This document shows, one piece after another, positions 1-64,000 of a stretch of DNA of 64,000 nucleotides (the first letter of the stretch is position 1; each line of letters begins with the position of its first letter). The notes under the pieces were generated by a model. The model was not told where the DNA came from. It was given only the letters and a program-made list of their open reading frames with translations, and ran no database searches. The position numbers and the translations under genes were made by a program. Source of the DNA: Tubulanus polymorphus (Eukaryota; Animalia; Nemertea). Location: positions 10,814,850-10,878,849 of the forward strand of contig NC_134029.1 of the NCBI RefSeq assembly GCF_964204645.1, read 5' to 3'.

Positions 1-3000
1 ATTTATACAGAAAAACTATATTTACATTTATTCTATAAAAGGTGTCACCTTTATGTACTCATCACAAACAGACTGACTTAGGTATTTGAAGATACCATGA
101 CACGCTTTATTGTGAATTATTCTAGACGGAGGTTGTTTTTCTACAATCATCTCCTTTGAGATGACTGGTTCTCGAAGATTTATGTTTAACACTATTCTCT
201 GAATCATATTATTCTAAGGGTCATTTTTATATAATCATCTCGATTAAACTGACTGTGGTTATTGGAAATAACATATATTGAGAATGACTATTCTGCGAGT
301 CATTCCACACAATGTGTCGTTGCATATTCTTCTCAAATAAAGTGACTCCGGTTATGGTAATTAATATTTGCACACTTGACTGAGATTCAATCTATCGTAG
401 GAGCCATTTTTATACTCATCTGAAATAGACTGACTTTGATTTTGAAGATAAATATTTATACACTATTCTGAAATTAATTCTATGGTAGAACACATCCTTA
501 TACTTATCTCAAATAGACTGACTTTGGTTTTTGGTGATTAATATTAGCACACTTTACTGCGATTCAATCTACAGGAGGAGTAGTTTTTATATTCATCTCA
601 AATAGACTGTTTTCTTTAAAGGTTGTAACTTATACACTATAATTGAATTCATTCTATGGAAGGACACATTCTTATACAACTTATCTTCTTATACTTATCT
701 CAAATAGGTCTAGATTGACTTTGGTTTTTGATTATCAATATTTATACACTACAGCTACAGTTTAACTCAAATAGACTGGTTTTTTATGATTAATATTTAT
801 ACAGAAGGAAAAAAGACTTAATCTATAGTAGGAGTCGTTTTTACACTTATTTCAAATAGACTGACTTTGGTTTTAAAGATAAATATTTATACGCTATACT
901 GAAATTAATTAATTCTGTGGTTGGACACATTCTTATACTAATCTCAAATAGACTGTTTTTTTTTTAAGATTATAACTAATACACTATAATTGAATCCATT
1001 CCATGGTAGGACACATTCTTATACTTATATAAAAAAGGCCTAGATTGACTTTGGTTTTTGATGATCCATATTTATACACTATCAAAAGACTAAATCTATA
1101 GTAGGAGTTGTTTCTATACATATCTCAACTAGACTGAGTTTGGTATTTTATAGTTAATATTTATACACTATGAAAAAGGTCATTTTATATACTCATCTCA
1201 AATGGTCTGAATTTGGTTTTTGGAGAGTAAAACATGACACACTATACTGTGAAGTAGGGGTCAGTTGATTAATAATCATCTCAAAAGGACTGACTTGGTT
1301 TTAAATAGTAATATTCATGTAGAAATACTACACTTGGAATTATTTTATAGTAGGGGTCATTTTTATATACAATGTATACTCATACCAACTTTGGTTTTTG
1401 AAGAGTAATATTTCTATAGGAATACTTTACTGCCAGTCGTTCTACATTAAGATACATAATTTATATAGAAATATTGTGAATCATTATACGGAAGGGTTTA
1501 TGTGTAGAAACAAAAGCCAGTGAATATGACCGTTTTATGACCAGGCTCATGATAGCTGGTGAATCGGTGACAATCTTCTGGTCAAAAATGGGAAGTAGTA
1601 CTAAAATGGTCGATATCCAATTGGTCAAAAAAACCGAGGGCTCAATAAGGATACTGTAATGACTTACCAATTTTTTTACTGACACCTTTTACTTCAAATT
1701 TACATCTTGAAAATAAAGACAAATCCTTTGCGCAAACTATTCGTTTCGATCTCCTCCTTGTAGTTCACTCTGAAAATAACCAAATTACTGATTAGGCACA
1801 GGCCTAAATGATAAGAATTTACAAAGATAACAAAGAAAATAACAAAATGCATAGACTGGGGCATCAATATCCTAAATATAAAATGGACTGAATTTGCTGC
1901 TTGAAGATACCTATTTATACAGAAAAACTATATTTACATTTATTCTATAAAAGGTGTCACCTTTATGTACTCATCACAAACAGACTGACTTAGGTATTTG
2001 AAGATACCATGACACGCTTTATTGTGAATTATTCTAGACGGAGGTTGTTTTTCTACAATCATCTCCTTTGAGATGACTGGTTCTCGAAGATTTATGTTTA
2101 ACACTATTCTCTGAATCATATTATTCTAAGGGTCATTTTTATATAATCATCTCGATTAAACTGACTGTGGTTATTGGAAATAACATATATTGAGAATGAC
2201 TATTCTGCGAGTCATTCCACACAATGTGTCGTTGCATATTCTTCTCAAATAAAGTGACTCCGGTTATGGTAATTAATATTTGCACACTTGACTGAGATTC
2301 AATCTATCGTAGGAGCCATTTTTATACTCATCTGAAATAGACTGACTTTGATTTTGAAGATAAATATTTATACACTATTCTGAAATTAATTCTATGGTAG
2401 AACACATCCTTATACTTATCTCAAATAGACTGACTTTGGTTTTTGGTGATTAATATTAGCACACTTTACTGAGATTCAATCTACAGGAGGAGTAGTTTTT
2501 ATATTCATCTCAAATAGACTGTTTTCTTTAAAGGTTGTAACTTATACACTATAATTGAATTCATTCTATGGAAGGACACATTCTTATACAACTTATCTTC
2601 TTATACTTATCTCAAATAGGTCTAGATTGACTTTGGTTTTTGATTATCAATATTTATACACTACAGCTACAGTTTAACTCAAATAGACTGGTTTTTTATG
2701 ATTAATATTTATACAGAAGGAAAAAAGACTTAATCTATAGTAGGAGTCGTTTTTACACTTATTTCAAATAGACTGACTTTGGTTTTAAAGATAAATATTT
2801 ATACGCTATACTGAAATTAATTAATTCTATGGTTGGACACATTCTTATACTAATCTCAAATAGACTGTTTTTTTTTAAGATTATAACTAATACACTATAA
2901 TTGAATCCATTCCATGGTAGGACACATTCTTATACTTATATAAAAAAGGCCTAGATTGACTTTGGTTTTTGATGATCCATATTTATACACTATCAAAAGA

Positions 3001-4700
3001 CTAAATCTATAGTAGGAGTTGTTTCTATACATATCTCAACTAGACTGAGTTTGGTATTTTATAGTTAATATTTATACACTATGAAAAAGGTCATTTTATA
3101 TACTCATCTCAAATGGTCTGAATTTGGTTTTTGGAGAGTAAAACATGACACACTATACTGTGAAGTAGGGGTCAGTTGATTAATAATCATCTCAAATGGA
3201 CTGACTTGGTTCTAAATAGTAATATTCATGTAGAAATACTACACTTGGAATTATTTTATAGTAGGGGTCATTTTTATATACAATGTATACTCATACCAAC
3301 TTTGGTTTTTGAAGAGTAATATTTCTATAGGAATACTTTACTGCCAGTCGTTCTACATTAAGATACATAATTTATATAGAAATATTGTGAATCATTATAC
3401 GGAAGGGTTTATGTGTAGAAACAAAAGCCAGTGAATATGACCGTTTTATGACCAGGCTCATGATAGCTGGTGAATCGGTGACAATCTTCTGGTCAAAAAT
3501 GGGAAGTAGTACTAAAATGGTCGATATCCAATTGGTCAAAAAAACCGAGGGCTCAATAAGGATACTGTAATGACTTACCAATTTTTTTACTGACACCTTT
3601 TACTTCAAATTTACATCTTGAAAATAAAGACAAATCCTTTGCGCAAACTATTCGTTTCGATCTCCTCCTTGTAGTTCACTCTGAAAATAACCAAATTACT
3701 GATTAGGCACAGGCCTAAATGATAAGAATTTACAAAGATAACAAAGAAAATAACAAAATGCATAGACTGGGGCATCAATATCCTAAATATAAAATGGACT
3801 GAATTTGCTGCTTGAAGATACCTATTTATACAGAAAAACTATATTTACATTTATTCTATAAAAGGTGTCACCTTTATGTACTCATCACAAACAGACTGAC
3901 TTAGGTATTTGAAGATACCATGACACGCTTTATTGTGAATTATTCTAGACGGAGGTTGTTTTTCTACAATCATCTCCTTTGAGATGACTGGTTCTCGAAG
4001 ATTTATGTTTAACACTATTCTCTGAATCATATTATTCTAAGGGTCATTTTTATATAATCATCTCGATTAAACTGACTGTGGTTATTGGAAATAACATATA
4101 TTGAGAATGACTATTCTGCGAGTCATTCCACACAATGTGTCGTTGCATATTCTTCTCAAATAAAGTGACTCCGGTTATGGTAATTAATATTTGCACACTT
4201 GACTGAGATTCAATCTATCGTAGGAGCCATTTTTATACTCATCTGAAATAGACTGACTTTGATTTTGAAGATAAATATTTATACACTATTCTGAAATTAA
4301 TTCTATGGTAGAACACATCCTTATACTTATCTCAAATAGACTGACTTTGGTTTTTGGTGATAAATATTCGCACACTTTACTGAGATTCAATCTACAGGAG
4401 GAGTAGTTTTTATATTCATCTCAAATAGACTGTTTTCTTTAAATGTTGTAACTTATACACTATAATTGAATTCATTCTATGGAAGGACACATTCTTATAC
4501 AACTTATCTTCTTATACTATCTCAAATAGGTCTAGATTGACTTTGGTTTTTGATGATCAATATTTATACACTACAGCTACAGTTTATCTCAAATAGACTG
4601 GTTTTTTGGATTAATATTTATACAGTAATACTGTATAGTATTTTTCATACTGTATGAAAAAGACTTAGGAGTCGTTTTAACACTTATCACAAACAAACTG
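1..4700. repeat. ~1.91-kb tandem repeat (2 full copies plus 1 partial) built from degenerate 89-bp satellite monomers and a unique exon-like segment
   Basis: ATTTATACAGAAAAACTATA recurs at 1, 1913 and 3824; identical spurious ORFs at 1461-1685 and 3372-3596 are offset by 1911. Confidence 0.95.
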
Positions 4701-7700
4701 ACTTAGGTATTTGAAGATACCATGGCACGCTTTATTGTGAATTATTCTAGAAGGAGGTTGTTTTTCTGCAATCATCTCCTTTGAGATGACTGGTTCTCGA
4801 AGATTTATGTTTAACACTATTCTCTGGATCCTATTATTCTAAGGGTCATTTTTTTATATAATCATCTCAATTGAACTGAGGTTTTTGGTAATCAATATTC
4901 ACACACTTTACTGAGATTCAATCAATAATTGAATTCATTCTATGCTAGGACACATTCTCATACATATCTCAAATAGGTCTAGATTGACTTCGGTTTTTGA
5001 TGATTGATACTTATACAGCATGAAAAAGACTTAATCGATAGGAGTCGTTTTTACATTTATCTCAAATAGACTGACTTTGGTTCTAAAGATAAATATTTAT
5101 ACACAATACTGAAATTAATTAATTCTATGATTGGACACATTCTTATACTAATCTCAAATAGACTGTTTCTTTAAAGATTATAACTTATACACTATAATTG
5201 AATCCATTCCATGGTAGGACACATTCTTATACTTATCTTATATAGGCCTAAATTGACTTTGGCTTTAGATAATTAATATTTATACACCATAAAAAAGACT
5301 TAATCCATAGTAGGAGTCGTTTCTATACTCAACTCAAATAAACTGACTTTTGTTTTTGATGATTAATATTTATACACAATAAAAAGGCTTAATCGATAGT
5401 AGTAGTCATTTCTATACTCATCTCAAATAAACTGATTTTTGTTTTTGATAACTTATATTTATACACTTTTAAAAAGACTTATAGAAGTAGTCACTTCTAT
5501 AATCATCTATAGTAGGAGTCATTTCTATACTCATCTCAAATAAACTGACCGTTGGTTTTTGATAACTGATATTTATACACTATAAAAAAGCTCAATCTAT
5601 AATAGGAGTCGTTTCTATACTCATCTCGCATAGACTGATTTTCATTTTTGATGACTTAGGCCTAAAGTTATACACTATAAAAAGCTTAATCTATAGTAGG
5701 AGTTGTTTCTATACTCATGTCGAATACGCTGATTTGGTTTTTTATGACAAATAGTTATACACTATAATAAGGCTTAATCTATAGTTGGAGTTGTTTCTAT
5801 ACTCATCTGAAATAAACTGACTTTAGTTTTTGATGACTAATAGACACAATAAAGAGGCTTAATCTATAGTAGTAGTTGTTTCTATACTCATCTTAAATAA
5901 ACTGACTGTTGGTTTTTGATAATCCATATTCAACACTATAATCAAGCTTAATCTATAGTAGGAAATGTTTCCATACTCATCTGAAATAAACTGTCTTTGG
6001 TTTTTGATAATTAGTATTCATTAACTATACAAAAGACTTAATCTATGGAAGCAGTCGTTTCTATACTTATCTCAAATAAACTGACTGTTGGTTTTTTGAT
6101 GTCTAATAGACACATTAAAGAGGCTTAATCTATAGGAGTAGTTGTTTCTATTATCATCTCAAATAAACTGACTGTTGGTTTTCGATAATTAATATTTATA
6201 TGCTATAAAAAAGCTTAATCTATAGAAAGAAGCGTTCCTATACTCATGTCAAATACACTGATTTGGTTATTGATGACAAATAGTTATACACTATAAAAAG
6301 GCTTAATCTATTGAAGAAGTTGTTTCTATACATATCTCAAATAAACTGACTGCTGGTTTTGATAACTAATATTTATTCACTATAAAAATGCTTAATCTAT
6401 AGTAGGAGTCATTTCTATTCTCATCTCAAATAGACTGATTTTGGTTTTTGATAATTAATACTTATACACTATTAAAAGACTTAATCTATAGTAGGAGTTG
6501 TTTCTATACTCATCTCAAATATACTGACTATGGCTTTTATAATTAATACTTATACACTATAAAAAGGCTTAATCTATAGTAGGAGTTGTTTCTATACATA
6601 TCTCAAATAAACTGACTACTGGTTTTGATAACTAATATTTATACACTTTAAAAAAGCTTAATCTATAGTAAGAGTCGTTTCTATACTCATGTAAAATACA
6701 CGGATTTGGTTTTTGATGACAAACAGTTATACACTATAAAAAGGCTTAATCTATAGTAGAAGTTGTTTCTATACATATCTCAAATAAACTGACTGCTGGT
6801 TTTGATAACTAATATTTATACACTATAAAAAAGCTTAATCTATAGTAGGAGTCGTTTCTATACTCATCTCAAATAGACTGATTTTGGTTTTTGATAATTA
6901 ATACTTATACACTATTTCTATACATATCTCAAATAAACTGACTACTGGTTTTGATAACTAATATTTATACACTTAAAAAAAGCTTAATCTATAGTAAGAG
7001 TCGTTTCTATACTCATCTCAAATTGACTGATTTAGGTTTTTGATAATTAATACTTATACACCATAAAAAGGCTTAATCTATAGAAGAAGTTGTTTCTATA
7101 CTCATCACAAATACTGACTTTAGTTTTTGATGACTAATAGACACAATGAAAAAGCTTACATCTCAAATAAACTAACTGTTGGTTTTCGAAAAATCAATAT
7201 TTATACACTATCAAAAATGCTTAATCTATAGAATGAGTCATTCCTATACTCTTGTAAAATACACGGATTTGGTTTTTGATGACAAACAGTTATACACTAT
7301 AAAAAGGCTTAATCTATAGTAGAAGTTGTTTCTATACATATCTCAAATAAACTGACTGCTGGTTTTGATAACTAATATTTATACACTATAAAAAGGCTTA
7401 ATCTATAGTAGGAGTTGTTTCTATACTCATCTCAAATAAACTGACTATGGCTTTTTATAATTAATACTTATACACTATAAAAAGGCTTAATCTATAGTAG
7501 GAGTTGTTTCTATACATATCTCAAATAAACTGAGTATGGCTTTTATAATTAATACTTATACACTATAAAAAGGCTTAATCTATAGTAGGAGTTGTTTCTT
7601 TACATATCTCAAATAAACTGACTGCTGGTTTTGATAACTTATATTTATACACTTTAAAAAAGCTTAATCTATAGTAAGAGTCGTTTCTATACTCATCTCA

Positions 7701-10700
7701 AATTGACTGATTTAGGTTTTTGATAATTAATACTTATACACCATAAAAAGGCTTAATCTATAGAAGAAGTTGTTTCTATACTCATCACAAATACTGACTT
7801 TAGTTTTTGATGACTAATAGACACAATGAAAAAGCTTACATCTCAAATAAACTAACTGTTGGTTTTCGAAAAATCAATATTTATACACTATCAAAAATGC
7901 TTAATCTATAGAAAGAGTCATTCCTATACTCTTGTAAAATACACGGATTTGGTTTTTGATGACAAACAGTTATACACTATAAAAAGGCTTAATCTATAGT
8001 AGAAGTTGTTTCTATACATATCTCAAATAAACTGACTGCTGGTTTTGATAACTAATATTTATACACTATAAAAAGGCTTAATCTATAGTAGGAGTTGTTT
8101 CTATACTCATCTCAAATAAACTGACTATGGCTTTTTATAATTAATACTTATACACTATAAAAAGGCTTAATCTATAGTAGGAGTTGTTTCTATACATATC
8201 TCAAATAAACTGACTGCTGGTTTTGATAACTAATATTTATACACTATAAAAAGGCTTAATCTATAGTAGGAGTTGTTTCTATACTCATCTCAAATAAACT
8301 GACTATGGCTTTTTATAATTAATACTTATACACTATAAAAAGGCTTAATCTATAGTAGGAGTTGTTTCTATACATATCTCAAATAAACTGAGTATGGCTT
8401 TTATAATTAATACTTATACACTATAAAAAGGCTTAATCTATAGTAGGAGTTGTTTCTTTACATATCTCAAATAAACTGACTGCTGGTTTTGATAACTAAT
8501 ATTTATACACTTAAAAAAAGCTTAATCTATAGTAAGAGTCGTTTCTATACTCATCTCAAATTGACTGATTTAGGTTTTTGATAATTAATACTTATACACC
8601 ATAAAAAGGCTTAATCTATAGAAGAAGTTGTTTCTATACTCATCACAAATACTGACTTTAGTTTTTGATGACTAATAGACACAATGAAAAAGCTTACATC
8701 TCAAATAAACTAACTGTTGGTTTTCGAAAAATCAATATTTATACACTATCAAAAATGCTTAATCTATAGAATGAGTCATTCCTATACTCTTGTAAAATAC
8801 ACGGATTTGGTTTTTGATGACAAACAGTTATACACTATAAAAAGGCTTAATCTATAGTAGAAGTTGTTTCTATACATATCTCAAATAAACTGACTGCTGG
8901 TTTTGATAACTAATATTTATACACTATAAAAAGGCTTAATCTATAGTAGAAGTTGTTTCTATACATATCTCAAATAAACTGACTGCTGGTTTTGATAACT
9001 AATATTTATACACTATAAAAAGGCTTAATCTATAGTAGGAGTTGTTTCTATACTCATCTTAAATAAACTGACTGTTGGTTTTTGATAATTAATATTCATC
9101 ACTATAATCAAGCTTAATCTATAGAAGAAGTTGTTTCTATACTCATCACAAATAAACTGACTTTAGTTTATGATGACTAATAGACACAATGAAAAAGCTT
9201 ACATCTCAAATAAACTGACTGCTGGTTTTTCGAAAATTAATATTTATACACTATAAAAAAGCTTAATCTATAGAAAGAGTCATTCCTATACTCATGTAAA
9301 ATACACGGATTTGGTTTTTGATGACAAACAGTTATACACTATAAAAAGGCTTAATCTATAGTAGAAGTTGTTTCTATACATATATCAAATAAACTGACTG
9401 CTGGTTTTGATAACTAATATCTATACAATATAAAAAAGCTTAATCTATAGTGGGAGTCATTTCTATTCTCATCTCAAATAGACTGATTTTGGTTTTTGAT
9501 AATTAATACTTATACACTATTAAAAGACTTAATCTATAGTAGGAGTTGTTTCTATACTCATCTCAAATAAACTGACTATGGCTGTTTATAATTAATACTT
9601 ATACACTTTTAAAAGGCTTAATCTATAGTAGGAGTTGTTTCTATACTCATCTCAAATAAACTGACTATGGCTTTTTATAATTAATACTTATACACTATAA
9701 AAAGGCTTAATCTATAGTAGGAGTTGTTTCTATACATATCTCAAATAAACTGACTGCTGGTTTTGATAACTAATATTTATACACTATAAAAAGGCTTAAT
9801 CTATAGTAGGAGTTGTTTCTATACTCATCTCAAATAAACTGACTATGGCTTTTTATAATTAATACTTATACACTATAAAAAGGCTTAATCTATAGTAGGA
9901 GTTGTTTCTATACATATCTCAAATAAACTGAGTATGGCTTTTATAATTAATACTTATACACTATAAAAAGGCTTAATCTATAGTAGGAGTTGTTTCTTTA
10001 CATATCTCAAATAAACTGACTGCTGGTTTTGATAACTTATATTTATACACTTAAAAAAAGCTTAATCTATAGTAAGAGTCGTTTCTATACTCATCTCAAA
10101 TTGACTGATTTAGGTTTTTGATAATTAATACTTATACACCATAAAAAGGCTTAATCTATAGAAGAAGTTGTTTCTATACTCATCACAAATACTGACTTTA
10201 GTTTTTGATGACTAATAGACACAATGAAAAAGCTTACATCTCAAATAAACTAACTGTTGGTTTTCGAAAAATCAATATTTATACACTATCAAAAATGCTT
10301 AATCTATAGAATGAGTCATTCCTATACTCTTGTAAAATACACGGATTTGGTTTTTGATGACAAACAGTTATACACTATAAAAAGGCTTAATCTATAGTAG
10401 AAGTTGTTTCTATACATATCTCAAATAAACTGACTGCTGGTTTTGATAACTAATATTTATACACTATAAAAAGGCTTAATCTATAGTAGGAGTTGTTTCT
10501 ATACTCATCTCAAATAAACTGACTATGGCTTTTTATAATTAATACTTATACACTATAAAAAGGCTTAATCTATAGTAGGAGTTGTTTCTATACATATCTC
10601 AAATAAACTGAGTATGGCTTTTATAATTAATACTTATACACTATAAAAAGGCTTAATCTATAGTAGGAGTTGTTTCTTTACATATCTCAAATAAACTGAC

Positions 10701-13700
10701 TGCTGGTTTTGATAACTTATATTTATACACTTTAAAAAAGCTTAATCTATAGTAAGAGTCGTTTCTATACTCATCTCAAATTGACTGATTTAGGTTTTTG
10801 ATAATTAATACTTATACACCATAAAAAGGCTTAATCTATAGAAGAAGTTGTTTCTATACTCATCACAAATACTGACTTTAGTTTTTGATGACTAATAGAC
10901 ACAATGAAAAAGCTTACATCTCAAATAAACTAACTGTTGGTTTTCGAAAAATCAATATTTATACACTATCAAAAATGCTTAATCTATAGAATGAGTCATT
11001 CCTATACTCTTGTAAAATACACGGATTTGGTTTTTGATGACAAACAGTTATACACTATAAAAAGGCTTAATCTATAGTAGAAGTTGTTTCTATACATATC
11101 TCAAATAAACTGACTGCTGGTTTTGATAACTAATATTTATACACTATAAAAAGGCTTAATCTATAGTAGGAGTTGTTTCTATACTCATCTCAAATAAACT
11201 GACTATGGCTTTTTATAATTAATACTTATACACTATAAAAAGGCTTAATCTATAGTAGGAGTTGTTTCTATACATATCTCAAATAAACTGACTGCTGGTT
11301 TTGATAACTAATATTTATACACTATAAAAAGGCTTAATCTATAGTAGGAGTTGTTTCTATACTCATCTCAAATAAACTGACTATGGCTTTTTATAATTAA
11401 TACTTATACACTATAAAAAGGCTTAATCTATAGTAGGAGTTGTTTCTATACATATCTCAAATAAACTGAGTATGGCTTTTATAATTAATACTTATACACT
11501 ATAAAAAGGCTTAATCTATAGTAGGAGTTGTTTCTTTACATATCTCAAATAAACTGACTGCTGGTTTTGATAACTAATATTTATACACTTAAAAAAAGCT
11601 TAATCTATAGTAAGAGTCGTTTCTATACTCATCTCAAATTGACTGATTTAGGTTTTTGATAATTAATACTTATACACCATAAAAAGGCTTAATCTATAGA
11701 AGAAGTTGTTTCTATACTCATCACAAATACTGACTTTAGTTTTTGATGACTAATAGACACAATGAAAAAGCTTACATCTCAAATAAACTAACTGTTGGTT
11801 TTCGAAAAATCAATATTTATACACTATCAAAAATGCTTAATCTATAGAATGAGTCATTCCTATACTCTTGTAAAATACACGGATTTGGTTTTTGATGACA
11901 AACAGTTATACACTATAAAAAGGCTTAATCTATAGTAGAAGTTGTTTCTATACATATCTCAAATAAACTGACTGCTGGTTTTGATAACTAATATTTATAC
12001 ACTATAAAAAGGCTTAATCTATAGTAGAAGTTGTTTCTATACATATCTCAAATAAACTGACTGCTGGTTTTGATAACTAATATTTATACACTATAAAAAG
12101 GCTTAATCTATAGTAGGAGTTGTTTCTATACTCATCTTAAATAAACTGACTGTTGGTTTTTGATAATTAATATTCATCACTATAATCAAGCTTAATCTAT
12201 AGAAGAAGTTGTTTCTATACTCATCACAAATAAACTGACTTTAGTTTATGATGACTAATAGACACAATGAAAAAGCTTACATCTCAAATAAACTGACTGC
12301 TGGTTTTTCGAAAATTAATATTTATACACTATAAAAAAGCTTAATCTATAGAAAGAGTCATTCCTATACTCATGTAAAATACACGGATTTGGTTTTTGAT
12401 GACAAACAGTTATACACTATAAAAAGGCTTAATCTATAGTAGAAGTTGTTTCTATACATATATCAAATAAACTGACTGCTGGTTTTGATAACTAATATCT
12501 ATACAATATAAAAAAGCTTAATCTATAGTGGGAGTCATTTCTATTCTCATCTCAAATAGACTGATTTTGGTTTTTGATAATTAATACTTATACACTATTA
12601 AAAGACTTAATCTATAGTAGGAGTTGTTTCTATACTCATCTCAAATAAACTGACTATGGCTGTTTATAATTAATACTTATACACTTTTAAAAGGCTTAAT
12701 CTATAGTAGGAGTTGTTTCTATACATATCTCAAATAAACTGACTACTGGTTTTGATAACTAATATTTATACACTATAAAAAAGCTTAATCTATAGTAGGA
12801 GTCATTTCTATTCTCATCTCAAATAGACTGATTTTGGTTTTTGATAATTAATACTTATACACCATAAAAATACTTAATCCATAGTAGGAGTTGTTTCTAT
12901 ACTCATCTGAAATATACTGACTATGGCTTTTTATAATTAATACTTATACACTATTAAAAAGGCTTTATCTATAGTAGGAGTTGTTTCTATACATATCTCA
13001 AATTAACTGACTGCTGGTTTTGATAACTAATATTTATACACTGTAAAAAAGCTTAATCTATAGTAGGAGTCGTTTCTATACTCATCTCAAATTGACTGAC
13101 TATGGCTTTTTATAATTAATACTTATACACTATAAAAAGGCTTTATCTATAGTAGAAGTTGTTTCTATACATATCTCAAATAAACTGACTGCTGGTTTTG
13201 ATAACTAATATTTATACATTATATAAAAGCTTAATCTATAGTAGGAGTCATTTCTATTCTCATCTCAAATAGACTGATTTTGGTTTTTGATAATTAATAC
13301 TTATACACTATTAATAGACTTAATCTATATTAGGAGTATTTTCTATACTCATCTCAAATAGACTGATTTTGGTTTTTGATAATTAATACTTATACACCAT
13401 AAAAATACTTAATCCATAGTAGGAGTTGTTTCTATACTCATCTTAAATAAACTGAGTATGGCTTTTTATAATTAATACTTATACACTATAAAAAGGCTTT
13501 ATCTATAGTAGGAGTTGTTTCTATACATATCTCAAATAAACTGACTGCTGGTTTTGATAACTAATATTTATACACTAAAAAAAAGCTTAATCTAAAGTAG
13601 GAGTCGTTTCTATACTCATCTAGAATAGACTTATTTTGGTTTTTGATAATTAATACTTATACACCATAAAAAGACTTAATCTATAGTAGGAGTTGTTTCT

Positions 13701-16700
13701 ATACTCATCTTAAATAAACTGGCTGTTGGTTTTTGATAACTAATATTTATTCACTTTAAAGATGCTTAATCTATAGTAGGAGTCATTTCTATACTCATCT
13801 CAAATAGACTGATTTTGGTTTTTGATAATTAATACTTATACACTAAAAGACTTAATCTATAGTAGGAGTTGTTTCTATACTCATCTCAAATAAACTGACT
13901 ATGGCTTTTTATAATTAATACTTATACACTATAAAGCGCTTTATCTATAGTAGGAGTTGTTTCTATACATATCTCAAATAAACTGACTGCTGGTTTTGAT
14001 AACTAATATTTATACACTATAAAAAAGCTTAATCTATAGTAGGAGTTGTTTCTATACTCATCTTAAATAAAATGGCTGTTGGTTTTTGATAACTAATATT
14101 TATTCACCATAAAAATGCTTAATCTATAGTAGGAGTCATTTCTATACTCATCTCAAATAGACTGATTTTGGTTTTTGATAATTAATACTTATACACTAAA
14201 AGACTTAATCTATAGTAGGAGTTGTTTCTATACTCATCTCAAATAAACTGACTATGGCTTTTTATAATTAATACTTATACACTATAAAAGGCTTTATCTA
14301 TAGTAGGAGTTGTTTCTATACATATCTCAAATAAACTGACTGCTGGTTTTGATAACTAATATTTATACACTATAAAAAAGCTTAATCTATAGTAGGAGTT
14401 GTTTCTATACTCATCTCAAATAGACTGATTTTGGTTTTTGATAATGAATACTTATACACCATAAAAAGACTTAATCTATAGTAGGAGTTGTTTCTATACT
14501 CATCTCAAATAAACTGAGTATGGCTTTTTATAATTAATACTTATACACTATAAAGCGCTTTATCTATAGTAGGAGTTGTTTCTATACATATCTCAAATAA
14601 ACTGACTGCTGGTTTTGATAACTAATATTTATACACTATAAAAAAGCTTAATCTATAGTAGGAGTCGTTTCTATACTCATCTCAAATAAACTGACTTTAG
14701 TTTTTGATGACTAATAGACACAATGAAAAAGCTTAATCTATAGTAAGAGTTGTTTCTATACTCATCTTAAATAAACTGAGTATGGCTTTTTATAATTAAT
14801 ACTTATACACTATAAAAGGCTTTATCTATAGTAGGAGTTGTTTCTATACATATCTCAAATAAACTGACTGCTGGTTTTGATAACTAATATTTATACACTA
14901 TAAAAATGCTTAATCTATAGTAGGAGTCATTTCTATACTCATCTCAAATAGACTGATTTTGGCTTTTTATAATTAATACTTATACACCATAAAAAGACTT
15001 AATCTATAGTAGGAGTTGTTTCTATACTCATCTTAAATAAAATGGCTGTTGGTTTTTGATAACTAATATTTATTCACTATAAAAATGTTTAATCTATAGT
15101 AGGAGTCATTTCTATACTCATCTCAAATAGACTGATTTTGGTTTTTGATAATTAATACTTATACACTAAAAGACTTAATCTATAGTAGGAGTTGTTTCTA
15201 TACTCATCTCAAATAAACTGACTATGGCTTTTTATAATTAATACTTATACACTATAAAAGGCTTTATCTATAGTAGGAGTTGTTTCTATACATATCTCAA
15301 ATAAACTGACTGCTGGTTTTGATAACTAATATTTATACACTATAAAAAAGCTTAATCTATAGTAGGAGTTGTTTCTATACTCATCTAAAATAGACTGATT
15401 TTGGTTTTTGATAATGAATACTTATACACCATAAAAAGACTTAATCTATAGTAGGAGTTGTTTCTATACATATCTCAAATAAACTGACTTTAGTTTTTGA
15501 TGACTAATAGACACAATGAAAAAGCTTACTCTATAGTAAGAGTTGTTTCTATACTCATCTTAAATAAACTGACTATGGCTTTTTATAATTAATACTTATA
15601 CACTATAAAGCGCTTAATCTATAGTAGGAGTTGTTTCTATACATATCTCAAATAAACTGACTGCTGGTTTTGATAACTAATATTTATACACTATAAAAAA
15701 GCTTAATCTATAGTAGGAGTCGTTTCTATACTCATCTCAAATAAACTGACTTTTGGTTTTTGATGACTAATAGACACAATAAAGAGGCTTAATCTATAGG
15801 AGTAGTTGTTTCTATTCTCATCTCAAATAAACTGACTGTTGGTTTTTGATAACTAATATTTATACCCTATAAAAAAGCTTAATCTATAATAGGAGTCGTA
15901 TCTATAATCATCTCGCATAGACTGATTTTCGTTTTTGATGACTTAGGCCTATAGTTATACACTATAAAAAGCTTAATCTATAGTATGAGTTGTTTCTATA
16001 CTCATGTCAAATACACTTATTTGGTTTTTTATGACAAATATTTATACACTATAAAAAGGCTTAATCTATAGTAGGAGTTGTTTCTATACTCATCTCAAAT
16101 AAACTGACTTTAGTTTTTGATGACTAATAGACACAATAAAGAGGTTTAATCTATAGAAAGAATCGTTCCTATACTCATGTCAAATACACTGATTTGGTTC
16201 TTGATGACAAATAGTTAAACACTATAAAAAGGCTTAATCTATAGTAGTTGTTGTTTCTATACATATCTCAAATAAACTGACTGCTGGATTTGAAAACTAA
16301 TATCTATTCACTATAAAAAAGCTTAATCTACAGTAGGAGTCATTTCTATACTCATCTCAAATAGACTGATTTTGGTTTTTGATAATTCATGCTTATACAC
16401 TATTAAAAGACTTAATCTATAGTAGGAGTTGTTTCTATACTCATCTCAAAAAAACTGACTATGGCTTTTTATTATTAATATTCAACACTATAATCAAGCT
16501 TAATCTATAGAAGGAGACGCTTCTATACTCATCTCAAATAAACTGACTTTTAGTTTTTGATGACTAATAGACACAATTAAGAGGCTTGATCTATAGTTGT
16601 AGTTGTTTCTATACTCATCTCAAATAAACTGACTTTAGTTTTTGATGACTAATAGACACAATGAAAAAGCTTACTCCATAGTAGGAGTCGTTTCTATACT

Positions 16701-19700
16701 AATCTCAAATAAACTGACTTATGGTTTTTTGATAGACACAATAAAGAGGCTTAATCTATAGGAGTAGTTGTTTCTATTCTCATCTCAAATAAACTGACTG
16801 TTGGTTTTCGATAATTAATATTTATACACTATAAAAAAGCTTAATCTATAGAAAGAATCGTTCCTTTACTCATGTCAAATACACTGATTTGGTTTTTGAT
16901 GACAAATAGTTATACACTATAAAAAGGCTTAATCTATAGCAGGAGTTGTTTCTATACATATCTCAAATACCGGTACGGTAAACTGACTGCTGGTTTTGAT
17001 AACTAATATTTATTCACTATAAAAAAGCTTAATCTATAGTAGGAGTCATTTCTACACTCATCTTAAATAGACTGATTTTGGTTTTTGATAATTAATACTT
17101 ATACACTATTAAAAGACTTACTCTATAGTAGGAGTCGTTTCTATACTCATCTCAAATAGACTGATTTTGGTTTTTGATAATTAATACTTATACACTATTA
17201 AAAGACTTACTCTATAGTAGGAGTCGTTTCTATACTAATCTCAAATAAACTGACTGTTGGTTTTCGATAATCAATATTTATACACTATAAAAAAGCTTAA
17301 TCTATAGTAGGAGTCGTTTCTATACTCATCTCAAATACACTGATTTGGTTTTCGATGACAAATAGTTATACACTATAAAAAGGCTTAATCTATGGTAGAA
17401 GTTGTTTCTATACATATCTCAAATAAACTGACTGCTGGTTTTGGTAACTAATATTTATACACTATAAAAAAGCTTAATCTATAGTAGGAGTCGTTTCTAT
17501 ACTCATCTCAAATAGACTGATTTTGGTTTTCGATAATGAATACTTATACACTATTAAAAGACTTAATCTATATTAGGAGTTGTTTCTATACTCATCTCAA
17601 ATAAACTGACTGCTGGTTTTGATAACTAATATTTATACACTATAAAAAAGCTTAATCTATAGAACGAGTCGTTTCTATACTCATGTAAAATACACTGATT
17701 TGGTTTTCGATGACAAATAGTTATACACTATAAAAAGGCTTAATCTATAGTAGGAGTTGTTTCTTTACATATCTCAAATAAACTGACTGCTGGTTTTGAT
17801 AACTAATATTTATACACTATAAAAAAGCTTAATCTATAGTAGGAGTTGTTTCTATACTCATCTCAAATAGACTGATTTTGGTTTTTGATAATGAATACTT
17901 ATACACCATAAAAAGACTTAATCTATAGTAGGAGTTGTTTCTATACTCATCTCAAATAAACTGAGTATGGCTTTTTATAATTAATACTTATACACTATAA
18001 AGCGCTTTATCTATAGTAGGAGTTGTTTCTATACATATCTCAAATAAACTGACTGCTGGTTTTGATAACTAATATTTATACACTATAAAAAAGCTTAATC
18101 TATAGTAGGAGTCGTTTCTATACTCATCTCAAATAAACTGACTTTAGTTTTTGATGACTAATAGACACAATGAAAAAGCTTAATCTATAGTAAGAGTTGT
18201 TTCTATACTCATCTTAAATAAACTGAGTATGGCTTTTTATAATTAATACTTATACACTATAAAAGGCTTTATCTATAGTAGGAGTTGTTTCTATACATAT
18301 CTCAAATAAACTGACTGCTGGTTTTGATAACTAATATTTATACACTATAAAAATGCTTAATCTATAGTAGGAGTCATTTCTATACTCATCTCAAATAGAC
18401 TGATTTTGGCTTTTTATAATTAATACTTATACACCATAAAAAGACTTAATCTATAGTAGGAGTTGTTTCTATACTCATCTTAAATAAAATGGCTGTTGGT
18501 TTTTGATAACTAATATTTATTCACTATAAAAATGTTTAATCTATAGTAGGAGTCATTTCTATACTCATCTCAAATAGACTGATTTTGGTTTTTGATAATT
18601 AATACTTATACACTAAAAGACTTAATCTATAGTAGGAGTTGTTTCTATACTCATCTCAAATAAACTGACTATGGCTTTTTATAATTAATACTTATACACT
18701 ATAAAAGGCTTTATCTATAGTAGGAGTTGTTTCTATACATATCTCAAATAAACTGACTGCTGGTTTTGATAACTAATATTTATACACTATAAAAAAGCTT
18801 AATCTATAGTAGGAGTTGTTTCTATACTCATCTAAAATAGACTGATTTTGGTTTTTGATAATGAATACTTATACACCATAAAAAGACTTAATCTATAGTA
18901 GGAGTTGTTTCTATACTCATCTCAAATAAACTGAGTATGGCTTTTTATAATTAATACTTATACACTATAAAGCGCTTTATCTATAGTAGGAGTTGTTTCT
19001 ATACATATCTCAAATAAACTGACTGCTGGTTTTGATAACTAATATTTATACACTATAAAAAAGCTTAATCTATAGTAGGAGTCGTTTCTATACTCATCTC
19101 AAATAAACTGACTTTTGGTTTTTGATGACTAATAGACACAATAAAGAGGCTTAATCTATAGGAGTAGTTGTTTCTATTCTCATCTCAAATAAACTGACTG
19201 TTGGTTTTTGATAACTAATATTTATACCCTATAAAAAAGCTTAATCTATAATAGGAGTCGTATCTATAATCATCTCGCATAGACTGATTTTCGTTTTTGA
19301 TGACTTAGGCCTATAGTTATACACTATAAAAAGCTTAATCTATAGTATGAGTTGTTTCTATACTCATGTCAAATACACTTATTTGGTTTTTTATGACAAA
19401 TATTTATACACTATAAAAAGGCTTAATCTATAGTAGGAGTTGTTTCTATACTCATCTCAAATAAACTGACTTTAGTTTTTGATGACTAATAGACACAATA
19501 AAGAGGTTTAATCTATAGAAAGAATCGTTCCTATACTCATGTCAAATACACTGATTTGGTTCTTGATGACAAATAGTTAAACACTATAAAAAGGCTTAAT
19601 CTATAGTAGTTGTTGTTTCTATACATATCTCAAATAAACTGACTGCTGGATTTGAAAACTAATATCTATTCACTATAAAAAAGCTTAATCTACAGTAGGA

Positions 19701-22700
19701 GTCATTTCTATACTCATCTCAAATAGACTGATTTTGGTTTTTGATAATTCATGCTTATACACTATTAAAAGACTTAATCTATAGTAGGAGTTGTTTCTAT
19801 ACTCATCTCAAAAAAACTGACTATGGCTTTTTATTATTAATATTCAACACTATAATCAAGCTTAATCTATAGAAGGAGACGCTTCTATACTCATCTCAAA
19901 TAAACTGACTTTTAGTTTTTGATGACTAATAGACACAATTAAGAGGCTTAATCTATAGTTGTAGTTGTTTCTATACTCATCTCAAATAAACTGACTTTAG
20001 TTTTTGATGACTAATAGACACAATGAAAAAGCTTACTCCATAGTAGGAGTCGTTTCTATACTAATCTCAAATAAACTGACTTATGGTTTTTTGATAGACA
20101 CAATAAAGAGGCTTAATCTATAGGAGTAGTTGTTTCTATTCTCATCTCAAATAAACTGACTGTTGGTTTTCGATAATTAATATTTATACACTATAAAAAA
20201 GCTTAATCTATAGAAAGAATCGTTCCTTTACTCATGTCAAATACACTGATTTGGTTTTTGATGACAAATAGTTATACACTATAAAAAGGCTTAATCTATA
20301 GCAGGAGTTGTTTCTATACATATCTCAAATACCGGTACGGTAAACTGACTGCTGGTTTTGATAACTAATATTTATTCACTATAAAAAAGCTTAATCTATA
20401 GTAGGAGTCATTTCTACACTCATCTTAAATAGACTGATTTTGGTTTTTGATAATTAATACTTATACACTATTAAAAGACTTACTCTATAGTAGGAGTCGT
20501 TTCTATACTCATCTCAAATAGACTGATTTTGGTTTTTGATAATTAATACTTATACACTATTAAAAGACTTACTCTATAGTAGGAGTCGTTTCTATACTAA
20601 TCTCAAATAAACTGACTGTTGGTTTTCGATAATCAATATTTATACACTATAAAAAAGCTTAATCTATAGTAGGAGTCGTTTCTATACTCATCTCAAATAC
20701 ACTGATTTGGTTTTCGATGACAAATAGTTATACACTATAAAAAGGCTTAATCTATGGTAGAAGTTGTTTCTATACATATCTCAAATAAACTGACTGCTGG
20801 TTTTGATAACTAATATTTATACACTATAAAAAAGCTTAATCTATAGTAGGAGTCGTTTCTATACTCATCTCAAATAGACTGATTTTGGTTTTCGATAATG
20901 AATACTTATACACTATTAAAAGACTTAATCTATATTAGGAGTTGTTTCTATACTCATCTCAAATAAACTGACTGCTGGTTTTGATAACTAATATTTATAC
21001 ACTATAAAAAAGCTTAATCTATAGTAGGAGTCGTTTCTATACTCATCTCAAATAGACTGATTTTGGTTTTTGATAATTAATACTTATACACTATTAAAAG
21101 ACTTACTCTATAGTAGGAGTCGTTTCTATACTCATCTCAAAAAGACTGATTTTTGTTTTTGATAATTAATACTTATACACTATTAAAAGACTTACTCTAT
21201 AGTAGGAGTCGTTTCTATACTAATCTCAAATAAACTGACTGTTGGTTTTCGATAATCAATATTTATACACTATAAAAAAGCTTAATCTATAGTAGGAGTC
21301 GTTTCTATACTCATCTCAAATACACTGATTTGGTTTTCGATGACAAATAGTTATACACTATAAAAAGGCTTAATCTATGGTAGAAGTTGTTTCTATACAT
21401 ATCTCAAATAAACTGACTGCTGGTTTTGATAACTAATATTTATACACTATAAAAAAGCTTAATCTATAGTAGGAGTCGTTTCTATACTCATCTCAAATAG
21501 ACTGATTTTGGTTTTCGATAATGAATACTTATACACTATTAAAAGACTTAATCTATAGTAGGAGTTGTTTCTATACTCATCTCAAATAAACTGACTGCTG
21601 GTTTTGATAACTAATATTTATACACTATAAAAAAGCTTAATCTATAGTAAGAGTCGTTTCTATACTCATCTCAAATAAACTGACTGCTGGTTTTTATAAC
21701 TAATATTTATAAACTATAAAAAAGCTTAATCTATAGTAGGAGTCGTTTCTATACTCATCTCAAATAGACTGATTTTGGTTTTCGATAATGAATACTTATA
21801 CACTATTAAAAGACTTAATCTATAGTAGGAGTTGTTTCTATACTCATCTCAAATAAACTGAGTATGGCTTTTTATAATTAATACTTATACACTATAAAAG
21901 GCTTAATCTATAGTAGGAGTTGTTTCTATACATATCTCAAATAAACTGACTGCTGGTTTTGATAACTAATATTTATACACTATAAAAAAGCTTAATCTAT
22001 AGTAGGAGTCGTTTCTATACTCATCTCAAATAGACTGATTTTGGTTTTCGATAATGAATACTTATACACTATTAAAAGACTTAATCTATATTAGGAGTTG
22101 TTTCTATACTCATCTCAAATAAACTGACTGCTGGTTTTGATAACTAATATTTATACACTATAAAAAAGCTTAATCTATAGAAGGAGTCGTTTCTATACTC
22201 ATCTCAAATAGACTGATTTTGGTTTTTGATAATTAATACTTATACACTATTAAAAGACTTACTCTATAGTAGGAGTCGTTTCTATACTCATCTCAAAAAG
22301 ACTGATTTTTGTTTTTGATAATTAATACTTATACACTATTAAAAGACTTACTCTATAGTAGGAGTCGTTTCTATACTAATCTCAAATAAACTGACTGTTG
22401 GTTTTCGATAATCAATATTTATACACTATAAAAAAGCTTAATCTATAGTAGGAGTCGTTTCTATACTCATCTCAAATACACTGATTTGGTTTTCGATGAC
22501 AAATAGTTATACACTATAAAAAGGCTTAATCTATGGTAGAAGTTGTTTCTATACATATCTCAAATAAACTGACTGCTGGTTTTGATAACTAATATTTATA
22601 CACTATAAAAAAGCTTAATCTATAGTAGGAGTCGTTTCTATACTCATCTCAAATAGACTGATTTTGGTTTTCGATAATGAATACTTATACACTATTAAAA

Positions 22701-24294
22701 GACTTAATCTATAGTAGGAGTTGTTTCTATACTCATCTCAAATAAACTGACTGCTGGTTTTGATAACTAATATTTATACACTATAAAAAAGCTTAATCTA
22801 TAGTAAGAGTCGTTTCTATACTCATCTCAAATAAACTGACTGCTGGTTTTTATAACTAATATTTATAAACTATAAAAAAGCTTAATCTATAGTAGGAGTC
22901 GTTTCTATACTCATCTCAAATAGACTGATTTTGGTTTTCGATAATGAATACTTATACACTATTAAAAGACTTAATCTATAGTAGGAGTTGTTTCTATACT
23001 CATCTCAAATAAACTGAGTATGGCTTTTTATAATTAATACTTATACACTATAAAAGGCTTAATCTATAGTAGGAGTCGTTTCTATACTCATCTCAAATAG
23101 ACTGATTTTGGTTTTCGATAATGAATACTTATACACTATTAAAAGACTTAATCTATATTAGGAGTTGTTTCTATACTCATCTCAAATAAACTGACTGCTG
23201 GTTTTGATAACTAATATTTATACACTATAAAAAAGCTTAATCTATAGTAGGAGTCGTTTCTATACTCATCTCAAATAGACTGATTTTGGTTTTTGATAAT
23301 TAATACTTATACACTATTAAAAGACTTACTCTATAGTAGGAGTCGTTTCTATACTCATCTCAAAACGACTGATTTTTGTTTTTGATAATTAATACTTATA
23401 CACTATTAAAAGACTTACTCTATAGTAGGAGTCGTTTCTATACTAATCTCAAATAAACTGACTGTTGGTTTTCGATAATCAATATTTATACACTATAAAA
23501 AAGCTTAATCTATAGTAGGAGTCGTTTCTATACTCATCTCAAATACACTGATTTGGTTTTCGATGACAAATAGTTATACACTATAAAAAGGCTTAATCTA
23601 TGGTAGAAGTTGTTTCTATACATATCTCAAATAAACTGACTGCTGGTTTTGATAACTAATATTTATACACTATAAAAAAGCTTAATCTATAGTAGGAGTC
23701 GTTTCTATACTCATCTCAAATAGACTGATTTTGGTTTTCGATAATGAATACTTATACACTATTAAAAGACTTAATCTATAGTAGGAGTTGTTTCTATACT
23801 CATCTCAAATAAACTGACTGCTGGTTTTGATAACTAATATTTATACACTATAAAAAAGCTTAATCTATAGTAAGAGTCGTTTCTATACTCATCTCAAATA
23901 AACTGACTGCTGGTTTTTATAACTAATATTTATAAACTATAAAAAAGCTTAATCTATAGTAGGAGTCGTTTCTATACTCATCTCAAATAGACTGATTTTG
24001 GTTTTCGATAATGAATACTTATACACTATTAAAAGACTTAATCTATAGTAGGAGTTGTTTCTATACTCATCTCAAATAAACTGAGTATGGCTTTTTATAA
24101 TTAATACTTATACACTATAAAAGGCTTAATCTATAGTAGAAGTTGTTTCTATACATATCTCAAATAGACTGACTGTTGGTTTTTGATAACTAATATTTAT
24201 ACACTACAAAAAAGCTTAATCTATAGTAGGAGTTCTTTCTAATCTCATTTCAAATAAACTGACTTTGGTTTTTTATAATTAATACTTATACACT
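4700..24294. repeat. ~89-bp AT-rich satellite array with higher-order repeats
   Basis: Monomer approx. AATCTATAGTAGGAGTTGTTTCTATACTCATCTCAAATAAACTGACTGCTGGTTTTGATAACTAATATTTATACACTATAAAAAGGCTT repeated continuously; diagnostic variants recur at 3078, 3362, 1156 and 1067 bp spacings. Confidence 0.97.
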
Positions 24295-24863
24295 CACAGG
24301 GGTTTGGCGATGGGCTTGAATTTTATTTCCGGGTTGTTGATAATCTCGCGAGAATGGCGCTAAATATGAACTGCGAATAAATTCAAAATATCACGGAAAT
24401 ACCTTGTGTTTATATTGTTTATTTATACGCTATAAAGTTTCGATAAACAATTGGTTGTTAAGAATCATTATCAGACGGTCGTCACGCTTTACTATATAAA
24501 ATCACAAGGGATGAAACACATGGCTAATTAGCATATCCAGGTCATCCATCCGATTTGAGAAAAAGCTATTTTTCCTTGACTTTGCACAATTGTCAATTAT
24601 ATTTTCTGAAGTGCAAATAAAAATTCCTTCACAGGGGTTGGAGAATGGATAATGCTCTAATGAATGATTTGTATGAATATATGCTCAGTTGCACAAAGAG
24701 CCTTTCATCTGGAAACCATGTCATTTAAATTCGCTCCATTTGTTTAGTAATAGACTCAGCCTATGGCTGGCCTAAAAAAGACTTAATCTCGAAGGAGTCG
24801 CTTCTACACTCATCTCAAATAAACTGACTAATGGTTTTTGATAATTAATATTCAAACACTATA

Positions 24864-25056
24864 ACTAGGGGTCCAGGGACACCATGTCCACTTAGAAAGT
24901 GGTTTCAATTGCTCAACTATCTAACAATTTCAATATTCAACACCCCCTGGTGACCATATTCAAAAACCAATGACCTCAAAACTCACCAATCATAGAACAT
25001 GTCAGCAGCTACGATTTTGTAATTGATTGTGATAACAAAATAAGCCTCATTACCAA
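24864..25056 (-). mobile_element. 3' end fragment of a Helentron-type non-autonomous element (same family as 45621-46843)
   Basis: ACTAGGGGTCCAGGGACACCATG...CCTCATTACCAA is the reverse complement of ~46630-46842. Confidence 0.8.
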
Positions 25057-25150
25057 ACTACTAGGCCTATGGAAATACTAGGAGTCATTTCTATACTAGT
25101 ATAAAATGCGTATAACTAAAAAAAAACTTTAGGACTCAGTAACGACTTAC

Positions 25151-25248
25151 CTATTTCATGGCTGACAACTTTCACGTCGAAATTGTGTTTTGGGAGAGGT
25201 GACAAGACCTTTTCCCTTCCGATCTTTTTGATCTCCTCATTGTTTATT
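25151..25248 (-). other. Putative 98-nt host coding exon (INNEEIKKIGREKVLSPLPKHNFDVKVVSHEI)
   Basis: Minus strand has a TTTTCAG acceptor, an open frame and a G|GTAAGT donor; diverged paralogous copies with the same splice signals at 1668-1769 and 3579-3680. Confidence 0.45.
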
Positions 25249-26319
25249 CTGAAAATGTAAAAAAGATTGATTTAGCATAGGCGCCTTAATGATAACGATG
25301 GAAATTACAAAATTGCATAGAGCTTCATGATGGTCAATCATCATATAGGCCTAGGCCTACATGTAGGCCTACCAATATAGGCCGAAGTGCACAACATTGT
25401 TCATACAGAAGGAGACTTCCTCATAGTTACTTATCAAACTGCCAGAGCCATGAGAGCAGATACTGTGCTTAATTGAAACCATAATCTTAGAACATGTCAC
25501 AAGCTTACAGTTTAACAATTGATTGTGGAAACAAAATTGTGATCGAAATTCAACAGATGTCATTTTCAAGACTGATGACACTTAAGATGGTGGCCAATTG
25601 CACGATAATTGACTGATTGCAAAAGCGCTCTAATATGATCTCTTCTCAAAGAATATCCATTACGGTGCAGATTCTAATAAAAAATGCAAAACCACTAGGA
25701 AGCTGCTGTCTCAGCATTCAGAGCAAAATTGACCTTTTTGGGCAAATGACCACCACCACACATCCACTCGACTCAATTTGCCTTATGCTGATGGGCCTTG
25801 GGGGATACAATTATCGCTGAAAGATTAAGACAAACGATGAATCGATTTCAACATTTGCCTTGAAAACATCAAAAATGTTTAAAAAGTGCTGATTTCAGTG
25901 AACAAAATGGCCACCAGTTGGCCATCTTGTTTCTGACCGTGCCAATTTTTTCGACTGAAGATGTACCTACGGTAGGCCTAGATGCATGTTGAATTTCAAT
26001 TCCTAAACGATCAATTGAAACTTCTTCCAATTCTTAAATAGCTGGAGTCCAACTATTGACCCGCATAGGCCTAAGCACAAACGAAAACTTTAAGTGAACG
26101 CAATAAACTCAAGTCCAAGTGGTCTAAAAACTACTGAAAAGTGCGGATTTCGGCAAACAACAATGGCTGCCAGTCGCCCATCTTGAATATGATCGGGCCA
26201 GTTTTTAGGCTGCAGATGGTGTCGGTTCAACTCCGGATTAGGTCAATATAGTTATGTCATGGTGGGTTTTCTTTTATGAAGTGAGTGGTTCGGTTCCTGA
26301 TTTTCGAACGATTCTGCTC

Positions 26320-26870
26320 CTGGACAATGTCTACAATCTAATTGTCGACCGATTCTACCTGTCGACCAATTCTACTGTCGACAATGTCTACAATCTGATT
26401 GTCGACCAATTCTAGCCTATCCGTCGACAATGTCTACAATCTGACTGTCGTCCGATTCTACTCATCGACAATGTCAACAATCCTGATTGACTGTTAATCA
26501 AATGATTGCAGACAGTGTTGACGAGTAGAATTGGTCGACAAATTTTGGCTGATTCTACTCATCGACATTGTCTACAATCCTGATTCTTACCAATTCTTCT
26601 CGCGACACTGTCTGCAATCCTGACTGTAAATCAATTTCTGTGTGTAAGGCTGTGTGTGTGTGTGTGTGTGGATTAACCTTATAGGGTCTATAAAGTGGCT
26701 GGGATCGAGGGTCACCTACATCCATCAGTTGATTTTCACAATCAGGGTTGTAAACATTGTCGACGAGTAGAATTGGTCATCAATCAGGATTGTAGACATT
26801 TTCGTCGAGTACAATCAGTCACCAATCAGATTAATGAATAGACAAGAACGATCAGCCGACAAACAGGATT
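26320..26870. repeat. GTCGAC-rich short tandem and inverted repeats (MITE-like) around a (GT)n tract
   Basis: Units like GTCGACAATGTCTACAATCTGATTGTCGACCAATTCTACT and their reverse complements (e.g. 26755-26800); (GT)n at ~26651-26670. Confidence 0.6.
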
Positions 26871-27772
26871 TTAGAACTAGGCCTAGGGCTAGGCCTATTT
26901 AAAATAGACTTGACTTCGACTGTATTTCGATGCTTATGCCTACCCAGAAAATTAAGTGATAGGCCTATAGGTATCCCAAAAAGATCACTGCCAATCGAAA
27001 ACAAATAGACTTTAGGTTACAATAATGGGATCCGATACGGCAAGCAACATTGCGGCTTACTTGATAGCCGGTACCCACTCTCTCACTCTCTTCTCTACTT
27101 TACTAGATAGAATTAGATTGAGGATAATCTCTTCTTCTAACCAAAAAAGGCCTCGGCGAACTCGGCCCTAAATGGGGAATAATTGCTTTCTCAAGGTACC
27201 ACGGACCACCGGTTCGGATGAAAGACGTTTTTACATTAGATGAATAAGAAGAGACACTTCTAACCTACCTGCGATTAGGCCTACCAACGAAATTTAGCAA
27301 AATTCAGGGAGAACAGCTGCCGCCATTATCAACGGTTTGGTGATCAATTCAATTCAATTCACCGGCTCTGATTCGAGTTATCCGACTTCGTTCTTAGGTG
27401 CTACATTTTCTTCACACCGCTTTGTTGGAAAACGTAGATCGCTGTAGGGTAATGTAGACGCTGAAAACTTTTTAGAACTGCGTGAGTGACAGCTTAATTT
27501 TAGAACTATTTTCATAGCGCATGACGACCTACTAGAGTAGTGCGCCGCCAAGTTCGAGATTCGGCCGCTAGAGGCACCACCGTACGATGCGATGTATATA
27601 TTTTCGGTATGAAACTCGATTACGCGAACTACCCTAAAACGAATCTGCCATCTATCTTAAGATGATTTAAGTCAAAATCTGGTGCGCGTTCTTTTGGCTG
27701 ACGCGCTATAAAAATCTGGCGCACAACAAAGGTTTTAAATTGAAAAATAGCGCGTATCTCGGAAATATGAAA

Positions 27773-27773
<1 letters not shown>

Positions 27774-27806
<33 letters not shown>
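27774..27806. repeat. (TA)n microsatellite
   Basis: Direct reading. Confidence 0.95.
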
Positions 27807-27808
<2 letters not shown>

Positions 27809-28040
27809 TCTGAGGATACAAAAGAAGATCACGCTACCACGATAATTGAACCTGGTACGAGCGAGTGCACACGCTCGTCCGGTGAGTATTTATTGGCGGC
27901 CATCTCCGCCAAACAGACACTTAAGTCATCACGTGAAGGATAAACCTATAACGTGAATTATAATGTAATAACGCGAAGGATTAACTCACAGCGTGAAGGT
28001 AAATGTCATGACGTGAAGGACTCACGTCATCAAGGATAAA

Positions 28041-28687
28041 CCTATTATGTCACCAGATGGCGTGCCAGTCGATCAGAAATATGTTCAGTTGTGCGCAGGC
28101 GTCATGACATGGTAACGTAAATAAGTTTCTGCGTATTAAGTTCGAATCCCGAAAATTATGAAGTATCGCTGGTTTACTTTGTTTGCCGCGTAAAAGGTTT
28201 CTTATCTCAAGTATGAAATAATAAACTTTGAAGGCTACAGTATCTATTTGTATGTGCTATTAGGTTCGAATCCCGAAATTGTGTAAAAGAAAAATATATC
28301 AGGATTTTTTCTTACACCGCTATATATCTCAAATTTTTAGCTTACTGCAAGACATAACCCGTTATCCAAAATACGAAAGATCTTCTTAAGCAATTATTGA
28401 CAAAAAACGAAGAATGCCTGATCCTGGTCCGTCCGCAGTTGTGAGCAAAACCGAGTCAAATCGAGACTCACATCTATGAATATTTTTTGGGATTAATAGC
28501 ACTGCTAATAGAATAAATCAGCGACATTGTGGTCATCAATTTGAAATAAGGATCAATATTTTGTGGGATTCGAACCTAATAGAAACTACAGTGACGCTCA
28601 TGCTGGAGTCATTAAAGTTCAGATGTCATGACGCCTGCGAACAACAAAATTTATTTCGACTGGCACGCCATATGGTGACATGATAGG
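28041..28687. mobile_element. MITE inserted in the left TIR
   Basis: TIRs CCTATTATGTCACCAGATGGCGTGCCAGTCGA...GCAGGCGTCATGACAT / ATGTCATGACGCCTGC...TCGACTGGCACGCCATATGGTGACATGATAGG; absent from the right TIR. Confidence 0.8.
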
Positions 28688-28688
28688 G

Positions 28689-28834
28689 GAGTAATAGGGA
28701 ATATGGGGGTTCAGATCAAAGGTCGAGAAGTCGAGTTCATAAAAAATGAAAAATATATTCTCGCACACTCAAATTTATTTTTTATGAACTCGCCCTCTCA
28801 ACCTTTAATCTCAACCCCCATATTCCCTATTCCT
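28689..28834. repeat. ~145-bp palindrome (Sola3-like MITE) in the left TIR
   Basis: GAGTAATAGGGAATATGGGGG...CCCCCATATTCCCTATT; mirrored copy at 52263-52416. Confidence 0.75.
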
Positions 28835-28904
28835 TTTAAAATATTCATATATATGAATATGATTAACTTCTAAAATCAATTTTAATAGAAAATTGGATAT
28901 TAAA

Positions 28905-31900
28905 ATGGAAGCAAATAAGTACTACTGTTCAACATATAAAATTGATATAGATAAATCTCAAAAGCAAGACATAATAAAACTAAAACACACTTAGAAAATT
29001 AATTAAAGTTAGAATATAAAGATGATATATTAGAAACTAAATAAGATGTATTAAAGAATGAAATATATAAATGTGATACATGTCATCAATCATTCAGTGA
29101 TAAAAGATATTATAAAGAACATTTAAAATCTAAAAGTCATATTAGAAATATTAATAATGATATTTTAGGTGAAGAATATTTTGATAAAGATATTGATAAG
29201 AAACAGAATACAATTAAAAGAATTAAAAAATAAATTAAACAACAAAGACCATACATAGAAGATGTTAGAAATTATATTAATTCATTAGATAATAAAAAAG
29301 AAATAGAGATAACTGAAGCATTTAAAAGTGATATTGGTCCAGCTGCTATTGAGTTTAAATTTCATAAAGGTTAAACATTAGAAGAAAATAAAAAACATTT
29401 AGAAAATATGAAAAATATTATAAAAATAATTACTGATGTTGAATACCCTAAAATTAGTATATCTTCTAAAGTTAAATTTATTAAATCTGAAGATAAACCA
29501 ATATATAATATAAATTCTCATTCACAACATATTATTTCAAAACAACATATAATACAAATGTTATAATGAAATAAAAAATAAGATAGAAGAAAAATATTTT
29601 GAAGGGTCAGGTTTAATATTCGATGAAATAATATTTATGACTTTACATGTATATAACACAAAATATAATAAATTAACTAAATCAAAAACAATTGATGAAA
29701 ATAATTTATCATATTTTAAAGATGATAATATTAATGGATCAAGTTATATCAAATTACCATTTAAAACTAATGCTGTTATAAATGTACAAAATTCTGATGA
29801 TAAATGTTTTCTATGGTCAATAATTAGTTGCTTACATCCTGCAACTGATAATATTTGTAGAGTATCAAATTATAAACTATTTGAAAATAATTATAAGATT
29901 TAAGAATATCCCAAAAATAGAAAGAGATAATAATATAAAGATAAATGTGTTTGATTTAATCAAATTACCAAAAACAAAAGGCAATAAAATTGAACATTTT
30001 ATATTAGAGCCTTTATACCTATCAAAAGATTATGATTCAAATGGTGTTATAGATATATCATATTATGAGAAACATTATATGTGGATTAAAGAAATAGATT
30101 TATTTTTTAGAACAGAAAATGATCACCATAAAATATATCTTTGTAGAAAATGTATAACTAAATTCAGTAATGAAAGGGCATTATTCAATCATAAGCAATT
30201 ATGCGATAATCATGATTATTGTAAAATAGTTTTACCAAATGAAAAGGATAAAGTATTAGAATTCAAAAAAATATGATTACAAAAATAAAGTACCATTTGT
30301 AATATATGGAGATTTTGAATCATTAAATAAAGAATCAACTGATAAAGATAGAAAAGATATATATCATAAAAGAAAGAAATTAAATTCTAATTCTGATGTA
30401 ATTGATTATTCAGATCCTTTTATAACAAATACTATTAAAAAGATTCATCAAAGTGCTGCAGCTTTCGGGTTATATATAAAATCAGACTATCCAGAACTAA
30501 TTGAAAGTGAATATTATCATTATAGAAATGAAAATGTTATCAATAATTTTTGTGACTTATTAATTGAGTATGAAATCAAATTTAGTAAACTATTAGATAC
30601 AAATAAAGAAATAATTATGACAGAAGAAGAAAAAGAAGAATTTGAGTTTGCTGATAAATGTTTTTATTGTGAAAAGATATTTAATTTTAGAGATAAAAAA
30701 GTAAGAGACCATGATCATTTGAATGGAAAGTTTAGAGGCGCAGCCCATGAGAATTGTAACTTACAAGCTAAGAAAATTAACTTTGTTCCAGTTATATTTC
30801 ATAATTTATCAGGGTATGATGCACATTTATTTATCAAACAGCTATGTCATAAAATAGAAGAAATCAATAATGAAATAGAAAGAGTAAATTCATATAGATC
30901 AAAAGATAAAATACCAACTTATAAATTTAAAATGTTAGCATCTGAGAATTATATATCTTTCCAATTTGGATGCCTAAGATTTATAGATTCATATAGATTT
31001 TTAGGTAGTTCATTAGATAATTTATCAAAATCATTAGTTGATGATGAATTAAAGATATTAAAACAACACTATCAACATAATGATGATTTTCAAGTAATGA
31101 GATATAAAGGCGCGATTCCAAATTCATTTTATAAATCGCATAATGATTTTAACATAACTGAATTATTAAAAGAACAATTTTATGATGAATCAAAAAAAAT
31201 GTGTATGTTAAAGATGAAGTCTATAATAGAACATTGAATATTTGGAAAATCATGGACAATTAGTAGATTTATATTCAAAATCAGATGTATTATTATTATC
31301 TGATATATTCGAAAGGTTTAGAGATGTAAATCTAAAATATTTCAATATTGATCCTTTCCATTGTTACTCTAGTCCAGGTTTAACTTGGGACTGCGGATTA
31401 AAATTTACAGAAATAAAAATGGATTTATTAACAAATATAGATCAATTATTATTATTTGAAAAATCTATATGAGGAGGAGTTTCGGGTGTATTAGGTGATA
31501 GATATTTCAATGTAAACGATAACCCTGGATATAAATTATTATATATAGATGCAAATAATCTATATGGTTGGGCAATGATGGAACCACAACCTTATGGAGT
31601 ATTTGAAATAACTGAAGTTTTACAACATGAAAATAATGATAAATTCAATTGGAAGAAAAGAATTCTAGATATTGCAGATGATTCAGGTACTGGTTACTTC
31701 TTTGTTGTAGATTTAGAATATCCTGAAGATAGAAAAATTTAAATCTAGAAATCTAGCTTACTGCCCCGAACATAAAACTGTTACGCATGAAGAATTATCA
31801 AATTATCAAAAAAGAATTAAACCCGAAAATCATATTCATACAGAAAAGCTAATGGTAACTCAGGAAGATAAATATAATTATGTCGTACATTATAGAATGT

Positions 31901-32886
31901 TGAAGTTTTATTTGAATCAAGGAATGGTTCTAAAAAAAGTACATAGATATATTTCATTTAGTCAATCTAAATGGTTGGTTGAAAAATATATAGATTTTAA
32001 CACCAAACAGAGAACTAAAGCGAAAACTGATTTTGAGAAAGATTTCTTCAAGTTAATGAATAATGCATTCTATGGTATGACCTGTGAAAATATTAGAAAT
32101 AGAAATGATATTGAGTTAGTTAGTAATGGTAAAAGGATAAGGCATTTACAAACATATCCTAAATTTATTGGTAACAGAATATTTGATAAAAATTTAGCTG
32201 CTGATAAAATGAAAAGAACTTCTATGAAATTTAATCAACCAATTTATGTTGGTGCTTCAGTTTTAGAAATATCAAAATTATTGATGTATGAATTCTATTA
32301 TAACGTATTACAGCCTCATTTTGGAGAAAAGCATATAGAAATCTTATATTTTGATACTGACAGTTACATATTAAAGATTAAAACTAATAACATAACAGAT
32401 GATTTAAAAACATTAAAACATCATTTTGATTTCAGTAACTATCCAAAAGCTCATGAATTGTTTAACAATGATAATAAAAAAGTGCCCGGTAAATTCAAAC
32501 ATGAATTAGGTGGTGAAGAAATGATAGAATTAATAAGTATTAGATCTAAAATGTATTCATATAAAACCAAAACTCATGAAGCTAAAAAGTTAAAAGGAAT
32601 TACCAAAAGCGTAGTAGAAAAGAATATTCATTTCAAAGATTACATCAATTGTATATTTAATGAAGAAGTTAGAAAACATAAGATGAAATGTTTAAGATCA
32701 GAAGATCACGAGATGTTCATTGAAGAGATAGAAAAGGTTAGTTTAAATCCTTTCGATGATAAAAGATATATTTTAGATGATGGAAATCATACAGTAACTT
32801 ATGGCTGTAATTTAGGTGAATATCTAAAATTTAAAAGAGAAGAAGAGAAAGAAAAGGAAATTATTAAAAGGATTATTACATGTTAA
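28905..32886 (+). pseudogene. polB: Protein-primed family B DNA polymerase with N-terminal C2H2/U1-type Zn fingers and an endonuclease VII insert; multiple frameshifts and stops
   Basis: ExoI VIYGDFES, ExoII IFHNLSGYDAHLFI, ExoIII YSKSDVLLL, motif A YIDANNLYGWAM, motif B KLMNNAFYG, motif C YFDTDS, C-terminal LNPFDDKRY; CFYC...RDHDHLNGKFRGAAHENCN EndoVII signature. Confidence 0.93.
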
Positions 32887-32926
32887 TCGGCTTTAATTCA
32901 ATTTCAATAAAACATATCTTATTAAA

Positions 32927-33280
32927 ATGGAGAGTAAAGAAGCACACAGTGAGAACAACAAATCATTTCTAGATAGAATAAAAGATATCACAAATGCTAA
33001 ATCAGTAGATTATAGATTTAAGAAGTTAACAGAATTAACAATTCATAAGTAATATCTAATTACTAATATTGATACAGTTACTAACAAATGTGGAGATAAA
33101 TTAGTTATTCACTTAGAATATGAAGGATTAAAAGGAAATACATATAAAATCAAAACATATTTACCAGATAGATTTCATAGATTATCAAGTGAAGATTTAG
33201 AAGAATTATTTTCAGGTGATTTCTATTTCATATATAGGGGTAAGAATGAAAAAGGGCACCATGAAATAGATTTCGAATAA
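32927..33280 (+). pseudogene. Small (~117 aa) protein after PolB, possibly OB-fold ssDNA-binding; one internal stop
   Basis: ATG in ATTAAAATGG context; MESKEAH...KTYLPDRF...FYFIYRGK...EIDFE*; fold is inferred from position and beta-rich pattern. Confidence 0.5.
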
Positions 33281-33294
33281 AATATGTAAAATAA

Positions 33295-34042
33295 ATGGTA
33301 GAATTAAAAGAATACAGAATATTTGTTGATTCAAGAAGACTTACAAATTATAAATCACATAATTTACTAGTACAATTAGATAGAGAATTTAAAAATTGTG
33401 TAGATTTAAAATTAGTAAATGTAAGTTTATGTAATTCTTTTTATAATATATCGGATAAAAGTATTGAACATAGAGTCTTTTTAATTCATGACAGAAATAA
33501 GAATAGATGGTTTCATCTTTATCTTAAACCTGGATTATATAATTTAGAAACATTAGCTCAAGAAATAAATAAAAGAGCACGCTCAAAATGGGCGCATCTG
33601 CTGGATTTGGATTATGACTTATTAAAAGTGATAGCTCTGATAAAGTAAGAATAAAATTAGGCAATGATGATCAACATCAATTTCTAGTTAAAAAACCTTT
33701 AGCTAAAATTTTAGGAATTAACCCAGATGTAAGGTAATGCTGATGCTACACCAAACTTAATACCTTTTACACACTTTTATATTTATTGCAATTTAAATGA
33801 TCCTACAAAGACATTTGAAGCAACTAAAGATACAATTTGTAGTTCTGGTTTATTGAATATTTTACCATTGAAGAATGTTAAAGAATTTGGAACGCAAATA
33901 AATTATAATTTAGCCGAGTGCGATTTCAAACCATGCATTCCTCAATTTAATCATTTTAGATTAGAAATTAGAAATCAAAATGGATACTTAATTGATTTGA
34001 ATAACTTTCCTGTGATAACATGAATTAGTTATAAGATGTTAA
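33295..34042 (+). pseudogene. Minor capsid (penton-like, single jelly roll) protein, frameshifted
   Basis: IFVDSRR...SLCNSFYNI...LKPGLYN...HFYIYCNL...LEIRNQNGYLIDLNNFPV pattern typical of polinton/PLV pentons. Confidence 0.75.
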
Positions 34043-34065
34043 GAGTAATTTTTCGCTATATAAAT

Positions 34066-34407
34066 ATGAATATAACTGTTGGACCGAGTATATGTTTTGG
34101 GTTTGATTTTAAACATGGTAAAGAAATGAGATTTAAACTAAATGATGTAATTATTGATATTAAACGCGAATCATTTAATAATGCATCAATGATTAATAAA
34201 AGAAATTATAATGTAGAAAAAGTAATTGATTTAATCAAAACACCTTTAGAATATTATGAATTAAATGAAGATGGAATAATCGATGATATTAAAAACATAT
34301 TAACTGAAATATATGATAATCATAAAAGTAGTAATGAAATAAATGTTGAAATAATTATAACTAAGATAACTAAATATTTTGAAGATAGTAATTTTTTTGA
34401 TAAATAA
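34066..34407 (+). CDS. Hypothetical viral protein (~113 aa)
   Basis: Open frame between the penton and the next gene; its stop overlaps the next TAAATG. Confidence 0.55.
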   Translation: MNITVGPSICFGFDFKHGKEMRFKLNDVIIDIKRESFNNASMINKRNYNVEKVIDLIKTPLEYYELNEDGIIDDIKNILTEIYDNHKSSNEINVEIIITKITKYFEDSNFFDK

Positions 34408-34629
34408 ATGAGTGATAATAAGTGGATAATAACTGGATTATATAATGGTGCCTTACTATCAGTTGGAACTGTTGGTTAATCAATGGTATTAAAAAAAGTA
34501 TTAAAAATGGGAAGTGTTAATGTTGATAGATTTGATATAAATGATATTTTAAAATTAACATTAGCAGTTACTTTATCTAATTTAACTATTGATTATTTGG
34601 AAAAACAAAAATATATTCCTCCTATATAA
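34408..34629 (+). pseudogene. Small hydrophobic protein (73 codons, one internal stop)
   Basis: TAAATG start; MSDNKWIITGLYNGALLSVGTVG*SMVLKKV...DILKLTLAVTLSNLTIDYLEKQKYIPPI*. Confidence 0.6.
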
Positions 34630-34653
34630 ATGCGTAATTGTTTTGTTAAATAA

Positions 34654-35076
34654 ATGGCATCTACAGTTATAACTATTATAGGATGGGCAATTGTTAACGC
34701 TTTAGCATTTACTGGTGGTGGTTATTTATTTAAACATATTGATAAAAAATGTTCATTATCAGAACAAAAAAGACACAACTTATCGTTAGAAAAGTATAAT
34801 AAAGCAGCCGAAGAATATAGAGAAAAGAGACAAAACTATATGGATTACATCAATAAAGAATTATATAACCAGAAAATTACACATAGAGATTTTCAATCAG
34901 TTGATGATGCAATGAGTTTATACAACGCAGTAACAAATAAAGAAAAATTAAATCTATATAAACCTAAATTATCGGATTATTATACACCAAGTAAAGAACA
35001 ACAGAAATATGAAAAAATTTGGATTTTAGGTGGAACAGTTATTGTTATATTTGTAGCATATAAATTTACTAATTAG
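34654..35076 (+). CDS. Putative membrane-anchored virion protein (140 aa)
   Basis: TAAATG start; hydrophobic N-terminus (IIGWAIVNALAFTGGGYLF), coiled-coil-like middle, C-terminal hydrophobic segment (IWILGGTVIVIFVAY). Confidence 0.7.
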   Translation: MASTVITIIGWAIVNALAFTGGGYLFKHIDKKCSLSEQKRHNLSLEKYNKAAEEYREKRQNYMDYINKELYNQKITHRDFQSVDDAMSLYNAVTNKEKLNLYKPKLSDYYTPSKEQQKYEKIWILGGTVIVIFVAYKFTN

Positions 35077-37016
35077 TAATTTTTCTTTCTAAATAAATGG
35101 AGGATAAAGTTGATAATATTGATATTATTCCTCACGATATAAATAAAACTAAATTAAAACTATATTTGGAAAAACAAATAATCGAATTTGAAAATGACTT
35201 AAAGATAAAAAAGAAAAAATATTTAAAATCTAAAATTATCTAAATTATTTTATTATCAGTGGTTCAGTTCCAATAAGTTCTGTAATAACATTTCTAGCAT
35301 TAATCTCACCATTAACACCTTTAGCTATCTCAATTGGAGCTTTAGGTTTAAGTTCAAGTGTATTAACCGGAATAAATTCAAAATTAAATTTAGCTGCCAA
35401 GCAGCGATGACGGGTTTTCTGCAAAGATGGGAATTGTAGTAAATTGAAATATCGATACATAGAATAAAATGCATTGACAGATTCGAACCTAATATGCTAC
35501 CACTGTGTAAACGTCAAATATGATTCAGCTTTGAAACCGAACATACGCGGACGTACAATCAACAAATATTAATTCATTTGACCAGGCATTTATTTTGGCA
35601 TTCAAACATCATGATACTGTATTATCACCATGCTTAAAAATGGATCTGTCCTATTAAGAACTCATTTGAAGCACCTGCGGAGTCGATAGATTGAGTGAAT
35701 TTACAGATAAGAACGTATTATGATTTAGAATAGATTTAAGAAGTTAATGTTTTTAATGAAATATTTGAATAAATACATATTTTGTAGTGTAGATTCAATC
35801 AATAAATTATGAATTGATCTGGTCTGGGTTTCCGTTTGATGTTGGTTTTTGGCTTTTATGGATTACAAATTCTTTAGTGATAAACAATTGATACCTGCAA
35901 CATGTGTGTAAATCAAACCTATTCCACTAGTTGCGTGTGTTTCCTAATAAACGGGAGAGTCACTCTTGATCTGAGTTATTAGAAAAATAATGTTCATTTA
36001 GTTATAGAAATTCATTGCCTTTTTGGAAATTCTGTAATAATATTTGTTCCGTCCTGATTTTTATTACTGTATGAACCAATGATATGCTTTGTAAATATGA
36101 TGTAATAAAATAAGTTTGAATTTGAATTAAATTTGAACATGAATATCAAGCATAACTTGTTTTTTCAATTTGTCTTTTGTTAACAGTTCCAGAGTTTCAA
36201 TTACAATCAAATCCAAATTGGCTAAAAAGTACATATGACTAAATGAAATGAACCGTTAGTTACTGCAAACCTAATCCAGTGTTATGTCGATCGTGTTGAA
36301 TCACTTTCCTTGAGTTGAAAGAATCAGATCTTCTATGGTGCAACATCGGTCGAAGAGAGATATGTTAGTGTTGACTGTCCTTGACCATCTAACTGCATGC
36401 GTTTGACATTGGAATCAGCATCATACCCATTTGAACTGCAAAATATTCATACAACATGAAAACGTACAGTACATGTATACAGTTCTCAAACTTTCACCGA
36501 TGTTGGATATTTGAATGAACGTTGGGCTTATTTCAGTATTCTAAAGCAGGAAATAATAAGCCCAATCAATAGGCCCTATTCCCATTGGAAAAGATTGTAT
36601 AATGCGTACGCTATACCGTACACTTATCAGTCAAGAATGGAGAAATCGGTATACCAAACCTACGAACAGCAAAATGTACAGGCCTACAATGATTTCTGGT
36701 ATACAAGCCGTGACCACATGAACGTTTTGGTTTGACTATTAATGTCAGCAGGTCAGAGAAGGCCTGGCCAAATTTAATCACATGGCTCAAATCAATTAGC
36801 CTTTCTGCGTGTGAATACTTCACTATTGCTTTAAAAATAGGCCTATCGAGTGAATTAGTACATAGACTGAATTAGACTTTAGGCTAGTCCTGAGCAAATC
36901 CTATCCATGTTATAATTGCACCAGTTATATTAACATCACTGTAGGGCCGACGAGAGGGAGAAAGTTGTGTTTGTAGCACATAGGCATGGTAGGCTTGTCG
37001 TACTCACTTAATACTT

Positions 37017-37480
37017 AAAACGCTGTTGTTACCTGTACGTGACTGTACGGTAATTTCTACAGGTTAGCCGTATGTGAGTATGTTGACGCTCAGACTTGCA
37101 ATATTGGGATTCGAAACCAAACGAAAAAAAAGTCCAGTTGTAGTCCAGTGATTTACCCACTGTGCCACAGAACGTAAATTAATTAAATTTGATTTACAAA
37201 TAGCCTAGCCTCACCTAACCCAAACTCTATTCTTTCACGCATGCGCGTTTGCAGATTATAGGATTTCACGTATGGCGTTTTTAGGGAACTCACGTACGGT
37301 TAACCTGTGGATATCACCGTACAGTCAAGTACGGGTAACAACTTCGTACTTAAAAAATTGTATTGGCTACTAAGAACTCACGTACGGCGTTAGTAGGGAA
37401 CTCACGTACGGTTTACCTGTGGAGATCACCATACAGTCACGTACGAGTAATAACTACGTACTAAAAATGGTATTGGCTAC
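37017..37480. mobile_element. MITE with TIRs and a duplicated right arm; contains a tRNA-derived (A-box/B-box) segment on the minus strand at ~37106-37168
   Basis: GTTGTTACCTGTACGTGACTGTACGG / CCGTACAGTCAAGTACGGGTAACAAC; minus-strand GTGGCACAGTGG...GGTTTCGAATCCCA. Confidence 0.55.
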
Positions 37481-37721
37481 TATACAATAGGCCTATAGAC
37501 AAATAAATACCGGTACTGCGGTAGGCTTTCTTAGCTTCCACACTTCACAACCGAACCAACTGACCAACCAGTATATTTAGTCCCAGTACGCACCAACCGG
37601 CACAGGCCTAACACTGTTTGTCAACTGTGTGTACCGTTGTAGGCTATCGATATCGATAATCACCTGATACTTTTCTGTCGTTTGTTTTCTCTCTGAGACG
37701 AACGTAATTCTAGTAGCAAAC

Positions 37722-39008
37722 GGTAGAAAGTTTCTTTTGTCCAATGTCGTATAGCGCCGCCGCGGTCGAAAATCGAACTAATCTGTCAAGTCGATAATTT
37801 TCTAAGTGAGAAGACGCCGCGTTCAGTTCGCGGTACACTGTACGTACAGTTTTTCGATACACTGCTGTTCAACAAATTTGTTTTGAAGTTGAAGTTCACA
37901 GCGCGCTATTCAGTTTTCAGAAGTAGAGGGCTAAAATAACATCATTCGTAAGATCTCAGATTGAATATTTTCATCAGATTCAGAGCTCAGTTCATTGTAT
38001 AAAATATGTTATTTCATGTATTAGACAGTTACTTCTATTACTCTGACAGGAGTTTTTATGTCATAATTTTTTTTACCTCATGTGTAACTCAATTATAGCA
38101 GAGTTGATAGTTAAATTATCAATTATTAATTTATAAATAAATTAGTATTATTAATCTAATTATTGGATTGATTATTATTAAGAGATATGACATTATAAAC
38201 ATATATATAATGCACAGATATGGATGTTATATATAATGCAAAGATATGGATGTTATAATGATAATGTATTTCTACTCGCATAGAAATGAGAGTAAATTTT
38301 TCCTGTTTGGATATTCTAAAAGCTTATAAGTCCTTTGCCAAGGATATGAATGGTTTGTGATGATATTATGTTAACTAAATTCATTTGTTGGTTGAACGAT
38401 TTCAATTAATATCGCAATATTTAGCATTCGTGATATAATTAATATGATAGAGATATGGCCATTTGTCTATTGTTTATGTTAGCAAAAGATTGCATTTGAT
38501 ATAGAAGGCTTTAAAATGTTTTGATGTATGGTTGAGATTTTCAAAATAAATGTTATGCTTACATGAGATAATTGGAACTAGATGTTTTATTTCATTTTTA
38601 TCAAGTATCGATGGATGAATGTCTTTCGACGATGTGCAGTTAGCCCATTAGAGTTTGCCTTAAAATACTTTACTCTCAGTCTAAGCTGAATTTAATTCAT
38701 ACCACCGTTACAGTACCATAAAATTCACACAAAATCTTTAGCGTCATTGGAATAGGACGTCCCCTGTTTCACATCCGGCAGGTCTGTTGACGGTGGGTAA
38801 GTTTAATAAGGTACACCAAATCTATTAAAACGATCGCTATTTTAAAATCAAATCATCCCGAAGAAAAATGGGGATTCGAACCTATCGGATATATACTGGT
38901 ACTCAGCGTCTTTCCACTTAACAAAACATCGTCAATAACATTAGTTCTTATTATTGCTAAGTAGCGGCGCTACCGGTACTGTCGATCGGACATTAGAAAC
39001 TTTCTACC
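37722..39008. mobile_element. MITE-like segment with imperfect terminal inverted repeats
   Basis: GTAGAAAGTTTCT...GTCC...TAGCGCCGC vs GCGGCGCTA...GGAC..AGAAACTTTCTAC. Confidence 0.45.
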
Positions 39009-42000
39009 TTTTGCATTCTGCAGTAGCCTTTCGCGACTCAACGACCTTGATTTAAACTTGATCAATTCAAAATCTGTTTATTGACGCTTTTGGTTACATG
39101 AACTGATCAGCAATATACTTAAATAAAATAACCGGAATAACAAAAAATCAAAAATATTAAAGAGGTAACAAACAAATGCCCGTAAACCTGTCAGACACGA
39201 GAACGCCGGACTCGTAAACTCTTGGACTCGGACCCGCTGAGCAATAAATTCATAAAATTGACTTTGAAATTGATTGTGGAGAAGAGAGGGAATTATTTGA
39301 TAGCTCTTCCTCGAAAAGAAGAGAGAAATATCGGAAAGAAAACACAAGATGGCTACTAATTGAACGGAGCCAAATTTCCGATGTTTACGGCTCGACAGTG
39401 CCTTTATAACGTGGATTTATCAAAATTCCCATGCAGTATCTGGAGATTGAAGTGAGCTGAAGGATATCATACGGATTGTATCGGCGACAGCGGTAAGGTA
39501 AGGAAGCCTTTACACTATTAACAAAAACTATGTGGAAAAGGGAAAAAAAATAATAATAATCACGCGAATTTCAATAGGGTTTTCTGTGAAGAAACAGAAA
39601 ACCCTAAATATAAAAAGTTATAAAGAAAAAATAAAATCTAATATAAAAGAAATTAATAAATTAAAAAATACATTAGATTATATAATAATGATAATATAAC
39701 AGTTGAAGAACAGGATAAATTATTAAAAGAATTAATTAATTATTTATTTTTTTATTATATAAATGGGGTTTCCAAAAAGCTTTCCAATATAATAAATCAA
39801 TTAAATATAATATTCCAGCAATAGATTTTAATAAAGATATTTCATATAGAAATTAAGTTTTAGATTCATTAATTAATTTAGATATTTATGTTACTGAAAC
39901 TAATTATTCTAATGCAAAGATGGAAAACATATTTCATGTATATTTAATTAATTTTAAAAAATTGAAAGATGAAAAACAATGGTTATTAAAATCTAATATG
40001 AAATATTGGCAGAACCAATTAAATTTTGCAGTTTATTGTGCAACAACAGGATGTGGAATTAGTTGGAATGATCATTTGAATAATTCAAAATATGAATTAA
40101 TTCAAAGTTTATTTAGATTCCATACTTATTTTCAAATAAGATTAATAATAAATGAATTAGAGACTCCTTTGCCAGGATCTAGAGATTTTAAAGAATTAGA
40201 TAATAATATTAATTTATCAAAGTTTTATAAAATTTGTAATGAATTTAATATAGATATAAATATTCTGATTTTAGAACAAAAATTGGAACAATAAGATTAC
40301 TTCCTTGCCCTGAAAATGTTGCAGCATATTGTACACTTCCCATACCATCTAATAGTTTTTATAATATCTATAATAATAAATTAGGTTATGGTAAAATAGA
40401 AACAAAGGATTTAGAAACACTAAATTTCAATAAATTACCGAAATTCTATGATAATTTAAAACAAGAAAACATTAATGGTTGGGTTTATTTTATTTTAGAA
40501 AATAGTGAAGGTTTTACTAAATCAGGTATACAAAGAATAAATCAATCAATTAGAACTTATTTGATATGTATTCTAGGTGCACAGGTTGTAACAAGATCCC
40601 CAATAATAGGAAATTTAAATACATCATTTGATACACAAAAACAATTTAAAGTTTTATTTGAAGATTCTATTCATAATGATAAAAATAGATCGATTCCAGA
40701 AAATATAGTCAGGTACCAAATTTATTTAGATAAATCTCATGTAAGATGAAATTATTGTATAGGACCTAATTTATTAATTATTTCTGATGATTTAATATTA
40801 AAGATGGAAAATATAATTAGGGTTTTCTGTTACATCACAGAAAACCCTATTGAGATTCGCGTGTTTCTTATTATTATTATTATTATTATTATTTTTTTCC
40901 ACACATTTTTTGTCAAAAGTACATAGGCTTTTTTACATTACCGCTGTTGCCGATACAATCCGTCTGATATCATTCAGCTCAGTTCGATCTACAAATACTC
41001 CGTGCGAATTTTGAAGAATCAACGTTACAAAAGCACTGTCGGGCAGTAAACATCGAAAATTGAGCCCCATTCAAAAAGCCGACATGTTTTTCTAAGTCGT
41101 CTTTCCGAAATCTACCGCGCGTTTCTTGTCACATCGATTATCAATTCAAGCATAAATTAACAAATTTATTACCCAAAGATTGCACATTCTGTCGCGGTTT
41201 TTAAAAACTAATTTTAACAATAACCCATTTTCCTCATCAAATTATAATACCAATACACAGGAAATTTACTACTTTAGATTTTAAAAGCACTGTCGAGCCG
41301 TAAACATCGACAAATCGACGTGTGTCACTACATCGTCGTTCCGGGAATCAGCTGCGAGTTTCTCCTCATTCTGAGAATCAAATCGAGTACAAATTAATTT
41401 ATTACTACCAGTGATTGGGCTGCGGGCGTCAAGCAGTTAATTTAGCAATACCTATTTTTCTTTACCAAATTTACCGTGTTTTTACTAAGATAAATGTACC
41501 GGGGAGTCGTAGGCCTAAACTAAACACGCCGAAGAGATTATAGGGGAGAAAAGCTGTTATGTCGACGAGGTATCAAAATAAAACAATATATTACTTTATT
41601 CGGCCGCGGGCCTCCATATCAATACCATCAATATTCTATATTTCCTACAGTACATACCGATCATTGTCAAATCCACAAGGTATTTACTAAATACAAGTAT
41701 AAAGCACAGTCGTATCCGTATGCTGGACTCACACTTGACATTCGGAGTAAGCGTTCGCTGTGGGGGAAAGGAGATCGTTCGCTGGGTCACATGAAGTGTT
41801 TATCGAGTTTTACGCGACTTTAAAGTTTTAGTATGGTGGCTGATAAGATAACAAAACACGAATATGCAAATGAGGGCGACATTACGACAAAACGACAAAA
41901 CTAAAATAACGCGAGAAAACAATGATTTTGATTTTGTCGCCCGCGACAATTCATTATTTTGGTTTTATCGCCCACGACAATTCATTACTTTGGTTTTATC

Positions 42001-45000
42001 GCCAGCGACAATGCATTATTTTGGTTTTGTCGCCCGCGACAATTCTTCTTTTTGGTTTTGTCGCCAGCGACAATTCATTATTTTGGTTTTATATTTTGTT
42101 TTTGTCGTCTGCGACAATTTTCTTTTTTGATTTTGTCGCCCGCGACAATTCAATATTTTGGTTTTATCGCCTGCGACAATTCAATATTTTGGTTTTATCG
42201 CCCGCGATAATTCAATATTTTGGTTTTATCGCCCGCGATAATTCATTATTTTGGTTTTGTCGCCCGCAACAATTCATTATTACGGTTTTATCGCCCGCGA
42301 CAATTCATTATTTTGGTTTTGTCGCCCGCGACAATTCACCATTTTGGTTTTGTCGCCCGCGACAATTCATTATTTTGGTTTTATCGCCCGCGACAATTCA
42401 TTATTTTGGTTTTATTGCCAGCGACAATTCATTATTTTGGTTTTGTCGGCCCGACAATTCTTTTTTTGGTTTTGTCGCCCGCGACAATTCATTAGTTTGG
42501 TTTTGTCGCCCGCGATAATTCAATATTTTGGTTTTGTCGCCCGCGACAATTCATTATTTTGGTTTTATCGCCCGCGACAATTCAATATTTTGGTTTTATC
42601 GCTCGCGACAATTCATTATTTTGGTTTTGTCGCCCGAGACAATTCATTATTTTAGTTTTATCGCCCGCGAAAATTCATTATTTTGGTTTTATCGCCCGCG
42701 ACAATTCATTATTTTGCTTTTGTCGCCCGCGACAATACACCATTTTGGTTTTGTCGCCTGGACAATTCACCATTTTGGTTTTGTCGCCCGCGACGATTCA
42801 TTATTTTTGTTTTGTCGCCCCGACAATTCTTTTTTTGGTTTTGTCGCCCGCGACAATTGTCGCCCGCGACAATTCAATATTTTGGTTTTATCGCCCTCGA
42901 CAATTCATTGCTTTGGTTTTATCTCCAGCGACAATTCATTATTTTGGTTTTGTCACCCGCGACAATTCTTGTTTTTGGTTTTGACGCCCGCGACAATTCA
43001 TTATTTTGGTTTTATACTTTGTTTTTGTCGCCTGCGACAATTTTTTTTTGGTTTTGTCGCCCGCAACAATTCAATATTTTGGTTTTGTCGCCCGCGACAA
43101 TTCATTATTTTGGTTTAATCGCCCGCGACAATTCAATATTTTAGTTTTATCGCCTGCGATAATTCATTATTTTGGTTTTATCGCCCGCGACAATTCATTA
43201 TTTTGGTTTTATCGTCCGCGACAATTCATTATTTTGGTTTTGTCGCTCGAGACAATTCATTATTTTAGTTTTATCGCCCGCGACAATTCATTAGTTTGGT
43301 TTTATCGCCTGAGACAATTCAATATTTTGGTTTTATCGCCTGCGACAATTCAATATTTTGGTTTTATCGCCCGCGATAATTCATTATTTTGGTTTTGTCG
43401 CCTGAGAAAAATCATTATTTTGGTTTTATCGCCAGCGACAATTCATTATTACGGTTTTATCGCCCGTGACAATTCATTATTTTGGTTTTATCGCCCGCGA
43501 CAATTCATTATTTTGGTTTTGTCGCCTGAGAAAATTCATTATTTTGGTTTTATCGCCCGCGACAATTCATTATTACGGTTTTATCGCCCGCGACAATTCA
43601 TTATTTTGGTTTTGTCGCCTGGACAATTCACCATTTTGGTTTTGTCGCCCGCGACAATTCATTATTTTGGTTTTATCGCCCGCGACAATTCATTATTTTG
43701 GTTTTATCGCCAGCGACAATTCATTATTTTGGTTTTGTCGGCCGCGACAATTCATTATTTTGGTTTTATCGCCCGTGACAATTCAATATTTTGGTTTTAT
43801 CGCCCGCGATAATTCATTATTTTGGTTTTATCGCTCGCGACAATTCATTATTTTGGTTTTGTCGCCCGAGACAATTCATTATTTTGGTTTTATCGCCCGC
43901 GACAATTCATTATTTTGCTTTTGTCGCCCGCGACAATTCATTATTTTGCTTTTGTCGCCCGCGACAATTCACCATTTTGGTTTTGTCGCCTGGACAATTC
44001 ACCATTTTGGTTTTGTCGCCCGCGACAATTCTTTTTTTGGTTTTGTCGCCCGCGACAATTCATTAGTTTGGTTTTGTCGCCCGCGACAATTCATTTATTT
44101 GGTTTTATCGCCCGCGACAATTCAATATTTTGGTTTTATCGCCCGCGATAATTCATTATTTTGGTTTTATCGCTCGCGACAATTCATTATTTTGGTTTTG
44201 TCGCCCGAGACAATTCATTATTTTGGTTTTATCGCCCGCGACAATTCATTATTTTGGTTTTATCGCCCGCGACAATTCATTATTTTGGTTTTGTCGCCTG
44301 AGAAAATTCATTATTTTGGTTTTATCGCCCACGACAATTCATTATTACGGTTTTATCGCCCGCGACAATACATTATTTTGGTTTTGTCGCCTGGACAATT
44401 CACCATTTTGGTTTTGTCGCCCGCGACAATTCATTATTTTGGTTTTATCGCCCGCGACAATTCATTATTTCGGTTTTATCGCCAGCGACAATTCATTATT
44501 TTGGTTTTGTCGCCCGCGACAATTCATTATTTTGGTTTTATCGCCCGCGACAATTCAATATTTTGGTTTTATCGCCCGCGATAATTCATTATTTTGGTTT
44601 TATCGCTCGCGACAATTCATTATTTTGGTTTTGTCGCCCGAGACAATTCATTATTTTGGTTTTATCGCCCGCGACAATTCATTATTTTGCTTTTGTCGCC
44701 CGCGACAATTCATTATTTTGCTTTTGTCGCCCGCGACAATTCACCATTTTGGTTTTGTCGCCTGGACAATTCACCATTTTGGTTTTGTCGCCCGCGACAA
44801 TTCATTATTTTGGTTTTGTCGCCCCGACAATTCTTTTTTTGGTTTTGTCGCCCGCGACAATTCATTAGTTTGGTTTTGTCGCCCGCGACAATTCATTATT
44901 TTGGTTTTATCGCCCGCGACAATTCAATATTTTGGTTTTATCGCCCGCGATAATTCATTATTTTGGTTTTATCGCTCGCGACAATTCATTATTTTGGTTT

Positions 45001-46280
45001 TGTCGCCCGAGACAATTCATTATTTTGGTTTTATCGCCCGCGACAATTCATTATTTTGCTTTTGTCGCCTGGACAATTCACCATTTTGGTTTTGTCGCCC
45101 GCGACAATTCATTATTTTGGTTTTGTCGCCCCGACAATTCTTGTTTTTGGTTTTGACGCCCGCGACAATTCATTATTTTGGTTTTATACTTTGTTTTTGT
45201 TGCCCGCGACAATTTTTTTTTTGGTTTTGTCGCCCGCAACAATTCAATATTTTGGTTTTGTCGCCCGCAACAATTCATTATTTTGGTTTTATCGCCCGCG
45301 ACAATTCTATATTTTAGTTTTATCGCCCGCGATAATTCATTATTTTATTTTTATCGCCCGCAACAATTCAATATTTTGTTTTTATCGTCCGCGACAATTC
45401 ATTATTTCAATTATGTCGCTCGAGGCAATTCATTAATTTGGTTTTATCGTCCGCGACAATTCATTATTTTGGTTTTGTCGCTCGATACAATTCATTATTT
45501 TGGTTTTATCGCCTGCGACAATTCATTAGTTTGGTTTTGTCGGCCGTGACAATTCAATATTTTGGTTTTATCACCCGCGACAATTCATTAGTTTGGTTTT
45601 GTCGCCTGCGACAATTCTTTTTCAGTCCACTTGGGACTTTAGTCCCAGCGGGCTATTGTGTTCACTTTTCGTTCGTCCGTCCGTCCATAGACGGAATCCA
45701 GTTTTTTTGGGAAGTTTTGAAGACGCTTCAAGGTCATTGGTTTTAGCATGTGGCCATCAGGGGGCGTTGAATAATACAATAACTTAGTATTGCTATATTA
45801 TATTTGTACCAAGGCATATTTTGTTACCATGATCAATTGCAAAGTTGTAGTTCATGACATCGTCTATGATTGTGGTGAGTTTTTAAGGACATTAGTTATT
45901 CCATATAGTCACTAGGGGGCGTTGAATAGTAGAAAAGCTTAGTTTTTCCTTATTAGATTGGTACCTAGGCATAGTTTGTTACCATGATCCATTGCAAAGT
46001 TGTAGATCATGACATCGTCTATGATTGTGGTGAGTTTTTAAGGACATTAGTTATTCCATATAGTCACCAGGGGGCGTTGAATAGTAGAATGGCTTAGTAT
46101 TTCCTTATTAGATTGGTACCTAGGCATATTTTGTTACTATGATCAATTGCAAAGTTGTATTTCATGACATGTACTACGATTGTGGTGAGATAAATGAAGA
46201 AATCCCACACTTCGAATTTGAAATTATACTATCAAATTTATTATTACGAAACCACAACGTTTCGGCTGTTGACTAACAGC

Positions 46281-46412
<132 letters not shown>

Positions 46413-46413
46413 T

Positions 46414-46455
46414 CCACCTGATGATGGCTGTTAGTCAACAGCCGAAACGTTGTGG
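46414..46455 (+). ncRNA. Minimal type I hammerhead ribozyme
   Basis: CCAC-CTGATGA-T-GGCTGTT(AGTC)AACAGCC-GAAA-C-GTT-GTGG: stem I CCAC/GTGG, 7-bp stem II, conserved core, palindromic AACGTT stem III. Confidence 0.8.
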
Positions 46456-47958
46456 TTTCGTAATAATAAATTTGATAGTATAATTTCAAATTCGAAGTGT
46501 GGGATTTCTTCATTTATCTACAGTTTACACGGATTATAGTGTTTATTCGACAACTAACTGATTATGGTGAGTTTTAAGGTCATTGGGTTTTGCATATGGT
46601 CACCAGGGGCGTTGAATAGTAGAATAACTTAGTATTTCCATATTAAATTGGTAACGAGGCATATTTCGTTATCACAATCAATTACAAAATCATAGCTGCT
46701 CACATGTTCTATGATTGTGGTGGGTTTCAAGGTCATTGGTTTTTGTATATGGTCACTAGAGGGCGTTATATATTGAAATTGTTAGATTGTTGAGCATTTG
46801 AAACCACTTCCCAAGTGAGCATGGTGTCCCTGGACCCCTAGTTTGGTTTTGTCTCCCGCGACAATTCATTATTCTGGTTTTGTCGCACGCAACAATTCAA
46901 TATTTTGTTTTTGTCGTCCGCGACAATTCATTATTTTGGTTTTATCGCCGCGACAATTCAATATTTTGGTTTTAACACCCGCGACGATTCATTATTGTGG
47001 TTTTATCGCCGCGACAATTCAATATTTTGGTTTTAACACCCGCGACAATTCATTATTGTGGTTTTATCGCCCGCGACAATTCATTATTTTGGTTTTATCG
47101 CCCGCGACAATTCATTATTTTGGTTTTATCGACCGCGACAATTCATTATTTTTGTTTTGTCGCCCGTGACAATTCAATATTTTGGTTTTGTCACCCGCGA
47201 CAATGCATTATTTTGGTTTTGTCCCCGTGGTTTTGTCGGAACATTAAGTTTTTTGGTCGAACAGTGTGTTAAGGTCGTTTTGGAAATTTACTCGGTCTGA
47301 TATATTTTGGATTACTGTGTATGTCATTTGTCAGGACATTAAACAGAAGACGACTTAGGATACTACCTTGCGTGACTCCACTAGTTGGACCGTCTCATTC
47401 CAAGATGAGGCGTTCCGTTGATTTCGGTTACAAGTATCCGTTCAGAGATAACTGCTGAGCCATTTTAACGACCTATCATTGATACTGTTTCCTAATAGAC
47501 TCTTTAGTAATGGCTGATGTTGAACCTTATCAAATGCTTTGTTGAAATCCACCGTTGAACAGGATTCTAAGACTGTGCAGAAAACCCGTTATCGCTGCTT
47601 TGCAGCTATATTTGGTTATAATAATTTGATTAAAACTGCAACAATAAATAATTCATTAAGATTAAATGACATAAATAAAATGATTATTACTGCTCCATAA
47701 TTAATGGAAGGTGAAAAAATAAAAAACATATTCAATCAACAGAAACTAAAACTAAGAATATTCAATTAAATAATGATTCTAAAATAAAAGATTACAATAC
47801 ATCAGAAAATGTAAAAACTGATATTATTCAACATGATATAATTAAAACTAATAATGATAATAAATCACATGAAAATACTAAATTAGCTAAATTAACGTGT
47901 ATAGGAATTGTAATAGTAGGAATATTATATTTCAAATTTTAATTTTTATAAGATATAA

Positions 47959-49394
47959 ATGGATGTAGAAGGTGGAGAAGATTATGAAATGGGAGAAATG
48001 GGAAATAATAATGAAGGATATATTGATGATGATTATAATGATGATGAAACTAATATTGATAATGATGATGGATCAGCATATAATACTAATTTAGCAGATA
48101 GTGGTTCTAAAGCCCCATCCACAGACGAGTTTGATAGAAGAACTAAATCGAGAATAAATCCTGAAAATGAAAATCCAGATTTAGTAAAACAAAATTTAGA
48201 AAATAATGAATTTATATATAATTTCAAACCTATATTTGAAAGATCTGGATATAATATCAATGATAGAGGTGCTAGATATTTAGTAAGAGAATTAAAATTT
48301 TTAGATGGTGAATATTATTATCATTTGAAAGATGATTGTTATATTGATATCTCTTATAAAAATCAAAATAAAATATAAGCAGAATCAACTTTGAGTAATT
48401 TAGAACCATCTAGAATTAAAAGAATAAGTAATAGTAATGAAATGGAAAATGTTTCACAAGAAGAAATAAATCAAAATAAAAGAGTATTTAAACAAAGAAT
48501 TAATGACCTTAATTTGAAACAATCAATAATAATTTAGAAACAGAAACAACTTCTGGTAAACTTAAATCAAATAAAGATCCAATTGAAAAACTATTACCAA
48601 ATGGATTACTTGATGCAACGAATCAAGAATTAGAAGATTTAAATATATTTTCTGATAAAGCAATCAGAGAAATTATTAGTATAAGACTTGCATCTGATAA
48701 AATTGCGCATGATAAAAGTATAAGAGATTTTAAAATTAGAACTTTAGAAAACTATAGAACTGATAAAATGAAAGAAATAGAACAATTAAAATTAGATAGA
48801 GATAATAAAGTTATTGACGAAATCGAATTTAGAAAAAAGAAATGCATATTTAGAAAAAGAAACAGATTATTTAAAATATAACATAGAATTTCAGAAAGAA
48901 GAAATTTAATTGTTAAAAAAAATCATATCATTATAATGTTAATAGATTAAAAATTATTTTTAAAGATTTGTTGATAAAAGCAAATTCTGAAATATCATTA
49001 AAAGATAGAATAAAATTATTATTGAAGTTAGAAGGTATAACAATTCTTTCAATTCTAACAGCTGTAACTATGGTATTCACAAAAACAGGTTTAGCAATAT
49101 CAAATTCATTAAAATCTACCCCTACGTCCAATAAACCAGATAAACCCCCAAATGATAATAATTCTATACAAGATAAAGTGAAAGATGATTTTAAAAAATT
49201 AGCAAAATATTTATGGGAACTATCTAAAAAAATCTGCTGCTGCTTCACCAGGAATTATAGCATCAATTGTTGGTTTTATATTGAAATCTGCAGGAAATAC
49301 TATTAACTTTGCTGCAGAACATATTATTTTAATTTTAATTACAATTGTTAGTGCAATTATTTTTGGGTTAGTGAATATGATAAAAAATAAATAA
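47959..49394 (+). pseudogene. Large acidic/coiled-coil protein with C-terminal hydrophobic segments (putative virion membrane or entry protein)
   Basis: TAAATG start; acidic N-terminus; SLKDRIKLLLKLEGITILSILTAVTMVF...PGIIASIVGFILKSAG...IILILITIVSAIIF; several stops and frameshifts. Confidence 0.65.
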
Positions 49395-49414
49395 TTAATT
49401 TTTTTGTTAAATAA

Positions 49415-50606
49415 ATGAGTGGGAGTTATATAAATCCTTCTAAGAGTTCTAGAATATCTAATGCTATTAAGGCAGAAAGATCTCATCATATAATTACTCA
49501 TAATCCTTCTAATATTAATCCTGATGAAACTTTATATGTTAGAATTCCTCGATTAACACAAAATACTTTTTATGTTCCAAATAGTATTTATTTATCAGCT
49601 GATATAAAAGTAACTGGCCATGATAATAATTATGTTGTTGATAATGTTGGAAGATATTTGATTAAAAAATTAACTATAAAGATTGGTCCAGAAACAGTTT
49701 TCTCATTAGATGATTATAATTTATTTATGCATTATAAAGATTTATGGTTAACAAAAGAAAATAGAAATAATGTGATATTTTTAGGCATCCAATCAGAAAA
49801 CCATAATAAATTAAGATCAGAAGCTAATAATGCAATAATAACTAATGCTACAGATAATTTGATAAAAAAGATTTATGGAAGCAAATATAAAATTCCATTA
49901 GATTTTGAATTGATAGATAATAATGCACCTTTATATAAATACGCAATTCAAGAAGGTATTATATTTGAAATTACATTTGCTCCTGTTAATGAAATAGTAT
50001 TATCAAGTGTAATAAAAGATATGGGTTATAAATTATCGAATATATGTTTAGAATATGATGCAGTAACTGACGAAAATATTGCTAACACAATTCAAACTCA
50101 ATACAATCAAGGATTTTGATTATTATATGATTATATTGATAAATTTAAAACTGTAACTATTAATGCAAATGATGAAATAATTAATGAGAATATCAACTTC
50201 CCAAGAAGATCTATTAATTAAGGTATATTAATATTTTTTACCATTGCTACATATTCAAATGGCGCAATACAGGTTGATAATTATTATAATCCTGAAATAA
50301 CAAGAGTAGAAATAACTATTGAAGGTATAGCAAATAAAATATTCTGTCAAGGAATGAGAATGATTGATCAATGGCCAGAAATTAGAAAACATTTTATGAA
50401 TGAAAAAGTAAAATCATCTGATTTTAGAACGACAGAGGATAATTCATTACATGGTTCTGGGAAAAAAACTACAAAATACAAAAGATGGAATACAATTATT
50501 CATGACAAAGAAAAAAGGAAGTTTAAATTTCAAAATGCATATTTATATTGTATCTGACGCGCAATTAAATATTGTAAATTCTCAATTTAATAGTGTTATG
50601 TATTAA
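49415..50606 (+). pseudogene. Putative major capsid protein (double jelly roll)
   Basis: TAAATG start; ~390-codon beta-rich ORF: ITHNPSNINPDETLYVRIPRL...NVGRYLIKKLTIKIG...YKIPLDFE...LSNICLEYD...NFPRRS...LHGSG...DAQLNI; assignment by recalled pattern and context. Confidence 0.7.
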
Positions 50607-50638
50607 AATGTTAGTTTTAATAAAAAATTCTATAATAC

Positions 50639-51463
50639 ATGGAGGCAGGTAAAGTATATAAACATATTCCATACATTGATAGACATGAAAATAATGATGG
50701 CTTATATAATGTAATACCTTGTAATATAGCTTTGATATTTGATCCTATTTTCAAAAATTATAAAACTAAACTAATAGAAATCGATAATAATAAAAGTTAA
50801 GTTTTTGATAATTTAAGTAATGAAATTGATAATAATGTTTTAACTTCTACATCTGATAATGTTTTACCTTCTACATATAATAATGAAATAATATTAGATT
50901 ATAGTGAAAATAGAAATTATTGTGGTTATTGTAAAGGTGAATTTTCAAACAGCCCATCAAATTGGAATAACCATATGAATACATTTGTACATATTACTAA
51001 TGTTATAAAACGCGTTGGTTTAAGAGAATTTATAGAACACCCATTTAGATATGTAACAAAGTTTGTTTCAAATAAAAAAGTAAATGGTAAAGATTTATAT
51101 AAAGATTTATTAGGTGAATTTTTATCTAAGGGACCTGAACACAGTAAAGCGGAATTAGATTTAACTGATGTTAATAAAATATTAGGATCAAACATTGTAA
51201 ATAAAATATTAAGACCAAACACTAAGAAAGAGGATAATGAAAATATAGTAACAGTTAAGCATATTGATAATGAAGATTATTTAGATACAGATTGGACGAA
51301 ACGTAAAGTAGTAACTATTAATGACGCAGTAGACAGGATGAAAAAGGATTATAATGAAGAAACTTATGATGATCCGGTAGATAGGTTTAATAGATTGTTA
51401 GAGTCTGATAAAGAATTGGAGAATGATGATGAAAATGATGTTAATTATCTCACATTCATATAA
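50639..51463 (+). pseudogene. Zn-finger (CxxC...H...H) protein, one internal stop
   Basis: NYCGYCKGEFSNSPSNWNNHMNTFVH reads in frame into the 50975-51463 ORF. Confidence 0.55.
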
Positions 51464-51489
51464 AATAATAGTTGAAAATGGTATAAAAT

Positions 51490-51795
51490 AATAGTTAATA
51501 AAAAAGGGGTTTTACGCATTTATATTTAGGTATCTAATACGTGTCTAATACGTATCTAATACGTATTTAAGTATTTATGTATCTAATATGTATTAATCTA
51601 AATAACCTTTATTATTTTCAAACTTAGTTGAAAAATACAAATATATTAGTTGAAAATTTAAAATAAATAATATATTTTCAAAAGGGGGTTTTAAGTATTA
51701 ATGTATCTAATACGTATCTAATACGTACTAAATACGTATTAAGGTATCTAATACGTATTTAATACATATCTAATACATAAATGCTTAAAATACCT
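51490..51795. repeat. Intergenic duplicated block with 11-bp TATCTAATACG repeats between convergent genes
   Basis: AAAAGGGGTTTT...(GTATCTAATAC)n occurs at ~51500-51600 and ~51680-51780. Confidence 0.7.
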
Positions 51796-52193
51796 TATTT
51801 TATAAATTTATATTCATAAGGAAATTGAAGCTTCAGAAGTAATTTTGAGCCTTTATGGTTCTTTAATTTATTCATATATTCATCATGTAATTCAGTAGGT
51901 ATTATTTGATTCTCTTCCAATTTTTTCCAATCTCTCATATATTCTGGATTATTTGCTCGCCATTGTTTTTTCAATTCTTTACATTTTTCTAGATTATTTT
52001 TATAATATTGTTTACTATTTTGATTATGGCAGCTTTTGCAGTTATGACGTAAACCATCTTTGCCGATCTTACGTTTATAATAATCTTTAAATGGCTTACT
52101 TTTTTTACATTTGCAACATGTCTTCTGATAAATATTTATAAAACCATAATTATTGTTTGTAATATCTATAGTTTGTGATTGTTCTGGCTCCAT
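51795..52193 (-). CDS. C4 zinc-finger protein of the type found N-terminal to phage/NCLDV HNH nucleases
   Basis: KTCCKCKKSKPFKDYYKRKIGKDGLRHNCKSC; the ATG lies at the inner edge of the right TIR. Confidence 0.65.
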   Translation of the reverse strand: MEPEQSQTIDITNNNYGFINIYQKTCCKCKKSKPFKDYYKRKIGKDGLRHNCKSCHNQNSKQYYKNNLEKCKELKKQWRANNPEYMRDWKKLEENQIIPTELHDEYMNKLKNHKGSKLLLKLQFPYEYKFIK

Positions 52194-52560
52194 TTTAATA
52201 TCCAATTTTTTATGAAAATAGATTTTAGAAGTTATTCATATTCATTTATATGAATATTTTAAGAGTAATAGGGAATATGGGGGGTTCAGATTAAAGGTTG
52301 AGAGGGCGAGTTCATAAAAAATGAAAAAATAATTCGAGTGTGCGAGAATTTATTTTTCATTTTTTATGAACTCGACCTCTCGACCTTTGATCTGAACCCC
52401 CATATTCCCTATTACTTAGGGGTATCCTTGATGACGAGAGGTGGTCCTTCACGTCATGACATTATCCTTCATGTTATGAGTTTATCCTTCACGTTATGGG
52501 TTTATCCTTCACGTGATGACTTAAACGTCTGTTTGGTGGGGATGGCCGCCCATAAGTATT
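52189..52560 (-). repeat. Right terminal inverted repeat with palindrome (52263-52416) and 20-bp CCTTCACGT sub-repeats
   Basis: Reverse complement of 27885-28040 plus 28690-28909. Confidence 0.9.
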
Positions 52561-53169
52561 TTTCATAGGTACCCTGTAGACTACCCCGCCAATACGGGTA
52601 GCCGAGCAAACCGGAAAACTCATAACGCGCGACATTACTGGCGGGTAGTCTAGAGAGGCCAATGAAAACTCCGGTTTGCTGAACTACCCCTCTTTGCGGG
52701 GATGCGGTATGATGTTTGAACTGACAGTTTCAAGTGGTTAATGGGTGTTTCAAGTGCTTTATATTTAAAAATTTGATTAATTTACTCGTTAATTACTCGT
52801 TACTTAATAATAATAATAATAATAATAATTTATTTACTTATAAAGCGCATTTCTATAAAACATAATCATTGCACTTCACATTATTAAAACATATAAGACA
52901 GAAGCAGATTAAAACACTAATTGTACAGGTTTCTTAAATAAAAAGTAATGATACTTACGTGATACTTAATTAATATATAAAATTATTTCTCTATATTTGG
53001 GCTTATTAATCTAAATTATTTCACTCACACTTTACGCTAAGTTTACGCTGACCAATATAGAAAGCTGTAAGGCCTAAGAAAAGATGCATTAAGTATATCA
53101 TATCTTTCAATATAATGAAGAAGTATTCAATTGGCCATCTGATCACAACAATAGTCTAACTTGTCTTAT

Positions 53170-53440
53170 TGAATTTACCATCACTGACCACCAGTGACCA
53201 ATTCATGCTTCTCGAATATGAGAACGAAATACCACGTTACGGTGTCAAACTAGAAAGGATTCGCCATTGAAAATTCATAAACTGACCATCACTGACCACC
53301 ACTGACCAATTCAAACTTCTCGAATATAAGAACGATATACCAGTACCGCATTTGGTGTCAAACTAGAAAGGATTCGCCATTGAAAATCAATAAATTGACC
53401 ATCACTGACCACCACTGTCCAAGTGAAACTTCTCGAATAC
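53170..53440. repeat. ~110-bp tandem repeat (about 2.5 copies)
   Basis: ACCATCACTGACCACCA..GACCAATTC at ~53177, ~53285 and ~53398. Confidence 0.7.
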
Positions 53441-53757
53441 CGTGGTCGAATTCGAAAGTGCTTGTCGTCGTGTTGCTATTTCTAGAGACCAGAAGTATGT
53501 TTTGCTACTATTTGTGAATGGCGTTGACATGGTGGAAATATATTACCCATAAATAGGTTACACATCTGGATCGCAGCACCCTCACTTGCCGCAGTGCGTT
53601 ATTTTCACTACATAGTAATGCTAATACATAAACTTTTTTACTACTTGACTCGAAGCTTGACTCGAATCATCTGAACAGTACTGCGTTTGAAAACTCAACG
53701 AATAGAAAATGTTTGCGGGAAGCGCCTACAAATAAGTTATGATAAGATAAAATCTAT

Positions 53758-53848
53758 GAGTAATAGGGAAAATGTTGTTTCATACCAAAGGTCGGGTCGA
53801 GCACACGCTCCCCAACCTTTGATATGAAACAACACTTTCCCTATTACT
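53758..53848. mobile_element. Short free-standing palindromic Sola3-like MITE
   Basis: GAGTAATAGGG..GTTTCATACCAAAGGT / ACCTTTGATATGAAAC..CCCTATTACT. Confidence 0.65.
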
Positions 53849-53943
53849 TTTCAGTACTTTTATGTGTTAAATTCTTATAAAAGTAACGAGAAATTAACGA
53901 GTGAAATAATTCATATTTAAATCAGTGAATATTTATATTTATA

Positions 53944-54989
53944 CCCAGCTAACAAAAAACGTTCAAAGAACGTTTTCTAAAAGTTTTTCACTAACGTTTT
54001 AACGTTAATGTTGAACGTTCGTGCAAGGTTTGTAGAACGTTTTTTTTTGTATATGTATTTTAAGGTTCACAGAACGTTTTTGATAAAATTGACTGAACGT
54101 TACTTCACAACCTCTCTGCAACCATTGAGCTTGATAAAAACGTTCCAATAACGTTCGTATAACGTTACATTATAACCATGATGTCCTCTTTCACGAGCTC
54201 GAATAAATCCCTTTCAACTAACTAATGTTTGAATTATTTTACCTCACTTTTATTTTGTATCTACGTATATATACATGTATAATATCGAAATTATTCACTC
54301 GAAAGTTAGTTCTCCAGTGCACCAGTCGTCGTCGTTACAGCGTAGCTGGCAGCCTTTGTGATTCCTAAAATAAAAAGGAAATAATATAGAAACTTTTATT
54401 TTCATAGTTGTGTTAAGCCTTGAAGTTCATTTCATCCATACATACAGGGATTGTTATGCTTGTTATTGGAGAACAACAGTTATGTCATTTCATTGATATA
54501 AAACCCGACGAGAAGGTCTCTAACGTGGGTTTCTACATAAAAGATTGTTTCAAAAACATTCTATCGGTATTCTTCCATATATTGAAAGTATCAAAATTTG
54601 TGGATTGAATAACGTACCTTAGTAAATAAACGATTTTTAAATCCCTTAAACACGCCGCTTAATAAAGCTGATTGCTGAACAATGACGAACACTTCCTGTT
54701 TTGATATGTCACGATATCCACCGGTTTCGAATCCCATATTGTTCTTTACTCCCGAAATTTTGAATCTTGCTTTCCAATGGTATTAAAACGTAGGAATCCA
54801 CGTCGGGATTTGCTTAAAACGGGCTATGTTGATGATATCTGACTTAACTAATAATTTGCTGCAGGCTCTTGGATGACAACGTTTAGAAAACCTTCAGAAA
54901 ACGTTATCGCCTGAACGTTACATTAAAAACTATCACACAACTTTCACGAACGTTTCCGAATGTTGTATGAACGTTGTGTGCTAGCTGGG
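53944..54989. mobile_element. Non-autonomous DNA transposon with CCCAG termini and AACGTT sub-terminal repeats (CMC/EnSpm-like)
   Basis: CCCAGCTAAC...AACGTT / AACGTT...GCTAGCTGGG. Confidence 0.65.
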
Positions 54990-54999
54990 ATTGCAGGTT

Positions 55000-55735
55000 T
55001 CTCGGTCGCTCGTCCGAAGGTGGTCAAACATGTCCCCCGTGGGACCTCACCGTCGTGCTGAAATATTTGATGGCGGCTCCGTATGAGCCCTTAGACTCTT
55101 TGTCGTTTGCTCGTCTTACCAAGAACACGGTTTTTTGTTACGTCTGGCCATGGCGGCTCGTAGGTCGGAACTACACGCTTTGTCGGTACGTCCCGGTCAT
55201 ATCGTTTACGGACCCCGCGACAGGACGATCACTCTGCGTCCCAGTCTTTCATTCTTAGCGAAGGACCAAAAACCGGCCTCGGCGGGTCGGGAATGGAAGA
55301 TCGAGGCTCTTACGCACAGGGTGTCCGGCGAGTTCCCGGACGGTTTTTATGCCCGGTCAGGGCTTTGAAGGCGTTCGTAGCCCGGTCGGCCCCCTTCCGG
55401 AAAGGAAGGGAAAGATTACTTTTGCCTTTGTCAGATAAGTCTGAGGCAGATATTTCTCGAGACACAGTATCTCGTTGGATCGTGTCTCTGATCAAAGAAG
55501 CCTTCAGTCAGAAAGGGGCTCCTCCTTCTGAGGACGTTGTTTCACACCAGGTTCGTGCTCTGGCCACTTCCTGGGCGGTGTTTTCCGGTGGATCTCTTGA
55601 TCAGGTTTGTAGGGCGGCCTTCTGGGCTTCGCCTTCGACCTTTTCTTCGTTATACTTGAAGGACGTTTCGGGCCAATTAGGCTCCTTGTCGTCAGTTGGG
55701 CCGGTAGTTCTGGCTCAGAGGAGGCGCCTCCCGGC
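55000..55735 (+). pseudogene. DIRS-type tyrosine recombinase fragment (frameshifted)
   Basis: PWDLTVVL..L..APYEPL, LAMAARRSELHAL, LCPVRALKAF, SHQVRALATSWA, AAFWASPSTFSSLYL; GC-rich island. Confidence 0.88.
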
Positions 55736-55825
55736 TAAGACCTCTTCTACACTTAGTTCTCCCTTAGACCCCTTCGGCCGGAGAAGGGAGTTACCTTCTC
55801 TCTGTAATTAATTATTGTATCATTC

Positions 55826-55972
<147 letters not shown>

Positions 55973-56054
55973 CTCCTTACGACTTAGAGGCCAACCCACC
56001 TCCTTTTGCTTTGAGATTCTGGCTAGTTTGTGTTTACAGGGAAGCTATTGACGG

Positions 56055-56185
56055 GAATATCACAATTTTTAGTATTAAAATTTGTATTCCCGAAATACTT
56101 ACCTGTAAAAACATACGTTTTTGTCCCATTTTTACAGGTAAGTATTTCGGGAATACAAATTTTGATACGATAAATTGTGATATTT
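56055..56185. repeat. ~55-bp inverted repeat at the DIRS 3' terminus (ICR/ITR-like)
   Basis: AAATTTGTATTCCCGAAATACTTACCTGTAAAAA / TTTTTACAGGTAAGTATTTCGGGAATACAAATTT downstream of the recombinase. Confidence 0.7.
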
Positions 56186-56189
56186 TCAA

Positions 56190-58096
56190 GAATCTCGTTA
56201 CATCCCTGTTGAAAGCTGTCTGGCTCCTGGTACTTAACTTTTGATAGAAATTCATCAAAATCAAATCCATCCGGCAATTCATACATTATCAAAGCTGTAG
56301 CAGCTTTAACATAATTGTCCAAATCAGATAATTCTTCCTCCGTCATTTCTTCTTCCATTTGATTATCGCACAAATCCTCAGAAATAACCAATACATCACT
56401 ACCATCTGTTGCCTGATACCTTACAAGATTTTTTGAGCAGCAACGCAAATCTTCCGGAACTTCAGTGACTGACTTCATGTTCTCGTAAAATGTGACGAAC
56501 GTCTCTGGCTGCGGAATTATGACAGAAATATTAAAGTTTTTTAGCTGTCATCCATCCGAAGTTTTACATCGGCCAATGGCAACACCTAATTGGCCCGGAC
56601 TTCTTTTATTTTCGCAGTCAACGATTGCGCGATCACAAGTCATCCCTTGTGACTTGTGTATCGTAACAGCAAATCCTAAATCAACCGGGTACTGGATACG
56701 CGTTGCTATCGTCTTACATTCGTACGGATCGTACACTGAAAAGATGTTTGATTAAGATGAACTATTTTTTATAGAAACTTTTAGACAAAACTTTGAGACG
56801 TTACAAAGCACTTATTTTATCTAGCGGCACCCTCAAAAACAACAGTTTATGAGAGGTACTTTAAGTACTTATATCACAAAAGAAATAAAGTATCTAAACT
56901 AATGAGGCTGTCTGTACAACGGCCTATGGCCTTCTTTGATGGTAAATAATGATATGATATGATCAAGATTCAATAATATTGGGTAAAATATTTTTGTTGG
57001 TCTATGATTGTTAAGTTATCCAAACTCAGAACAATAGAAATGTATACCTGTAAGATTGTACTTCTTCATCTCTATGGTGATATCTACGTCCACCCAATGT
57101 ACAACTGGACCATCCTTGAAATCAACGACTATCCCGGTGCTGCCATTCACTTACTTGTCACTCAGGTTTGCTAAAAATGACAGGGGCGCTTCGCTTCAAT
57201 AGCAGACGTTTTGGAGCTCTCATTTTATTCCAGGGAGCTTTTCATCCCATGGTCCTCCGCAATGAATTTGAAAAGTTCACCTTGCATCTGTTATGAAAAT
57301 GATATGACGAAAAGGATTACATTTTAAACAACAACATATAGGACTACAGTGAAAAGGCAAAGAACACTTACTTCAACAAGGGACTCAACATTCTCTTGAA
57401 CTTGAACTTCCAAGTTTGTTGAAAATAATTTAAGTGCTCGAACAGGGTTGATTGGTCGCTGCAAAGTTAGTAGATACTTTATTGTGTCTTGATCTTTCAC
57501 TCCTCTACTACAGTCATGTATAGCCTGAAATCAAGATAAACCAATATTAAAAATACCAATTAGAAACCCCCTTAAATTTGGAGCATGAAATATTCTTTAA
57601 AATCAAACAGTTGATAGAATAACAAAGCATTTGTGATTCATCACCCACCTTGATAAGCTCTTTTTCATTCTGACGTTTAATTTCTTTAAGGACGACGTTA
57701 TGAACGAACATTTCTTTCCAAACAGTAGAACAAAATGGCATTATTCCTTCCTCACCATACGACAGGTCTGGGACAGGTGGGAGATGCAGAAAATCACATA
57801 AAAAGATGCATAAAATCACAGCGATCATGACATACAAACCACTTTGAAGAGAAATAAATAGTACGTCAGACCAACCTGATACAATGACTTGTAGGCCACC
57901 AAATGGCAAGCAACCTCCTCCTCGATCAATTTTTCCAACAGATCAAACGTCTTACAGCTGATCATAGAAATGTCATCTATTATTAACACTTCCGTAGATT
58001 TCATTCTCTCATACGAATCTTTGTATCCTTCCTCGGTTTTAATTTTCTCAGTTAGGACATCCACCGAATACCGGCAATCACCTATGCCAGACCACC
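56190..58096 (-). pseudogene. Intron-containing PIF1-family helicase (SF1B), 5' part missing; frameshifts and stops
   Basis: WSGIG, VLIIDDISM, FGGLQVIVSG|DFLHLPPV, LKEIKRQ, NLSDK*VNGSTG, RIQYPVDLGFAVTIHKSQGMT, GQLGVAIGR; introns at ~57875-57798 (acceptor decayed), ~57649-57525, ~57370-57289 and ~57048-56737. Confidence 0.85.
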
Positions 58097-58499
58097 TGGA
58101 AGAGATGAAAACAAAAAATGTCTTTATTTAACATCATTGTGACATGCCTGGGACGGGTAGTGGCCCAGTTCTATTTAGGAACCCAAATCAAGCATTATCA
58201 ATGGCATATGTGTTTCTTAATTGACTGTGATCTTTTATCAAAATAATTACCATTCAGTTCGGTACATACATGCTTAGGTCTAGGCTTGTGGGTTTTGATA
58301 ATTATTCATTACACTTTAATGCTTGGTAGGCCTCACGTGTATCACTGCACCAAACACACGTCTTACCTATGGATCGTCATAACGGAGCAGTGGCCGGAGT
58401 ACACCTGCGTCGCCTTCCCTGTCGAGGCAGTTAGAGCGACCCTTTTGCGATCTAACTGTAATTCCTTAGCACGATCTATAGCGAATTTGAGTTGCATGT

Positions 58500-61337
58500 T
58501 ACCCACGGATCGAAATATCGTATTAAAATTCTTCTTCTTCACGTTCCCGTACCTCGTCGCTAGCTTCCGAAATTATGAGAAATGCTATATCAAATCCAGG
58601 ACTGCCAAAAGTAAAGTAAAGTTCCTTCAGGAGTGTTATGCCGAAAAAGTGGTTCCGCGATCACTTTCTTGGATTTGGAAATACGACTCCAGCTCTGCGT
58701 TTCCATCCGAAGCTAACAAGCAACTCAAATTCGCTATAGATCGTGCTAAGGAAGACTGTAACTATCAGTTCTACAAATTCCGTCAATCTCAAAATTATTT
58801 GAAGTCACACGTACCGGACCTATTCCTCTGGAAATCGCTCTCCACTATTGTTCAAGGCTCTGGAAAATATCATCAGCACAGAAAGTCTGTGGATCTTACC
58901 AACCAACTGAATAAACTCATTGATTCCAGCCCGGACTAGATTTAGCAACACCGAAAACATAGTAAATTTGTCTTCAACCACGTTATCTTCTACTCAGTGT
59001 CAACTTCTCGGCTACGGTTTGAATTTTTCTCTTCCTCATCAAGATAAACATGTTTTAGACTTTGTCACCCAATCGGAATATCGCAAATCATCTCCGAACA
59101 GTTTGGACTATAACTTTATATTCATGAATCTACAGGCTATTTGCGATCAACTCAACAGGAACATCTTTGAATATCTACCTCGTCGATTTCGGCTCGCCCT
59201 CCAAGAACTACGGAAGTTAAAGACTAATATCTAAGGCTGATAAAGGTGGCAAGATTGTGATTTTAGATCTGGATAATTATAATGTTAAAATGCAATCTCT
59301 CTTGGATAATCCTTGTGTTTATAAGAAACTTAAATCGAATCCTCTTCCTCGTATGCAAGCTAATTTCAACAGAAGTCTTTCGGATATTATTAAACGTTTC
59401 CCCTCCGCTAAAGAAACTCTGAATAAGTTCCATTCACGTCTTCCCTCTTTACCATATATCTATGGATTGCCTAAAATTCATAAAGATAATGTTCCACTGC
59501 GCCCTATAGTCTCCAATTGTAATTCTCCTACATACCGGTTATCTAAATTTCTCGCGAAACAGTTATCTCCAGTGCTCGGTTCGTTCTCTCCGTCGCACCT
59601 TCGCCATAATCAACACTTACTTGAACGTATTAAGAATATTATCCCATGGCAACGACAAATTTATATCATTTGATTTTACTTCCCTTTTTACCAATGTTCC
59701 TCTTGGACCTACTCTTGATTTCTTAAAACGCAGATTACCATCACTTAACATTAACTTCGGCATTACTACGGATTGTATCATCGACCTTATCTCTATTTGT
59801 ACGACGGACTCCTTTTTTGAATTCAACAATTGTTTTTACGAACAGACATTCGGTATCGCTATGGGAAATCCTCTTAGTCCTATTCTAGCTAATTTATTCC
59901 TAGAACATGTTGAATCTGAAATATTGCCTCTTTATACTGATATTCACCCTAAAATCTGGCTCAGATATGTTGACGATGTTCTGGCTTTGGTTCCCTTTGA
60001 CTTCAATGTTGATAACTTTCTTATATATTTAAACTCCCTTTACCCGTCTCTGGCTTTTACGTATGAATGGGAATCTAATAGTAAAATACCTTTTCTGGAT
60101 GTTTTAATTTTTAACTGTGGATCCTTTTTGAAATTCGCGGTTTATAGGAAACCTACCAACGCTGAATCCTACCTCCATTACTTCTCTTTTACTTCTCCGG
60201 ATATTAAACTCGGTTTAGCTCAAGGATTATTTCTTCGCGCTTTGAGAATTTGCGACCCCTCATTTCTACCCGATGAAATTCAACATATTAACCAATCTCT
60301 CAAAAAACTTGCCTACACCGATTTCCTATTGAAAAAAGCTCTACTTAACGCTCGTACTACGCATTTTAGAAATAACAACCTTAGAACTCCTACGTTGGCT
60401 ACCGATAAACAGCCTATCATTGTACCGTATTGTCGTGCGACCTGGAGGGGGAAGCCCGAAATTGCTGTGGGAGAGCGCCGCTGTTCTTGTTCGTGACGTA
60501 TGCACTTCCCCTCCTGTCCTGCACGGCGATATAGAAACCAGAGACCAAACATAACCAACAACTAAACTCAGGTTGATAAAATGATGCAAGGGTTCTATTG
60601 CATGAAACTTAAACAAATGACAACTGACAATATCATATCACCCTTACCCTACTTGGTGCGCTGCCTCTGCTCTGGTCGAAGCCGCCAATGTTGCTCTCCC
60701 TCTCCGTTTTTCCCCGAGAGTACCGTGCATTTATTCTAGAAATTTATCTTATCTAATTCCGGGTTTGAACATAAAGCTTTTAATTATTCTATAATTACTA
60801 AACAGCAGGAATTGTCCCACGAGCTTGTAATAGCAGAAAGTGATACGTAGTTAAATTGATTAAAATGCCTATGTCACAACAGTATGTACCTTTCCTCGAG
60901 AATTCTAAAGTTTCTATTCGGTCACTAAATAAACAACTTACAATTATAAACTTAGTAACATATTGATCAATAACAAACCGAAAACCGAATCCCTAAACTG
61001 TGGAATTTATAAAATACCTTGTAAAGTTTGCGACAAAGTATATATAGGAGAAACAGGTCGGAATCTTAATCAACGCATAAAAGAGCATAAATTAGATGTA
61101 AAAAACTTTAAACCTGAAAGCGGAGTTGCTAGTCATGTTTTTCAGACTTCACACAATTTTGATTTTGCTAATGCTGAATTAATTTACCCTTGCAGCGATA
61201 AAACTAGAAGACATATTTTGGAATCTGCATTAATTATTGAAAATTCGAACAACGTTGTAAACCTTCACAATGGTTTTTCACCCCATAATAAACTTATATC
61301 AAAATTCCTCTGTAAACTGGTTAAACTCAACACTTGA
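58500..61337 (+). pseudogene. Penelope polyprotein: reverse transcriptase plus GIY-YIG endonuclease
   Basis: KADKG, YGLPKIHK..PLRPIV, SFDFTSLFTNVP, GIAMGNPLSP, RYVDD, IPFLDV, VYRKPT; GIYKIPCKVCDKVYIGETGR. Confidence 0.92.
60431..60881. mobile_element. Solo LTR (Ty3/gypsy-type) inserted in the Penelope ORF
   Basis: TGTCGTG...CACAACA termini, 4-bp TSD GTAT; removal restores IVPY|VPFLE. Confidence 0.85.
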
Positions 61338-61640
61338 TTTCCCCTTTGATTATTTGTTATTTGTTCTCTCATCAATTTCGTCTCTGACTTAACTTCTATT
61401 CACCTTTGTTTTAATTTAAGTGCCCCTTAGTTTGTCTTTCTTTTTACTACTGACTTTAAGTTTCATTTATATTTATACTCACTATTGTTAATTACCCCTT
61501 AGTTTGCTTCCCTTTAATCTATTTTAGCGTGTAACTGTTTCTACGTGAATTTTCCTTTAGTTTGTATCATCTCTGATTACTTGAATTAGTCTCTTTGTCT
61601 CTGGATTGTATATATATCTCATAATTTCTGTAGTATCTCA

Positions 61641-61687
61641 TTATTCCTGAAGATGACTATTAGGATATAGTCGAAACGTTGAAATAA
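61641..61687 (+). ncRNA. Minimal hammerhead ribozyme in the Penelope pLTR
   Basis: TTATTC-CTGAAGA-T-GACTAT(TAGGAT)ATAGTC-GAAA-C-GTT-GAAATAA. Confidence 0.75.
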
Positions 61688-62795
61688 ACTACTATCTCGA
61701 AGTTTCATTTTCGGACTTTTTATTATTGTGGGATTGTCTCCTCATCGTGAGATGTGTCGATTTACTTTTCGTTTATCCGTCGAATTTCCTCTGCTAAGCC
61801 CGAAATACGCTCATTTGGTGAGTAAACTCTTATTATGAACAAAATATAAGATGTTGTGCTTCGATTGATGCATCGTTTGTCGGATTTGGACGCTGAAATC
61901 ACCACGAGCTCTTCACTTGAAGTTGAAAGGTAGAGGATTTTTGCTGCCATAGCAATTGCAGTACAGGATATTTTGGGGGTCTCCGGCGCATTTAATCGCG
62001 ATTTTGAGTGGTGAAACGTTATCAAATGGCCTCCAAGTATACATAGACATATTTAGAAAATATAGGATGTTTTGAACAGTTTAAAAGAGATTTCATCGAA
62101 ATCCTTTGGATATTTGAGGAGTTACAGCAGTTTTAAATCGAAGTGTCTGTATAGGAGTTTCCACCCTTTTTCTTTTTATATATATAGTACCAGGGATACT
62201 GGATGATCTAAGCTACAGTTCACCCCCAAACTTATGATACGAGCCCCTGTGGCTAATATAACAAAATTAATGAAAACTGATTGGCAGTGGATAAAGATCT
62301 TCCATTTGTCTTACATTCAAATATCACAGCGAAATAAGTAACGTATAAATGAAACAAACAGTGAACGATCACTGTCACTCAAGTAAGTTGTTGACAGTCT
62401 GCAAACATGTAAAAGGTACCGACTGTCCATGATTATGGTTATAGAAACAATGCATTGACAAGTAGCACTGGCACAAATGGTAAAATTACAAATATGGTTA
62501 ATGCCCAGTAATTAAATGGTATATATGCATATTTATTGTGTAGACCACAACTAATTTAGAAAATAAAATACAGTAGAGTCTGGTAGAGATAGAGTCTATC
62601 CACTCAGAAAAAGTTCGACTCGAGCTAGGTCTACTGTAGTAACAAATACCTGGTAATATATCACTTCGGATCCACTAAAAATATAGCAGTCAAAATCAAA
62701 CTGACAACTATAAAACTGGGCCGTATAAATCGAAGTTATATATATGGTACATTAGTTTTAATATCAGGATCATCAACCGCTAACATTGCATCGTT

Positions 62796-63199
62796 AGTAA
62801 TAGGGGTTTAGTAGTTTCATACCAAAGGTCGAAAGGTCGAGCCCATTAAAAAACAAAATATTAAAAGTAATTAAAAAACTATAATATATTTTCATAACCG
62901 CGTGCATTTTATATCAAAACTAAATATTTATTCTAAGATATCAATAATATAAAAAGCATATTGTATTAAATCAATTGGTCGCTCCACTTCGCTACCGCTC
63001 CGCTCCGCGACCAATTGATTTAATTACAATACACAAATTCAAATAATCAAATATATTCAAATGATAATAATTCTATTATTCAACTGAAATGCACGCGGTT
63101 ATGAAAATATATTATAGTTTTTTAATTACTTTTAATATATGTTATTAATGAACTCGATCATTAAACCTTTGGTATGAAACAACTAAACCCCTATTACTC
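62796..63199. mobile_element. ~400-bp near-perfect palindrome (Sola3-like MITE) upstream of the second polB
   Basis: AGTAATAGGGGTTTAG...CTAAACCCCTATTACTC|TTAA; arms pair throughout (AAAAAACTATAATATATTTTCATAACCGCGTGCATTT / AAATGCACGCGGTTATGAAAATATATTATAGTTTTTT). Confidence 0.75.
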
Positions 63200-63280
63200 T
63201 TAAAATATTCATATATATATGAATAACATTTAAATCATTGAACTTCTAAAATCAATTTTAATAAAAAATATAGTATTAAA

Positions 63281-64000
63281 ATGGAAGCAAATAAGTACTA
63301 CTGCCCAACATGTAATATCGATATAGATAAATCCCAAAAAGCAAGACACAATAAAACTAGAACACATTTAGAGAATAAATTGAAACTAGAATATAAAGAT
63401 GATATATTAGAAAATAAATTAGAAGAATTAAAGGATGAAAAAGAAACATACAAATGTGATACATGTAATCAATCATTCAGTGATAAAAGATATTATAAAG
63501 AACATTTAAAATCTATAAGTCATATTAGAAATAAGAATAATGATATTTTAGGTGAAGATTATTTTGATAATGATAACGATAAGAAACAGAAGACAATTAA
63601 AAGAATAAAAAATAAATTAAACAATAAAAGACCATACATGGAAGATGTAAGAAGTTATATTAATTCATTAGATAATAAAAAAGATATAGAGATAACCGAA
63701 GCATTTAAAAGTGATATTGGTCCAGCAGCTATTGAGTTTAAATTTCATAAAGGAAAAACAATAGAAGAAAATAAAAAACATTTAGAAAATATGAAAGAAA
63801 TAATAAAAATAATTACAAACGTAGAATATCCTAAAATAAGTATATCTTCTAAAGTAAAGTTTATAAAATCTGAAGATAAACCAATATATAATATAAATTC
63901 TCATTCACAACATATTATTTCTAAACAACATATAGATGATAAATTAGATAAATGTTATAATGAAGTAAAAACTAAAATAGAAGAGAAATATTTTGAAGGA
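63281..64000 (+). CDS. polB: N-terminus of a second protein-primed PolB (open for 240 codons, runs off the window)
   Basis: MEANKYYCPTCNIDIDKSQKARHNKTRTH...YKCDTCNQSFSDKRYYKEHLKSISH...KYFEG; clearly homologous to 28905-29606 but without its stops and frameshifts; missed by the ORF track. Confidence 0.9.
   Translation, partial: MEANKYYCPTCNIDIDKSQKARHNKTRTHLENKLKLEYKDDILENKLEELKDEKETYKCDTCNQSFSDKRYYKEHLKSISHIRNKNNDILGEDYFDNDNDKKQKTIKRIKNKLNNKRPYMEDVRSYINSLDNKKDIEITEAFKSDIGPAAIEFKFHKGKTIEENKKHLENMKEIIKIITNVEYPKISISSKVKFIKSEDKPIYNINSHSQHIISKQHIDDKLDKCYNEVKTKIEEKYFEG

What the first reader, a model, noticed from the sequence alone, without database searches (positions are those of the whole stretch)
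33290..49420. Two-class start motif: TAAATG on structural genes, ATTAAAATGG on replication-type genes
Seen: ATGs at 33295 (penton), 34408, 34654, 35097, 39763, 47959 and 49415 (MCP) all sit in (A/T)ATAAATG, usually after a T-run. polB (28905, 63281), the gene after it (32927) and the terminal Zn-finger gene (52193, minus strand) instead use ATTAAAATGG. Established: TAAATG is the poxvirus late promoter/initiator, and the virophage mavirus shares its helper virus's late promoter. Inference: a temporal programme read by a cytoplasmic helper virus RNA polymerase, i.e. a virophage-like parasite or defence element in an animal genome.
Basis: partly seen in the sequence, partly recalled or inferred. 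Interest (0 to 1): 0.8.

Follow-up and report, generated by a model that had tools for sequence, protein, structure and literature searches.

The report
Polinton clade with poxvirus-type promoters

Summary
The motifs are real, and the pattern is wider than reported. The window holds a decayed Maverick/Polinton. In metagenomic relatives of its lineage, 42 of 47 homology-checked starts read TAAATG, against 0 of 66 in outgroup Polintons (0 of 19 AT-rich ones). The motif puts T at -3, the opposite of a Kozak bias. Only 2 of 78 such starts abut an upstream stop. A T peak at -12 (62 of 75 starts, against 46 of 141 non-start sites) lies within one base of the vaccinia late promoter and of salmon gill poxvirus starts. 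The two-class claim fails as written. Three of the four ATTAAAATGG sites are one terminal-repeat sequence. No relative uses four As (0 of 78), and relatives' polB genes use TAAATG. A weaker split by upstream core (T-run or A-rich) exists, but it groups the penton with polB. Best reading: all genes use a post-replicative promoter read by a helper nucleocytovirus, most likely pox-type. No helper, transcript or defence effect was shown, and prasinovirus-like contigs have a similar motif. I found no paper on this in nine searches. This scan reported the same idea earlier on another genome (e1-8580207).

The parts
27887..28909 (+). Left terminal inverted repeat (interrupted); true end and target-site duplication not determined
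   Evidence: blastn 28690-28909 vs 52416-52189 at 91%; 27887-28044 vs 52558-52417 at 75%
28880..28908 (+). polB start signal inside the TIR: A-rich core, T at -12, TAAAATGG
28905..32886 (+). Family B DNA polymerase gene, broken by stops and frameshifts
   Evidence: tblastn to the 1,250-aa ORFs of L052 and L065; Endonuclease_7 hit; family B motifs read by eye; no Pfam DNA_pol_B hit
32902..32930 (+). Start signal of the gene after polB: A-rich core, TAAAATGG
   Evidence: initiator shows no listed variant in about 300 reads, and a 150-read group has the three-A form
32927..33280 (+). Small gene (one internal stop), possible phi29-type single-strand DNA-binding protein
   Evidence: 32% to L001 ORF 125; Atlas lead PF17427 on 44% of a cluster at score 0.87, a lead only
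33270..33298 (+). Penton start signal: A-rich core, no T-run, TAAATG
33295..34023 (+). Penton (minor capsid) gene, broken
   Evidence: 49-58% to L001 ORF 565, whose model matches the mavirus penton (Foldseek E 7.6e-7; VIA Z 12.1, rmsd 3.1, 134 aligned)
34066..34407 (+).
   Evidence: L001 ORF 1333 aligns from residue 1
34408..34629 (+). Small conserved gene (75-aa family), T-run plus TAAATG; its TAA is also the upstream stop
   Evidence: 87% to L001 ORF 1733
34654..35076 (+). Intact 140-aa conserved gene, T-run plus TAAATG
   Evidence: 75% to L001 ORF 2014
35097..39743 (+). 144-aa family gene, T-run plus TAAATG, interrupted by about 4.2 kb of nested repeats
   Evidence: split alignment
39763..47942 (+). 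442-aa family gene of unknown fold, T-run plus TAAATG, interrupted by nested repeats and a 31-bp satellite
   Evidence: no fold match
47959..49394 (+). 485-aa family gene, T-run plus TAAATG, broken
49390..49418 (+). Major capsid start signal: 7-T run, T at -12, TAAATG
49415..50606 (+). Probable major capsid protein gene, broken
   Evidence: 72% to L001; weak Capsid_N hits in 12 of 32 relatives; not folded
50639..51463 (+).
   Evidence: 37% to L002 ORF 2461 from residue 1
51795..52193 (-). Chimeric ORF: TIR-borne start, Zn-finger piece, C-terminal 41 aa of the packaging ATPase
   Evidence: 68% over ATPase residues 164-204; no integrase hit anywhere in the window
52189..52558 (-). Right terminal inverted repeat, carrying the same start signal as polB
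63142..64000 (+). Start of a second copy of the element (TIR part and polB 5' end, ATG at 63281)
   Evidence: 86% over 859 nt to 28778-29605

Best explanation
This is a decayed Polinton from a lineage whose genes nearly all begin at TAAATG behind an AT-only core with a T at -12, and these sites are likely post-replicative promoters read by the RNA polymerase of a co-infecting large DNA virus, most likely a poxvirus relative. Shown: the motif, its layout, its restriction to one lineage, and its independence from base composition, Kozak bias and gene overlap. Inferred: transcription would start inside TAAAT and give almost no templated leader, possibly with a slippage-made poly(A) leader as in vaccinia. 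The element would stay silent until a helper infects the cell, then express polymerase, integrase, ATPase and capsid from the same promoter type, as a virophage-like parasite. A subset of genes in the closest relatives (polB in this host, penton, the gene after the capsid gene) has an A-rich core that may tune timing or strength, possibly intermediate-like, but this is not a structural versus replication split. This copy is broken and lacks its integrase, so it is a relic.
For: Lineage-specific: 31 of 35 (clade A) and 11 of 12 (clade B plus L029) checked starts, against 0 of 66 in the outgroup and 0 of 19 AT-rich outgroup starts (tree). It holds in loci of 36-44% GC: 25 of 28 closed ORFs. Anti-Kozak: purine at -3 in 3 of 35, against 58 of 66 in the outgroup. 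Not gene overlap: 2 of 78 abut a stop, 28 of 78 are head-to-head, and 16 of these lie 15-35 nt apart. Second element: T at -12 in 62 of 75 starts, against 46 of 141 non-start TAAATG sites, p = 1.6e-12. PMC11980589 (passages) describes TAAATG plus a T ten bases upstream for vaccinia late promoters. Salmon gill poxvirus locus L156 (named): 12 of 19 starts are TAAATG, with T at 0.75 at -14 to -12; the Polinton matrix scores them above shuffles, p = 0.007, best at a shift of 1 base. PMC12917281 (passages): the viral polymerase itself reads TAAA. No RNA polymerase family among the 61 proteins scanned or the 33. Precedents: mavirus (PMC8547959, passages) and entomopoxvirus-associated PLVs (PMC11296320).
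Against: No transcript start was seen and no helper was found. Prasinovirus-like contigs also have TAAATG at 17 of 42 starts and score p = 0.009 on the same matrix (best shift 2 bases), and a 251-kb unnamed large-virus contig has 7 of 12, so the motif does not single out poxviruses. Prasinoviruses lack their own RNA polymerase (recalled; one search was inconclusive on two fragments), so host polymerase II with viral factors might read such sites. Poly(A)-signal and splice-site depletion tests did not separate the lineage from the outgroup. No poxvirus gene family was found in the lineage beyond the shared A32-type ATPase. The starts are not independent (shared descent), the controls are small, and the tree is a quick search that leaves the monophyly of the TAAATG lineages unresolved. 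How a nuclear integrated copy would reach a cytoplasmic polymerase is unexplained.
Confidence: 0.62

Rival explanations
1. The sites are compact promoters read in the nucleus by host RNA polymerase II, helped by an element-encoded or host factor, so the element needs no helper virus.
For: Prasinovirus-like contigs carry similar starts and that group is recalled to rely on host polymerase. Several conserved genes of the lineage have no known function. AATAAA follows stops in 27 of 60 clade A genes against 15 expected. The family reached many copies in the host.
Against: The AATAAA excess is explained in part by the next gene's initiator. Sense-strand AATAAA is not depleted in coding sequence (164 observed, 171 expected), though the AT-rich outgroup is the same. 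A TATA-like core 12-25 bases from the ATG would place a canonical Pol II start at or after the ATG (established spacing, PMC5294985 and PMC7163114 passages). Head-to-head genes 15-35 nt apart leave little room for two Pol II complexes (inference). No transcription-factor family was found.
Confidence: 0.2
2. One reading: two promoter classes, TAAATG on structural genes and ATTAAAATGG on replication genes, form a temporal programme.
For: All 4 ATTAAAATGG sites in the window are at starts. An A-rich core recurs at 4 of 28 starts in the closest relatives, against 0.11 in shuffles. MPXV intermediate promoters prefer A upstream and late promoters prefer T (PMC11980589, passages).
Against: Two independent sites only. 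0 of 78 relatives' starts have four As. polB of L052 and L065 and the integrase and ATPase genes use TAAATG. The penton has the A-rich core in both the window and L001, while the L001 ortholog of the 32927 gene has a T-run. The A-core starts keep the T at -12 in 5 of 6 window sites, which vaccinia intermediate promoters lack. The core was defined after seeing the window, and base shuffles understate homopolymer runs.
Confidence: 0.1
3. The motif works at the level of RNA ends or translation: an in-frame stop that guards the start, or the upstream gene's AATAAA poly(A) signal overlapping the next start.
For: 27 of 72 starts with a neighbour contain AATAAA. 43 of 78 are in tandem.
Against: 45 of 72 lack AATAAA, 28 of 78 have no same-strand upstream gene, and a stop guard does not explain the fixed T at -12 or the exclusive use of TAA.
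Confidence: 0.06
4. Chance: AT richness plus an A-rich Kozak context.
For: The element is about 24% GC.
Against: p = 2.6e-6 in the window; 0 of 19 in AT-rich outgroup starts; 34 of 701 internal ATGs; 25 of 28 in GC-richer loci.
Confidence: 0.01

Closest known systems
Mavericks/Polintons (Polintoviricetes; 'adintoviruses', PMC8502044 and PMC11161782, passages)
   Same: TIRs, family B polymerase, penton, probable major capsid; rve integrase and A32-type ATPase in relatives.
   Different: Outgroup Polintons here have purine -3 Kozak starts and no TAAATG. The word 'promoter' has 0 occurrences in PMC8502044 (listing) and PMC11161782. No protease was found in the window or in L001.
Vaccinia and other poxvirus late and intermediate promoters (PMC11980589, PMC5294985, PMC12917281, PMC4542343, passages)
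   Same: TAAATG overlapping the ATG, an AT-only core, a GC-tolerant spacer, a T peak 12-13 bases before the ATG, and head-to-head promoter pairs.
   Different: The carrier has no detected RNA polymerase. Use is near-universal (about 90% of genes, polB included) with no early class. Start sites and poly(A) leaders are not shown.
Mavirus and EMALE endogenous virophages (PMC8547959, passages)
   Same: Integrating small dsDNA element whose upstream motif matches a large virus's late promoter; sister types carry different motifs.
   Different: Protist host, TCTA motif of CroV, known helper and shown defence. The capsid here does not match Sputnik-type Pfam families.
Entomopoxvirus-associated PLVs (PMC11296320: abstract, Introduction and word search)
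   Same: Polinton-like elements proposed as hyperparasites of poxviruses in animals.
   Different: Found in occlusion bodies of moths. The main text has 0 occurrences of 'promoter' or 'TAAATG'. I did not compare their sequences with this lineage.
Yeast cytoplasmic virus-like elements pGKL1/2 (PMC6211774, passages)
   Same: Linear elements with a TAAAN initiator that gives 5' poly(A) leaders.
   Different: They encode their own RNA polymerase, use an upstream ATNTGA element and have no capsid.

Membership tests
Maverick/Polinton | Terminal inverted repeats | tested here: met
   91% and 75% arms
Maverick/Polinton | [quoted passage not shown] | tested here: met
   Homology to full-length ORFs of L052 and L065 and family B motifs read by eye; no Pfam polymerase hit; protein priming itself not tested
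Maverick/Polinton | rve integrase | tested here: inconclusive
   Absent from this copy; PF00665 in relatives L001, L002, L004, L005, L029 and L065/L075
Maverick/Polinton | Packaging ATPase | tested here: met
   Only the last 41 aa remain here; PF04665 in L001 and L075
Maverick/Polinton | Single jelly-roll penton | tested here: met
   Model of the L001 ortholog matches mavirus, PBCV-1 and Sputnik pentons
Maverick/Polinton | Double jelly-roll major capsid protein | tested here: inconclusive
   Weak Capsid_N hits below the cut-off; no PDB sequence hit; not folded
Maverick/Polinton | Cysteine maturation protease | tested here: inconclusive
   No hit in the window or L001; Peptidase_C5 only in L063; contigs are partial
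Maverick/Polinton | 6-bp target-site duplication | not tested
   Termini not resolved
Poxvirus late promoter | TAAAT(G) overlapping the start codon | tested here: met
   42 of 47 checked starts
Poxvirus late promoter | T about 10 nt upstream of TAAAT among other Ts | tested here: met
   Peak at -12 from the ATG, one base from the stated position; 62 of 75
Poxvirus late promoter | Transcription starts inside TAAAT with a non-templated poly(A) leader | not testable with these tools
   No RNA holder listed
Poxvirus intermediate promoter | TAAA initiator, A-rich core, no T at the late position | tested here: inconclusive
   A-rich core present in a subset, but T at -12 is kept in 5 of 6 window sites
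Virophage (Lavidaviridae) | Virophage-type major capsid protein | tested here: not met
   0 of 32 relatives match Sputnik MCP Pfam families, while L064 does at E 4e-41; sequence-level test only
Virophage lifestyle | Promoter shared with a known helper; helper-dependent replication; reduced helper yield | not testable with these tools
   No helper identified for this host

The most novel reading that the evidence does not exclude
Animal Polintons are split into lineages by the promoter dialect of the large DNA virus they parasitise: a pox-type TAAATG lineage (this one) and sister lineages with an asfarvirus-type TATA initiator. Their promoters then predict undiscovered poxvirus relatives in marine invertebrates, and the many integrated copies act as a helper-triggered antiviral defence in an animal.
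Probability: 0.3. Interest if true: 0.9.

Novelty: new variant of a known kind. Interest (0 to 1): 0.7.

Why it matters
How animal Polintons are transcribed, and whether they are autonomous or virophage-like, is open. A lineage-wide poxvirus-type promoter makes this testable with a short reporter fragment and with 5' end mapping. It would extend the virophage principle to integrated elements of marine invertebrates, and it points to a helper virus worth looking for in these hosts.

Tried and rejected
No host assembly is held, so the genome could not be screened for other copies or for helper remnants. Scans of viral contigs with the capsid, ATPase and 140-aa families found no relatives. The polB scan gave 3 loci, of which L064 is a Sputnik-type virophage and was dropped from the counts. 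The genome-contig scan gave one outgroup fragment. No RNA holder listed; this says nothing about expression. Depletion of AATAAA and splice-site motifs did not discriminate. TTTTTNT depletion in clade A (observed/expected 0.42) is general homopolymer avoidance, because A-runs and other T-runs fall too, so I rejected it as evidence for poxvirus-type termination. No pox-early motif enrichment: 4 of 78 against 2.5 +/- 1.4. The 442-aa protein model (pLDDT 58) had no fold match. The gene after the capsid gene had no Atlas or PDB match. The deoxynucleoside kinase homolog search named no viral donor. The RNA polymerase search of the prasinovirus-like records was inconclusive, because they are fragments and two other records were not held. 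The literature search on poxviruses of marine invertebrates was too broad to use. The careful tree did not finish; the quick tree was used.
Full report
Observation. All coordinates check out. The seven starts read (A/T)ATAAATG, and ATTAAAATGG occurs four times in the window, each at the named ATG. In the element's AT-rich segments TAAATG precedes 37 of 512 ATGs; 7 of 11 independent starts gives p = 2.6e-6.

What the DNA is. A decayed Polinton spans about 27.9-52.6 kb, with inverted repeats at both ends, nested host repeats, and a second copy beginning near 63.1 kb. Gene order from 32927 to the capsid gene is colinear with the intact 11.5-kb contig L001. The penton was confirmed by folding the L001 ortholog. 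The major capsid call rests on weak Pfam hits. The integrase and most of the ATPase are missing; the ORF at 52193 joins a TIR-borne start and a Zn-finger piece to the ATPase's last 41 residues. A DNA run with the same species label covers the element at several hundred to about a thousand reads deep in 12% of the run, mostly at 85-95% identity, so there are many diverged copies (no copy number without a genome size). Earlier unchecked notes call the host a ribbon worm; I did not test this.

The two-class claim. 28905 and 52193 are the two arms of one repeat and 63281 is the same start in copy two, so the 4-A class has two independent sites. At 32927 no variant of 15% or more is listed across the initiator in about 300 reads (10 rows hidden). 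A separate group of 150 reads keeps the A-rich core and shows the three-A form. None of 78 relatives' starts that have TAAA next to the ATG uses four As. polB in L052 and L065 starts at TAAATG, as do most integrase and ATPase genes. What does separate the window's starts is the upstream core: seven have a T-run of 4-7 and six have an A-rich core. The A group holds polB, the TIR fusion, 32927, the penton and 50639. The core recurs at 4 of 28 starts in L001-L005 (0.11 in shuffles), including the L001 penton. It is not at the L001 ortholog of 32927 and not in more distant members. The motif was defined after seeing the window and the null is lenient, so this is suggestive only.

The lineage test. 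A metagenome scan gave 61 loci. Thirty-six with usable capsid rows went into a quick tree with the window; the rest were short or broken fragments and were left out. Starts were counted only if their N-termini aligned with a homolog under 85% identical, after removing near-duplicates. TAA directly before ATG: clade A 31 of 35, clade B plus L029 11 of 12, outgroup 0 of 66, AT-rich outgroup 0 of 19. With long singletons added: 46 of 54, 13 of 15 and 1 of 95. The outgroup has a purine at -3 in 58 of 66 starts, clade A in 3 of 35. Internal out-of-frame ATGs follow TAA in 34 of 701. In loci of 36-44% GC, 25 of 28 closed ORFs keep the motif. Only 2 of 78 abut an upstream stop, and 28 are head-to-head, 16 of them 15-35 nt apart. 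The starts share descent, so the p values overstate independence. Clades A and B, L029, L015 and L018 sit in a polytomy, so one origin is not shown.

Architecture. Upstream of TAAATG the lineage has an almost AT-only block at -18 to -12, a T peak at -12 and a GC-tolerant spacer. T at -12 occurs in 62 of 75 starts and in 46 of 141 non-start TAAATG sites of the same loci. PMC11980589 describes vaccinia late promoters as TAAAT(G) with a conserved T ten bases upstream, and intermediate ones as TAAA with an AT-rich core and no such T. PMC12917281 reports that the viral polymerase reads TAAA directly. A scan of IMG/VR for a head-to-head version of the motif returned 90 loci, most of them unrelated. 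Among them were a lineage member (L075, 6 of 6), salmon gill poxvirus (named), an unnamed 251-kb contig and a set of prasinovirus-like contigs (label from my recall of their genes). In 20.9 kb of the poxvirus, 12 of 19 starts are TAAATG with T at 0.75 over -14 to -12. The Polinton matrix scores the poxvirus starts above shuffles (n = 10, p = 0.007), but also the prasinovirus-like starts (17 of 42 TAAATG, p = 0.009) and the 251-kb contig (n = 5, p = 0.025); non-start sites do not score (p = 0.19). The layout is therefore promoter-like and typical of large DNA viruses, and poxviruses are the best documented match, not the only one.

Mechanism. Shown: motif, layout and lineage restriction. Inferred: transcription starts within TAAAT; the polymerase is not the element's own (no polymerase family, on partial contigs); and since polB, integrase and ATPase share the signal and no early motif is enriched, the whole genome depends on a helper's post-replicative machinery. 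Independent tests for nuclear versus cytoplasmic transcription were uninformative. Nothing here bears on defence.

Literature. Nine searches listed no paper describing TAAATG or poxvirus-type promoters in Polintons; only the top listings were seen and most subscription journals are not held. Seen as passages from word searches: PMC11980589, PMC5294985, PMC12917281, PMC4542343, PMC10328495, PMC6211774, PMC8502044, PMC8547959, PMC11161782, PMC7163114, 10.1101/2025.10.09.676808, 10.1101/2024.03.23.586382 (egoviruses, with basal branches in marine sediments, are possible helpers) and 10.64898/2026.10.13.758929. PMC11296320 was seen as abstract, Introduction and word search. No supplements were read, and those of PMC11296320 and PMC8502044 could bear on novelty. 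An earlier unchecked note of this scan (e1-8580207) reports the same idea in another genome, with a poxvirus polymerase subunit in some copies. I reached my reading before seeing it and did not find such a subunit in 61 proteins.

Verdict. A real, lineage-wide promoter signature in an animal Polinton. Helper-virus transcription is likely (0.62), the three-A versus four-A temporal split is not supported, and the helper's identity and any defence role are open. New variant of a known kind; interest 0.7.

Noticed in passing
L018, L015, L020: Sister Polinton loci without TAAATG have TATA within 22 nt of the ATG at 12 of 13 checked starts (about 3.3 in shuffles), and AT-rich outgroup loci at 16 of 25 (9.5 expected). 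This resembles the ASFV late initiator and short leaders (PMC7163114, passages). Found after the fact, small numbers.
   Followed up: partly
L120 (251-kb IMG/VR contig): Unnamed large-virus-like contig (Ran-like GTPase, kinase, collagen) with TAAATG at 7 of 12 starts and T at -13/-12; two of these starts were selected by the search pattern.
   Followed up: partly
L001:10343-10981 and L007:2898-3377: Two members of the TAAATG lineage carry a deoxynucleoside kinase (PF01712), an unusual accessory gene for a Polinton (recalled); no donor was identified.
   Followed up: partly
window 51460-51795: Array of 11-bp near-palindromic repeats between the two convergent genes; similar letters follow the ATPase stop in L002 and L004. 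Possible terminator or replication signal.
   Followed up: no
window 28875-28882 and 63251-63258: The polB upstream region contains AAAATTGA on the opposite strand, the mimivirus early motif (PMC5294985); one site in two copies, may be chance.
   Followed up: no
window 62796-63198: The second copy's upstream region is an imperfect 400-bp inverted repeat (76%), and 28690-28834 is self-complementary at 80%.
   Followed up: no
window 5170-24294: About 19 kb of an 89-bp satellite with higher-order spacing just upstream of the element.
   Followed up: no
window 41925-47227: A 31-bp satellite (about 130 copies) inserted in the element, itself split by a 155-bp repeat and a (CAT)44 run flanked by 101-nt perfect inverted arms.
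   Followed up: no
window 58319-60496: Fragment of a reverse-transcriptase element (weak RVT_1 hit).
   Followed up: no
L064: A virophage with a Sputnik-type capsid whose polymerase is 42% identical to this element's polB C-terminal part.
   Followed up: no
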